Of a stretch of DNA of 64,000 bases, positions 1-64,000 are shown piece by piece. Numbering within the stretch: position 1 is the stretch's first letter; each line of letters starts with the position of its first letter. Where the stretch lies: assembly GCA_963771045.1 (NCBI GenBank), contig CAVYRW010000004.1, positions 1,600,001-1,664,000 of the forward strand, read 5' to 3'. Origin of the DNA: Waddliaceae bacterium (GTDB taxonomy: Bacteria; Chlamydiota; Chlamydiia; Chlamydiales; SLFE01). The notes beneath the pieces are model-generated. The model was given only the letters and a program-made list of their open reading frames with translations. It was not told the origin of the DNA and did not search any database. A program made the translations under genes and the position numbers.

Positions 1-1295
1 TTGTCGGAGACGACGATCAATCGATATACGGCTGGAGGGGCGCGGATATTCGCAATATTTTGGAGTTTGAGGGCGCCGCAGTCATCAAATTGGAACAAAA
101 CTACCGCTCAACTCCCACTATATTGAATGCAGCGAACGCCCTCATTCAACATAACTGTTCTCGCCACGGCAAATCTCTTTGGAGCAAAAATACCGATGGC
201 AATCTCCTCACTGTTTTTCACGCTCCATCCGAAAAAGAGGAAGCAGAGGCTGTCGTCTATCGGATAGTGCAAATGAAAAAAGAGACCGGATGCAGCTGGA
301 ACCGCTTTGCCATTCTCTACCGTTCCAACGCCCTTTCCCGACATTTAGAACAGGTTTTGATGAGAACGGGATATCGTCAAGGGGCGGAGTGGAAACGGGG
401 AATCCCCTATCAAGTGTTTGGAGGAACCAAATTTTATGAAAGACGTGAAGTGAAAGACCTGATGGCCTATCTCCGAATTGTCGCGAATCCGAAAGATCAG
501 GCAGCAATACTCAGGGTGATCAATGTTCCGCGAAGAGGCATTGGAGAAAACTCCCTCGATCTGCTCACCAGCTACAGCCGCCGGCACAAATCCCCTCTTT
601 GGACAATCCTCAAACAGGCTGCAGGAAAAACCCTTCCCGAAGACATCCAAAGCAAGCTCAACCCAAAATCCTTAAACGGAATCGCATCTTTTGTCGGCAT
701 CATTGAAACCGCTTCGAGAAATTTCACCAATCAATCCCTCTCAAGGGCTATGTCATCGTTTCTTGAAACCATCGACTATAAAAAAGCGATCAAAGAGGAT
801 GTGAAAAGCGAAAAAATGAGAATCATGAAATGGGACAATGTTCAGGAGCTTGCCTGCGCCCTTTCCGAATATGAAACCTCAAGCGGCACCCCGACCCTTT
901 TGGATTTTATTACCACGACACCTCTCAATGAAGAAGAAAACCGTCCCGGAGAAAAAAAGGACCCAAACGCCGACAAGGTTCAGCTCATGACATTCCACAG
1001 CGCCAAAGGGCTGGAATTTCCCGTCTGCTTTCTGGTAGGACTAGAAGACCATATCCTGCCGCACGAAAGGAGTCTGAAGGAAACGGGAATCGAAGAAGAA
1101 CGGCGGCTTTTTTACGTCGCCCTAACCCGGGCTAAGGAGAGTCTTTTTTTAAGCATGTCGCAAAAAAGAAGCCGGATGGGTAAGGAGCAGCTCAGCAAAC
1201 CGTCCCGCTTTCTCTACGAGCTGCCTAAAGAACTGCTCAATATTTGCCGCTATGATCTGATTGATTGCACCAGTTCCGGTTCTTCGTCGACATGA
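1..1295 (+). CDS. uvrD: UvrD/PcrA/Rep superfamily-1 DNA helicase, 5'-truncated by window edge
   Basis: Frame is open from nt 3 (VGDDDQSIYGWRGA); motifs LEQNYRST, AILYRSN, TFHSAKGLEF, EERRLFYVALTRA. Confidence 0.93.
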   Translation, partial: VGDDDQSIYGWRGADIRNILEFEGAAVIKLEQNYRSTPTILNAANALIQHNCSRHGKSLWSKNTDGNLLTVFHAPSEKEEAEAVVYRIVQMKKETGCSWNRFAILYRSNALSRHLEQVLMRTGYRQGAEWKRGIPYQVFGGTKFYERREVKDLMAYLRIVANPKDQAAILRVINVPRRGIGENSLDLLTSYSRRHKSPLWTILKQAAGKTLPEDIQSKLNPKSLNGIASFVGIIETASRNFTNQSLSRAMSSFLETIDYKKAIKEDVKSEKMRIMKWDNVQELACALSEYETSSGTPTLLDFITTTPLNEEENRPGEKKDPNADKVQLMTFHSAKGLEFPVCFLVGLEDHILPHERSLKETGIEEERRLFYVALTRAKESLFLSMSQKRSRMGKEQLSKPSRFLYELPKELLNICRYDLIDCTSSGSSST

Positions 1296-2594
1296 AAGGA
1301 AACCTCTTTGCGAAGCCGCCAGATTCCATAGCCGTTAAAGACCAGAAGCATTATCTGAATAAGCGACATGACTGTGAGCGCCTGATAGCTATCAAAAAAG
1401 GTAAAGGCCATCAAAAAGAGCGTGGCAAAAGCCAAAAAGAATTTCCGTCCCCAGTTTGGAGAGAGGAACTCTGCGCACTTCAAACCGACGCAAAAGTAGG
1501 CGATAATCGTGGAATATCCCAAGAGCAAAATAAATACAGGCATGAAGTATTCCATATAGGGAAAATATTGGGCAAGCGCCGTCTGTACGAGCAGCGTGGG
1601 CGGAATTTCCTGAGTCCAAAGCCCTGTCACAAGCACTAGAAAAATGCTGATGGTGCAGACAACAAAAATATCCAGAAAGAGATCGATAAAAATCAACGAG
1701 GACTGTTTTTCGGGTATCTGGGAGCTGGTCTCGCTATGGATGACAGACGCGTATCCGATCCCGACGTCGCTGGCATAACATCCCCTCCGAATTCCTTGGG
1801 AAATGGTCACCATCAGACCGCTTCCGATAAACCCTCCTGTCGCTGCATGGCCGGTAAAAGCCGACCGGAACACAATCTTGAATGCCGACGGAATTTCGGA
1901 TAAATTATTTGCCAGAACCCAAAGTCCCATCCCCAAAAAGATCAAAATAAAAAACGGAATGATCGCACTGGATATTTCTCCGACGCGGCTTACCCCCCGC
2001 TTCCCGCATAGATCACAAGGGCAAGCAAAGTGAAGGCGACAACATAGTAATTCAGTGAAAAGTTTTCCGTCAGGCTTTCGGTCACAATCCTGAACTGATA
2101 GACTTCAACTCCGTAAACGCAAAGTAAAAGCGCAACAAAGCCGGGAATCCACATCGTCTTGAAAACCCGCTGTAAAAAATACATCGGCCCGCCGTTGTAA
2201 CCGCCTTCATTATTTTTGACTCTGTAGCGGATCCCGAGATAAACCTCGGAATACTTCATTGCCATACCCAAAATCGCCGTTATCCATATCCACAGCAGCG
2301 CGCCGGGACCGCCGATCTGCACCGCTGTGCAGACAGCTACAATATTTCCGATACCGATACATCCGCCAAGGCATGCGAAAAATGCTTTCAAAGGATGAAC
2401 GCCTATGTTTGATTCTGCTTAGGGGAGAACAATTTAAAAAAACTTGACCAGAGCCTCGGGAAAGCGGCGCACCTGAACAAAGCGAGATAAAATGGACAAC
2501 GCGAGGCCCAAAAGCACAATGACTGGGAAACCCGATATAGGACCAGAGATTATCATCAATTATACCTCAGAGCATCAAAAAATAGTTGAAACAT
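1250..2594 (-). CDS. Na+/alanine-glycine symporter (AGCS family), split by frameshifts
   Basis: Fragments 1990-2391 (IGIGNIVAV..GGPGALLWIW..GGPMYFL) and 1250-1945 (GIRRGCYASDVGIG) are consecutive parts of one AGCS protein. Confidence 0.85.
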
Positions 2595-2653
2595 CATTAA
2601 ATCTTAGTTTTGTCAAATAATAAGTTGTATTATAAGGATTTTTTTTAAAAAAG

Positions 2654-3104
2654 TCAATAAAATCTGTTATTTTTTAAAAATTCAGCCTTCCAATAGTAAT
2701 TTTCGAGTAAATCGGCGGTTTCCCTTCCCAGAATTTGATAGGCGATAAATAGGGCCTCCACAGAGGCCAGCCCTCTTGCAGGATCAGAGCAGTCTTCCTG
2801 TTTTCGAGGATATGCAGTCCTAAAACCGCCCGGGAGGCTTCGTTTTTCACCGAGGGAGTTGACGCTTCATCACTTCTGCCCATCTCCAAGTGGCGTCATC
2901 AAGCAAAAGGGGCCTGCCTCTATCTTCCCGCGATAACTCCGGTCCCTCCAAATCCAGCATAACGGCCCCCTCCAGACCGGAAGCGAATCTTTTGGATAAG
3001 TAAAAAATTTCATATCCGTCACGGCTTTCCAAACCTCTCAAACTGCATTTATTGAGGTTTTCGCGGCGGTGACGTAGGATCACAGTAGAGGGGTAGCCTT
3101 GCAT
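2654..3104 (-). CDS. Tsr3/DUF367-like (aminocarboxypropyltransferase-like) protein, frameshifted
   Basis: Joining frames gives HRRENLNKCSL..DATW..RSLP..TAYPR..LASVEAL..YYW, the Tsr3-like motif order. Confidence 0.6.
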
Positions 3105-3176
3105 TTTACTGAAAATTCTTATATATTAAACAAAGCAGTCTAACTTAAAACGTTTTAAAACGTAAGGGGTTATTTT

Positions 3177-3624
3177 ATGAAGACATTCAAATTATTAAGC
3201 TTTTGTCTTATGGTCTTTGCAGCGACAACTGCCTTTGGGGCCTCATCGATCAATTGGCAAACCGACTATTCTAAAGCGGTTCAGCAGGCAAAAAGCGAGT
3301 CTAAGCCCATACTCTTATTTTTTACAGGTTCTGACTGGTGCGGATGGTGTAAAAAGCTAGACAACGAAGTGTTCAAATCACCTGAATTTCGCCAATCGAA
3401 TGGCCGACAAGATGATCTTTGTCGCATCTCGACTTCCCCATGTCTTCAAACCAAAGTCCGCAAGTAAACAGCAAAACGAACAGCTGAAAAACAAGTATCA
3501 TATCAATGGATTCCCGACTGTCATCGTTCTCGACCCGAACGAAAATGTTTTGGGAAAAACAGGCTACAAAGCCGGGGGCGCGAAAGCCTATGCTGACCAC
3601 CTCTCCAATATCATCCGCAAGTAA
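3177..3624 (+). CDS. Exported thioredoxin-family disulfide oxidoreductase (DsbH-like), frameshifted near 3398-3430
   Basis: Signal peptide, FFTGSDWCGWC active site, cis-Pro loop GFPT in the second fragment. Confidence 0.85.
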
Positions 3625-3638
3625 GTAATCCCTTTTAA

Positions 3639-3660
3639 GCAGCCCGCTATCGCGGGCTGC
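3639..3660. terminator. GC-rich hairpin between convergent genes
   Basis: GCAGCCCGC-TATC-GCGGGCTGC, perfect 9-bp stem; no clear U-tract. Confidence 0.45.
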
Positions 3661-4281
3661 TATCCAGCATCCTTGCGATATAGCTGCGGTTTACAGTAAA
3701 GTACTCTATTCCGGAATATACCGTATATAGGGCGGCAATCCACCCTGCGCAGGAAGCGACAAATTGAAGCGTTTGCAGCGAAGTCATCCCTAAAGAGTGG
3801 AAAATCATCATGGCTATGATAACAAAAATGGCAATCGCCTGAATAATGGCTTTGATTTTGCCGCTAATTCTGGCGGCAAGGGCAAATCCCTTAAGAGCGC
3901 AGATAGTCCTGAGCGTCCCGACCATGGTGTCGCGATAAATAAAAATAAAAACGATCACGATCGGAAGCTGCACAGGCCCTGGGTAAAGGTTAAAAAGGCC
4001 GATATCCTCGTAATGCTGTCGGCCATCGGATCGAGCAGCTTTCCCAATTCCGTCACCTGTTCATACTTTCTTGCGATAAATCCGTCGAATGCGTCGGAGA
4101 GCTCAAAAAATAAAAATAAGGCAAGAAGAACAAAAGGAAGAGACGCACTCTGGCGAGACGTAAAATGTCTCGGATAGACGTAAATCAATAAAAAAAAGGG
4201 GCAGATCAATAATCTCAGAATTGTCAGCCAATTGGCAATAGTCAAAAGTATTCTCCCATTTTCTTGAGAAGAATCTAACAC
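3647..4281 (-). CDS. pgsA: CDP-diacylglycerol--glycerol-3-phosphate 3-phosphatidyltransferase, frameshifted near 3970
   Basis: ANWLTILR, SDAFDGFIARKYEQVTELGKLLDPMAD (CDP-alcohol phosphotransferase motif), SGKIKA. Confidence 0.9.
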
Positions 4282-4369
4282 ACTTAATTCTTTAGAACAA
4301 CATTCATTTATAAAAATGACAGTAACTATTTGGATCCCTCCGTTTGCATAGCAAAGGGAGGGGTTTACA

Positions 4370-4444
4370 ATCGGCGTTGAAGGGGTAAAAGCATTAAAAA
4401 ATACGGTATTTTTCAGCTAAAGTTTTAAGTATATAAGCAGTACC
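4370..4444 (+). repeat. ~75-bp direct repeat, copy 1 (copy 2 at 6785-6861, the 3' end of the 6140-6853 gene)
   Basis: ATCGGCG(T/A)TGAAGGGG(T/C)AAAAGCATTAAAAAA..TACGGTATTT..CAGCTAAAG..TTAAGTATATAAGCAGTACC at both sites. Confidence 0.85.
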
Positions 4445-4588
4445 TCAGTCGGCAAACGAGAAGATTTCGTCTTTTTCGACCCGAATAATAATAAATTTAA
4501 ACATACAATTTATCAAATCTTAAGGCTTTGTTGCGTAATTAACCACAGAGCTCACAAGAGCGCACAGAGAGAATATGAGAGATTTGAT

Positions 4589-5533
4589 TTAAGCTGCTAT
4601 TAATTCACTTTCAGGCATTCCCAGCTTTGTCATTATATTTAGTGCTTCACATTTTGCCCTTGATTCAGCCCTTTGGGTTTCCAGAGTTCTACTTCTTAAA
4701 TCATTTCCAAAGAATCGTTTAAATCTAAACATGGCTGTTTCTGCAAGTGATCGACGATGATAACCTTTCAACTTTTTCCATAATTTTCTTGCATCATCAT
4801 CACCTCCTAAACCTGAAATTTCCAGCAAACTGATATTCCGCATCTTCCAAGAAGGAGATATGTTTTCTCGAAAAACAGCATTCCTATTGGGTGGAATAAT
4901 AGGAATTGAGCCGTGAACTACATTTGCAGCATAGCATCGCTTAGTATCATAAGCCCCATCTCCATATGTGCGCTTAACTGATTTCGGCATTACCTCGAGA
5001 AGTTTTGGATACACTTCACAATCTGCAACGTTATTTTCAGTAAGAATTTCGAAAATAATTTCGTGAGAGTCAGGGCAGACTGCCAGATGGAGCTTTCTCC
5101 ATGTTCGCCTTTTACTGATTCCATGCTGCCTAACTTTCCATTCACCCTCTCCGTACACTTTCAAACCGGTTGAATCGATTACAATATTGGTGACTTTTTT
5201 TTTCGAAAGTTTCTTCAACTCTTGCCCCAACAACTTAGCTCTCCGACAAATTTGAGTATAAGAAGGAATCGATAAACCAACAGATAAAATCATAACAAGA
5301 GATGTCAAAAATCCTTCGAGTGCTCTCAATGGAAGATGAAAAACCGATCGAATAATGAGCGCGGTGAGAATAGCGTCATCAGAATAGAGTTTTGGACGCC
5401 CCTTTTTTCCTATTTCTTTTGGAGCCATCCACTTATTGATAGCATCTTCAGAAAACCAAACAGTTATGCTTCCCCTTTGAATAAGAGATTTGTTATAGTC
5501 GTTCCAGTTGCGAATGCGATATTTTGCCTTCAT
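4589..5533 (-). CDS. IS903-group DDE transposase, intact
   Basis: YRIRNWNDYNKSLIQRGSITVW, IDSTGLKVYGEGEW, WRKLHLAV, GDGAYD, YHRRSLAETAMFRFK. Confidence 0.95.
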   Translation of the reverse strand: MKAKYRIRNWNDYNKSLIQRGSITVWFSEDAINKWMAPKEIGKKGRPKLYSDDAILTALIIRSVFHLPLRALEGFLTSLVMILSVGLSIPSYTQICRRAKLLGQELKKLSKKKVTNIVIDSTGLKVYGEGEWKVRQHGISKRRTWRKLHLAVCPDSHEIIFEILTENNVADCEVYPKLLEVMPKSVKRTYGDGAYDTKRCYAANVVHGSIPIIPPNRNAVFRENISPSWKMRNISLLEISGLGGDDDARKLWKKLKGYHRRSLAETAMFRFKRFFGNDLRSRTLETQRAESRAKCEALNIMTKLGMPESELIAA

Positions 5534-5617
5534 CTTGATCCTCCAATTTGTTGCAACTAAAAATTAGAGTATTAGGTATTTGTCGGCAAGCTCGCATTCG
5601 CCCTTTTTGGAGAAAAG

Positions 5618-6025
5618 ATGACTAGTACCCACACAACTGAAGAAGCCAACCAAAAAAGAAATGACCTTTTAACAGGGGAAATCATAGGTGCTGCGATTGA
5701 AGTTCATCGAAGATTAGGTCCAGGCTTGCTTGAATCGACATACGAAACTTGTCTTTGCTACGAGTTGAACCTTGCGGGTTTGAAAGTTAACCGGCAGATA
5801 CCAGTACCTATTATTTATCGTGATAAAAAGCTAGACTCAGGCTACCGGATCGATATGATAGTGGAAGATAAGGTTATTTTGGAGATAAAATCTGTGGCCA
5901 ATCTCTTGCCTGTTCATGAGGCCCAACTTCTATCCTATCTTAAGCATAATGGCGGTGGCAGAGGTTTGCTCATCAATTTCAATGTAAAACTTCTAAAAAA
6001 TGGGATTAGGCGTCTAATCATTTAA
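5618..6025 (+). CDS. GxxExxY protein (PD-(D/E)XK nuclease fold), IS passenger
   Basis: IIGAAIEVHRRLGPGLLESTYE, YRIDMIVEDKVILEIKSV, HEAQLLSYLK, GLLINF. Confidence 0.93.
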   Translation: MTSTHTTEEANQKRNDLLTGEIIGAAIEVHRRLGPGLLESTYETCLCYELNLAGLKVNRQIPVPIIYRDKKLDSGYRIDMIVEDKVILEIKSVANLLPVHEAQLLSYLKHNGGGRGLLINFNVKLLKNGIRRLII

Positions 6026-6139
6026 TTCCTCTCTCATAATCTCTCAGTGAGCTCGGTGGTCTCAGTGGTGATTTATGCAACAACGCCAAATCTTAATATT
6101 ATTTAGTTAAAATTAAGCTTTAAATTAAGAGATTATTTT

Positions 6140-6853
6140 ATGTCACAAAGACTCGAAAACTTAAAGGAACTACCTGGTCACTTGGGAAACGCTGCACGCT
6201 ATGCTGGTAAAGCCTTCCGGGGAGGAGCCTGGACACCCGTGGCCGGAGCAACATTAAGTCTTTGGAAAACTGCAAATGAGCAGGCCGATAAAACCCGTCA
6301 TTCGAGGGCTGTTTTACCCGAAATTTTCAATGGAGCTGTTAGGGTAATTAACCCTAAAGCAAAAGTGATTGGCGCTAATGATCTGAGCTGTTCTTTTTTC
6401 AACCACATCCCCGCTAAACTTTTAAAGTTTGCTGTTAAATGCGCGAATAGCCAATCTTTTCTGACAAGACATGTGATTTCTCGAGGGGCTTCTTCTCTTG
6501 GCGCTCTTACGGCGGTTATTACAGGAATTGCGGATATGATTTTAGCCGTTCCTACAACGGCCCTTGCTCTGATAACTTTTGGATGTTCTGATAAAATCAA
6601 TCATATCGCAGCTCAGCAACTAACATTTCCTGAAGCTCTTCACTTCATTGGTTCTGGTCTAAGATTATTCGTGAATCCGCATCCGCGAATAAAAATAGAA
6701 CAACAAAACTGCATTAACGTTGAAAGGGTAAAAGCTCTTAAGAAAAATAGCAGCATCACTTCGATTGATTTGGGTAACAACAATATCGGCGATGAAGGGG
6801 CAAAAGCATTAAAAAAAATACGGTATTTCTCAGCTAAAGCTTTAAGTATATAA
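6140..6853 (+). CDS. Hypothetical protein with a hydrophobic segment and a short C-terminal RI-like LRR remnant
   Basis: ALKKNSSITSIDLGNNNIGDEGAKAL is an RI-like LRR unit. Confidence 0.6.
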   Translation: MSQRLENLKELPGHLGNAARYAGKAFRGGAWTPVAGATLSLWKTANEQADKTRHSRAVLPEIFNGAVRVINPKAKVIGANDLSCSFFNHIPAKLLKFAVKCANSQSFLTRHVISRGASSLGALTAVITGIADMILAVPTTALALITFGCSDKINHIAAQQLTFPEALHFIGSGLRLFVNPHPRIKIEQQNCINVERVKALKKNSSITSIDLGNNNIGDEGAKALKKIRYFSAKALSI

Positions 6854-6958
6854 GCAGTACCGCAGACCGGAAGGAAGCCCCCGCAAATTCTCTAGGAACA
6901 TAGGTCACCGAATGCTTACCAGATTTGCAATGCTTTGACAATATTGATCTTTGGGGAT

Positions 6959-9218
6959 TTATGACATTTTTTGCGCGTATTCAATTGTATAAGCGCCTCC
7001 CTTGATGATGCCGCCTGCCCCATCGCAGTATTCCGAGTAGGATTCGGACCCTAAAGATGAGGAGTGTCGGCGCTTGGGTTTTTCGTCCCTCGGATTTTTG
7101 GTAGAGGTCAAATCCCATAACTTTGCTTTTTTTCCTGGCTGTCTCAAGAATCATTTCAGAAATTTCGCTGCTAGGACGGACAGGATAGATCTTATCTAAA
7201 AAAATCAGAGGTTTTTGTGATTTTTGTTCGACAAGCAGCTTCATGACAGCAGCTCCTTGAATGCGCCCTTTTTTGTCTTTAACGACGATCATGCGGTTTT
7301 TTGCATCCGTTAAGACTGAAAGCAAGGACTTCATTCATTTCGGCCTGATCCAAGCTACTCATGAATGCAAGCCCCTCTAACATGGTTTTTGGCAGGTCGG
7401 TTTCCATTGCAGCTCAAACTCCCGCTAATGCTGCTGGGCAGAGCCTTTTCCCATTGAGACATATTTTTGATCTTATGATGGGTATTTTTCTTCCGCACCT
7501 TTTGAGTTTTCCTACGCAAGGCTCTTTCCAAATACAACCCAAGCTGGTGAAAAGCCTGCTCTTTTCGGGACTCGGGCAGCTCGTAAAGAGAGACCCAAAG
7601 GGACAAGAATGCGTTGCCGGAAGCATTTTGGAAACCAATGGCATCTTTGAACTTGTCAGCAAAACGTTTGAGCGATTTCATTTTCGCGTCTCTTTGGAAA
7701 AACCGATTCAGCAGCTTGCTAAAATTGCCGTTGGTTTTAAAGAGGACTGAAGGCAGCATACCCTCCCCGTCATGAGATAAGATGATGTCTAGGATGAAGG
7801 TATTCTGTGCAATTGCCACTTCTTCGATGAATAGCAGATTAAGAATAAATTCCCGGTCAAAAGTGTGAAGTGTTTGATCGTTCGTTAATTTATGAAGGAA
7901 AGGATAAAAGACACTTTGAAGTTTGTGTTTTCTTAAATAGTTGTTTTCACCAATTGAAATCGCCAAATCTTCGGCAGCCTCCTTGTCAAATCCCCGACAT
8001 AAAAAATGGGCCAAGTAGAGGTTGGGTATGAGCCGATGGATCCCTTTCCCGCTCTTTCGGTTGAGATCTTGATAAACACTTAGCCATTCTTTATTTGCAT
8101 TGGAAAATATGGCGATATCATCGACAAGCATACTCCTATAGGGCCGAGGCTTAAGGCCAGCCATTTTCAATAAAACATTTTTTTTCAAGAGATATTTTAA
8201 AACGCCATGATCGAGTTTATCAAGAGTTATCAAAGCCGTTATCAACCAAAGCGTATTTTCATGAGGATTTTGCAACTCTTTAACCTTATCGATGACTGCC
8301 TTCAAATTTTTGAACTCTCTTTTTGAAAAATCACGGTTGTCGAGTATTAATAATGTGTCTTTTAGTGAAAAATTCTTTAAAGCTTCCTCTGAAATCATCG
8401 ATTTTTTCTGGCTGAGCTGTTTTGCCAGCCGAGGGAAGTTTTTATACAGCTCGGCCTGAATTTTGAGCAGCATGGCAGGTTTGCTGCTAAACGTATCAAA
8501 AACAAGCGACGCCAGCATAGGATGTTTTTCCAACAGATCCGAGGAGATTTTAGCAAGTGCTTTTAACTCAAGATCAAACTGTTTTGCGCATCCAATGGCA
8601 TTGGGATTCTTTTTCAATGCCTTACGAAAAATCATTTCTCGATCATTAGGATCTTTAATTCCATATTTTCGAAAATGTTGAGCGGTTCTCAGGCCATTAT
8701 GTTTGGCGGCGGCCATAGCTATCTTGACAAGTCCTCTTTGATTCTTTATCCGATAGTTTCCGATATAGGCTGAGACTGTACTTTCCTCGTCGGCATCGGC
8801 AATCCCGCTGTGCATGGCGGCTATCAACGCTATCTCGATTCGATCTTCTTCTTTAATTATTCCATAATTTTCAATATATGCCGACACACCTCCGCCATCT
8901 TGCCGCGCGGCGATTTTCGCAATGTCAACTAAGTCCTTTTGATTGTCGATCCCATAATCTTAATCCGCGCCGATATTAACCAGCCATTTTCAGCAGCATC
9001 TTTTTTAACTCTTTTAACTGCCTATGTTCAGATGTTTGATTTTCTATAGGGGAGGGGATTCTTGTAAATCCTTTGGAGTCAGAACTTTCACTCTCTGAGG
9101 GCTCAATGACGGGTCGCTCATGCTATGCTGAAGGGCTTTAAGGCAATGTGAGTCCCCTTAACTTTCCCTTTTCGGGGGGATGGAAAGATTCTACTCGTTA
9201 ACATTCAACGGATCCATC
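6959..9218 (-). CDS. Large repeat-containing hypothetical protein, several frameshifts
   Basis: Collinear ORFs 7355-8887, 6981-7334 and 6959-7147; N-terminal repeats SxYIxNYGI..IAxxAA; start position approximate. Confidence 0.55.
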
Positions 9219-9383
9219 TTGAACTCCTTTGTTTACAACAGTTTTTGTAAACAAATTCCGTGCCAAGACTAACAGGTTAAGGTAAAAATTTTGATGAAAA
9301 TAATTCGAGTCTGATTCGGGAAATTACGTTTGAAGATGCCAATAATGTTCATCATCGATAAAGGGCAATATGTTGACAAACAA

Positions 9384-10447
9384 TTAAGGAGAAAAATCTT
9401 GGTAAAGATAATCCGAAAGCATTTTTATTGTTGTTTTATCATCAGCCAATTTTTCATCGTGTAAGAGTCTTTGAAAGGCAGGTTGTCTTTTCACTTCATC
9501 CATATCTATCAGTCTAGAAGCGATCCAATAAATTGTATCGACTTCAATTTTTTTACAGGTTTTTAAATAAGGAGCCGCGATTTCCATTACTTGGGCTCTC
9601 ATAATCCAACAGATACAAAAAAACTGGCTGAATGCCTTAAGCCGAATATCTCGATTCGCCTTTAGAGCTTCAACAAAAGAGTGGATTACCTCGCTTCTTT
9701 TGTCTCCGGATATCTTAACATGAGCATCTATTACAAGTGTAATTAAAGACCAATCGGTATCCTCTTTTGTTAAGCTAATCAGAGAATTGATCATAGGAAT
9801 TCGTTGAATTTCCGAAGCATCAACGATACAGGTGGTTACTGTGGGGCTATAGTATTCTTTTGAAAAGAGTTTAACAAAGTCATTATTGATTTCATCAAGA
9901 AATCTCTTGGGGAGACATTCTAAAACTTCCAAAAAATCATAGCTACAATAGGTCTTGCGAATTGCTTTATATAAGACGCCAAAAGATCTAAGAACTGGGC
10001 TGCTTTTCATAAGGAGTTAACAATATAGCTTCCCAATAATCACCGCTTTCTTGATTGATTTGAATCAGCTTCTCGAGTGCTTTTGTTCTTTGCTCTTCGG
10101 GCAGCCGGCTCAGCAGTGTCAAAATATTAGCAGTACATCTCCATTCAGTACCATTGACAACAGACTTTATGGCGTTTTAATCGGTTATCTTCAGGATTGA
10201 AAAACCAATACTACGGATAGCATCGATCTGCTGCCTTTTGAGAAGACCGGGAAAAAACTTATCATTTTTTTTCTATAGTTAAAATTTGTTTGATATCTTG
10301 AGAGTTAAGCTGAGCTTGGTTCTTTTTCAACCATTCTAAGAATACGTCTGCTAACTTCCCATCAGATGATAGATTTTTGAGCTCTTGAACAAATGTTGCT
10401 TGATCTTTTGCATTCGCGATTTGAGTTAAAGACGCATTCGCAATCAC
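9384..10447 (-). CDS. Hypothetical protein (fragmented)
   Basis: Same-strand ORF fragments 10262-10447 and 9384-10010; no recognised motif. Confidence 0.4.
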
Positions 10448-10526
10448 CCAAGCCTTCCGGATTGATTATTTCGGTATAGGATAGATGTATTTCGACAATA
10501 AGTCAAACTACTTCATCCGAATCTTC

Positions 10527-12008
10527 TCATAAAGGTCGAGATACTGCTTGAGCGGGGCCCTTCCAGCTGAAGTCCATAGCCATGCCGTTTAGCATGAGTT
10601 TCCGCCACATTAGCGGCTTGTCAAACCAATAGGCGATGGCCCGGTCCAAAGCTGAGTTGAACCCCTCGGGCGTTGGCTTTTCAAAAACAAAGCCGTTTCT
10701 TTTCTCAAAAAGAACCCTCCCGTTGTCGACATCAACGATCGTATCGGCCAGCCCTCCTGTTTTTCTAACAATGGGAACGGTACCATATTTAAGGGATATC
10801 AACTGAGTGAGGCCGCAGGGTTCGAATATTGAAGGAACAATAAACATATCGCTGGCGGCGAAAATATGATGCGCCGTCTCTTCTTCGTGCTTCAGAATCA
10901 GGTGGGCATGGGGATGATCGGCGAAATGATGCATCAGCTCGTGAAATTCGCGATTGATTTTAGGGATAGGACTGGTTCCCAGAAGAATGAATTGCCCTCC
11001 CCTTTCCAATGTACGGAAGAGGGCGTGGCGCATCAGCTCTACCCCTTTTTGGGGAACAAGGCGGGCGACGCAGCCGACTAAAGGACGATGCGCTTCGTCA
11101 AGCATAAGCTTCTCTCTCAGCAGATTCTTGACATACGCTTTCCGGTCAATCGTCGCCAAGTCGTTATCGGTTTTCGGTTTTTCCCTGGAAGAAAAGTGAG
11201 CGGGAAGGTAAGGGTCTGTTTCGGGGTTCCAATAGGCGTATTCGACGCCGTTGACGATTCCATAAACTTTGCTTTTGTATTTTTTTAGAAGTTTACCGAG
11301 CCCTTTTCCACCTTTTTGCGTTTGTATTTCTTTGGCATAGGTACAAGAGACGGTTGTGACCGCTTCAGAATAGACAATACCCCCCTTCATTAGATTGAGA
11401 TGGGTTGAATCTGTTTCATCGAGAAGCTTTTTGGGATCGGCATAATCCTCTCCTTTAAGCCCCGTTTTATCAATATCAAGTGTCAGACATTTTCCCTGGT
11501 ACTCCATATTATGGATCGTAAAAACAAGTTTAAGTCCGTTCTTTCCGAGCTCCCGATACATGTCTTTGTAAAGAGGGGCCATAAGGGCTGTATGCCAATC
11601 GTGCAAATGGAGAAGATGAGGCTTAAGGCCTCGCTGTTTCATCAGCTCCATGGAAGCTTTGGAAAAGTAAATGTAGCGTTCGATGTCGTCGTCGCATCCA
11701 TAAATGCAGCCTCGATTAAAGAAGAGCTTGGGGTGGTGGGGCTCGATAAAATAGACTTTGAGATTGTCGACCCACCCCAGCCAAATGGTATTCGGGTGCA
11801 CCTGCCCATCATATTCGACTAAAATGTCAGACTCGTCGATATGCAGGTCGCGGATCTTTTCGGTATCCATGCAGTCGTATTTGGGAAGGATGATATCGAC
11901 ATCATGCCCCTCCCAGGCAAGCTGGCGGGACAGGCCGAGCAGAACATCGCCGAGCCCGCCTATCTTGGCAATCGGGGCGAGTTCAGAAGCTGCGTGGATG
12001 ATGTGCAT
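10527..12008 (-). CDS. glgA: Glycogen synthase
   Basis: ASELAPIAKIGGLGDV, HLHDWHT, FTIHN, RLVPQKG, PSIFEPCGLTQ; last few codons frameshifted. Confidence 0.95.
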   Translation of the reverse strand: MHIIHAASELAPIAKIGGLGDVLLGLSRQLAWEGHDVDIILPKYDCMDTEKIRDLHIDESDILVEYDGQVHPNTIWLGWVDNLKVYFIEPHHPKLFFNRGCIYGCDDDIERYIYFSKASMELMKQRGLKPHLLHLHDWHTALMAPLYKDMYRELGKNGLKLVFTIHNMEYQGKCLTLDIDKTGLKGEDYADPKKLLDETDSTHLNLMKGGIVYSEAVTTVSCTYAKEIQTQKGGKGLGKLLKKYKSKVYGIVNGVEYAYWNPETDPYLPAHFSSREKPKTDNDLATIDRKAYVKNLLREKLMLDEAHRPLVGCVARLVPQKGVELMRHALFRTLERGGQFILLGTSPIPKINREFHELMHHFADHPHAHLILKHEEETAHHIFAASDMFIVPSIFEPCGLTQLISLKYGTVPIVRKTGGLADTIVDVDNGRVLFEKRNGFVFEKPTPEGFNSALDRAIAYWFDKPLMWRKLMLNGMAMDFSWKGPAQAVSRPL

Positions 12009-12032
12009 AGGATCATCGTGGCAAAAAGACCA

Positions 12033-13196
12033 TTATTCATCAAGCATGAGGAACAGAGTGGGGAACTGCTTTTTAAACCATTTGGCAAAGTATTCGATTT
12101 TTTCGAACCGGCGCCTCAGCTCAGTCAGTAGAAGACGCCTGTCGTTGACTGTTTTTGAAAGCTGATTGATCTTTGCCTCGAGAAGGCTCGTCTGCGCTAA
12201 AGACAAGTCGGGATGCTCCCGCCAGGAATCGAATTTGTCAATCACGCTCTCCAGATGAGAAAAAGCCTCTTTCATGATTTCATATTCATGCCTGGAGCTT
12301 TCATGATGCTCTTTGACATACTGGATCACATAATCGAACTTCTCTCTAATTTCTTCGATGGAATACTCTTTCTTTTGAGCCCCGGCTTCCATATCCCTGA
12401 GCTCAAGAATATATCGTTGCACCTGGTCTTCGGCCATAACATCGATGAACCGTGTATAGGCCTCTTCAAACGTTTGACTGTAGCGATGGCTGCAGATTGT
12501 GTAATAGTCAATAAGAAAGCGGCTGACTCTCCCCTCTTTCTCTTCGCGGAGGGCATTGAAAACTTCATCGGACCCGTTGTCCTGTATGACGGCTTCCGAC
12601 TCATAGTCGTTGATTTTGGAAACGGCAAAATATGGAGACAATAATTTGCTCAGCACATAAGTGCCAGGCCCTGAGGAATCTTTTTCACGGGTTGCGATCT
12701 TGTAGCTTCTGATCCGCCCTGTCGGCGTGGCATCGATGGTAAAATGCGTCATAATAGTAAATTTCGGCATCATTTGAGCCGTCAAATGATGCTGCTTATG
12801 CGCAGGGTCGAGAACCGCCAAAAGGGATTGCCTATAGGTTTCTGCGACCATCAGGACTTTTGACTTGGCTATGGCTACTTCCCTCAAATTTTCGGGATCT
12901 TTCGGACACTTGACTGCCGTGTAGATTGTCGACAAAAGCTCGACGGGCTTGCCGTCTACTTCCAGTTTCCACAAAATGCGCGTTTTCAAATATTTGTCGC
13001 CAGACTTCGATAATTTATAGGTCGTGATTAAAAAATGCTCTCTTTCTTTTTCAATAGAGGCGGTGATATTTTTTATTTTCTCCGGGTGCGTTAAAATTCC
13101 GGGGTAATGCCTATATAGCCACTGAATCGGATTACAGTCATCCACATTCCCTTCAGGCTTAGAAACTAGGGGTAAATCATTCTTATTATTAATCAT
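12033..13196 (-). CDS. Hypothetical protein with coiled-coil C-terminus
   Basis: 387-aa ORF directly upstream of glgA on the same strand. Confidence 0.65.
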   Translation of the reverse strand: MINNKNDLPLVSKPEGNVDDCNPIQWLYRHYPGILTHPEKIKNITASIEKEREHFLITTYKLSKSGDKYLKTRILWKLEVDGKPVELLSTIYTAVKCPKDPENLREVAIAKSKVLMVAETYRQSLLAVLDPAHKQHHLTAQMMPKFTIMTHFTIDATPTGRIRSYKIATREKDSSGPGTYVLSKLLSPYFAVSKINDYESEAVIQDNGSDEVFNALREEKEGRVSRFLIDYYTICSHRYSQTFEEAYTRFIDVMAEDQVQRYILELRDMEAGAQKKEYSIEEIREKFDYVIQYVKEHHESSRHEYEIMKEAFSHLESVIDKFDSWREHPDLSLAQTSLLEAKINQLSKTVNDRRLLLTELRRRFEKIEYFAKWFKKQFPTLFLMLDE

Positions 13197-13333
13197 ATAT
13201 TACCTATGATTCTTAGTGAATAAAGCAAATACCGGGCCAAATGGCAAAATAATTTTTTAAAGTTCGTAAATACCTTGTATTCAAAAGAAAAATAGGATAA
13301 AATTGCTAAAAAATAGTTGAAGGAGAGAATACC

Positions 13334-14353
13334 TTGGGGAGACTACTCATCATCACAGCTTTTGTGCTCTTTTCCATCATAGGGATAGCCGCGTACCTAA
13401 AGAATCAGACGGAGAAAGAGCCGGAAATTGTCGTGACCGCTCAAAATACCGATATCGCCCCGATTCTCATTGACATCGACAAGGAGCCTGAAATCATCGA
13501 AACCCCGGAGGAACCGACTGCTGGTCAACAGGTTAAGACGGACGAGCCGATCACTGCCTCATGGCCTCTTGCCTCAGAAGGGCTTCCGACCGGAGGCAAC
13601 ATCGACCGGCTCTTCACTACTTCAGACAAAAAGCTTCCCGTGGTCAAAACAATCTCATACAAAAGCCGCGTCTCCTGGATGAACGGAAGGCCAGCTTGGA
13701 TCTCCGATTATGCCACGCATTACAAGACCTCGCGCCACTTTATCGCCCGCAGCCTCCACGGCAAAGGAAACTATTACAAACACGATATCTCAAACGGCGA
13801 TTATTTCAATGTCTTGGATCCCGACAAAGACATTGAGTTCTACCTGCTCATCGACCTCTCGCGATGCAAATGCTGGTTCTATGTCTACGACAGAGACACT
13901 CATCAGAGAATATTCCTCAAAGACTACGCCGTCGGCCTGGGGCGTCCCGACAACCTCAAATCCTCGGGCCTGCTGACTCCCCGCGGCAAATATTCCCTCG
14001 GGGACAGAATCGCCGCCTACCAGCCCAAAACAACCGGTTATCACAATGGCAAAAAAATTGAGCTGATTCGGGTTTTTGGAACAAGATGGATCCCCTTTGA
14101 GCAGGAAATCAGCAATACGACATCTCCTGCAAAAGGTTTCGGCATTCATGGAGTCCCATGGAAAGAAGATCCTGAATCCGGAGAATTAAAAGAAGACGCA
14201 AGCAGCCTCGGAACTTACACAAGCGACGGCTGCATCAGAATGGCCTCAGATGATATCGAAGAAGTTTACGCGATCATTGCTGGCAAACCGTCATTTGTGG
14301 AACTTGTAAATGATTTCCATGACGCCAAACTTCCCGGAGAAGAGTACCAATAA
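13334..14353 (+). CDS. L,D-transpeptidase (YkuD family), membrane anchored
   Basis: N-terminal TM helix; TPRGKY, GFGIHG...SDGCIRM catalytic His/Cys motif. Confidence 0.88.
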   Translation: MGRLLIITAFVLFSIIGIAAYLKNQTEKEPEIVVTAQNTDIAPILIDIDKEPEIIETPEEPTAGQQVKTDEPITASWPLASEGLPTGGNIDRLFTTSDKKLPVVKTISYKSRVSWMNGRPAWISDYATHYKTSRHFIARSLHGKGNYYKHDISNGDYFNVLDPDKDIEFYLLIDLSRCKCWFYVYDRDTHQRIFLKDYAVGLGRPDNLKSSGLLTPRGKYSLGDRIAAYQPKTTGYHNGKKIELIRVFGTRWIPFEQEISNTTSPAKGFGIHGVPWKEDPESGELKEDASSLGTYTSDGCIRMASDDIEEVYAIIAGKPSFVELVNDFHDAKLPGEEYQ

Positions 14354-15315
14354 TGGATATACTGGCACACGAAAAAGAGATCTTTGAATATATCAAGACA
14401 ATCGACCACCTGAAAAGCAAAGGGGGCGAAAATCCCATTTTTTTCGACGAAATCTCCCGTCTTGAACAAAAGCTGGAAAAACTTAGGCGCGATGTCTACT
14501 CGAACCTAACGCCCTGGCAGCGGGTGCAGATTTGCCGCCACGCCTTGCGTCCGCACACGATCGACTACATCGCGAAAATGTTTTCCGGTTTTGAAGAACT
14601 TTCCGGCGACCGGCAGTTTGCCGACGACAAGGCCCTTATCGGAGGGTTTGCCCGCCTGGGGGATATCAAGTGCGTTGTGATCGGCCAGGAAAAGGGAAGC
14701 AATACGGAAGAGAGGCTTAAACGCAATTTCGGGATGATGCATCCCGAAGGTTATAAAAAAGCACTCCGCCTCATGAAGCTGGCCGAAAAGTTCCACCTCC
14801 CCATCATTACCCTGATCGACACGCCGGGCGCGTTTCCCGGCCTTGACGCCGAAAAAAGAGGGCAGGGCGCCGCCATTGCCCTGAATTTACGAGAGATGAT
14901 GCGGATCGAAACCCCAATCATTTCCGTTGTCATCGGAGAAGGATGCTCGGGCGGCGCGCTTGGCATCGGAATCGGAGACGCCATCGGCATGCTCGAACAC
15001 GCGTACTATTCCGTCATTTCCCCTGAAGGATGCGCCTCAATCCTATGGAAAGAAGCAGGAAAAAATGTCGATGCGGCAGCCGCACTCAAACTCAATTCCG
15101 AAAATCTTATGGACTACGAAATCATCGATGAAGTAATCGGAGAACCTTTGGGCGGAGCCCATCACGATCCGGAAGTTGTTTATGACAATGTGAAACGGTT
15201 TATCCAAGACAAATGGGACGTCCTCAAACTCCTTCCCCCTCATCTTCTCCTCGAACAACGATATAATAAATACCGAAAAATCGGACAATTTTCAAAAAAT
15301 GAAGCTTCTATTTAG
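14353..15315 (+). CDS. accA: Acetyl-CoA carboxylase carboxyltransferase alpha subunit
   Basis: LTPWQRVQ, RNFGMMHPEGYKKALR, IDTPGAFPG, GEGCSGGAL, YSVISPEGCASILW. Confidence 0.97.
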   Translation: MDILAHEKEIFEYIKTIDHLKSKGGENPIFFDEISRLEQKLEKLRRDVYSNLTPWQRVQICRHALRPHTIDYIAKMFSGFEELSGDRQFADDKALIGGFARLGDIKCVVIGQEKGSNTEERLKRNFGMMHPEGYKKALRLMKLAEKFHLPIITLIDTPGAFPGLDAEKRGQGAAIALNLREMMRIETPIISVVIGEGCSGGALGIGIGDAIGMLEHAYYSVISPEGCASILWKEAGKNVDAAAALKLNSENLMDYEIIDEVIGEPLGGAHHDPEVVYDNVKRFIQDKWDVLKLLPPHLLLEQRYNKYRKIGQFSKNEASI

Positions 15316-17219
15316 ACTCTCGTTTCAAAAACACGCCAATTTCCTTTTGATCGCGGTCACCATGCTTTCGATGTGCCTTTTTACCATCGGCACACAGATG
15401 GAAATCATCACTATCGGCATCCTGACAAACAAAGGACCGGGATTTTTTGAACTGTTCAGCCCCGTAAAAAATAATGAAATCGTCCAGTCGGATAAAATTA
15501 CCCGAAAACAGCTTGACAAGCGATGGAACGAACTGGATCAGAACAGACAAAGGATATATCGATCGAATGGATACCGCCCGCTTTGCCCGCTCTGTCAAAC
15601 CAAAAGGACTTGTCGACAGGTCTATCTATTATTTAAACCGGATCATTCCCCTGAGCGGCAACCCCCGCAATCTCGCCATCATATTCATTATTGTCGCCCT
15701 CTTCAATGCTGCCGCGATGTTCTGCCACCGCTTTTCTACAAAAATTGTGGCCATCCGGGTCAGCCGCGATTTGAGGCAGAATTATTTCGAACACATCCAA
15801 CTGCTACCCATGAGTTTTTACCAGCAGCACAACATCGGAAGCTTATCTGCCCGAGTCGTCACCGATGCCGTTGCCATTGCCGATGGGATCAACGCCTCGC
15901 TGATCAATTATCTGCAAACTCCCTTCGCGATAATGTCAACCCTGGCCCTTTGTTTCATCGCTTCATGGAAATTGTCCCTCATGATCTTTATGGGCCTGCC
16001 TCTGATTGCCTATCCTATCGTGTATATCGCCCGCCATGTGAAACGGATAGCGAAAGAGCTCCAGAAGAATCAAGAAAACTTCACCTCCGTGCTTGTCGAT
16101 TATCTTGGAGGCATCCAGACTATAAAAATGTTTGCTATGGAAAGTTTTTCCTTAAAAAAATATCGATGGCAAAACGAGCAGATGGCCAAGCTCGAACAAA
16201 AAAGCGCCAAATACGACGTCTCTTCACGGCCCATCGTTCATACGATCGGCATGTCCTTTCTGGCCGGCGCCTTAATCTTCGGACTCTACATCTTAAATAT
16301 GAGCGTTCCCGAGGTGATTGTCTACTGTGGGCTTCTCTATGTATTTTATGAACCGGTGAAAAAATTCGCCGAAACCAACGGGCAAATTCAAAGAGGAGCC
16401 GCAGCAGCGGAACGGATGTATGAAGTGATGCAGATCAAACCGCAAATTCAGGATGCTCCGGACGCCAGCGAGCTGACGGAATTTAACGAAAGCATCGAAT
16501 TTCGCAATGTCTCTTTCCGCTATGACGATGAATGGATCCTGAAAGATTTGAGTTTTACGGTGGAAAAAGGGCAGACTGTAGCCCTTGTGGGGCCTACCGG
16601 CGCCGGTAAGTCGACCATCGTCCAGCTCATGCCGAGACTCTATGATGTGCAAAAAGGACAAATCCTGATCGACGGCAAACCCTTAAGCGACTATACGCAA
16701 GCCTCCATCCGCAAACAGATCGCCTTTGTCCCGCAAAAGCCCTTTCTCTTTCTGGATACCATAAATGAAAATATCGCATTCGGGTCCCCTTATACCGAAA
16801 AGGACATTGAGGAGGCGGCAAAGAAAGCGCATGCCGTCGAATTTATCAAAAACCTTCCCAAAGGCTTTGAAACGGAACTTTCCGAAATGGGAAAAAATCT
16901 CTCAGGTGGACAGCAGCAGCGCCTCGCAATTGCCCGCGCCCTCTTCAAAAAAAACCCTATCCTGGTCATGGACGAAGCGACATCCTCTCTCGATGCCCTG
17001 AGCGAAAACTATATCAAAACCGCAATTCGCGAACTTCGCGGTTCAATGACCCAGATCATTATCGCCCACCGCCTTTCGACCGTAGAAGATGCCGACAAAA
17101 TCATCTATATAGACAAGGGACGAAAAATCGCCGAAGGAAAAAGAGATGAGCTTTTAACAATCTGCCCCGAGTTCAAACTTATGTGGGACATGTTAAACAG
17201 ACAAAAAACTCATGCATAA
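15299..17219 (+). CDS. msbA: MsbA-like ABC exporter (TMD+NBD), frameshift near 15545
   Basis: GPTGAGKST, LSGGQQQRLAIARA, VMDEATSSLD, IAHRLST; follows accA as in chlamydiae. Confidence 0.85.
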
Positions 17220-17907
17220 AAAAATCATCGTTGTTCATTCAGGAGGCATGGACTCTTCCCTCTGCCTGGCCCTTGCGATAAGGGAATTTGGCAATGATGC
17301 TGTGCTGAGCCTCTCTTTCGACTATAAGCACCGCCACAAAAGTGAACTGGCCAGCGCCGCGAAAATCTGCTGCGACTGGAACGTCGACCATACCGTAATC
17401 GAACTGGCATGCCTGAGCCAAATAACGCGCGACGCCCTCACCGATCCAACGCTTGAGATCGTACAAAATGGCAACAACCCTCCAAACACCCTTGTCGCCG
17501 GCCGCAACGGCCTCATGGCCCGCCTTGCCGCCATCCACGCCCACTCCTTAGGAGCCCGCCTGATTTCCCTGGGCGTGATTGAAGTTGAAGAAGCCGGCTC
17601 AGGCTACCGCGACTGTTCAAGAAGCTACATGGACCTCATGCAGCAAATCCTTTGCATCGACCTCGACGATCCAGAGTTTGAGATCCTGACACCTATTGTT
17701 AACTTGAATAAAAAGGAAACTCTTGAGCTTGCCGACTCCCTCGGCATTCTCGAGTATCTGCTTAGGAATACCATTACCTGCTACAACGGCATCCCATTGC
17801 TTGGCTGCCAAAAATGCCCCAGCTGCCAGCTTCGCAACGATGGACTTAAGGCCTACCTCAAGAATCATGATTTTGTTCTACCAAATATTTTCTATAATTT
17901 GGTATAG
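17212..17907 (+). CDS. queC: 7-cyano-7-deazaguanine synthase
   Basis: SGGMDS, FDYKHRH, PNTLVAGRN, YRDC, TCYNG..CQKCPSCQLR. Confidence 0.93.
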   Translation: MHKKIIVVHSGGMDSSLCLALAIREFGNDAVLSLSFDYKHRHKSELASAAKICCDWNVDHTVIELACLSQITRDALTDPTLEIVQNGNNPPNTLVAGRNGLMARLAAIHAHSLGARLISLGVIEVEEAGSGYRDCSRSYMDLMQQILCIDLDDPEFEILTPIVNLNKKETLELADSLGILEYLLRNTITCYNGIPLLGCQKCPSCQLRNDGLKAYLKNHDFVLPNIFYNLV

Positions 17908-17919
17908 CATAAACTCGGT

Positions 17920-19062
17920 ATGTCTAGCCTCAAGATAGAAGTCATCAACTCCCTCATGCACTACAGCTACAACTTTCCCCTGCAAACAAATCGTCAGCTC
18001 GATGTCATATTAGCAAGATGGCCCGGAGGGGTCCTCTTCAAAAAATACATTATGAGACTGGCCTGCTACCGCTGCCTAAAAGAACAAATAGCCTCTTGCC
18101 TGAGGCGCAAGATTCGCCCTAAACTGGAAAAAGCAGCCTACACTCATATAGATCTGATTTGCAGCGGCATAGCCAATGACATCCTCAAACAAAGAAACAT
18201 GCTCAACATGATAGACGGCATCGAATCGCTTTGGGAAAAGCTTGACTCCTACCTCAACCCCGAAGAAGGAAGCTCTGCCTCCCCATCCGCTTTTTGGTTC
18301 AACTATGTTCAGGAAGCCGCATCCGGCTTCTTTTCCAATTCTCTTGAGACCATCCGCTGCATGGACAACGATTCCCACGAAAAACAGACAATGGTCAGCG
18401 CCATATTATACGGCATAAAACGGAAGCTTCCCGTAGAATATGTCCAAGAGTTTGGAGAGGATATCGATGAACTTGTCAAAAACTATTTCTGTAATCCCGA
18501 TTTTCAGTATGGAAAATTCAAAGCTGAATTTTCCCAAAGGGTCAGGAAAAAACTCAAACCTAAACTGGCAAATGCCATCAAACCTATCGTCAGAATTGCC
18601 ATTCCTCACATCGCAAAAGTGGGCGCACAGATAATCGCGGAAAACACAAAATCCTTAAATGATTGGATTTGGTCTCAAACCATCTCTTTGGCATCCAGCG
18701 CGACAATTTTGACAACCATTTTTGGAGCCCTCAGCTTCCTCTATGACCCCTCCTTAACCATTAGCGCAATTTCTCTGATTATCACCGCTTTCTTTACCAA
18801 TCTTGGGGTCTTAAGTTTTGAATTTCTTCAAACCCAGCAAGTCAAAATCAGCCGTGCAAAAATTCAAAAGAACCTGATAGATAACTATGGGGAGGAATTT
18901 AGGTACGCCACCGCCAAATGTTTAGCAGACTTTCACAACAAATATTTCGCCTGTTCCAATGAAAAGAGTGCCGAGGATTTTTTATGCGGCATCACCGATG
19001 GCGTGCTCGAAACAATTTTGTCGGAAGTCACAAGAAAAATCGTCAAAGAGATGAAACTGTAA
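17920..19062 (+). CDS. Hypothetical membrane protein
   Basis: 380-aa ORF with a bilobed hydrophobic region. Confidence 0.6.
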   Translation: MSSLKIEVINSLMHYSYNFPLQTNRQLDVILARWPGGVLFKKYIMRLACYRCLKEQIASCLRRKIRPKLEKAAYTHIDLICSGIANDILKQRNMLNMIDGIESLWEKLDSYLNPEEGSSASPSAFWFNYVQEAASGFFSNSLETIRCMDNDSHEKQTMVSAILYGIKRKLPVEYVQEFGEDIDELVKNYFCNPDFQYGKFKAEFSQRVRKKLKPKLANAIKPIVRIAIPHIAKVGAQIIAENTKSLNDWIWSQTISLASSATILTTIFGALSFLYDPSLTISAISLIITAFFTNLGVLSFEFLQTQQVKISRAKIQKNLIDNYGEEFRYATAKCLADFHNKYFACSNEKSAEDFLCGITDGVLETILSEVTRKIVKEMKL

Positions 19063-19905
19063 AATCCGCTTCACTCTCTCGGGAGTCGGCACCCAATTTT
19101 CATATCTTCTGAAACACCGCCTATTTTCCAGATACCAATCTAATGCATAGGCGCACTTACCTTCCCGCACAGCTTGCATGAGGCTTTTTTCTAAAACATC
19201 GGGAGAAAGAAACCGCAGATTGCAATATTTTGGATTTGTCCACATCCTAACCCGATACTTTCCTAAAGAGACAAATTGATCGACCTGCATCGCCACCTCG
19301 CTCTCCAAATCCAGCCCTCCAAGCAACGCGATTTCAGCGATAAAGCTGACACACTGACGGCAAGACAGCGAATAACGGGAATAATCATAGTGCTTAATGA
19401 AATCTTTCATCTCATCATATGTTTCTTTCGTCAAATCAAGTTTGACTGCATAAGTGGGCCGATGACCTCCGCACCCCTGCTGGAAAAACCCGTCGCTTAA
19501 AGTGCGGCGCATATAGCGGATCGGGTTGGGATCGCCGCTCTCCACTAAATCCATAACCCCGTCGAAATATTTCGGCTCCAGGGTGCCAAGTTCTCCGGAA
19601 TGCCCCCCTTCGAGAAACTCCCCTTTTCCCTGAAGATAAACCCAGGCGTGGCCGACATCGCCATTCAAGCTGCCGTCGCTGGGATGCTTTGCCAAAGTCA
19701 TCAAAAAGGACTGCGAGTTGAAATAATCCAGATGACGCGCGCTGACAAGAAAAATGACAAAGTAATCCGATTCGGAAAATGGGGGGGCCGGCGGCCTTTC
19801 CTTTAAGTGGGCATAATAATCCCGATAAATTTGATTTCGGGGGGCCCAGCTGCAGGAATTCAATACAATTATCAACAGAAGGAATATACGATTAATCTTC
19901 ATCAA
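18982..19905 (-). CDS. Hypothetical lipoprotein
   Basis: Lipobox-like LNSC; GHAW and C-x-x-F motifs. Confidence 0.6.
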   Translation of the reverse strand: MMKINRIFLLLIIVLNSCSWAPRNQIYRDYYAHLKERPPAPPFSESDYFVIFLVSARHLDYFNSQSFLMTLAKHPSDGSLNGDVGHAWVYLQGKGEFLEGGHSGELGTLEPKYFDGVMDLVESGDPNPIRYMRRTLSDGFFQQGCGGHRPTYAVKLDLTKETYDEMKDFIKHYDYSRYSLSCRQCVSFIAEIALLGGLDLESEVAMQVDQFVSLGKYRVRMWTNPKYCNLRFLSPDVLEKSLMQAVREGKCAYALDWYLENRRCFRRYENWVPTPERVKRILQFHLFDDFSCDFRQNCFEHAIGDAA

Positions 19906-21377
19906 TGAAGCGGATTTCGGCTTTGATTCTGCACGGAGTGTAGCGGCGGACCGTCCTCAAAAAGATTTGCCAGTCGAATGCCTCAAAACGATTTGCGCCG
20001 GCAAGATCGGTTTGCGCGGGGCGGTTTCCCGGTTGAATGTGCCCCATAAATCTCCCGTCGCCCTCTTCAAAAGTCAATTTAAGAGTAAAATGGATTTGAG
20101 GATCTTCAAAATGAATGATATCTTTCAGGTTAAATGCTGTGGCCTTCTTATCTCCAACAGTAATATTTAGACCTTCATGCTGGTTCACATAAAAACAAAG
20201 CTCATGACTTTTTTCGCGGCTGTCGAATTGCGTATCTTCGGCCAGAAGGAACTCAAGATCAATACCGCCGTCTAAAATTTTATAAGACATCCCGCTCATT
20301 CTGTCTCCCTGGCAGGAGAACGAGTGGATACAGTTGCAGTCCCCCCATATCATGCGAAAATGATGAAACCCTTTTTTCAAATGGGGAGGCAGGGCCCCTC
20401 TTGTCTCGATCGCGCTGTAGGCATATTTTTCGGACTGCACCACGTTCCACTTGTGGCCGGCCACCTCCCCTTTTTTTATGAAAGGCTTTTTAACAGGGCC
20501 GAGGCCGTTTTCGATGCTTCTTACAAGAGCTCCCTGCACCTGAAACGGATGGTCAATAAACGAGTGATAGGGAAATCCTCCGGTAAAATCCCCCAAATAA
20601 AGATCATAAAGAGTTGGCTGAGGCTCCGAGCGCCACTGAAGCACTTTCACAGCCGGACCCGAGTAGCATCTTGCAGGCTGAAACCACGTCTCGGAAAGAT
20701 ACGACCAGAATTTTTTCCATCGGCTTTTGGAAATGTCATCAGAGACCATTTGCAGGGCGATCAGAGTTTCGGCGATATAAACCGGGGAATACCATGTCCC
20801 GAAATCCTCCGCTTCGCTCTCTTTGCAAAGTTCTTCGAGTTTCTCTTGGCCCAATTTCACAAGGCCCTGGTCTTTCCACATCTTTCCGAAAGCGGCATTG
20901 CCGGCGGCAATTTTCACAGCGATTTGAAACGGCGCTTTTTCGTTATTTTCCGGAAGATTCAGATAATCTAAAGCGCGCCTTATCGACTCGTTCATCTTGT
21001 CGATGAGCTCCTGTCCCAAAACCTTTTGAAATCCCCTTAAAGCCCAATAGATCGGAGCCAAAATATGCACCGACGAGAAACGATCAGCGGCACGCGGGAT
21101 ACTCATGAATATAGCGGGGAAAATTTCCCGTCTCAAGATTTTGGAATGCCAAAATTTTACCAAAGAGCGTTTTGGCTTCCAAAATATTTGACACCGTCTG
21201 CATCCTGAGCAGGGCCAAAGCGAACAAAAGGTTTTCATAGACGGGTATCGTATCATTGACGCTCTCGCCCTGCTTTTCATGGCAAAAATGGACAAGCAAT
21301 GTCTGGGGGCTTTCATGACTTCTTCCCGAAGTCACCGCCAATTCGACAAGCTGTCTGACAAGGTCTACTTCTTCCAT
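19892..21377 (-). CDS. Conserved hypothetical protein, frameshifted near 21090
   Basis: ORF 21084-21377 continues into 19892-21316. Confidence 0.6.
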
Positions 21378-22215
21378 GCCTGCTCCTCTAGTGCTATCGT
21401 CAATCCTTTGATAATCCCGTTGTCCGATGCCGGCGGAGCGACAATATCTGCGGCCATTAGCACATCTTACGGAGCGCTTCCCATGACAATGGCTAAGTCG
21501 GCAGTTTGAAGCATCGGCAAATCATTTCTATCATCGCCTGCCGCAATGATGGGCCCGCCTCCTCCCTTGTATTCGGCAAACCGCATGGCAGCATCGCCTT
21601 TGTTGACGCCGTGGGCCGTCGCCTGGGCAACGTAGCGGTCTTCGCCAAAGGGATCCCGAATGATCGGAATGTCGACGAAAGGCCCCCAAAAAATGAACTC
21701 TGCCGCAAATCCTCTCCAAAGATTCAAGCGATCCAAAATATTTGACAGCCGGAAACGAGTCGATCCCATCTTTTTTGAAATCTTCCAGACTCTTCCAGCT
21801 CTCGCAGAATCTTTCAGCCCTCCTTTCAAGATACTCCATCAAGGGGTTTTTGAATTGGCTGCGGTCGAAGTAGCACACATCGATCATCTCTTTGAGGGCC
21901 GTAAACGACAATGCCGCAAGGCTCATCCTCGCAAGCCTCTTCCAGCAAAGGGAGGACATCGCCTTGCAAAAAATTATTGAAGATCTCCTTTCCCGACGGC
22001 ACCTCGAAACAACGGGCTCCATTGTGAACGGCCAGATAAAAAGAATTTTTCAATCGCAGCATCGGCAAAGTCCGGGGATAAGACCTTCCCGTGATGAAAA
22101 TCAGGTTCCATCCCTGATCCGTCAAATCATCCAAGAAATTTACGACTTCTCCGGGGATAAGGTCGTGGTCGGTCGTCACCGTCCCGTCAATATCCAGTGC
22201 GATAATCCCATTCAT
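21374..22215 (-). CDS. Cof-type HAD phosphatase, frameshifted
   Basis: IALDIDGT, ITGR, HNGA, NKGDA, AAGDDRNDLPML. Confidence 0.85.
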
Positions 22216-22248
22216 AAGATTCCATTATGCCAGCGGCCGGCGATTAAC

Positions 22249-22696
22249 TCAAGATGGACGCTCACTTTCAGCTGTCAAATTGTAGGTGTATTTTGTTTTT
22301 AAAGTGAAGCTCACAGGGAATAATCCCATGATTCCCACAACACCGGAAGAATACCATAAAGACAGCCCTCCTAAAGTTTTCGGCAGGCATTTGGGAAAAA
22401 AGGTTTTGCATACGAATTTTGCGACTTGATTGGCAATCAAGGCACTCGCAGTCGAACTACTGACAACCAAAACTTTTCCATCAAAATCGTTCATATTTTC
22501 TTTTGCGAACCTTGCCCTCAACGCAGAGCAGGCCAGTCGATAGATAGAACCATGACAATCCCTGAAAAAACCCGCCGGTAAAAGACTTAAAGACCGCCCA
22601 TGAGACCACGCCGTGGCTGATTCCTGAGATCATAGGATGAAATGTATAGGGGTGTTCTTTTAATAGGTCTTGTTGTTCGGTGATTGTAATCGTCAT
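22249..22696 (-). CDS. Small hypothetical membrane protein (frameshifted)
   Basis: Two overlapping hydrophobic ORFs, RBS AGGAGG upstream. Confidence 0.45.
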
Positions 22697-22985
22697 AAAC
22701 GGCCTCCTATTGTTTAAGCATTTGTTCCAAAGCCTCCCCGGCCCCGGCCATTAATGGCAGATTGTGAATTTCATCATAGATAAACCAGCCAAATGCTAGA
22801 TGCTCGTCAAAATCATCGGGTTTAGCTTTGTAAATTTTAAGCGCGCTCATAAAAAAACTCGCAGTTATTTTAATGATTTTTTCATTTTTTGTACATATTC
22901 ATAGGTTGTATTTTTAACTTGCCGAGAATATTAATTCTTCAATATAATCGATTCTATATTTTACGAAGAGATTAAGGAATGTTTT

Positions 22986-24092
22986 ATGCAGACATATACA
23001 AATCTCAGTCAACTCGGAAGCATTGGATTAGGGTGCCTGCAGTTAGAAACAATAGATGAAAACAAGGCTATTGACCTAATTTCGGCTTCCTATGACCTAG
23101 GGATAAGAATATTCGATACAGCTGCTGTATACGGCTCTGATAGAAGCAATGAAAAGCTGCTGGGAAAAGCTATAAAGAAAATTAAAACTGATCATGGCCC
23201 CGATGCTTTTATCTTTTTCTCCACCAAATGCGGGATTAACTTTTCAACCATCAATACCGAGTCAGAGGGATATGAAGCGAGCCCAGAACAAATACGGGCA
23301 TCAGTTAACACTAGTTTAAACAAGCTTCAGCAGAAGAAAATCCCTTTATTGTATCTCCATCGACTGAACCCCAAACAAAGTGATAACGAGCTAAAGAAAA
23401 CGCTCAATTGTCTAAAAGAACTCGTCGAAGAAGGCAAGGTGGAATATATTGGACTTTCCGAACCCAGCAAACATCAAATTCTAACAGCAAAAAGAGTCTT
23501 TGAAAAAACCAAAGGGCCTCGTAACCCATTTGCCTTCGTGCAATCTGCCTGTTCTGTGGCTACCCAACGAGCTTTTCACAACGGAGTATACAAAGCTTGT
23601 CAAACAAACGGCATTCAATTAGTGACTTATTCTTCCACTGTTAGAGGTCTTATCGATCCAGCACTCGCCGAAGAATTCAAAGGTGAGAATCCGGAGGAGT
23701 TAGAGCCTTCTCAAATTATTAAACGGATTCAAACGAGGCTCAATATCCCAGATGGCGATTTTCGCTTCTTAGTTGGCTTTTTCCACGAAAGCGTGATCCG
23801 GAAAAACCTCCAGTGCATTTTAAATTTTCAAGAGCTAGCGCAAACATGGGATATTCCGCCCTCGGAGTTAGCGCTCGCCTGGCAAAAAGAGAAAGGGATG
23901 ATACCCATACCCGGCACTACCAAGTTGGAGCATTTGCAAAGCAACATCAAAGCCATGTCTAGGAAGCTATCGGCAAAGCAAATGAAAGCCATTGATGACT
24001 GTTTCTGTTCATTTCAGGGAAATCCCAATCCTCCAAAAATGCTCGATAACGAAGCGCTCGAGGTACTGCCGGAATTAGCTGACAATCATTAA
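22986..24092 (+). CDS. Aldo/keto reductase
   Basis: IGLGC, FDTAAVYG, STKCG, LLYLHR, GKVEYIGLSE, IPIPGTTKLEHLQSN. Confidence 0.9.
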   Translation: MQTYTNLSQLGSIGLGCLQLETIDENKAIDLISASYDLGIRIFDTAAVYGSDRSNEKLLGKAIKKIKTDHGPDAFIFFSTKCGINFSTINTESEGYEASPEQIRASVNTSLNKLQQKKIPLLYLHRLNPKQSDNELKKTLNCLKELVEEGKVEYIGLSEPSKHQILTAKRVFEKTKGPRNPFAFVQSACSVATQRAFHNGVYKACQTNGIQLVTYSSTVRGLIDPALAEEFKGENPEELEPSQIIKRIQTRLNIPDGDFRFLVGFFHESVIRKNLQCILNFQELAQTWDIPPSELALAWQKEKGMIPIPGTTKLEHLQSNIKAMSRKLSAKQMKAIDDCFCSFQGNPNPPKMLDNEALEVLPELADNH

Positions 24093-24156
24093 TAATACTA
24101 TATTTTTAACTTGCCGAGTTATCCCGAAATTGTATGATAGAAGCTGACAAAAGGAT

Positions 24157-24609
24157 TTGACTATGACAAAAATTGTCCGGCTTCTGTTATTTTCAGCCCT
24201 CTGCTTTTCCTCTCTCTACAGCGCTGGAGAAGAATCGCCTATCACCCGTGAAAGAACCCAAAAAGCTATCGAGCAATACCAGGCCGAAGAAGAAATGGAC
24301 AGCGATACCAATTTCTACGACGAATTGTGGAATATTCTTTTTGCCCTGGCCGTTATCGTTGCGCTGATGATCGCCGCTACCTGGTTTTTAAGGCGCTTTA
24401 TGCAGGGGCGCATGGAGCAGATGAACGTATCAAGCACAATTAAAATTCTCGAGCAAAGAAACCTGAGTACAAAGTCGGTACTGTATATCGTGGAAGTCTA
24501 CGACAAACACATCTTGATCGGAGAGTCGTCTGCAGGTGTTGCCGCCATCGCCGAGTTCCCCATAGAAGAAGAGAAGTCTTTTCAGGATCTCATGGAGAAG
24601 AAGGAGTAA
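24157..24609 (+). CDS. FliO/MopB-like protein
   Basis: Signal peptide + TM helix then IKILEQRNLSTKSVLYIVEV..ILIG. Confidence 0.7.
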   Translation: MTMTKIVRLLLFSALCFSSLYSAGEESPITRERTQKAIEQYQAEEEMDSDTNFYDELWNILFALAVIVALMIAATWFLRRFMQGRMEQMNVSSTIKILEQRNLSTKSVLYIVEVYDKHILIGESSAGVAAIAEFPIEEEKSFQDLMEKKE

Positions 24610-25277
24610 ATTGGGATAATTTATAGATCCCAAGCTCTTTTTCAATTTCCGCAACCTGATCGACAACTTCCTGAAATCCGTTTGACCCAAACAGATCGAT
24701 TTCTTTTCTTTCAAATAAATCTCCCAATGAGTCGTATTCATCTTGGGTAATTAAATCTTTAAAAGCGGGAAACAGCACGGTGTCCTCACGTGCCTCATGA
24801 GGGCGGTACATCGCTATAAACGCATTCAAAATATCAATGATTGCCTGTCGTTTTTTGGGATCTTTCAAGTTCGCTGCCTTTGCGCGTGGCAAGACATATT
24901 TTGTCAATTGGCGCCCCCTCTCATGCTGCGTCCTTAAGCGTCTTGACAAGCTCGACCATCCGGCCAGCCTTCTCGAATCGGGGAAATATATAATTCTCTT
25001 CCAGTTGTTCGTGATAATTTTCAATAAAATCCTCGATGATGCCGGCGGATTGTTTCAGAAGGTCAGCAAGCGATTCGTACTGCCCATCGGGAAGCCGTTT
25101 TATGATCTCTTCGTATATCAGCAAAATCCGGTTCAATACCCCGTGCTCCCTCATCAAATCTTCCATGGGAGACACTTCCAAAGCCGGCTCCGGCTTTGCG
25201 TTATCTTCCCCGGTAAGATTCCGGACGCTTAAAAGAAATCAAAAACAGATATCCCAATACTCTAATTTTGTGGCACA
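24590..25277 (-). CDS. Hemerythrin/HHE-domain protein, frameshifted
   Basis: LMREHG, YHEQLEENYIFP, HERGR, HEAREDTVLFP; start approximate. Confidence 0.8.
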
Positions 25278-25365
25278 TAATCTCGAACAAATATTCATTT
25301 ATAATTACTTTAATTTAATCCCTTAATCAGATATTCTTGTCAACAAAACATTAGGAGTGTGAGCA

Positions 25366-25521
25366 ATGAGAACATTAGTTGCAGCATCATTAATTTTTAT
25401 GGCCGCGTTAACCGGCTGTGCCATGCCAACCGACAACGACTGGTCGACCAGCCCTATGACAAATAACCCGAACGTCATCAACCAAAGAGGCGATTCAGCG
25501 CTCCCCGGGATAAATATTTAG
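25366..25521 (+). CDS. Small (51 aa) lipoprotein, missing from the ORF track
   Basis: MRTLVAASLIFMAALTGCAMPTDNDWSTSPMTNNP..; lipobox LTGC, RBS AGGAG. Confidence 0.7.
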   Translation: MRTLVAASLIFMAALTGCAMPTDNDWSTSPMTNNPNVINQRGDSALPGINI

Positions 25522-25529
25522 GAGACACT

Positions 25530-26006
25530 ATGACCGATATGAATTTAAACAATCTTGTAACACTTTTTAATCAAAAAGGTTATGAGGCAAAAATCCAGGA
25601 AGAAACTGGACAGGTTTACGCGATTTTCAAAGAGAACGACCAGGAATACCCGATCTTTGCCAGAATTTACGAAGGAGGAGAACTTCTGCAGCTCATCGCA
25701 TTCTTTCCCTATCAGCTGGAAAAGGACGTGCTGCCCGATATCGCCAGGCTTCTCCATCTCTTGAACAAAGAGCTCGATATTCCCGGCTTCGGTATGGACG
25801 AATTCGGCGGAGTTTCGTTTTTCCGGTGTATGCTAAACACTCCCGGGAAAAAACTAAATGAAGACCTTCTCGACCTTTACCTAAACACTATCAGACTCGC
25901 CTGCAAATCTTTCGGCCCGACAATCGCTGCAGTCACTTCCGGAGCGATGTCTGTCGACGATATCATTTATAAAGCTCAAGCCGCCGTTAAGGAGATGAAA
26001 AAATAA
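25530..26006 (+). CDS. Type III secretion chaperone, YbjN/CT260 (Mcsc)-like
   Basis: LLQLIAFFP..ARLLHLLNKELDIPGFGMDE; directly upstream of dnaQ as CT260-CT261. Confidence 0.8.
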   Translation: MTDMNLNNLVTLFNQKGYEAKIQEETGQVYAIFKENDQEYPIFARIYEGGELLQLIAFFPYQLEKDVLPDIARLLHLLNKELDIPGFGMDEFGGVSFFRCMLNTPGKKLNEDLLDLYLNTIRLACKSFGPTIAAVTSGAMSVDDIIYKAQAAVKEMKK

Positions 26007-26009
26007 TCC

Positions 26010-26696
26010 ATGCGCGAAATTTTCTTCGATACCGAAACCACCGGCGTCCGTCCAGAAAAAGATTTCATCATCGAAATCGCCGCATACGACCCGAAAAACG
26101 ACAAAACATTTGAACAGTTTGTCAATCCGGGCATCCCGATCCCGCCAGAAGCGACTGCTATTCACAATATCACCGACGATATGGTCGCCGAAGCTCCCTC
26201 ATTCGAAGAAGTTGGGCAAGCCTTCACTGAATTTTGCGGAGAGGACGCTCTCCTGATCGCACACAACGGCGACGGCTTCGACATTCCGTTTTTGAAATCC
26301 GAATTCTCGCGAAACAACCTCGAATACCCCGCATGGAAAACTCTCGACACCCTCAAATGGGCCAGACGCTACCGCCCCGACCTCCCCCGCCATGCGCTGC
26401 AGTTTTTGCGGGAAAGCTATGGTTTTCCTTCGAACAATGCCCATAGGGCCCTCGATGACGTCATCGTCTTGCATCAAGTTTTTTCCGCCATGATCGACGA
26501 CCTCTCCATCGAGCAGATCTACAGCCTTTTGAACATGCCGAGACGGCTTCGCCATATGCCCTTCGGAAAGTACCAAGGGCAGCCGCTAAATAAGATCCCC
26601 AAAGATTATGTCAGGTGGCTGACGAAAAGCGGCGCCTTTGAGAGGCCCGAAAATCAGCAGCTGAAAGAAGCCTTGGCAGGCCTTGAGCTCTTATGA
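26010..26696 (+). CDS. dnaQ: DNA polymerase III epsilon-like 3'-5' exonuclease
   Basis: FDTETTG, AHNGDGFD, HRALDD; C-terminal MPFGKYQG domain. Confidence 0.88.
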   Translation: MREIFFDTETTGVRPEKDFIIEIAAYDPKNDKTFEQFVNPGIPIPPEATAIHNITDDMVAEAPSFEEVGQAFTEFCGEDALLIAHNGDGFDIPFLKSEFSRNNLEYPAWKTLDTLKWARRYRPDLPRHALQFLRESYGFPSNNAHRALDDVIVLHQVFSAMIDDLSIEQIYSLLNMPRRLRHMPFGKYQGQPLNKIPKDYVRWLTKSGAFERPENQQLKEALAGLELL

Positions 26697-27475
26697 AAAT
26701 TTGCATCGTCGGATGCGGGTACGTCGGCTCCCGCCAAGCTCGATATTGGCGCGAGAGAGAACATTCCATCACCGCCGCAACCCGTTCCCCCCACCGGTTC
26801 AACGAGCTTAAAACCTTTACAGACCATGTCATTCTCCTTTCCGACTCCTTTGCCAATGCTGTCAAAGGACAGGATGCCATCCTGATCACCGTGGCTCCCG
26901 GCCCGAAAGACGACCACTCCCATACCTACCTCCACACTGCTCGGGAAATCATCAAATCCGCAAGCCCCCACCAAACGATCCTCTATACAAGCAGCACCAG
27001 CGTCTATGGCGACCAGGGAGGAAATATTGTCGACGAGATGACGCCATTAAATCCCTTGAATGATAAGGCCCGTATCCTGATCGAAACAGAGAAGGAGCTG
27101 CTAAAACACCCCAAATCGTGTATTTTCCGCCTCGGGGAGATCCTCGGCCCTGGAAGAGAGATGAAAGAGAAGCTGCAGCGCTTCCAGGGCAGAGAACTTC
27201 CCGGAACCGGCGAAAACCCCGTCAATATTATCCATATCGACGACATCTTAAAAGCCCTTGATTTTGCCCTCGCCAATCACCTATCTGGGATATACAACCT
27301 CTGCAATGACGAGCACAGCCCGAGAAAAAAGCTCTATGCCGAAATTTGCGAAAAAGAAGGCATCCCCCTCCCCGCCTGGAATCCCGTTCTCTCCTCCCAT
27401 CACGGAGGAAACCGCATTGTCTCCAATCAAAAGCTCAAAAACGCCGGATTCCCCGGCTTCAGAGATTTACTATAA
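26693..27475 (+). CDS. NAD-dependent epimerase/dehydratase (atypical SDR)
   Basis: IVGCGYVG, YTSSTSVYG, RLGEILGPGR, IHIDD. Confidence 0.85.
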   Translation: MKICIVGCGYVGSRQARYWREREHSITAATRSPHRFNELKTFTDHVILLSDSFANAVKGQDAILITVAPGPKDDHSHTYLHTAREIIKSASPHQTILYTSSTSVYGDQGGNIVDEMTPLNPLNDKARILIETEKELLKHPKSCIFRLGEILGPGREMKEKLQRFQGRELPGTGENPVNIIHIDDILKALDFALANHLSGIYNLCNDEHSPRKKLYAEICEKEGIPLPAWNPVLSSHHGGNRIVSNQKLKNAGFPGFRDLL

Positions 27476-27555
27476 AGTAACAGAATTACAGATAATTTAT
27501 ATAATCTTAACATGTAAATATTATAATAAAAATTTAATAAAAAAGGGTTAGTAAC

Positions 27556-28227
27556 ATGACAATTCAAAATAGCATCCAATATATTTCACATCATAGGAGC
27601 CAGCTGACGTCCCATCCAGAAAAAAGCTGGCAGGGTAAAATTAAGGACGTTCTAGATAAAGTATTTCTTCCAAATGATGCTCAATTAACCATTTCGATAA
27701 AAAAGCATTATTCCGGTCATTTTGTCAGTGTTTACAAATGGAGCAAAGAGAACAGAAAATTTCCTAAAATTATCCGAATTGTGATGGGAAAAATATTTTC
27801 CTTCAAATCCCTATTGTTAACAAAGGCTTTCAGTGTAAGCATCAATAATGAAACACTTATCTTAACCAAGGGAGAAACGAGTTCCTTAAACAATAAAGTT
27901 GACCCACTTATCAAAAAAAATCGCAGCGTAAATGACATTATCGGCTCTTTTATGGTTAAAAAAGAAGGAGAAACAATAAGAATCAGAGTATCGAAAACTC
28001 TTTGTCAAGCAACAAGTGATGCTTTTGAAACTTTTGACTACAAATGGCATATTGATAATAACCTTTTTGACAACAAAGAACATATCACGAAAGTTCAATT
28101 TGAATATCCAAATGATATAGCCGATAAGATTGAAGATTTTGGTCTTTACACGATAACCAAAGAAAAAGCTAAAGAAGTATTTGGTCAAAATATTGATATT
28201 GAACCGATAGTATACAATTATAATTGA
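27556..28227 (+). CDS. Hypothetical protein, tandem paralogue 1
   Basis: Shares N-terminal domain (W..KI..V..LP.D..K.YS..Y.WS..PK..R..MG.IFS) with the next two genes. Confidence 0.75.
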   Translation: MTIQNSIQYISHHRSQLTSHPEKSWQGKIKDVLDKVFLPNDAQLTISIKKHYSGHFVSVYKWSKENRKFPKIIRIVMGKIFSFKSLLLTKAFSVSINNETLILTKGETSSLNNKVDPLIKKNRSVNDIIGSFMVKKEGETIRIRVSKTLCQATSDAFETFDYKWHIDNNLFDNKEHITKVQFEYPNDIADKIEDFGLYTITKEKAKEVFGQNIDIEPIVYNYN

Positions 28228-28369
28228 TTCCTCTACAGGGAAAAGAGCAGATCCCACTGTCGTTAAAATCCCATCGGGAGCCCTGCAGAATTCCTCGGTT
28301 TCAGATAATTTATATTTTCTTAACACATTATTTATACAATTGATTTACTACAAATTTGGAGTAATAAAT

Positions 28370-29122
28370 ATGAAAATAGATAGCGAAAGACTACAAAATA
28401 GTTTAAATGAAATTCTGCAAAATACAAACCTGCTTGAAAATGATTCGAAAAAGCAGAAAAAATGGCAAAAAAAAATTAATGACGTCCTTGAAGGATCAAA
28501 TCTTCCTACTGACCCTAAAATTGAAGTTGAGAAAAAATATTCCAGACCCCTGGCATTCAGTTATCGTTGGAGTAGAGATAGCAAAATTATCCCTAAAATT
28601 TTCCGCGTTGCAATGGGAAAAATATTTTCTGCCATATTTTTGCTAAAAAAATCTTTTGATATTACGATTAACGATAAGCACATCTTGTTAAGCAAAAAAG
28701 AAGCAATGTCATTAGTTAAAAAAACTTATGAACTTAATACAAATGATCATTCTCAACATAACAAATTGCCCAAACCACCAACCAATAAAAATCTTGGAGT
28801 TAGCAAAAATATTCAGATCGAATATATTAAATTTGAAATGAACAATAAAAATACAATAATGACAATAAATATTTCAGACGACCTAGTTATATTTGGTGAG
28901 CCTACTGATAAAAATTATGATCAACATCTAATAGAAGAGATTTCGAAAAATTTAGAAACGCTAGAAAAAATTAGAATTAAATGCGAAGATCTCGGAGATT
29001 TGAAATCAGAAATACCAAAATTACGATTCTACAAACATGTAAATAAGAAATACAATGTAGACATTGAAATAATCGTACCTGAAGCCAAGAAACCTCCGCA
29101 ACGCAAAAATTTTTCTGTTTAA
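28370..29122 (+). CDS. Hypothetical protein, tandem paralogue 2
   Basis: MKIDSERLQNS..KKYSRPLAFSYRWS..PKIFRVAMGKIFS. Confidence 0.75.
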   Translation: MKIDSERLQNSLNEILQNTNLLENDSKKQKKWQKKINDVLEGSNLPTDPKIEVEKKYSRPLAFSYRWSRDSKIIPKIFRVAMGKIFSAIFLLKKSFDITINDKHILLSKKEAMSLVKKTYELNTNDHSQHNKLPKPPTNKNLGVSKNIQIEYIKFEMNNKNTIMTINISDDLVIFGEPTDKNYDQHLIEEISKNLETLEKIRIKCEDLGDLKSEIPKLRFYKHVNKKYNVDIEIIVPEAKKPPQRKNFSV

Positions 29123-29302
29123 CCTGAGATTTTTTCTTCATTAGAAGGGGACAACCGGAGCAGAGAAGCGAACTAGCCCCTTCAAAAGCCCAAAACCCCG
29201 TTTTTGCCCCATTTCAGAGATTTACACTAAACTAACTGATAATTTATACAATCTTAACATAAGAATAGTAAAATTATTACTTAACAAATAAGAAGTAATA
29301 AT

Positions 29303-29977
29303 ATGAAAATTGATAATTCAAAATTAACAAATAGCATCAATTTGATTACTCATAATAGAAGCCTGCTTGAGAGCAATTCAAAAAAACAGAAAAGCTGGCA
29401 GAAAAAAATAGACAAAGCAGTCCAGAACATATTTCTTCCATTTGATGCAGATTTAAACATTACAGCACATAAAGAATATTCCCGACCATTAGGTTTGATT
29501 TATAGATGGAGTAAAAAAAGCGAATTGGTCCCTAAATTTTTGCGTGTCGCAATGGGAAATATATTTTCCTTCACCCCCCTGTTAAAAAAATCTATCGAGG
29601 TTTCGATTAATAATACAGATTTATCCTTAAGCAAAAAAGAAGCAAATGCATTAATCAGGAAAGTGAATTCAGGCACTCTTCTGGTTGATACTACCGATTC
29701 TTTTATGTATCGATGGGAAAATGAAACAAAAACAATGAGAATAAGAATTTCAAATACTCTATATAATCAAGAACAAGATGTATTTGAAGATTACGATCAA
29801 CAATTAATAGAGGAAATTAAAAACAAGTTTGAAGATTTAAAGCATGTTATCATTGAATATCCAGATAACGAGGAAATTTCAGAATCTAAAGTTAAAAAAT
29901 TGAAGATATTCAAAGATGTAGAAAAGGAATGCGATAATTCCCATATAGATATTGGAATAGACAAATTTAAATATTAA
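29303..29977 (+). CDS. Hypothetical protein, tandem paralogue 3
   Basis: MKIDNSKLTNS..KEYSRPLGLIYRWS..PKFLRVAMGNIFS. Confidence 0.75.
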   Translation: MKIDNSKLTNSINLITHNRSLLESNSKKQKSWQKKIDKAVQNIFLPFDADLNITAHKEYSRPLGLIYRWSKKSELVPKFLRVAMGNIFSFTPLLKKSIEVSINNTDLSLSKKEANALIRKVNSGTLLVDTTDSFMYRWENETKTMRIRISNTLYNQEQDVFEDYDQQLIEEIKNKFEDLKHVIIEYPDNEEISESKVKKLKIFKDVEKECDNSHIDIGIDKFKY

Positions 29978-29990
29978 TTAAATTTAAAAC

Positions 29991-30018
29991 TCCCCATTCA
30001 AACATGGGGAATTTTTTT
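29991..30018 (+). terminator. Probable intrinsic terminator
   Basis: TCCCCAT-TCAAAC-ATGGGGA followed by a T7 run. Confidence 0.6.
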
Positions 30019-30042
30019 ATAAAAAAATAAAATACCCCCATT

Positions 30043-30804
30043 ATGAGCATTGAAGTAGAAAGAAGGCTGCCTAATCGGAAACTTGCTGGTGACTTCCAGC
30101 AGCTGATTAAAATGATCGCCAGGTTTCTCAATACAGAAACTCATCTTGTGAAAAGCTCGCGACGCAGTCTTGAGAGAATTATCAAAGGAACTAGCGGCGA
30201 CTACTTTTATCAGAGCAGCACAAACAGGCTGACTGTCTTCATTCACGGACTCATGCACAATGAAACGGCCTTTCATAGATACGACCCTTTGCTAAAGTCA
30301 AAAAGCAGCATCTTAAGGGTCAACATCTCCAATTCATTCCAAGATATCGAAAAATCGGCACGAGAAGTGATCGGGAAAATCAAGCGATATTCCGAAGGGT
30401 CTGTTGACGTGCATCTGGTCGGACATTCTCTGGGCGGCCTTATCGCGGCGGCAATCGCCGAGTCGGGAGATTTTCCCGTAAAAAATGTCGTGGCTATCGG
30501 AAGCCCCTTTCACGGAACCAGCATCGCAAAATTCTTCACTTTCGGAAAAGCCGTGCAGCAAATGAAGCCCGGCTCCCCCTTTCTTAAGAGTCTTGTCGAA
30601 AGCATGAAAAGCTTTAAAGAGGTCAACTACCATTTTGCCGGTTCGGAATCAGATCCCGTCATCGATCCCTTAACCTCGTCTTTCCCGTTTGAGGACCATT
30701 TTATTTATCAGAAAAAGTTCGAAGGAATTGGCCATGGAGACCTGCTATACAATGAAGAGATGGAAAAGTGGGTCATGCAATCTCTCGGCATTCTTGACGT
30801 TTAG
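30043..30804 (+). CDS. Alpha/beta hydrolase (lipase/esterase) 1
   Basis: FIHGL, VGHSLGG, IGSPFHGT, DPVI, GHGDLL. Confidence 0.88.
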   Translation: MSIEVERRLPNRKLAGDFQQLIKMIARFLNTETHLVKSSRRSLERIIKGTSGDYFYQSSTNRLTVFIHGLMHNETAFHRYDPLLKSKSSILRVNISNSFQDIEKSAREVIGKIKRYSEGSVDVHLVGHSLGGLIAAAIAESGDFPVKNVVAIGSPFHGTSIAKFFTFGKAVQQMKPGSPFLKSLVESMKSFKEVNYHFAGSESDPVIDPLTSSFPFEDHFIYQKKFEGIGHGDLLYNEEMEKWVMQSLGILDV

Positions 30805-30841
30805 CCAAAAAAATCGATCTGTTTTATAATGACCTCTATCT

Positions 30842-31687
30842 ATGACTGTCAAATTTGAAACTAAAACTTTTTTCCAGGGCATTTCCCTCCAGGGGAAAGA
30901 AACTCTTAATAACATAGGCCGCAAGAGTTTTCGCGTTGTAAAAAAAATACAGCAGCTCATCACTGTTCTCATCCGATTTTTCAATACAGAAGCCCATTTT
31001 CCCAAATGTACATGGCTCTCTGTTAAAAGGCTGCTTCTTGGAACGGGGGGCGATTATTTTCATGCGACTGATACTAAAGTCCTCACCGTCTTCATCCACG
31101 GCTTTTTACACAATGAAACCGCTTTTAAGCATTATGACAGAGACCTTAAACCAAAAAGCGGCATCCTCAGGGTCAATATCTCCAATACGCTTCAAGATAT
31201 TGAAAAATCGGCTCGTGAAGTGAAAAATAAAATAAAAGATTGCTATGCCTTTTACAATCAAACTTTTGAAATTAATCTTGTCGCCCACTCATTGGGCGGG
31301 CTGGTCGCGGCCTGTTTAGCCGAGAATCATCAATCTAAGAAATTCACCGTTAAGAATGTCGTCGCGCTCGGCAGCCCGTTCCAGGGAACAAAGGCCGCCT
31401 GCATATTCGGATTTGCCGCATCGGTAAAACAGATGAGGCCAGACTCTGAATTTCTGAGCCGGCTTGCAGCACAAATGAAAAATAATCAACAGGTTAAGTA
31501 TCATTTTGTCGGCACGGAAAAAGATCCGATGATCATTCCCGGAAACTCTTCTTTTCCATTCGGAGAGAAGTATCCGTTTCAGAAAAAAATTGAGGGAAAG
31601 GGGCACCTATGCCTATTATTCAGTCAAGAGGTCAAAGATTGGGTGATTGAATGCCTGGGTATTTACGATACATCGCGTTGTGTATAA
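30842..31687 (+). CDS. Alpha/beta hydrolase (lipase/esterase) 2
   Basis: FIHGF, VAHSLGG, LGSPFQGT, DPMI, GHLCLL; close paralogue of the previous gene. Confidence 0.88.
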   Translation: MTVKFETKTFFQGISLQGKETLNNIGRKSFRVVKKIQQLITVLIRFFNTEAHFPKCTWLSVKRLLLGTGGDYFHATDTKVLTVFIHGFLHNETAFKHYDRDLKPKSGILRVNISNTLQDIEKSAREVKNKIKDCYAFYNQTFEINLVAHSLGGLVAACLAENHQSKKFTVKNVVALGSPFQGTKAACIFGFAASVKQMRPDSEFLSRLAAQMKNNQQVKYHFVGTEKDPMIIPGNSSFPFGEKYPFQKKIEGKGHLCLLFSQEVKDWVIECLGIYDTSRCV

Positions 31688-32499
31688 TTTTCCTGGCTTT
31701 TTCGACTGAGGGAAATTCTGCTCCCTATTTCCAGAAAGTCGTCAGCGAACTGAGGCACGACATCCCCTCGATTCTAAAATGCTGGACACATCGGTACTTT
31801 GACCCTGAAGATCAGCATTCGGAATTTCCCTCCAATTTGGAAGGCGAAATTCCCATCATCTTGATTCACGGCTACATGCACGATATTTCGGGATGGAAGC
31901 CGTTCCGCGATGCTTTGCAAGAGACCGGCTTTGGTCCCGTTTACGTTCCGAGGCTGACCAATTCTTCAGGAGATATCCGCTATTCGGCAAATGAGATCGC
32001 CTCGGTCATTCGGTATGTTCTCAAGCAGACAGGAAAGAGCCGCGTCATCCTGATCGGGCATTCCATGGGAGGGATCGTAGCCGCTTACTGCACTCAGCAC
32101 TATGCCGATGAAGGGACGGTTAAAGCTGTCATCACCATCGGGGCGCCGCTTCAGGGGACGCGCCTTGCCCACCTTGGCTTCGGCAAGGCTTCCAGGCAGA
32201 TGAGCTACCAAAGTCCCTTCTTGCAAAAATTAACCGCCCATATGACCTACAACCCCAAAGCCGAATACTTTTGTTTCGGAAGCACTGTTGACGAGGTGAT
32301 CAAACCGTACCAAAACGCCTATTATAAAACTCCTGACGACCTGGTTCACTTTCGTCTTTATTCCGATGTCGGGCATCAATCCTACCTTTTCGACGAAAAT
32401 GTGATCAACGAGGTCATCCTAATGATTGACGCATTGGATAATGGCGGCGGCAGAGATCATCCGAAGGTGCTGGTGAGGTTCAGAAAGCCTGTCGGTTAG
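31651..32499 (+). CDS. Alpha/beta hydrolase (lipase/esterase) 3, with signal peptide
   Basis: LIHGY, IGHSMGG, IGAPLQGT, DEVI, GHQSYL. Confidence 0.88.
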   Translation: MPGYLRYIALCIIFLAFSTEGNSAPYFQKVVSELRHDIPSILKCWTHRYFDPEDQHSEFPSNLEGEIPIILIHGYMHDISGWKPFRDALQETGFGPVYVPRLTNSSGDIRYSANEIASVIRYVLKQTGKSRVILIGHSMGGIVAAYCTQHYADEGTVKAVITIGAPLQGTRLAHLGFGKASRQMSYQSPFLQKLTAHMTYNPKAEYFCFGSTVDEVIKPYQNAYYKTPDDLVHFRLYSDVGHQSYLFDENVINEVILMIDALDNGGGRDHPKVLVRFRKPVG

Positions 32500-34146
32500 A
32501 AAAGGGAGCGAGTGGTGCGACCCGATATTACCCATCCCTTCCAAAACTTTTTCTTTCACGTGGCGGGTACCGGAAGAATAAATCGTCTCGAGCTCTTTGA
32601 TGACATTCTCTTCCCTACCCCAAAGAGCGAGAATCAAAGCGGCCTGAGCCCGGATCTTTTCATCGGGATCGCCTAAAAGCTTTCGAATCATATCGAGCGA
32701 CTCTTCCTCCCCTTCTGACAGCATCAAAGCCGCGACAACACCGGTAATTCCAAAGGTTCTTTCTTCCAAAAACTGTTTCATAGCGTTTTGCGTCCCGGGA
32801 TACTTCATAAAAGCAAGAAGCTGCAGGAGTTCGAGGCGGACGAGCTGATTGACTACTTCGGGAAATTGCGGTATATCCTCGCGATGACGCACAAGACTCG
32901 GCGCCACGGAGCGAAAAATCCCCTCTTCTTGCCACATCCACCTGTCGTCGCTAGTCATCAACTCACGGTAAATTTCGCCGCACGCTTCGGGGCAGTGGAT
33001 ACGCTGGCCGATGAGGCCGATAGCGAGGTTGAGCTTGACGTAGGGATCACTGCTTTCCTTAAAGGCGCGCTCGATTAGCGGCCTGCCGTATTTTCCCGCG
33101 GCTCTCAACACCGCAGCAGCAAAACACCGGGTCTCGCGGGAGTCGACGCGCAAAAAGACGCTCATGGCTCTCTGACCTTCGGGGTGTTTGTGAAGCATGA
33201 GCACCCACGAGGCAATGATCGCCACTTCCCGGTCGGGATCCTTAAGCATGGGTAAAATGATGTGAGATATATTCTTTCCTTTGACTTCCGGATCACGTAA
33301 AATACCCGCTACCTGCAAAGCGACTTTGCGAATTTGAGCCGAGTGGTCGGAAAAGAGAGGAACAATCAAATCGAGGTCTTCATGCTGTTTGAAGACTGCG
33401 ACAATTTCACAGGCTAAAAGGCGAAGCCCCACTCTGCGGCTCTTTGCCAGCCTGGCGACATCGCGGCGGCTGGAAGAATCGAGAATCATGACAAGAGACT
33501 GCACCGCAAGCGCCCTCTCTTCATCGGTTGACTGATTACTTGAGATGATTTTCCGAAGAACCTCTCGCGCCCTTTGGATTCTCATCCCGCCGGCAGCTTT
33601 AAGGGCCGCCATTCTGGCATTCCAGGCCCTGTCTTTTTCCAGGACTTCGAGAACCTTGTCCTGGAGTATGGAGTCGCGATTCTTCATGGAAAGTTCAAGC
33701 GCGAGTCCTCTGACAGCGGAATTGGTGTCCTGAATTCCTTTCTCCAAAAGCTTGATTCCTTTCGCGGAGCCGGAAAGGTTCGCAGCGACAAGCGCAACCG
33801 CTCTCGTAATGGGCGACGCGGCCCAAAAGCCTTTGTCGATCACGCCCCATGCCATGCTTTCGAGCAGGTCGGTCTTTTCGAATGCGTCGGGATATTGCCG
33901 GGCATAGTCCCTCCAGCAGGCCATCATCCACTTTTCATCACCCGACTTCGCCAGTGTTTCAATTTCGAGTTCTTTGATTTTTCGTGAAGCTGGGTATTGA
34001 ACAGCTCCGTAAGAGGCCTCCGCCCTGGCCGCTTCAACATCTCCGATCACAAGATGGGACTTGACCCGTTTCAAGACCCACTCTTCATTGGCAGACAATC
34101 CAAAACAAACAGCAAAGAAAAAACCGATTCTTACGAGCAGCAGCAT
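32419..34146 (-). CDS. HEAT-repeat protein with signal peptide
   Basis: Repeated D....VR..A...L units; 575 aa. Confidence 0.75.
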   Translation of the reverse strand: MLLLVRIGFFFAVCFGLSANEEWVLKRVKSHLVIGDVEAARAEASYGAVQYPASRKIKELEIETLAKSGDEKWMMACWRDYARQYPDAFEKTDLLESMAWGVIDKGFWAASPITRAVALVAANLSGSAKGIKLLEKGIQDTNSAVRGLALELSMKNRDSILQDKVLEVLEKDRAWNARMAALKAAGGMRIQRAREVLRKIISSNQSTDEERALAVQSLVMILDSSSRRDVARLAKSRRVGLRLLACEIVAVFKQHEDLDLIVPLFSDHSAQIRKVALQVAGILRDPEVKGKNISHIILPMLKDPDREVAIIASWVLMLHKHPEGQRAMSVFLRVDSRETRCFAAAVLRAAGKYGRPLIERAFKESSDPYVKLNLAIGLIGQRIHCPEACGEIYRELMTSDDRWMWQEEGIFRSVAPSLVRHREDIPQFPEVVNQLVRLELLQLLAFMKYPGTQNAMKQFLEERTFGITGVVAALMLSEGEEESLDMIRKLLGDPDEKIRAQAALILALWGREENVIKELETIYSSGTRHVKEKVLEGMGNIGSHHSLPFLTDRLSEPHQHLRMISAAAIIQCVNH

Positions 34147-34712
34147 TTTGGAGGCTCGCTTTTGAAAAGCTCAAGGCAGCTTTTAAACTCGGGAGTTCCT
34201 GCATCGCCGATCAGCTCAAACAGCGCCGATTCTGCGCTCGTCACCCTGGCCCAGTCTTTCATCTCGGCAATTGCTGTCGAAAAGTCGTAGATCGATCTGG
34301 AAGAGATGGCATCGTTGATGACAACAACATGTTTACCAGCGAGCACAAGATCTTTGGCCGTCTGCATCACGCAAACATGCGCTTCAATTCCCGCCAAAAT
34401 CCAGGTATCGATGTCGAAGCTGAAAAGATAGTCCCTAAGCGCCTCATCCCTGCCGCAGGCAAAAGTGGTTTTTTCCCAATACTTCTGCTCTTCGGGGAGA
34501 ATATCCTTCAGATCCGAGATCGTCCTTCCCATCCCCTGCGGATACTGTTCGGAGACAACAATCGGAAGAGACAGTTTCTTAAAGCCTTTGATCAGCTTGA
34601 CAAGGTTTGAAAGAACTTCATTTGGATGGTCGACCAGGGGAAAAAGCTTTTCCTGAACATCAATCAAAAGAAATCCCGTTCGGCTTTTTTCCATGAAAAA
34701 ACATTGCCTCAT
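34131..34712 (-). CDS. Isochorismatase-family hydrolase
   Basis: LLIDVQEKL, EQYPQGMG, EKTTF, GIEAHVCV. Confidence 0.9.
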   Translation of the reverse strand: MRQCFFMEKSRTGFLLIDVQEKLFPLVDHPNEVLSNLVKLIKGFKKLSLPIVVSEQYPQGMGRTISDLKDILPEEQKYWEKTTFACGRDEALRDYLFSFDIDTWILAGIEAHVCVMQTAKDLVLAGKHVVVINDAISSRSIYDFSTAIAEMKDWARVTSAESALFELIGDAGTPEFKSCLELFKSEPPKCCCS

Positions 34713-35050
34713 CCCATCACCCCCAAAGGCCTGCCGCCCAAAAGATGAAAATGGAGATGGTCCACCGACTGTCCGGCGCTTGGGCCGCAGTTGGTCAATA
34801 TCCTGTAGCCCCCTTCGACGCCAAATTCTTTAGCCAGATTCTGCGCTACCGTCAAACATTCGCACACAAGAGGCATTTCGTCCTCGGAAACAGACTGAAT
34901 ATCCTTGAACTGTTTTTTCGGCATAATCAGCAAATGGACCGGCGCTTTGGGAGCGATATCCTTGATTGCAATCACTCTATCGTTTTCGAAAACAATATCG
35001 GCCGAAGCCTCTTTATTGATAATTTTTCCGAAGATCGTTTCTTCTGCCAT
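34709..35050 (-). CDS. HIT (histidine triad) nucleotide-binding protein
   Basis: TIFGKII, PKAPVHLLIMPK, GQSVDHLHFHLLGG. Confidence 0.92.
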   Translation of the reverse strand: MAEETIFGKIINKEASADIVFENDRVIAIKDIAPKAPVHLLIMPKKQFKDIQSVSEDEMPLVCECLTVAQNLAKEFGVEGGYRILTNCGPSAGQSVDHLHFHLLGGRPLGVMG

Positions 35051-35052
35051 AC

Positions 35053-35958
35053 TCACTCCTTGATGACTAGTTCCAGCGCTTTTAACGCATCCTCTTTCGT
35101 TTCCCAAACCGAGATGAACCGCCCCTTGTGGCAAAAAATCGCGCCGGGTATTTTTGTCACTTCCTTGAGGTCGCCGTTGTGGAGTCCGGCCCACGCTTCG
35201 GGAAGAGGAACCCGAACGTTCATCCTGTCATCATAACTTGGGGGAACGCCGCGAAGCTTCCAATGCCGGCCCGACGGCATCACGATAAAAATCGCCGGAT
35301 GATTTTCCCCTCCCAGTTCGAAAAAAAGCTCCAGCCAGGGAACGCTCTTTTCAAAAATGAGGCACCGCTCCCCTTCCCGCATTTTTTCTTCGACAATATC
35401 TTTGCACGATTGAATGTAGTGAATCCTGTCAACCATGCGGCGAAGAAGGTTGGAGACAAAATCCAAAGCCTTATGAAAGCAGCAGCTTTGCTCTTCCGCT
35501 AAGCTCCCATGCTCAATAGGATTGAAATTGGCCACCACGTGGGACACAGAGCAATAGCCGTAAACTTGAGGCTCTTTTCCGTTGTCGTGAAGATCGATCC
35601 CGTGAATGATGGAACGATTCAAATGCTCGTAGGTAAATTCATCCAAATAGCGCTCATCCTTCAAATATTTGAGGATCATTCCTGCGCTGCTCAGCCCGCC
35701 CCGATACTCCACCTGATGATGATCGAAAAGTTTCCTTTCAGGATCGTAGAATCCTCCGACATCGCACACAAATTCGCAAGAATCGAGCTTATCGGGTTCC
35801 CTCGTCCGGAAAATCTTATCGCGGTCGATCAGGTCGTGCATCAAAAGAAGCGCGCAAGCTGTCACTTCGTCGGCATGAAAACTGCCATCGTGAGTTCCAA
35901 AGCTTCTCGGTGTTTTTTCCATATGGCAGGTCCAATAAAACATGTTATTATTACACAT
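35053..35958 (-). CDS. MYG1-family (UPF0160) exonuclease
   Basis: THDGSFHADEV, DVGG.YD..FDHHQ, SSAG, FCHKGRF. Confidence 0.92.
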   Translation of the reverse strand: MCNNNMFYWTCHMEKTPRSFGTHDGSFHADEVTACALLLMHDLIDRDKIFRTREPDKLDSCEFVCDVGGFYDPERKLFDHHQVEYRGGLSSAGMILKYLKDERYLDEFTYEHLNRSIIHGIDLHDNGKEPQVYGYCSVSHVVANFNPIEHGSLAEEQSCCFHKALDFVSNLLRRMVDRIHYIQSCKDIVEEKMREGERCLIFEKSVPWLELFFELGGENHPAIFIVMPSGRHWKLRGVPPSYDDRMNVRVPLPEAWAGLHNGDLKEVTKIPGAIFCHKGRFISVWETKEDALKALELVIKE

Positions 35959-36052
35959 ACCGAATTTCTGATAAACTAAATCTTATTCCCTTTATTATCA
36001 ACAATTTAATTCCCTTGTTTACTTGTTCTCCATTCTAAAATAAAATGATGAC

Positions 36053-38170
36053 ATGTCCAGACTCATAAAAAGTTTACAGCATGATTTGGTCACTCCCGAC
36101 GGAACGCTTGCCGAGTACCGGCAAATCGACCAAGCCAATGCCGAAGGCGTTGTCGTTATTGACGAGATCAGCACCAACTTCAAAGGATTTGAAATCGACC
36201 CTGCCCTCGTTTTTTTCAATATCAAAAGCGCGCTGGCTCAGCTCGGCGTGGACGGGAAAGGGGTGGAATACGACCTAAGCAAAAACGAATCGTCCGCCCG
36301 CATCAAAGTTCATTTCACCGCTCATGGACCCGTCGGCGAAAAACTCCTTGCCTTAATGCCCATTGGCGCTTTTGTCGGCAAGCTGTTTGCCGCAGACGAC
36401 AGAAGGCGTGTTAGAGATTCCCATTATCTTTCCCGCATGTTCGGAAGGTCCGACAGATTCGGCAACCCCCTCCTCTCCCTTGGCGGTTTGCAGGGGAGTA
36501 AGGAGCTGCTTTTGGATAAGGTAGACGGCAGGACAGTGGCCTATCTGTCGCTTTTAAACGGGCAGCAAGTCTATGAGAAACAGATTTTGCAATTCCTCCC
36601 CTCTTTCACGTTGGCCCTGACAAAAAACCAGTCCCTCAGGCAATGGGTCGAGCTTCATCAGAAGTGGAATCCGCAAGCCTCAAAAACGTTCAACCACAAT
36701 GACATCCTCCTTGTCCGCACGCTACCTCTTCACATCAGAACAGTCTTTGCTAAAGTCGTAGGCGACCTGCTCCCTCCAGGTTATCATCACACGACAGCTT
36801 CGGTCCTCCAACCCGATACAAGCCAATCGGGAGACATTTATGAGGTCTACGGAAAAAGCGATCGCGAAATCACCGACATCCCCTTAGAGTTTTATACACT
36901 CGACCCTTACAGGGAATATGTCTTTTTCGCCGACCGCGACCAACTGCAAACCTGTATTGAAGACCCAAAAGCCCTTTTTAACGCTTTTGAGACCGCCCCT
37001 CCTCCAAAAGAAGCTAGAGCTTCCACCTTTGTCGTCAAAGGAGAGCAGCTGCTCAACCTCTCTCCCGAAGATTGGATTGTCAGGGAAACCAGAATGCACG
37101 AGTTTCCGGGATCGATGCAAAGCGAAAGGCAGGCGATGATGGCCGAAAGATATATCGAACAACAGCCTACCTACCCTTTCCTTGAAAAAATCGACGAGGG
37201 AGACATCACAAGCCAGGGCATACTCCTCACCCGCTATTTCCCCACTCCGCTTCTCAAAAGGATGCTGCTGAGCAACCACGTACAGCAATGCCTGAAGGGC
37301 ATCTATTTCAAATACCCTTCGCTCGGCTTTCAAAACTACTTTTCCGCAGAAGACCGCGCCCTTCTGAACGACCTGGAAAAATTCGGCATCCCCGTCTATT
37401 GGGTGGATGAAGCCTCCCAAAAAATTCTCAAATATGTGCAAAAACCCGAGTTCGACATCGGCATGTTTGTCCCTTTGGACAAAGTATCGACTTTTTTAAA
37501 CGCCCTTGTCCTCGGCATCTACGGATCGAATCTTCTTGAAGGCAGCTTTGACGATGAGCTCAAAATCCTTCTTCAAGGCCTTTTAGATATGAAGCAACAT
37601 ATCAATCATGAGCTGCTCACCCCCGATACTCCTCTTGCTCTTGTGACCGGTGGAGGGCCGGGGGCCATGGCCGTCGGCAACCGCGTCGCCAAAGAGGTCG
37701 GCATCCTATCCTGCGCCAATGTGGTTGATTTCCGGACAAAAGAAGGCGCCATTGTCAACGAACAAAAAATCAATCCCTATATCGACGCGAAAATGACCTA
37801 CCGCCTCGACAAAATCGTTGAAAGGCAAGCCGAATTCAGGCTCGATCTGCCCATCTTTCTAACCGGAGGCATCGGCACCGACTTCGAATATGCCCTCGAG
37901 GAAGTCAGTCGAAAAGTCGGCTCGGCCCATGCGACGCCCGTACTTCTTTTCGGCACGCCCGAGTACTGGGAAAAAAAGATAACTTCGCGTTTCAGGGTCA
38001 ATCTCGAAACGGGAACAATTAAAGGATCCGAGTGGGTCAGCAACTGCTTTTACTGCGTCCAAAATGCCCGCCAAGGCCTCAAAGTCTACCGCGATTTCTT
38101 CACCGACACCCTCCCCATCGGCAAGCACGGCCCCGTCTTTTCACGAGGCTTTGTTGTCGCCAAAAGCTGA
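36053..38170 (+). CDS. Conserved chlamydial protein with C-terminal LOG/SLOG domain (CT387-like)
   Basis: VTGGGPGAM, ERQ, GGIGTDFE; divergent from MYG1-HIT as in chlamydiae. Confidence 0.8.
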   Translation: MSRLIKSLQHDLVTPDGTLAEYRQIDQANAEGVVVIDEISTNFKGFEIDPALVFFNIKSALAQLGVDGKGVEYDLSKNESSARIKVHFTAHGPVGEKLLALMPIGAFVGKLFAADDRRRVRDSHYLSRMFGRSDRFGNPLLSLGGLQGSKELLLDKVDGRTVAYLSLLNGQQVYEKQILQFLPSFTLALTKNQSLRQWVELHQKWNPQASKTFNHNDILLVRTLPLHIRTVFAKVVGDLLPPGYHHTTASVLQPDTSQSGDIYEVYGKSDREITDIPLEFYTLDPYREYVFFADRDQLQTCIEDPKALFNAFETAPPPKEARASTFVVKGEQLLNLSPEDWIVRETRMHEFPGSMQSERQAMMAERYIEQQPTYPFLEKIDEGDITSQGILLTRYFPTPLLKRMLLSNHVQQCLKGIYFKYPSLGFQNYFSAEDRALLNDLEKFGIPVYWVDEASQKILKYVQKPEFDIGMFVPLDKVSTFLNALVLGIYGSNLLEGSFDDELKILLQGLLDMKQHINHELLTPDTPLALVTGGGPGAMAVGNRVAKEVGILSCANVVDFRTKEGAIVNEQKINPYIDAKMTYRLDKIVERQAEFRLDLPIFLTGGIGTDFEYALEEVSRKVGSAHATPVLLFGTPEYWEKKITSRFRVNLETGTIKGSEWVSNCFYCVQNARQGLKVYRDFFTDTLPIGKHGPVFSRGFVVAKS

Positions 38171-38594
38171 TTAATTTCCTTTACTCAGTATATCATATAT
38201 TGCATTGACATTAGTCATTAGTAAAACGATACTCTTAATATTTTATTAAATGAGAATAGAATGAAAAATATACCTGATTTCATGACCCTCAACCCTATCA
38301 CCTTGAATAAAAGAAACCCCCAGTGCCGCCTTTCTGTCAGTGACAAGGGCAACCTTGTCTATGGGCAATGCACCAAATCAAGATTACAAGACATCCGAAA
38401 AGCTATTGTTAATTGAAGAGAACAAATTCTCAAAGATAATCACCCTGAAACAGACCGGGAAAAAATTGAGCAGTTTAAACGAAACATTCAATTAATCAAC
38501 AAAAAATTTAATAAACATAACAACTCGCTCATTGGGAAGCTAATTCAGGGTATCGCCAAGGTTGTCGGCTATTTTTTTTCAGAAGGGATCAGAC

Positions 38595-40227
38595 GTATCT
38601 GTTCACGGGGGTACCCCCCCCAGGGGGAGTCGTAAACTTCTAACACGTTTTGTTAACCGAGAACTACCTCGTGAATTTGTGTCGTAGGAAACCGTTTTCT
38701 ATTTTGAAAATATCGGCGGCGCTTGTCCGCCATGAATGTATGCTTTAAAACATTCGGTAAAATAATCGAACGAATTTTGAGCACGTAACTTCAATGTCAT
38801 ACCAACTGTTAACACCCGTTCGACAAATCGCTCACCTTCTTCTGATTGTGAGCCAAAGCATAGCTTCCTCCAAATGACTCCGCCTCTAAGACGTTGCTCG
38901 GCTGTATTGTTAGTCGGTTCGATATTCTCATGATAGGCAAATACCCATAACATCTCGAACCGTCCAAAAAAATCAGCGCAAGTCGACCTCGTTTTATTGC
39001 AACATTCTTTGTGAATTGCACCAGCTTTGAGGAGGACTTTCAAATCTTCTTTTGGGCCTATTTCGATCTTCTCGATCAGTTCGTCCCTTGCAATCTCACC
39101 GTTTTTGTAGCTATGCCAAAGATTGAATATCGACTTTTTACACTCTAACAACCGTTCCCCGATCCATTTATCAAATCCATCCCTGCCTGCAATCTTTTCA
39201 AAATCTCTATCTGCATGCGACCAGCAAAGTTGTCGCAGACCTTCATGCGAATTATAGGCATTATAGCGATCGGTTGTTAAACCCCCTTTGAAAGAACCAA
39301 AGATCTCGCGGAATGCCTTGTTGCTGCGTGAAGCCTTGATTGCGAAAAACACAGTTTCCTTGCCGCTTCCGACCCAAATCCATCTCTTTTCCGACATCGT
39401 TTTCCAACTCGTTTCATCGGCATAAATATGTTCTTCATTTAGAGTGTGTGTCCTAATTTCTTCGTATGGTGCTTTTAAAATCTGACTAGCTCGGACATGG
39501 ATTTTACACACGCTGCCGGAACATATCCGAATATTGAGTCTGCCCATTAGAGCACAGACTTGACGTTTGGATAATCTAAACTCTCCTGAAAGAGAGGTGA
39601 CGAAACCCATTAATCGGGGACCAAAACCAAATCGCGCTTCTTCGGGAATATCAGCCTTTACATGCTTACCACATCCGCTACACTGACAGGTGTGAATGTT
39701 GTATTGAGTAACTTCCGGAGGAGCGTCCGGTAATTCCACTACTTGTCGTACATCCGTTCTGACCACCTCCGAATTAAACGAGTGGGAGTGGCAGTTCGGA
39801 CAAGTGTCCGGCTTTATGTTATGCAGCGACTGCACCTGATTAATTGGAACTAGTTGACGGGGGTGGCCCTTATGACCTTTTTGTGCTCCCTGTTTACGCC
39901 CCGTAGGTTCCTTCTTTCTTTGAGCTCTGAAAGGATCTTGCGAGGGGGGCTTAGAGCTATTCGAAGAGTTGGTGTTGAGTTTATCTTCGAGCTCCTTAAC
40001 TTTTGCCTTGAGTGCCTGGTTTTCCTTTTTGAGGATTTCAATTTCCTCCAAGGCTTTATTCAGCTTTTCAAAGAGTTCTTCGTAGGTTGGCTTCATGTTA
40101 TAAAGTGGTTTTGAACAACCAGAATAATAATAAAAATCTTATTTTATGCCGTATAAAATTTTTATTATTTTTGTGGGGTAGCGCGCGAGGCGGTAGCCGT
40201 TCCTAGAGTTACCCCGTGAACGGATAC
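38595..40227. mobile_element. IS66-family element (single-ORF, ISBst12-type), 1633 bp
   Basis: IRs GTATCTGTTCACGGGG and (rc) GTATCCGTTCACGGGG; 8-bp TSD GATCAGAC at 38587-38594 and 40228-40235. Confidence 0.93.
38699..40096 (-). CDS. IS66 transposase TnpC, intact
   Basis: NSSNSSKPPSQD, CxxC zinc motifs, ADET, TDRY, CWSH, PTNNTAEQRLR. Confidence 0.95.
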   Translation of the reverse strand: MKPTYEELFEKLNKALEEIEILKKENQALKAKVKELEDKLNTNSSNSSKPPSQDPFRAQRKKEPTGRKQGAQKGHKGHPRQLVPINQVQSLHNIKPDTCPNCHSHSFNSEVVRTDVRQVVELPDAPPEVTQYNIHTCQCSGCGKHVKADIPEEARFGFGPRLMGFVTSLSGEFRLSKRQVCALMGRLNIRICSGSVCKIHVRASQILKAPYEEIRTHTLNEEHIYADETSWKTMSEKRWIWVGSGKETVFFAIKASRSNKAFREIFGSFKGGLTTDRYNAYNSHEGLRQLCWSHADRDFEKIAGRDGFDKWIGERLLECKKSIFNLWHSYKNGEIARDELIEKIEIGPKEDLKVLLKAGAIHKECCNKTRSTCADFFGRFEMLWVFAYHENIEPTNNTAEQRLRGGVIWRKLCFGSQSEEGERFVERVLTVGMTLKLRAQNSFDYFTECFKAYIHGGQAPPIFSK

Positions 40228-40747
40228 GATCAGACTCCGTATTAAACATTCCTATTTGATCGACCCAATTCCAACTGATTTGAATCCCGTCTTTAAAACA
40301 ACAAGTACACCTGTCGCTTCTATTAAAAAAACTGATCCTGCAGACGAGCAAGAAAAAATCAGCAAGATAGAAAGATCTCTCTTATATGATCAGCCTGCTG
40401 ACCTTGGAATTAAGAATATTAAAATGCCCGAATCCGATGATGAATTTTATCAGCCGAAACTCGAATTTTTAAAAACACAATATGAAAATTTATCAAGGAA
40501 ACGACAATGTCCCCCTCCCGAATCAATTAACAAACTTTTGATAGAACATCCGAATCCAAAAAATTTGCAAACACTTGAAAACTGGCTTGAAGCAAGAAGC
40601 TGGATTGTGATTTATGATCTTCTGAAAACGCAACTCTCTATAGATAATGCAATAAAAAGTCAAATTGACACAGGGATTTTAGAAACAAACGACTGGGAAA
40701 ACATTCCATCTTTGTTTAAAAAGTGGGCAATGAATCACGCTGAATCT

Positions 40748-41986
40748 CAGGGAAATTGCATGAAGAAATTATTTAACACTTTCCCGTCAAAATATTTATC
40801 ATATACTGCTTATTCCAACCTGCTTTTGATCGCTTATTTTTGATACCTGCTTTTGTTTTCTTGTCTGCTTTAAGTAAATTCAAAGTTGATCGTCGAATTA
40901 TCGAAAAATTTTCCGCACCATTATCTTTTCGAACTTTGCTTCCATCTTCTCCATAAGAAACATCAAGCTGCCAATGAAGTTTGTTTTCAATCGACCAATG
41001 ACTTCTTATGGCTTTTCCTATTCTTTCCGCATCGCCCTTTATACTTGATATATAATACCTTAGCTCTACTGTCTCTTTCTCTTTTACAATCCTTGTGCTC
41101 CTTACACAAGCCAGAGATGATAAACCTTTCCATTCTTCCACTTGCGGCAACCAATCAAGATTCGATGTTACCCACACCTCTCTTTTCTCAAAACGATTTC
41201 TTGATTTTTCCTCCGTTATATAGTATTCACATTCAGCTTCTTCCGGCTTAAGGTTAAGCGCTTGATTAAAAAAATGTTCCGCTTCAGCGTATAAATTTTC
41301 CTGATTCCTCTTAAGTCCGAATACGTAATCGCCTCCTTTTTCGCGGATTAGAGATGCGATTGTTTTTTGGCAGCCAGCTGCATCTATTGTCACAGTAGCT
41401 TTTTTTAAATCCAACATCTCAATCAATAATGGAAATGCTGTTATCTCATTTGATTTGGCCTCAGTGGCCAATTGCCCTAATACAAGATCATTCTCGGCTG
41501 AGAATGCGCTTACCAAATGAATAGCTTGTGTACCGCAACTTTTAGAGTTGCAAATAGTCTTTCCATCCAAAGCTATGACACCTTCAACGGCTTTAGAAAT
41601 TTTCTGGGTCCAAGAGAGGAAACATTTTTCGAATGCAACAGGGTCTACATAGCGGAAAAAACGACTAAAAGTATCATGTGAAGGAGTACCATTTTCTCCA
41701 ATGCCGTACTGTTTAAGCCAGTCTTGGTTAGATTCGCCCCATAAGGCGACATCAACCCAGTCATCGGCACCACAAAGAACCCCGAGTATGGCTATAGTTA
41801 AAATATCGAATAACGGATATTTTTGATTTCTCGATTCCCTAGGATCAGGCAGGACGGAAAAGCTAATCATGATTGATGTCTCACTTATAAGATTTTGAGA
41901 TGACATTATATACCTCCATTTTAAGAAGGTAAAGTCTTCAAAATCTGGCTTGACATGTCAAATCATTTCTTCATGCAATTTCCCTG
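40748..41986. mobile_element. ISAs1-family element, 1239 bp
   Basis: Perfect 22-bp IR CAGGGAAATTGCATGAAGAAAT; 10-bp TSD CGCTGAATCT at 40738-40747 and 41987-41996. Confidence 0.95.
40773..41906 (-). CDS. ISAs1 transposase, intact
   Basis: LPDPR, PSHDTFSR, IALDGK, KSNEI, VTIDAAGCQ, RSHWSIENKLHWQLDVSYGED. Confidence 0.96.
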   Translation of the reverse strand: MSSQNLISETSIMISFSVLPDPRESRNQKYPLFDILTIAILGVLCGADDWVDVALWGESNQDWLKQYGIGENGTPSHDTFSRFFRYVDPVAFEKCFLSWTQKISKAVEGVIALDGKTICNSKSCGTQAIHLVSAFSAENDLVLGQLATEAKSNEITAFPLLIEMLDLKKATVTIDAAGCQKTIASLIREKGGDYVFGLKRNQENLYAEAEHFFNQALNLKPEEAECEYYITEEKSRNRFEKREVWVTSNLDWLPQVEEWKGLSSLACVRSTRIVKEKETVELRYYISSIKGDAERIGKAIRSHWSIENKLHWQLDVSYGEDGSKVRKDNGAENFSIIRRSTLNLLKADKKTKAGIKNKRSKAGWNKQYMINILTGKC

Positions 41987-42553
41987 CGCTGAATCTCTCG
42001 ACAATTTCACGGATCTTGATTTTGGCTGGGTTTTTCTGACTGTTCTTCCCGAAGGAATTTTCCGTTATTTTCCATCTCTTGTTAATCTTAATTTAGCAAA
42101 AAATCAACTCCATTCTTTTCCAAAAAACTTTTTTCAAGATCTTCCAAAACTTCAATACCTACGACTGACAGATAACAAAATCAGAGAGATTCCCGACAAG
42201 ATTAAATCTTTAACAGAACTTAAAAAACTCGACATGATGAGAAACCCGTTCTTTATACTTCCAGAATCAATTTCAAATCTTGAAAATCTTGAAACTCTCA
42301 ATTTCATAGGCACAAAGATCAAGCAAGAGAACCCCTCTTTATTACCTTTTAGAAACAGAAAAGTCGATGTGTATTTAGCCTGAAGGAGCCAAAATATATC
42401 AAATAAATAGGTTAAAGGGTGAGCATTCCATGATCTTCGTCCCTAGAAAATATAATACAATTTAATGAATGTATTTTAAATATTTACATGTTTGGTGTAT
42501 CATCAGTCATTTTGTAGATTGATAAATGTTCCGTCTTAAAATGGAGGTTAACC

Positions 42554-43327
42554 ATGAACAACTCGCCTATCACGCTTAATCACTACGCAGCCCCATTGGA
42601 AGAACAAATTCGATTGGCCATTTGCAATAACGATTCAATTCTGAGGATTGAATTATATAATCTTATTGCCAAAGCCGGATCGCTTTATAACAAATCTGCA
42701 GAAAAAATGGACTTGAACTCCTGCCAGTTTAAAGCATTCCGCCACACTCCTATCCCTAATCAATTAACGGCTAAAACCCGCCGAAATGATAGAGAAACCC
42801 ATAACAGACTTTGCAAAGAAGCCGAAACACCGCAAGAAAAAAGATTGGACTTTTTGAAAACAACGATCACACTCTATGACTTGAATTCAATTAAAGAACT
42901 AGAAGGCAAACCCGAGACTGAGAACGCCGACTTATTTAGAGCCCTTTCCGAAATCAACCAGCCGGTCAATTCTTCAAATTCAAGATATGCTGTCGAATCG
43001 ACAGAAGTGTTGATTGAGGTTAATACGCACAATGGAGAAAAACTCGAATACTGGTCGACTGCTTCGCGCAACATCACAAGGCTTGACACCGAAGTCGATA
43101 GTGTATGGACGCTCAATACCCCTACAAACTGCGTTTGGGAACAATTTACCGCCTCCGGTCTCATCTTCGATGCCATGATAAAAAAACCAGAAAATCGCCC
43201 TTACCTCATTAATGAACTTGAAATTCGCCTTAAGCAAATCAAGCCCTTTTATCAAGGAAATCAAGAAATAATTATCTTATTCATGAACGCATTGAGAAAT
43301 GTGTTAAAAATACCCTCTTTAAACTAA
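42554..43327 (+). CDS. Hypothetical protein
   Basis: 257-aa ORF with RBS GGAGG. Confidence 0.65.
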   Translation: MNNSPITLNHYAAPLEEQIRLAICNNDSILRIELYNLIAKAGSLYNKSAEKMDLNSCQFKAFRHTPIPNQLTAKTRRNDRETHNRLCKEAETPQEKRLDFLKTTITLYDLNSIKELEGKPETENADLFRALSEINQPVNSSNSRYAVESTEVLIEVNTHNGEKLEYWSTASRNITRLDTEVDSVWTLNTPTNCVWEQFTASGLIFDAMIKKPENRPYLINELEIRLKQIKPFYQGNQEIIILFMNALRNVLKIPSLN

Positions 43328-44663
43328 CCCAACGATATCATCGGGCAGATATTTCCGATCGACCGCAAAGAAATAGGTGTAAGTTTCAAACCAGTTTTGT
43401 GAAATGACCAAATAACCATTTTTTCCCACGTTTCCCCAGGAATTTAACGCAAGCCAATGTGTGGGCTTTCCCTCCTCGTCTAACTTGACCCCGCAAAGCA
43501 GCATCCCATGATTCAAGCTGCTCTCGCAGGTATTGATGTTCTCTTCTTTTGTCATATTTAAAGAAATACCTAAAAGAGAGCTAAAATTATAAACATCTGC
43601 GTCCAAAATTCCAGATTGCTTGCAATGCTGCTGGAGGATATCGCAATTAAAAAAAACCGGATCCCCTCCCTTTATCGAATTAATAACTGAGGGAACAATG
43701 GATTCATAAGGCAAATTCAAGCTTGTTGACATCTCGCTTCCAGCCATAGATTTTCTCGATTTGTCACAAAAATATTTTTTGAAATAAGGGGTCCTCTTTA
43801 AAGGATAATTAACGATATAAATTTTATCATCCAGTTTATCCGGAACAAAAAACTTAAAGAAACAAACAGGGGTCGTCAGGCGGGAAGTCGTCGCAATGCC
43901 ATCCTTATAAACAAAATCAAAAGACTTCGGCGGCTTGCCCAAACACTGAACAAGACAATTATAGATCGTTTGAAGCATCTCTTTTTTGCGAGCATGAAGC
44001 TCCTCTTCCTGAGCTTTCACCCCCCCCCCTTTCCCTAAGCTCCAGGGTGAATTTTCTAAGCGTACGATTGAGAAGATGATTAAGGCTGTGCGAATCTCCG
44101 GTATGGCTTGTATCCGGCATTACTGACTTAGGAACAACTCCATATTTTTTGATTAACAAAACAAACGAATCCCATCGCGATCCTTCTTTAAACGGATTGA
44201 GCAGCAAACGCTGGACTTGAAGGTCATTAAAACCTTTATCCCTGAATTTAATCATCCTGTTTAGAAAAATGTTTGCTTTTTCAAATCTATCCCAAAACGA
44301 AAGATAGTTTATCGAAAGGTCAAAATCTTCCGGCAGATTATATTTAACGATTAGTTTAATCTTCAGATAACTCAAACCGGCATGCAGCCAGCAATTACCT
44401 GATGTTCCCTGATTGGAAGCTTTAGGGAGAAACCCGACGGTATGAGTGAATGTTTTGGGAGTTTTTTCCACTACCTCCCGGTTGAATGCCTGGGAGAAAA
44501 ATGTGCCGCAAGCGTCTTTTTTTTCAAGACTGCAGCTGTCACTGAATGCTCTAATAGCTGCTTTTGTTATACATCTGGCCCCATTCTCTTGTTTAATACG
44601 CTTCGGACTGGGAGCCTCAGGATCATTTTTAGGTCTATCGGCCTGCCGTTTCAAGGGTTGCAT
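43319..44663 (-). CDS. Papain-like C1B cysteine aminopeptidase (PepC/bleomycin hydrolase), frameshift at a 10-nt C/G tract
   Basis: NQGTSGNCW, KYGVVPK, HGMLLCG, NSWG..GKNGY; frame changes at 44020-44029. Confidence 0.85.
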
Positions 44664-44697
44664 GCAAACTATCCTTGTACTCAAAAAAACATGGATA

Positions 44698-46017
44698 CTA
44701 ATTTTTAATGAGAGCCAGCCTCTGAGATCCCGGAGCCAGTTTTTCGCCAATTCTGATCGCCGACATCACCGCACTCTCATGGGAATCGTTATCATAAGTC
44801 CAATTACCCGCAAACCATAAATTGCGGTTTCCCTGCACCATGCCCACAGCTTTTTGCACTAAAAAATAGGTCAGATCGGCAATAGGATGGTCATAAGCCG
44901 CCAAAGCATACAAGTTCTCCGGAACGGGTTCTCCACGATCTCCCGGAGCCCGCACATCGAAGGTCAGCCAGGACTTAAAAATCGGCGTGCCGCTCAACCA
45001 TTTCTTGTAAACTGTATTCGCGCTGTTCACCCCGTCATAACGGATGTTCACCACTCTCCAGTCATCGGGATCCGGAGGCATGAACCTGGGATCGCCGTGA
45101 ATGGCGATCGTCGTTCGGAAGTAGCGGACTTTCCCTAAAATCGAGCGGATATCTTCAGCTTCGGGAATCTCTTTCAGAAGCTTCCCGGCGTCGCTCGCGT
45201 TGGCCGCGATCACCAAATGATCGAACTCTGTCGTAGTTCCATCTTCTTCAACGACGATATATCCATCGGGGCCATAAAGAATTCGTTCAATCCTAGCTGA
45301 AAGCTTGACATCAGTGGTCTTCAGCTGCTTTCTGAGAGCCCTGATATACGCGCTCGTGCCCCCCACGATCTCATACCACTCGTAATCCTTTTCCTGTTCC
45401 CCCAAGATGATGTACTTCAATGCATCATAAGCTGCAAACTCCTTAATCTGCTCGGCAGAGACGCCCCAGCCGGCTGCAAGAAAAGGGATGAGAAAATCCC
45501 GCTTGAATCCCTTAGTTAAATGGAACCCTTCCACAAAGTCTCCGAAGGAAATTCCTGTATCGCGAATTTCGACCAACCGCTTCCCTTCCTCGATCACGTA
45601 GCTAAACTGCAACAGGTCGAAAACATCTCCGACAGACTCCCACTCGATTTTACCGTTATGATACGGCGGAAGGATCACCACCTCGCTGCCATCCGTCTTG
45701 TAATATGTCGTGACAAGGGTAAACGGGTTGACAGGCACATTCAAAATTCTCAAAAGATTGAAAAGATGAGGGAACTGTTTTTTCGCGATAAACTCGAATC
45801 CCGCATCTATCGGAACCGTTTCTCCATTCACCTCGACATCAACCGTATTGGCATGCCCGCCGAGCCTGCCCTGCTTTTCAAAAAGGATGACTTCGTGATC
45901 CCCTTCCAGAAGCCACGCCGACGTCAGGCCGGAGCCTCCCCCGCCGATGATGCCGATCCTTTCTCCATAAAGGGAGAAGGCAAGAAATAGACTGATAATC
46001 GCTGCTACAACTTTCAT
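44698..46017 (-). CDS. FAD-dependent oxidoreductase (amine oxidase-like) with signal peptide
   Basis: IIGGGGSGLTSAW, FEKQGRLGGHA, DAGF, WFAG..HESAVMSA. Confidence 0.85.
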   Translation of the reverse strand: MKVVAAIISLFLAFSLYGERIGIIGGGGSGLTSAWLLEGDHEVILFEKQGRLGGHANTVDVEVNGETVPIDAGFEFIAKKQFPHLFNLLRILNVPVNPFTLVTTYYKTDGSEVVILPPYHNGKIEWESVGDVFDLLQFSYVIEEGKRLVEIRDTGISFGDFVEGFHLTKGFKRDFLIPFLAAGWGVSAEQIKEFAAYDALKYIILGEQEKDYEWYEIVGGTSAYIRALRKQLKTTDVKLSARIERILYGPDGYIVVEEDGTTTEFDHLVIAANASDAGKLLKEIPEAEDIRSILGKVRYFRTTIAIHGDPRFMPPDPDDWRVVNIRYDGVNSANTVYKKWLSGTPIFKSWLTFDVRAPGDRGEPVPENLYALAAYDHPIADLTYFLVQKAVGMVQGNRNLWFAGNWTYDNDSHESAVMSAIRIGEKLAPGSQRLALIKN

Positions 46018-46026
46018 AACCCGCCA

Positions 46027-46833
46027 TTATAACAAATGTTGATAATTATAGAAAGCCGCTTTTAAAAATCCCGCCACCTCTTCGGAAGGGATTGCATCAT
46101 CTGGATCATTTTCACTCAAAGCATAGCTTTTTAGATAATTATCCGAGACCACGTTTTTCCAGAAATTGCGCTTAAAATGCGGATACTTCTTCAAAAACGC
46201 CTTCATTTCTCCATATGTCGGGCTCACGCTTTCTATGTTTTCCCCTTCCTTGAAGTAATTGAGCCATCCCTCAAAGGATTGTTTCACCTCGAGCGGAAGC
46301 TTTTGCAAATCTTCCGCAGGCAAATTCGGCAGATTTTTCACCATCTGCACATACTCTTCGGGGGCTTTTTCCCAGTACTTCGGCTGCCACTCTTCAGCAT
46401 AGTCCAAAAATTTTGCAAACATCGCCGGATCGATCTTCCTTGGAAAGTAGATATCGCCCACCTGCCTTTTCCACGTATGATAGCGGAACAACACCTCCGG
46501 CGGCGCCTGAACAAAATTACCTGCCAATTCCGGCTCCAGACTCACCTTGCCGAGATACTGAAACGCCGGCAAATACCCTGACTTCACCTGTGCGCTTGCC
46601 CTCATATACCGCGGGTTTTGCCACAAAAACACCGAAAACTGCCGATTCGTCACCCTATTGAAAGGGCTCTTGCAAACTTTTTCTTCAAGATATTTTTTCA
46701 ATCCCCACTGCAGTCCCAAGATACAGCCAGCAACAACCAGCAGGATCCCCAGCCAGATAAAAAAAGGCTTCGGATTTTTACCGAAGCTCTCATTGATCAG
46801 CTTATTGTCCTTAATACCCATAATAGGCCACAA
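46027..46833 (-). CDS. Hypothetical membrane-anchored protein
   Basis: N-terminal TM helix; sits in operon context. Confidence 0.65.
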   Translation of the reverse strand: MWPIMGIKDNKLINESFGKNPKPFFIWLGILLVVAGCILGLQWGLKKYLEEKVCKSPFNRVTNRQFSVFLWQNPRYMRASAQVKSGYLPAFQYLGKVSLEPELAGNFVQAPPEVLFRYHTWKRQVGDIYFPRKIDPAMFAKFLDYAEEWQPKYWEKAPEEYVQMVKNLPNLPAEDLQKLPLEVKQSFEGWLNYFKEGENIESVSPTYGEMKAFLKKYPHFKRNFWKNVVSDNYLKSYALSENDPDDAIPSEEVAGFLKAAFYNYQHLL

Positions 46834-47761
46834 ACGTTACATAATCGGTTCTCTGCCTGCTGAACTGCCCTTCCAGCGAGAAGCCGTTGTGGTACTCCAT
46901 ATACAGACGCACTTTCTTGTAGTCGCAGTAGAGCCTTGACCACTCGTAACCGAATACGAACGTTCCGTCGAACTTGTAGTGATTGTCTTCTCTGCTTCGA
47001 AAAAACGCCCCGGCAAACGGCCGTCCCAGCACAGAGCTTCTTGGCAGATACCACCTGAAAGGAAAGTAAAAATCGAACCCGTACTCGAAATACAATCGCC
47101 TATACGGGAACGTTTCATCGCGCCTAGCGATAATGCCTGCTCCCGCGTAGAGTCTTGTGTCGCAATTCGGCACCCACGAAACAAAGAAGTCGACGAATTC
47201 CGAGCTTGGGTTTCTTCTGTCGAAGCCCTCGTTTTCCATTAGAAACTCATCGCCCAAATGCGAAGAAATATGAAAGAACCTCAGCCTGAAAGCCCAGCAC
47301 TTGTAGGCGTACGTGATGGGGATAGCCACATAGTAGTCGGCGTTTACAAGCGGCGCCGACTCCCTTGTTTGCTGGAAGATGGCCCACACATTCCCTTCGA
47401 TACCGATATCTAGCACTCCTCCCCGGCAAAACGGGTTGCAGAACCTCACCAGACCCGCATAGTCGCCGAAAGAGACAGGCCCCGAGTTATCCGACGGGCT
47501 GTCCGGCCCGAACCCGTGGTCATTGCCGACATGTTTAATGACCTGGTCATAGAGGCGCCATCCCGCCGACATTCCCACCTTTCTTGGATCGGCGAGAAAA
47601 GGGGGCATCAACGGCCCGCTAGCGGGCAGAGCTCTAACGCAGCGTCTCCCGCAAATCCTTGTTGCATGGCAATTATTGCAGCAGCAGTTATCACACTCGC
47701 TTCCATAAGCCAAAGCCGCGGACAGCAAAAAGATCCCAATCAGATAACGCATTTCCCCCAC
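46811..47761 (-). CDS. DUF1207 family exported protein
   Basis: LADPR, LVNADY, HISSHLGDEF, EYHNGFSLEGQF. Confidence 0.8.
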   Translation of the reverse strand: MGEMRYLIGIFLLSAALAYGSECDNCCCNNCHATRICGRRCVRALPASGPLMPPFLADPRKVGMSAGWRLYDQVIKHVGNDHGFGPDSPSDNSGPVSFGDYAGLVRFCNPFCRGGVLDIGIEGNVWAIFQQTRESAPLVNADYYVAIPITYAYKCWAFRLRFFHISSHLGDEFLMENEGFDRRNPSSEFVDFFVSWVPNCDTRLYAGAGIIARRDETFPYRRLYFEYGFDFYFPFRWYLPRSSVLGRPFAGAFFRSREDNHYKFDGTFVFGYEWSRLYCDYKKVRLYMEYHNGFSLEGQFSRQRTDYVTFVAYYGY

Positions 47762-47884
47762 CCAGAAGTTATATGTTCAAACAAATATCTATACTCATAC
47801 TCTTATTTTTTAGCAAGAGACCACTCTCCCGCAGGAATTTACTTGATTTTTACCTCAAATTTAGGATAATAATAGTCTTCCCAC

Positions 47885-47957
47885 GGGGCAGTAGCTCAGC
47901 GGTTAGAGCTGCGGACTCATAATCCGTAGGTCGCAGGTTCGATTCCTGCCTGCCCCA
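47885..47957 (+). tRNA. tRNA with CAT anticodon (Ile2 or elongator Met)
   Basis: Cloverleaf: acceptor GGGGCAG/CTGCCCC, D arm AGCTCAGCGGTTAGAGC, anticodon arm GCGGA-CTCATAA-TCCGT, T arm GGTTCGATTCC; paired G1-C72 argues against initiator tRNA. Confidence 0.95.
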
Positions 47958-48113
47958 ATCTTATTCAGTGCATTCAAGGGCATTTCAGCTTGATAGACAA
48001 CAACTTTCAAGTTATGCATTTACCCTCGCGGTGCAATGGCGGTGCAGCAAAGAAATGTCTTACCAGCACCATCTAAGTCGCTCGAACCAAAACTTAACAA
48101 AAAGAGGTTTGAG

Positions 48114-49185
48114 ATGGCATCCATCTTCCAAAGAACGAACAAGGACGGTACCAAAGTCTGGCGGGCCGTCATCCGGATTAAAGGCCACCCCACAGTTTGC
48201 GATCACTTTCGACCGAAAGCAAGAAGCCCAAGATTGGGCGAATGAAACCGAACGGCAAATCAAGCTCGGCCGATACAATTTTGCCAAGCATGACCAAAAG
48301 AAGACGCTCGCCGACCTGATCGACCGATACATTGACGACGGCGTTCTCGACCACCATAAAGCCGCCAAGGATACCCGGCGACACCTCGATTATTTTAAAT
48401 CCCGGCTGGGAAAATATGCCCTCAACTTCCTTACCCCTGAGCTACTGATCGACGAAAGAAAAAAACTTTTGCAAACCCCAACTGAAAGAAGCACAAACCG
48501 GAGCCCCTCACAGTTAACAGATACATGTCATCAATGAGCGGGGTCCTTCGATATGCCTGTCGAAATTTACGCTGGATCAACGAAAACCCCTGCTCAAATC
48601 TCGTCAAACTTAAAGAAAACCCCAAAGAGCGCCGGACTCTATCAGAAGATGAGGCCGTACGCCTTCTGGCCGCCTGCAAAAAGAGCAAAAACCGCTATTT
48701 ATTCGCCATCACGCTGCTGGCAATGACGACCAGGCGCGCGCAAGGGAGAAATTCTTTACTAACTTGGGATCGCATGGATTTTGAACAAGCGATTCGCCCA
48801 CATTAGAGACTCCAAAAACGGCAAACCCCGAAGGGTCGGCCTTGTCGATTCAGTCCTCAAAGAACTCAAAAAGTTATTTAATGATCGCGATCCGGCAAAA
48901 CCTCTTGTTTTCGCCAGCAAAACAGCCTTCGGAAAAATCGACACCAAAAAGGCATGGAATAGAGCTCTCCAAGACGCCGGCATCAAAGACTTCGTCTTCC
49001 ACGGCTTGCGTCATAACTTTTGTTCAATTGGAGGAGAAATTGGAGCATCGGGCATACATCTTCGAACTCAATTGGGGCATTCATCGTCGAGCATGACGGA
49101 TCACTATTCACATTTGGACGCCGAGTCGACAAGATACATCGGCGAGTCAATTGAAAATCGTTTATTAGGAGGAAATCATGATTGA
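48114..49185 (+). CDS. Tyrosine integrase, several frameshifts
   Basis: MASIFQR..WRAVIR arm domain; ENPC; SKNG; FHGLRH..LGH..HYSH. Confidence 0.9.
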
Positions 49186-50190
49186 GCCTTTGGCAAAAAT
49201 TAAAGAAATTATCAACGATTTGCAGAATGGAATTGATCGAAAAAAACAAATCAGAGATCAAATTGTGCAAGACAATCCAGGATTGCAGGAATCACCCGCT
49301 GAAAAATGGAAGAAAGAAAAATCGAGGTGCCTGATCCATGCGGCGACTGATGTTTGGGAATTAATAGAACTTGAATGTCGCCACCCTTATCCTCCCCTAT
49401 CTGAAATGGCTGGCATGAACGCAAAAGAATGCGTTGCCTATTGGCGTGAGTGGCTCGAGCAAACCGAAGCATATTATGAACCATTTGAGGATTTTGAATT
49501 TGATGAACCTTTGAAAAATGAAACCTTAAGAGAATTTATCATTAGAATGGTTGAAACTGTGGAAGCCGAGGGAATTGACTCCAGATTGGAATGGCGAGCA
49601 CTAAAAAGCTTTTTAAATTATTTGAGACAAATCAACCACAAAGAATGGGCATTTATTGAGCATCTTTTCCCCAAAAAAATGGATATTTTTGATAAGAGGA
49701 TAATCAGAAAAGTCCCGCCCGAAATATACCCAATTTCTGAGATTCTAGTTGGGAAAATCATTCAAGAACTCATGAATATGACACTCAATGACCGCCCAAA
49801 TGCCCAACATACCGCCGCTAAGCCTTAGGATTATCATGGGTTTGTCTTACTACTGCCCGATTGCGATTATCCGTTCATTTGAAAACAAAGCTCTATTTTA
49901 TTTCATCCGAAGCAATCACTTTGAAAGAGAATATTCCCTATCTTTCAGTGCCGACATTATTCGGAGATCAAAAGATAAGAATATCTCATAGACTGGCCGA
50001 ATATCTTCTTGAGATTTCTATGATACCCTCGGAAAATTCTCGGCAAACCATTTTTCAAAAGCCATATAGAAGTTTAACCCGAACTTTTGAAAGAGCCCTC
50101 AAAAGAGTCAATGCTAACCCGGATCTTAGAAATATCACTTTCTTAACATTTCTCAGTGAACCGCATCCTTTTGAAATATACGATAGATAA
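49178..50190 (+). CDS. Hypothetical island protein (frameshift near 49820)
   Basis: ORFs 49178-49828 and 49861-50190 join through ALGLSWVCLTTARLR. Confidence 0.6.
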
Positions 50191-50320
50191 CTTCTTATCA
50201 TTCTATTTTTCAATAGGTTAGTCATTGTTTTCAAAACTGTCCACCACCGTGCCGACGCGATTTAGCCGGATTGATTCACAATAAGCGCAAATCAATTTTA
50301 ACTCATATGAGGAGGCGCTT

Positions 50321-50530
50321 ATAAGCGAGTATCAATATCTGACCGTTAAACAAATTTCCGAGAGTGACCGATACCCTTTTACTTTTGGGCAAATTCGCCA
50401 TTACTTATTGATGCGGCATCGAAATGGATTAGAAAGCTCGGTCCGAAAAATTGGAAAACGCATCTACCTGAGAAGCGACTTATTCGAGAAATGGATCGAG
50501 TCTCAATCAAAGGAAGGAGGGCAAGCATGA
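50321..50530 (+). CDS. Excisionase/AlpA-like HTH protein (ATA at the start position)
   Basis: SEYQYLTVKQISE..VRKIGKRIYLRSDLFEKWIE; RBS GAGGAGG upstream; stop overlaps the next ATG. Confidence 0.7.
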   Translation: MSEYQYLTVKQISESDRYPFTFGQIRHYLLMRHRNGLESSVRKIGKRIYLRSDLFEKWIESQSKEGGQA

Positions 50531-50837
50531 GAAACTTCCAATCACATTTAAACGCAACCAAAATAAAAGAGCACATAAATCCATATGACTTTTATTTAAG
50601 AGAGCAAGATTTGTGTCGCTTCGGATATCGTTCAAGCTCATGGGTCGTGGCAGGCCTATGTCCTTTCCACGAAGATAAACGAGCCGGATCATTCAAAATA
50701 AACGTTGAAACGGGCGCATTTCAATGCTGGTCCTGCGAGCTAGTGGCGGTGATATAATAACCTTCCTGCAAAAACGAGATGATCTTGATTTTCTGGAGAC
50801 TCTGAGAAAACTTTCAAATGAATGGGGGGTACGATAA
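50527..50837 (+). CDS. CHC2 zinc-finger primase domain protein (frameshifted)
   Basis: GLCPFHED..SFKIN..FQCWSC..GGDII.F. Confidence 0.85.
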
Positions 50838-52903
50838 TGCCCAGCATGGATAGCTTTTCTAAAATTCAAAATCATATGCCAGGTTATAAGTATCACTGGA
50901 TATATGTTGATCACGGTATACCCGTTATGACAGTCGCAAGATACGATCAAAACAAAAATAAAACATATCGGCAATTCATTCTGGATGACAATGAATGGGT
51001 CGAGGGGATGCCCCCATCCCCTTACCCCCTTTTCGGACTCCATTCGCTGAAAAATATTTACTCCCCTCAAATCTCTTTTCATCACTGAAGGAGAAAAATG
51101 CGCCAGCTTGCTTCATCAACTTAGATGGCCTTCAATTTCAACAGCATTAGGAGCCCAGAATCCCGGTAGTTCAGATTGGAATCCTACCAGATATTATACC
51201 CAATTCATTATTTTACGTGATAATGACAAGGCAGGTATATCCTTTAGTCGACAGGTTTCATCTGAAATTAGGAGGATTAATCATGACGCTGAAATTTTTG
51301 TAGTCAATCTAACACCTGAAATAAGCGGTGGAGATCTAGTTGATTGGCTTCAATCCACCGTTCTGAGGGGTCAGAATTGGGATGGATTTGAGCCGATTCC
51401 TCAAAATATGGTTGAAGCGGTTAAAACAGCTTGTGAAAATGAAATCCGGGAAAATCTGATAAATGTTGAAGACTGTCAAGAAGTAGACTATAAACCCATC
51501 GAAGCTCATTTTGAGAACGCTCCTCAGAAATTAATAATTGATTTGAGGCCGGTTCCAGAATTCCCCACTAACATTTTCCCGGAAAAAATAAGTCAATTTT
51601 TAGAAAAAACCTCAGCACAATTCTCTCAAGTCACAGATTTTGCGGCCACGACCCTCATTGCATCAGTCGGTGGTTTAATAGGTCGATCGGTTCACCTTCG
51701 TATGCGCCGATGTGATACATGGTATGAAACTGCAAACTGCTGGGCGATATTAGTCGGTCCGCCATCAGCAAAGAAAAGCCCTATAATGAGAAGAATTTTT
51801 CATTTATTCAAAAAGCTAGAGAAACAGGCAGCAGAAGAATTTGCCGACTCCAGCAAAACCTACAGAATTAAAAAACGAGAGGCGGAACAATCGAAGGAGG
51901 ACTTTGATGATCCCCCTCCGATTCGTCGAAGGTATATAACCGATGACGTCACTACGCCAAAGTTGCGTGAATTAATGTCAGGAAACCCACGAGGAATCAT
52001 ACTTCGAAACGATGAGTTGAAAGGGCAGCTGGAACGACTCGACAAAATCGGAAACGAAGGTGACCGATCATTTTATATGAGTTGTTGGTCCGGACTGGAA
52101 GAATACAATGAAGACAGAATGTGTCGCGACTCTCTTATAAATATCCCCCTCGCTCTTACTTGGATCGGATGTATACCTCAAACAGCCATTCAGCGATATC
52201 TACGACAAGCAATGAGCCATGGTAGTGGTGCTGATGGGTTTATGCAAAGATTTCAATTTATTTGCTTCCCGATCGAAAAAAAGTTTTCGAACTGTCTAAA
52301 GAGCCCGTGCCAAATGAACTGAAAATCGAAATTCAACAAATTTGGGAGAAGCTCGATAACGATGCAAAAAATTCAAATCGGATTTTAAATTTTAGCGAAG
52401 AAGCTCAGACGTTATTTAACGTCTGGCTGATAAAACACGAAAACAATACCCGATCAGGATGCCATCCAACCTATTGGGAAAGCCACCTCGGCAAGCAAGC
52501 AAAAGCGCTAGCCGTCCTGATTATTATCCTTCATCGTCTTGATGAAATCATTTGAGAAAAAATTGAAGAAGAAGTGCAACCTGAAACATTCCAAAAAGTA
52601 TTAGAAGCTCTATCATATTACGAAGCCCATGCTCAAAGATGCTATGAAAGCATTGCGGGCGGAACAGTTGCCGACGCAGAAATCGTATTAACCCTATTGC
52701 GTGAAAAACGACTTCCAGAAAAATTCAAGGCACAGGATATTTACCATCAAGGACTCGGTGGACTATCGGACTCAAGCAGGGTCCGCTCCGCTCTTGAAAT
52801 GCTTTACGATTACGGCTGGCTGGTCCCTGAAAAGATTTCCGGTAACACAGGACGCAAAGCTGAATTTTGGATTTTACATCCAAGAGCCTTTAAGAAAGAT
52901 TAA
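50837..52903 (+). CDS. Toprim + DUF3987 (YfjI-like) primase-helicase, frameshifts and one in-frame stop
   Basis: YPLFG, TEGEKCA, DNDKAG, GDLVDW; LVGPPSAKKSP Walker A, DELKG, DGFMQRF. Confidence 0.8.
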
Positions 52904-52971
52904 TATTTACTCCCCATAAACCACAAAAACCACTTTCTGTGGTTTATGGGGGTACAAAAAAGGAGTCAATT

Positions 52972-53478
52972 ATGACCACTGAAAAGAAAATTGAAGCAAA
53001 TCGCAAAAATTCTCAAAAATCCACCGGTCCCAAAACCAAAAAAGGAAAAGAAATTTCATGTCAAAACTCAATCAAACATGGCCTCTTATCTAAAACCCTT
53101 GTGATTAAAGGAGAATCTTCAGATTCATATGAAGTCTTCAGGAATGGCGTATATGATGATCTTCAGCCAATGTCTGCAATGGAAACCCTCCTTGTGGAAA
53201 AACTAGTCAATTATGCTTGGAGATTGAGAAGAGCAGTTCAAGCCGAAACAATCCTATTGGAAGATGGATTAAACGATCAGTGGTCTTCAAAAAAGCTAGA
53301 CTCATTCTTTAGTGGTTTTGAAGCCAAAAAAATCCAGAATATCAGCCGTTATGAGTCTACGATTGAAAAGCATTTTTACCGCTCCCTCAAAGAGCTTCGT
53401 GAGATTCAACAAATTCGAAAAGAATCGGAACAGACCAGAGATGACGATCACTTGTTTGGATTTGGCTTCGTTTCGTAA
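52972..53478 (+). CDS. Hypothetical protein of the 'ANRxNAxxSTGPKT..N..KHGL' family
   Basis: MTTEKKIEANRKNSQKSTGPKT..NSIKHGL..WRLRRA..RYE. Confidence 0.7.
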   Translation: MTTEKKIEANRKNSQKSTGPKTKKGKEISCQNSIKHGLLSKTLVIKGESSDSYEVFRNGVYDDLQPMSAMETLLVEKLVNYAWRLRRAVQAETILLEDGLNDQWSSKKLDSFFSGFEAKKIQNISRYESTIEKHFYRSLKELREIQQIRKESEQTRDDDHLFGFGFVS

Positions 53479-53496
53479 AAATGCATTTTTGCCAAA

Positions 53497-54095
53497 CTAA
53501 TCTTGGGTTTCGATTCTTTGCCGGCGTTCGTCTAAAGTTTCGCCATTATAAAGCCAATAAATTGGCCCTTGTACTTGAGGCGCCTTCCATCCCAATTCAC
53601 GCAGTAATTCTGAAGCGGCTGAACTTAAACTAGTTTGAACGCCCCGAAATCAATTACCTTTTCACTTACAACCTTGCAAGTTATTGCTTCGTTTCGAACG
53701 AACTGTAACTCTGCACCAATTGGAACCTTCGCAAGCGAAAAGCGGAAGGGTGGGCGTCTATCGGTAAACGCTTTTAGCTCAGATGTCATTTCAGATTCGA
53801 CCTGTTGGGTAATTTCTTCAACTGAAACGAGTTCCAAAACGGCCTTGACTCTGTTAGGGTCGACATGAAAAAACTCCCGATTTGATGGAACTCGTTGCTC
53901 ACCGAATGCAAAATGCAGCTGTTTTTCAACAAAGGCGGCATTTTCTACCCAAGCTGCAAAAAAGCACTCAAAGGGATATGGAACTGATGTTTTGAACAGA
54001 TCCCGCATACGTTGTTGTAAACTGGTCGATGTTCGACCGATTTTGACCAATCCTGGCATACACTCATTAGTCAGAATATAGATGATTTCTTTCAT
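53497..54095 (-). CDS. GIY-YIG (T5orf172) nuclease with C-terminal RAMA-like domain, frameshift near 53630
   Basis: IYILTN..PGLVKIGRT..R..L..TSVP..E..LH..REFF; alternate frame continues SAASELL..VQGPIYWLYNGETL. Confidence 0.8.
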
Positions 54096-54098
54096 TTT

Positions 54099-54866
54099 TC
54101 AATTTCCCATAGCTAAAGTCATATTTTGGTTATAAATGCAAAATGAACATTGATTAGAAAATTCAGGAATTGTTTCACTTTCGAGACATGATTTAATTTT
54201 CTTTAGAGTAGGCTGAACCCAGCAATCATTCCCCTCCCAAGGGATTAAAACTTTTTCAAAAATTAATTGATCATCAAAAGACTCACACTCTTTTAAAGCA
54301 TTAGCGAAGAGAAAATAACCAGTATTTGAAACCTCGAATCCATTTTTTCGAAAAAGCCATTGGTAGAACTCAAGCTGATTCACATAGCTGATCAAATAAC
54401 GATCTGTCTGATAAATCTGACCATTCTTTTTTCTTTTAGGCTCAAGGGTAATCTTCCCGGTCGTCGCTTTTGCCTTGTAATCCACAATTACGATCTCCCC
54501 GGATGGCAGTTCCCAAATATCATCGATTGCCCCATACAGCAAGAAATTAGTCTCAGGATCAAGATATTGTATCCCCCTTCTATTATTTCGCCAGGTCTCA
54601 ATCTCAGGATGGGAAAATGGAATGGCATTTACCCCCATACATTGGATGAATGGATGAACACTCTTAGAAGTCCGGTACTTGTCAAACTCCCTCTTTAATA
54701 GAGCGTCAACTGCATTGTTCAATGTGAACGGCGCACCTGAAGGTTGAGAGATACCCAACTTGCGATCAAGGTAAAAACATCTAGGACACTGTAGATACAG
54801 TTCTATCTTGGATCGGCTTAACTTAAAGCACTCATTTGAGTTATGCTTATATAATTTTTTTTTCAT
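54099..54866 (-). CDS. PD-(D/E)XK nuclease, RecB/AddB/Cas4-like
   Basis: LSRSKIELYLQCPRCF, GAIDD..IVDYK, QLEFY, C-terminal CSFC. Confidence 0.85.
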   Translation of the reverse strand: MKKKLYKHNSNECFKLSRSKIELYLQCPRCFYLDRKLGISQPSGAPFTLNNAVDALLKREFDKYRTSKSVHPFIQCMGVNAIPFSHPEIETWRNNRRGIQYLDPETNFLLYGAIDDIWELPSGEIVIVDYKAKATTGKITLEPKRKKNGQIYQTDRYLISYVNQLEFYQWLFRKNGFEVSNTGYFLFANALKECESFDDQLIFEKVLIPWEGNDCWVQPTLKKIKSCLESETIPEFSNQCSFCIYNQNMTLAMGN

Positions 54867-54983
54867 AAAATATTCATATTATTAAATATACAGAACACAT
54901 TAAATGCTATATAAAAACATAAAGTTATGTTAATATACATAGATTAAAAGATCAAATAATTTTAATTATAAAAAAATAATTAT

Positions 54984-57646
54984 ATGAAAATAAAACCAAA
55001 TGATAAGAACATACGATATCAGATTCACGAATTGCTAAACAATTTATCTGAAGATCAATTCATTTATGATTTACTTGCATGTTATGGTAAACCCAAAGCC
55101 TCTATTACAAGATTAAAAAAGGGTCACTACAATGCATCCAAAAACAAAAATGAAGTTCTTTGGAAAAAAAACTTATACTTCAAGCATACCGATTCAAAAG
55201 AACTATATTCTATTATAGACGAATTAAAATACAACAATCAAATATCAAAATATTCACCCCGTTTTATAATTGTTTCAAATTACAGAAATTTTTTAGCCGA
55301 AGATACCAAAACTAATGAAACACTAGATATTGATATAAACGAATTACCAGAATACTACGACTTTTTCCTACCTTGGGCTGGTAAGGAAAAAGTTAAACAT
55401 AAAAGTGAACGTTTTGCTGATATAAGAGCTGCTGAAACTATGGCTAAACTATATGATGCTATTAAGCGAGATAACCCAAGCCAAAATATTAAAACCACAC
55501 ATGCACTTAATGTGTTTTTTTCTCGAATATTATTCTGTTTCTTTGCTGAAGATACAAATATTTTTGAAAAAGGGTTGTTTACGGATTCGATTGCCTCACA
55601 TACAGAAAATGATGGCTCTGACCTTAAATCTTATTTAACAAAGCTTTTTCAATCATTAGACGAACGTGATAAATCTTCTTATCGAAAATTTTTGCAAAAA
55701 TTCCCATATGTAAATGGCAATCTTTTCTCAGAAAAATTCCATAATCCTAAATTTTCAAGAAATTCACGAAAGATTCTCTTGAATGTGGAAAAGCTAGACT
55801 GGTCTTTAATCAATCCAGATATTTTTGGTTCAATGATACAAGCTGTTGGAAATCCAAATCACCGCAACGAGCTAGGTATGCACTATACATCAGTCTCTAA
55901 CATTATGAAGGTCATAGAACCACTATTCTTAAGGAATCTGTACAACGAATTTCGAAAAGTCTGTAAACGACAAAAAAAAATTAAAACGGCTTTTAGATCG
56001 AATATCAAGAATTCAAATATTTGATCCTGCTTGTGGTTCAGGAAACTTTCTAATTATTGCCTATAAAGAACTAAGAATCCTTGAAATGAAAGTGCTTGAA
56101 AGATTACAAACAATTACGCGGCAAAACATATGTCCCTGGTCACGTATATCCCTTTCTCAATTTTATGGAATTGAAATAGATGATTTTGCACATGAAATTG
56201 CAATTCTTTCATTATGGATTGCTGAACATCAATTAAACGTTGAATTTTTTACAAAATTGGCAAAAAACGTCCGTCCCTTCCACTAAAGAAAGGAGGGAAT
56301 ATAGTATGCAAAAATGCGACAAAAATAGATTGGAATGAAGTTTGTCCAAAAAATAAAAATTCCGAAATCTACGTAATCGGAAATCCTCCCTATTTAGGCA
56401 CTCGCAACCAAACTCAGGATCATAAAGATGATATGTCATTTGTCTTCCAGGATTTTAAAATTTATAAGAATCTTGATTATATTTCTTGTTGGTTTTACAA
56501 AGGTGCGGAGTACATAAAAGGACATTCAGCTTTCTTAGCGTTTGTATCAACAAATTCAATAACTCAAGGTGATCAGGTTTCACTTTTGTGGCCGTATATA
56601 TTTGCAAAGAATATCGAAATTGGGTTTTGTCATCAGTCATTTAAATGGACAAATAATGCAAAAAAGAATGCCGGTGTTTCATGCGTAGTAGTTGGTCTCA
56701 GAAATTCATCAATTTCCCCAAAAGCAATTTACACTGGTGATCATATGATTCAGTGTGAACAAATAACGCCCTATTTGACATCAGGTCAAAATATTACAGT
56801 TAAAAAAAGGAACTCTAGTCTTTGTAATTTACCAAAAATGTCATATGGAAATTACACAGGTGCATGTGGACCTCTGATACTTAGTAGCACCGAAAAAAAT
56901 GATTTAACAACAAAATTTCCAAAATCTAAAAAGTTTATCCGAAAATTTATTGGCTCAAACGAATTTATTAACGGAATTGACAGGTATTGTATTTGGATTA
57001 GAAATGATCAACTCAAGGAAGCAAGTTTAATACCAGATATACAAAAAATAATTTGCAAAGTTCGTAAAGCAAGAAAAAAATCTAAAGATCCTTGTATACA
57101 AAAGTTAGCTTTACGTCCCCATCAATTTAAGAGATCTGAAAGAAGTTAAAAGAACTGCCATTGTAGTTCCGATAGTATCTTCAGAAAAAAGAGACTATAT
57201 CCCCTGCGGTTTTGTAGACAAAAAAACGATTATTCCTAATTCAGCACAGGCGATTTACAATTCTGATCCATATGTCTTTGGAATTATTTCTTCAACGATG
57301 CACATGACATGGAAAAGCTGTAGCAGGAAGACTAAAAACTGATTATAGATATTCATCTTCCCTTTGTTACAACACATTTCCGTTTCCAAACATTTCAGAA
57401 AAACAAAAAGCATATATAAACACAAATGTACATAAAGTCATTGCTGAACGACAAAAACATACAGAAAAAACACTTGCTGAACTTTATGATCCAACTAAAA
57501 TGCCTTCGGGATTATTACGTGCTCATCAACAACTTGATAGAGCTGTCGAATGTTGTTACAGATCAAAACCATTTTCAAGTGACGAAGAACGTCTAGAATA
57601 TCTTTTTAAACTTTATAAAGTAATGATGGAAAATAAAGGTTGTTAA
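54984..57646 (+). CDS. MmeI-like / YeeA (DnmA)-like N6-adenine DNA methyltransferase with target-recognition domain, ~5 frameshifts
   Basis: RILFCFFAEDT, FPYVNG.LF, PDIFGSMIQ, GMHYTS, FDPACGSGNF, GNPPYLG, STNSITQG, YNTFPFP, LYDP..MP..AH..LD. Confidence 0.88.
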
Positions 57647-57648
57647 CC

Positions 57649-59567
57649 ATGCCTAACATTGTTGATATTACTTACGAGCAAACCGGCAATAGCACAAAAA
57701 CTAACTCCATGGGTATGCGTGAGATGCAAGAACGTGTATACTCAGTCAAAGATGAACAGTATATTTTACTAAAAGCACCCCCTGCCTCTGGTAAATCACG
57801 AGCCTTAATGTTTGTAGCTCTAGATAAATTGCATAATCAAGGAATAAAAAAAGCTATCATTGCTGTTCCTGAAAAGGTTATTGCTAATTCGTTTCAAAGA
57901 ACAGACCTAGCCTCGGATGGCTTTTTTACAAATTGGGAGCCAAACCCAGTCTTTAATTTATGTACATCTGGAGGAGACAAAAAAAAAGTTGAATCTTTTA
58001 TTAACTTCATGAACAGTAATGAACAAATTCTTATCTGCACTCACTCCACCTTGCGCTATTCATTTGCAATATTTCCGATGATTTTTTTAATAAAACCCTT
58101 CTTGCAATAGATGAATTTCATCACGTTTCATCAGATTGTGATAATAGGTTGGGTGAATTATTGCGTTCTGTCATGGCAAATTCCACTGCTCATATAATGG
58201 CCATGACTGGCTCATATTTCCGAGGTGATTGTGTTCCAGTTTTACTACCAGAAGATGAAGCAAAATTTACAAAAGTTACATACAACTATTTCGAACAGCT
58301 AAATGGATATACATATTTAAAATCTCTTGGAATTGGATATCACTTTTACCAAGGCCCTTATACATCGGCAGTTGATAATGTGCTTGATACAAATAAAAAA
58401 ACAATCCTCCATATACCCCATCCACAATCTGGAGAATCCACAAAAAATAAAATAAACGAAGTTGATACAATTATTGACACAATAGGTTTAGTAAATTTTG
58501 TTGACCCTTTAACAAGTATTATCAATGTAAAACGTCATGTTGACGGTAAAATGATTAAAATTGCTGATCTGGTAAATGATGATTACATGACCCGTGAAAA
58601 AATTACACGATACTTGCGTCAAATCAAACATGAAGATGATATCGATCTAATTATTGCATTAGGAATGGCCAAAGAGGGATTTGATTGGCCTTTCTGCGAA
58701 CATGCTCTAACAATTGGATATCGTGGGTCGCTAACTGAAATTGTGCAAATTATTGGACGATGTACACGTGATAGCAGCAACAAAACTCATGCACAATTTA
58801 CTAATCTTATAGCTCAACCAGATGCAGATGATGAACAGGTGAAAATATCTGTGAATAATATGTTAAAAGCAATTACCTGTTCACTTTTAATGGAACAAGT
58901 ATTAGCACCCAATTTTAAATTCAAGACAAAACAAACTGAAAGTGATAAACCTAAAGCAGGAGAAATCAAAATTCATGGCTTTAAGGAACCTAGCTCAAAA
59001 AGAGTAAAAGACATTTTAGAAACAGATATTAACGACCTTAAAGCAAATATTTTACAAGACGAAAATATATTAAAAGCTATTCCGGGGAATGTAGAGCCTG
59101 AAATTATTAATAAAGTGATGATTCCTAAAATTATAAAAACAAAGTACCCCGACCTTGACGAACAACAGGTAGAAGAAGTGAGGCAACATGTTGTGGTTGA
59201 TTCTGCTATCAAAAATAGTGAAATTCAGCAATCTGGCGATAAACGCTTTATCCGAATGGCAAACCAATTTGTAAACATCGATGATTTACACATAGATCTA
59301 ATAGATAGTATCAATCCTTTTCAAAAAGCTTTTGCTATTCTCTCAAAATCTGTAACACCTATTGTTCTTAAATTAATACAAGAAACAATAGAAGAAACAC
59401 GAATTCAAATGACAGATGAAGAAGCTGAATACCTTTGGCCTCAAATTAATCAATTTGTAGCAATAAATGAATGTGAGCCAAATTTAAATTCTCTTCATTC
59501 TCACGAAAAACGATTAGCCGAGGCCATCGTATACTTAAAAAAGCTAAAGCGAGAAATGGGGTTATAG
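57649..59567 (+). CDS. YeeB-like superfamily-2 helicase/ATPase, frameshift near 58070
   Basis: GMREMQ, APPASGKSRALMF, IDEFHH, MTGSYFRGD, EGFDWP, QIIGRCTRD. Confidence 0.88.
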
Positions 59568-60734
59568 ATGGAAAGAGAGAAATTATTGAATTTAATAAAA
59601 GAGGATAAACACGGAATTCTTGCTTCTAAGACCAAAAGCTCAACAATTTGCACTCCTGAAAATAGGCTTATTTCATCATTTGAAGAAATAAATGAATTCG
59701 TTGACGAAAGTGGAAATGAGCCAAAACAAAGTAATAAAAATATTAAAGAATACCAACTATTCACACGACTTGAAGCAATCAGAAACAACCCTGAAAAAAT
59801 CAGGATACTTCAGGACTACGACAGGCATCAGTTATTAGGTGAAATAAAAAAGACATTGTCAATCCATGATATTCTTAAAAATTGTCATTCAGAAATCTTT
59901 CAGAATCTTGAGAATAATATTTTTGACTTAACCAACATACCTAAACCCTTATCTTCGCCAGACTATATTGCAAAACGAACACCTTGCAATGATTTTGAAT
60001 CCTTTAAAAAACTTTTTAAGAAATGTCATAGCGACCTAGCTTCAGGTAAAAGGATAATACGACCGTTTTCGAAAGAAATAAAAAAAGGACAATTCTACAT
60101 TTTAAAAGGTATTTTACTTTATGTTGCCGAAATAGAAAAGCCTCAGATTATTTCTGGAAGAGAAAATCCTCGTCTTCGTTGCATTTTTGAAAATGGTACT
60201 GAATCTGATATGCTCCAACGGTCGCTATCAGCTGAACTTTATAAAGACGGAAGACTTGTAACTGAACACAGCAACAAACTTTTGGATGAATTTACCTCCA
60301 TATCAAATGAAGATATAGAATTTGGATACATATATATCGCAAAGTCCTTAAGTGAATCCCCAAAAATAAAATCTATAAATAACCTATATAAAATTGGTTT
60401 CTCACGCTCAACTGCTGAAGACAGAATTAAAAATGCTGAGCAAGAACCAGCTTTTTTGATGGCCCCAGTTCAATTAGTAGCATCTTATAAATGCTACAAT
60501 GTCAAACCTCAAAAATTAGAAAATAAATTACACGCATTTTTTGGAGGGGCATGTCTAAATTTGGATATATTTGATAAACACGGCAAAAGGTGCTGCCCAA
60601 GAGAATGGTTTGTTGCTCCCTTAGATGCAATTGAGTATTCTATCGGTCTTCTTCTAAATGGAAAAATTACAAAATTTAAGTATGATTCAGTTTTGCAGGC
60701 AATTGTTCCCAAGAATTTAGAAATAAATAAATAA
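59568..60734 (+). CDS. YeeC-like protein with C-terminal GIY-YIG (T5orf172) nuclease
   Basis: RLRCIFENGTESDML.RSL, GYIYI..LYKIGFS..R, LE..LH.FF, PREWF. Confidence 0.88.
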   Translation: MEREKLLNLIKEDKHGILASKTKSSTICTPENRLISSFEEINEFVDESGNEPKQSNKNIKEYQLFTRLEAIRNNPEKIRILQDYDRHQLLGEIKKTLSIHDILKNCHSEIFQNLENNIFDLTNIPKPLSSPDYIAKRTPCNDFESFKKLFKKCHSDLASGKRIIRPFSKEIKKGQFYILKGILLYVAEIEKPQIISGRENPRLRCIFENGTESDMLQRSLSAELYKDGRLVTEHSNKLLDEFTSISNEDIEFGYIYIAKSLSESPKIKSINNLYKIGFSRSTAEDRIKNAEQEPAFLMAPVQLVASYKCYNVKPQKLENKLHAFFGGACLNLDIFDKHGKRCCPREWFVAPLDAIEYSIGLLLNGKITKFKYDSVLQAIVPKNLEINK

Positions 60735-60901
60735 ATACCTATTACAACATTTTTTTTGAGGTTACGGTGCAATGGAGGTGCAACGGTGCACAAATTCAGC
60801 CATCACCAACCCACACAAACCGATAGCAATCAATTCTTATCTCCCTTATCATTATACTCATAGCGACTGGATGGTAACGGTTGGTCGGGGATTCTCCCTC
60901 C

Positions 60902-60945
60902 CTCATAATCCGTCGGTCGTAGGTTCGATTCCTGCCTGCCCCAAT
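60902..60945 (+). repeat. attR: duplicated 3' half of the tRNA
   Basis: CTCATAATCCGTCGGTCGTAGGTTCGATTCCTGCCTGCCCCAAT vs 47916-47959. Confidence 0.95.
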
Positions 60946-61014
60946 TTACATAACCTATTGCAGGAAAGGACAACTGGTACGATTATCAACTACTGGTTCA
61001 AAAACGGAGTAAAA

Positions 61015-61506
61015 ATGCAAAAAACAATAACTACAAAGCCTGAAATCATGTTAGTTGGAATCAGTGTTCGCACGAACTACGAACAGGAGCTGGATAAAAT
61101 GAAAGGGAAAATTTTCCCCTGCATACAGCGATACTTTCATGAGAAACTTTTTGAAATAATTCCCAATCGAACAAATCCCGATACAACATTTTGTGCCTAT
61201 ACTAATTATGACTCAAATTATCAGGGGGCTTATACATATTTTATTGGTGAAGAGGTCGCATTGCTAAATGCTCCGCTCCCAGAAGGATTTCAACAACTGA
61301 TCATTCCTTCACAGAAATACGTAAAATTTACAACTGCTCCAGCACCTATGCCTGAGGTAATTGTAAATGCCTGGAAAGATATTTGGAAAATGTCATCCGT
61401 AGAATTGGGTGGTAATCGTCGATACCATACCGATTTTGAAATTTATGACGATCGAGCCAAAGACCATCAAAATATTGTTTTAGATATATGGATAGGTCTT
61501 GAATGA
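61015..61506 (+). CDS. GyrI-like small-molecule-binding protein
   Basis: LVGISVRT..YTNYDS..YTYFIG..KY.KF..W..IW..R.Y.TDFEIYD. Confidence 0.85.
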   Translation: MQKTITTKPEIMLVGISVRTNYEQELDKMKGKIFPCIQRYFHEKLFEIIPNRTNPDTTFCAYTNYDSNYQGAYTYFIGEEVALLNAPLPEGFQQLIIPSQKYVKFTTAPAPMPEVIVNAWKDIWKMSSVELGGNRRYHTDFEIYDDRAKDHQNIVLDIWIGLE

Positions 61507-61545
61507 AACCTCCTTTAAACAATAGTGAAAATCTTCACATTTTGA

Positions 61546-61633
61546 CAAAAAGGTTGCCTGTGCGGCAGTGGACATAATACTGCTTCGGTAGATATTAACA
61601 AGACATTTCTAAGCTGCCTGCGTGGCAGTGAAC
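61546..61633 (-). CRISPR. Orphan type I-F CRISPR remnant: 2 repeats, 1 spacer
   Basis: Minus strand: GTTCACTGCCACGCAGGCAGCTTAGAAA (61606-61633), 32-bp spacer (61574-61605), degenerate GTCCACTGCCGCACAGGCAACCTTTTTG (61546-61573); canonical 28+32 I-F spacing. Confidence 0.85.
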
Positions 61634-61640
61634 CCAAGAG

Positions 61641-63038
61641 GAGAATGTCCCAAAATTAGTTGAAATTTTATCTTGAAAAGAGGTGGCTCCTATAGTCAAT
61701 ATGTAATTTTGACAAAAAACAAAAAAACAAAGGAGCCACAAGATGAATAGTCGCACATCACAGAATAAATCAACAGATCTTCTCTCATTTGCATGCCCCG
61801 AAGAGAAAATTGCTTATCTCATTGGAGCTGCTAAGGACGATTTCGATCAGTTTTTTATTTCCTTAAAGAAATGCTTGATCGAGTTTCTTTTTTCTTCAGA
61901 AAGAGAAATGCTTGCCGGACCTAAATACGATCCACTGCCCGGATGGGAGAAATGGGGATCTCAGGCGGGTTCTGTTTATGTGGGAGGAGAAAAATTAAAA
62001 GTAAAAAAGCCACGTTTGCGGAAGGATAAAAAGGAAGTCCAACTCTCTGTATATCAGGAACTAAATAATAAGGATAGATTTTCTGATGATCTCTTAGAAA
62101 AAGCTTTAAAGGGGATCTCTTGCAGGGAGTATGAGGGTGCGCTGGACGGTTTGCTTGACCACTTCGGTATTTCTAAATCCTCTGTTTCACGGCATTTGAA
62201 AGCGGCGACAAGTAAACAGCTTAAAGAATTAAAAGATAGAGATTTAAGCAGTTTTTCTCCCTTCGCTATCCTCATTGATGGTTATCATCTGGCAGGAAAA
62301 GTTTTTATTGTGGCAATGGCAATTGATCTTGAAGGAAATAAGCATTCTCTTGGTTTTTGGGAAGGTGCAACTGAGAATAATGTGATTTGTCAAGAGCTGT
62401 TGAACAATCTCGACCGCAGAGGACTAAAGCTTGATGAGAAAATACTTTTTATAACCGATGGAGGAAAAGGGATCATTAAGGCTCTGAAGGATAGGTTTGG
62501 AAAATTACTTATACATCAAAGATGTACGATTCATAAAGACAGAAATATCCAAAAGCATCTTCCCAAAAAATATCGAAAAGAAGCGCATCATCGCTTCCGA
62601 AATGCAATAAATTGCCTTGAGTATGAAGATGCTAAGAATGAACTCAAGAAATTGGAGAGTTGGCTTGAAACAATCAACCCATCTGCAGCGGAATCTCTCC
62701 GTGAGTGTTTTGAAGAACTCCTCACGGTGCATTGTTTAAAAGTGCCTCCTCGTTTGAGGAAGACACTGCATTCCACAAATCCGATTGAATCAGTGTTCTC
62801 AAATACAAGCCGGCGTATGGGCCGTATAACTCGTATTCAAACAAAGGGTAAAATGGCGCAAAGATGGTTGGGGACAACCCTCTTGGATGCAGAAAAAAGA
62901 TTTCGAAAAGTTAAAGGATATTTTTCAATCGAAGAGGTAAGGGAAAGGATAATCCGAATTCAGAGTGAAATAAAAACAAAGGTTGCGTAAACTGGTATAT
63001 GGAGTCACCGAATTTCAACTAAAAACGGGACATCCTCT
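61641..63038. mobile_element. IS256-family element, ~1.4 kb
   Basis: Imperfect IRs GAGAATGTCCC..TTAGTTGAAATT and AATTTCAACTAA..GGGACATCCTC; flanking direct repeat ACCCAAGAG at 61632-61640 and 63039-63047. Confidence 0.92.
61743..62990 (+). CDS. IS256 transposase, intact
   Basis: PRLR, GISCR, SKSSVSR, IDG, ITDG, QRCTIH, STNPIES. Confidence 0.93.
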   Translation: MNSRTSQNKSTDLLSFACPEEKIAYLIGAAKDDFDQFFISLKKCLIEFLFSSEREMLAGPKYDPLPGWEKWGSQAGSVYVGGEKLKVKKPRLRKDKKEVQLSVYQELNNKDRFSDDLLEKALKGISCREYEGALDGLLDHFGISKSSVSRHLKAATSKQLKELKDRDLSSFSPFAILIDGYHLAGKVFIVAMAIDLEGNKHSLGFWEGATENNVICQELLNNLDRRGLKLDEKILFITDGGKGIIKALKDRFGKLLIHQRCTIHKDRNIQKHLPKKYRKEAHHRFRNAINCLEYEDAKNELKKLESWLETINPSAAESLRECFEELLTVHCLKVPPRLRKTLHSTNPIESVFSNTSRRMGRITRIQTKGKMAQRWLGTTLLDAEKRFRKVKGYFSIEEVRERIIRIQSEIKTKVA

Positions 63039-63351
63039 ACCCAAGAGCATGACTTTTTATTGCGGTGTCTGACTACCTACAGACTGCCCCGTTAACGAAT
63101 ACACCTAATTCACTTAAATTAATATATCAGAATGACATTAATCCGACTTTACAAGCAGCAATTCCTGCTGGAGCTGAAATCGCTGAAACAGAATTAGTTA
63201 AAACAGACTCTTTCGTAGAATCGGTCTCTAATTTAACCGATCTTGAACTATTTTTAACCACTGACTCTTTTATCGTTCCCCTAGAGGAAACGCTTGAATC
63301 GCATTCTTTTTCCATGAAGCTTGAGTCAGAATTTCCAGCGGGAATTGCTGG

Positions 63352-64000
63352 CTTGCAGACATTATGGTTAAGAAATACGCCGACCACTTGCCTCTATACC
63401 GCCAAAGTGAAATGCGCGCAAGGGAAGATGTTAGGATAAGCCGGCAAAACCTTTGCACATGGGTTGTAAAAGCGGGTCTCGCCTTAAAACCCTTGTATAC
63501 ATTAATGAAAACAAAAATTCTTGAAAGTGAAAATGCTTTTGCGGATGAAACTCCTGTCAAGATGCTGGATCCCGGAAGAGGAAAAACTAAAGAGTCTTAT
63601 GTATGGGCGCTCGCTGGAGGAAAAACAAAAGATCCGCCTTATCGGATTTATCAATTTTTCGAAAACCGCAAGCATTGCAACGCGAAAGAACTTTTAAAAG
63701 GTTTCAAGGGGACTCTTCATTCCGATAAATATGGAGCTTATGAAACGCTGGCAAATATGAAGCAGTATACCTGGTGCCCCTGCATGGCGCACATTCGTCG
63801 TAAATTTTTCGATATCCAAAGCGGCGATAAAGAGTTTAAAGATTGGTTTTTAGCCCAAATTCAGGAGCTTTACAAGTATGAAAAAATCGCTTGGGAAAAA
63901 TCCCCCGAAGAACGATTAAAAATACGGCGGGAAGATGAGGAGTCGATCATCAGCGAAATGATCAAACAGGCGAAAAAAAAGCTTCAAGACCATAAAATTC
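63352..64000 (+). pseudogene. IS66 TnpC transposase fragment (5'-truncated, runs off window)
   Basis: KYADHLPLYRQ, ADETPVKML, LHSDKYGAY, CMAHIRRKF. Confidence 0.88.

Follow-up and report, generated by a model that had tools for sequence, protein, structure and literature searches.

A short repeat-spacer-repeat unit of CRISPR type I-F in the genome of a Waddliaceae bacterium is probably an inactive remnant of an ordinary array and not a working guide RNA. The unit lies near the right end of the window, by which we mean the whole stretch of 64,000 nt that was analysed (C4:1600001-1664000), in a genome assembled to 2.57 Mb in 5 contigs, none of them shown to be circular, with a completeness of 90.56%. 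Understood in this way the unit would be a fossil, evidence of type I-F CRISPR-Cas once present in this chlamydial lineage or in an element that it had taken up. It is composed of three parts:

61606–61633, minus strand: R1, a full 28-nt type I-F repeat with its 5-bp stem intact (Rfam, fold)
61574–61605, minus strand: spacer, 32 nt, 31% GC
61546–61573, minus strand: R2, a truncated repeat of which the first ~19–23 nt are repeat-derived and the remainder is methyltransferase sequence

R1 matched the Rfam family RF01317 (CRISPR-DR4) with 42.7 bits (gathering threshold 35; E 1.6e-6), which was the only match of this model in the whole genome, and 100 shuffles of the window gave none. The preliminary description of this DNA, made from the sequence by eye, had named a near-canonical 28-bp I-F repeat and a 32-bp spacer on the minus strand; the match to the I-F model holds, and the spacer reads at 61574–61605 as had been claimed. 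R1 differs from the commonest chlamydial repeat at positions 11 and 13, both substitutions being in the loop, and keeps the length of 28 nt, the 5-bp stem, the C6-G20 pair and the 8-nt handle. R2 starts exactly 60 nt from R1 and matched the consensus at 18 of 19 positions over its first bases, which is far above chance. A repeat spacing of 60 nt together with a 32-nt spacer is the geometry of a type I-F array. R2 was not listed by the Rfam search at E<=1; it carries T3C and G20A, and its stem is down to 4 bp by folding. No second copy of R1 was found within 8 mismatches on either strand of any contig of the 2.57 Mb genome. Among public contigs from 4 DNA sequencing runs none covered 61540–61640, so that the unit is known from this assembly only; one contig was identical to 61362–61539 but perhaps derives from the source sample. 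Frameshift-split genes occur at window positions 1250–2400, 15299–17219 and 48129–49185, which suggests long-read indel errors or pseudogenes, and single-base calls need care.

The left border of the unit falls within a gene, and here the initial interpretation of R2 as a 3'-degenerate trailer repeat had to be given up. The features on this side are:

61015–61506, plus strand: gene for a GyrI-like/Cass2 small-molecule-binding protein, intact, 163 aa, an accessory gene in a segment of 36% GC
61503–61556, plus strand: 5' stump (~17 codons) of a gene for a SAM-dependent methyltransferase, lacking one base relative to homologues
61551–61556, no strand assigned: junction zone, a 6-base word common to the repeat and to methyltransferase homologues

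A methyltransferase gene follows the GyrI-like gene with overlapping stop and start also in the metagenomic loci of its two nearest homologues (2 of 12 loci, 77% identical in protein) and in genome G164. The alignment score of the stump was reached by 0 of 2000 and 1 of 2000 shuffles for two homologues. Positions 61546–61555, the end of R2, matched homologous methyltransferase genes at 6–7 of 10 positions versus 3 of 10 for the repeat, and 61535–61556 agreed at 18 of 22 positions with the methyltransferase gene of G164, which is the nearest homologue. The 6-base word was exact in two of six close homologues, had one mismatch in three and two mismatches in one, and was missing from the distant methyltransferase paralogue in the Waddliaceae genome. 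The homologues compared at the junction share only 71–93% protein identity with the query homologue and are not the ancestor, which remained unseen, as no relative keeping an intact locus at the same place was found. From these alignments we infer that the repeat was joined to the methyltransferase gene by a microhomology crossover, and the exact crossover point is placed with the same reserve. Since the 3' end of R2 is a gene junction, R2 need not be a true terminal repeat, and a repeat that looks like a 3'-degenerate trailer can in fact mark a breakpoint. A repeat was absent from all 41 related gyrI/methyltransferase loci, some of these being the same place twice and many having flanks of 1.5 kb only, and the arrangement is therefore not conserved.

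Fused into a gene where a 6-base word resembles the repeat, the piece might also be a scar left when CRISPR was active in an earlier host, either through off-target (neo-CRISPR) integration or through an array piece that recombined with the chromosome after self-targeting, and a survey of Pseudomonas aeruginosa considers that isolated arrays may stem from off-target acquisition (PMC13142298). We regard this as quite improbable. A duplicated host sequence resembling the repeat would be expected from off-target integration, but R1 is a natural repeat in full, and the genome holds no further such units. The spacer matched neither the broken gene nor the genome well: as a fragment of the methyltransferase gene it showed 14–16 mismatches at best in 7 homologues, and its self-match on contig C2 had 8 mismatches and was flanked by AA, not CC. 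About one self-match of this kind is expected per 20 such genomes by a rough binomial estimate; the gene under it is, as we take it from its motif, endonuclease III-like.

On the right side the unit is bordered by mobile elements:

61632–61640, no strand assigned: left copy of the IS256 target-site duplication, overlapping R1 by 2 nt
61641–63037, plus strand: IS256-family element, transposase at 61743–62990, 7 bp from R1
63039–63047, no strand assigned: right copy of the target-site duplication, with one extra base at 63038
63048–63155, no strand assigned: unique 108-bp stretch, upstream of R1 before the IS256 insertion, not an I-F leader
63156–63350, no strand assigned: MITE of 195 bp, its usual 9-bp duplication missing, fused to the interior of IS66
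63351–64000, plus strand: IS66-family element, its first ~1.3 kb gone, interrupted by more IS past the window

An IS256 7 bp away with a duplication overlapping the end of the repeat had been described before and is present, the duplication being 9 bp long. As this duplication is intact, IS256 removed nothing. Five more near-identical copies (99.6–99.9%) with 8–9-bp duplications occur in the genome, which together with the intact duplication indicates a late arrival. Of the earlier view that the array was destroyed by insertion sequences, the part describing a leftover of a destroyed array stands as the best reading, while IS256 was not the destroyer. IS256 was also considered as the carrier of the array and rejected, as the flanks of the other five copies are unrelated and the repeat occurs just once in the genome.

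The 108-bp stretch scored 15–22 against 10 upstream regions of arrays in the leader test, which is like shuffles (49–281 of 300 reached it), while five true leaders used as a positive control scored 34–67 against one another. Searches for the origin of 63038–63155 gave three marginal matches (E 0.005–0.01) in 400 genomes and none in phages or plasmids, and its 34-codon open frame had a single match, to a repetitive protein of 6669 aa. A weak repeat-like trace at 63068–63096 was seen with two repeat variants that were chosen post hoc, its score being reached by 12–60 of 1500 shuffles and 76–190 of 1500 random genome pieces; with the other two variants 502–514 of 1500 shuffles reached it. The MITE lacks a transposase, has short terminal inverted repeats and is present in eight more full copies on C4. 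Seven of the nine full copies have the 9-bp duplication (one with a mismatch); it is missing at 63156–63350 and also at another copy, whose flanks are not reciprocal to the former. The fusion of MITE and IS66 is a deletion or rearrangement scar. The upstream part of the array would have been lost before the arrival of IS256, by an event that left no visible trace.

That the window contains no cas genes was borne out, and the same was found genome-wide. Profiles of Cas6f, Cas1 and Csy3 gave no match to the genome although the positive controls worked, and tblastn with 12 I-F proteins from two other Chlamydiota genomes yielded 8 segments at E<=1, the best with E 0.085. One Cas3f profile match (16.9 bits) was dismissed; it contains 3 stops, spans a transporter-like gene and was unseen by tblastn. 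Other CRISPR types were looked for by a scan for tandem repeats with periods of 55–80, which returned 7 rows, none of them array-like, and by the Cas1 profile, which gave no match. ORFs for tnsABC/tniQ were not seen near the unit, and a TniQ search was empty, its control also giving no match. A full I-F locus just downstream had been named previously as the finding that would make the unit an ordinary split array. The 16 kb past the window end hold neither repeats nor cas genes; they contain IS elements, a large DnaJ-domain gene and genes that we presume to be antiporter-like. The DnaJ-domain gene (L002:9585-15152) encodes an eukaryote-like protein of 1855 aa with the DnaJ domain at its N-terminus and a weak FYVE zinc finger, and is located among IS elements. 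Next to it (L002:8005-9581) is an IS200/IS605-type element with tnpA-like and tnpB genes, of which there are several near-identical copies; one copy elsewhere holds an IS256 insertion.

These results bear on whether the unit might belong, as a split or isolated array, to a working I-F system with unassembled cas genes, or be the homing array of a CRISPR-transposon. The genome is 90.56% complete and in 5 contigs, and isolated I-F arrays can act in trans according to the P. aeruginosa survey (PMC13142298). We nevertheless consider such an array very unlikely. The combination of no cas gene in a 90.6% complete genome with a single repeat copy speaks against a split array, as does the absence of repeats and cas genes from the 16 kb past the window and from the rest of the genome, and the incompleteness of the genome leaves a small gap in the case for cas absence. 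The unit further has no leader, whereas the isolated arrays of P. aeruginosa described in that survey all keep theirs (PMC13142298), and its spacer has no chromosomal homing target.

The former presence of a type I-F system would not be without parallel in the phylum. The statement that CRISPR is rare in Chlamydiae holds for type I-F, as cas6f was found in 7 of 400 other Chlamydiota genomes. The repeat pattern was found in 6 of 400, five with arrays accompanied by cas6f and one with a lone repeat without it (G191). All six I-F genes (cas1, cas2-3, csy1-3, cas6f) together with arrays were present in G017 (L062, C2), G048 (L066, C35), G256 (L080, C1), G273 (L081, C1) and G025 (L084, C112), while G252 and G288 carry partial I-F loci at contig ends. 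The chlamydial I-F1 arrays comprise ~25–78 repeats, and the I-F1 loci are spread over several Chlamydiota families; the I-F locus of G017 is surrounded by genes with homologues in the Waddliaceae genome. We found no literature report of type I-F in Chlamydiae, though supplements and databases may hold one. The sources that we consulted describe type I-E in Protochlamydia (PMC5010888, PMC5583166), types I-C and I-E in three chlamydial MAGs (PMC8242063 and supplement), cas genes in one MAG with the type not given there (10.1101/2023.03.17.533158), and I-F only in Legionella MAGs (PMC5654357); the main text of the I-F1 mini-array paper does not contain the string 'Chlamyd' (10.1101/2023.03.03.530964). 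A Legionella or shared amoebal donor, as suggested at first, is neither needed nor shown: I-F occurs in other Chlamydiota, and Csy3 of G017 was 50% identical to Csy3 of a Legionella plasmid versus 53–68% to other chlamydial and 55–58% to several other proteobacterial sequences in pairwise comparison.

Four of the complete loci encode an antisense two-repeat mini-array between cas3f and csy1 (L062:15285-15350 and L080:12680-12760 on the plus strand, L081 and L066 on the minus strand); none was found with the motif used in the regions of G025, G252 and G288. Judged from their sequences, these four are predicted to be csy1 self-repression guides of the crlRNA/CreR type, since in G017, G048, G256 and G273 they pair at 15, 14, 14 and 14 of 15 positions, respectively, with CC-flanked targets 66–121 nt upstream, which are located in front of csy1. 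This raises the question of whether the Waddliaceae unit might be a dead regulatory mini-array (crlRNA/CreR or CreA type) that was once located between cas3f and csy1 and through which Cascade would have repressed its own promoter or that of a toxin. Its two-repeat anatomy with a 3'-deviant second repeat would fit published descriptions (10.1101/2023.03.03.530964), and the DNA beyond 115 nt upstream of R1 is gone, the target of one control sitting 121 nt away. We consider this origin unlikely all the same, as the spacer paired nearby at 7 of 15 positions at best versus 14–15 of 15 in the controls, and there was no site in the genome with at least 12 of 15 and the seed (shuffled spacers: mean 0.9). 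Moreover, the first repeats of the controls are 5'-deviant and R1 is not, and tblastn found no trace of cas3 or csy1 on either flank of the unit.

No protospacer had been seen by eye in the window, and searches of viral, metagenome, genome, phage and plasmid collections and of the genome itself yielded none either. Two exact 18-mers of the spacer hit 2 and 0 loci in viral contigs, and both loci failed over the full spacer (12 mismatches). A 22-mer was absent from metagenome and from genome contigs, two patterns left free at each sixth position gave no match, and the best blastn results were E 0.9 in phages and E 3 in plasmids. Among 1445 spacer records from the retrieved arrays the closest had 15 mismatches, and the best match to chlamydial cas genes (7 loci) had 12. 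The lack of a target carries little weight, because the scans of collections were exact or near-exact and spacers of chlamydiae are reported to be generally without known targets (PMC5010888, PMC8242063). The pairing test for a regulatory target, given above, is the more telling one. A crude scan counted 5 promoter-like sites in 2.5 kb versus 6.4 expected, and none of them reads into R1. In published work on a single-spacer array, G20A in both repeats abolished I-F targeting (PMC3630108). Of the two repeats flanking the spacer R1 has the C6-G20 pair for cleavage and R2, with A at position 20, does not. As there is nothing to process or load an RNA and R2 carries G20A, the unit would make no guide.

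The proposal in the preliminary description of a stand-alone guide or repeat mimic thus found no support in Cas proteins, promoter, target or conservation. It would entail a functional RNA, either a Racr-like decoy or a guide lent in trans to incoming I-F machinery, with transcription possibly starting in IS256. In favour of it, R1 retains the 5-bp stem, the C6-G20 pair and the 8-nt handle, which is what RacrIF1 needs according to its description (PMC10651486), I-F systems circulate in the phylum, and G191 is a second genome without cas6f that has a lone repeat. On the other side, the unit is chromosomal, lies outside the neighbouring island and has no I-F system in its genome that it could inhibit or draw on; R1 is not preceded by a promoter-like site reading into it, 0 of 41 related loci conserve the arrangement, the spacer does not match cas genes, and R2 has G20A. 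We hold a function of this kind to be highly improbable, and there is likewise little likelihood that the intact R1 is transcribed as a chromosomal decoy jamming or borrowing the I-F machinery of plasmids and islands circulating in chlamydiae, with G191 as a second case. The lone repeat of G191 is a perfect I-F repeat (L079:5232-5259, C28) directly upstream of a GNAT acetyltransferase gene, which shares its Pfam family with one such gene of the gyrI cluster of L068.

The loop variant of R1 was matched perfectly at 14 loci in the species-genome collection, all from marine Gammaproteobacteria by title, and not in viral contigs. Whole arrays in Colwellia and Pseudoalteromonas have it as their consensus, in Bacterioplanes and Aliikangiella (L037, L047; arrays of the commoner repeat type) it is confined to the vicinity of the trailer end, and in a Porticoccaceae contig it lies inside the array (L036). 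Because the variant is also an array consensus or array-internal, it is no proof of a trailer position. The loop of R2 equals the consensus of G025 and G048, and the repeat sequence points to no particular donor. R1 is a perfect natural variant while R2 and the stump have decayed, and this contrast could reflect selection on R1.

The unit lies ~600 bp beyond the right attachment site of an island at a tRNA gene:

60902–60945, plus strand: duplicated 3' end of tRNA-Met (tRNA gene 47885–47957), right end of the 13-kb island, with the CRISPR piece outside

The GC content of the CRISPR-bearing segment is 36–37%, compared with 44.5% in the window left of the island. The DNA following the same tRNA-Met differs in each of four relatives, which indicates an insertion hot spot; two of the four have a gene there that is, we assume, integrase-like. 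The island itself (47958–60945) encodes a broken integrase, a primase/DUF3987 module, a PD-(D/E)XK nuclease, a T5orf172 gene, an MmeI-type methyltransferase in pieces, a helicase and a MUG113 gene, and a related island is found at this tRNA-Met in G001 as well.

If the unit is indeed an array remnant, its history might be reconstructed as follows. An ordinary I-F locus would once have been present, of which the surviving piece probably came from near the trailer end. One side was presumably cut by the microhomology join to the methyltransferase gene and the other by a likely earlier deletion, and IS256 would have come last, this order being our reconstruction. The low-GC segment may be what is left of an older element that had inserted at the tRNA-Met hot spot. 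The unit would then record the death of an array, with a short repeat-like word as the join point and a subsequent pile-up of IS elements. The complete chlamydial I-F1 loci with their four predicted self-regulating mini-arrays matter more than the unit, and the chlamydial I-F spacers offer a way to approach phages and plasmids of obligate intracellular bacteria, about which little is known.

Compared with known systems, the unit shares with the crlRNA/CreR/CreA mini-arrays, as published (10.1101/2023.03.03.530964; CreR 10.1101/2023.03.10.532045), the two repeats, the one spacer and the 3'-deviant second repeat. Unlike these it lies outside a cas locus and has a full 32-nt spacer, a canonical R1 and no PAM-flanked promoter target. 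RacrIF1, as described (PMC10651486), is likewise an I-F repeat without cas genes that retains the stem and C6-G20, whereas our unit is chromosomal with no promoter found, is followed by a spacer and second repeat, and resides in a host without an I-F system. The I-E system of Protochlamydia and the I-C and I-E systems of chlamydial MAGs are similar in being sporadic and horizontally gained by environmental chlamydiae, with spacers lacking known targets in the reports available (PMC5010888, PMC5583166, PMC8242063); the unit differs from this earlier chlamydial CRISPR by its subtype I-F and by being a fragment only, with complete loci in other Chlamydiota. Orphan I-F arrays are mentioned for E. 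coli and Salmonella (PMC3630108) and are described as remnants in the P. aeruginosa survey (PMC13142298). From these the unit is set apart by its one spacer, the lack of a leader, an R2 cut and fused to a gene, its chlamydial host and a spacer with no anti-cas match. It resembles the arrays of that survey (PMC13142298) in its I-F repeats, its spacer of normal length, the absence of detectable cas genes and the adjoining mobile elements, and it is an ordinary member of this known class of orphan I-F arrays.
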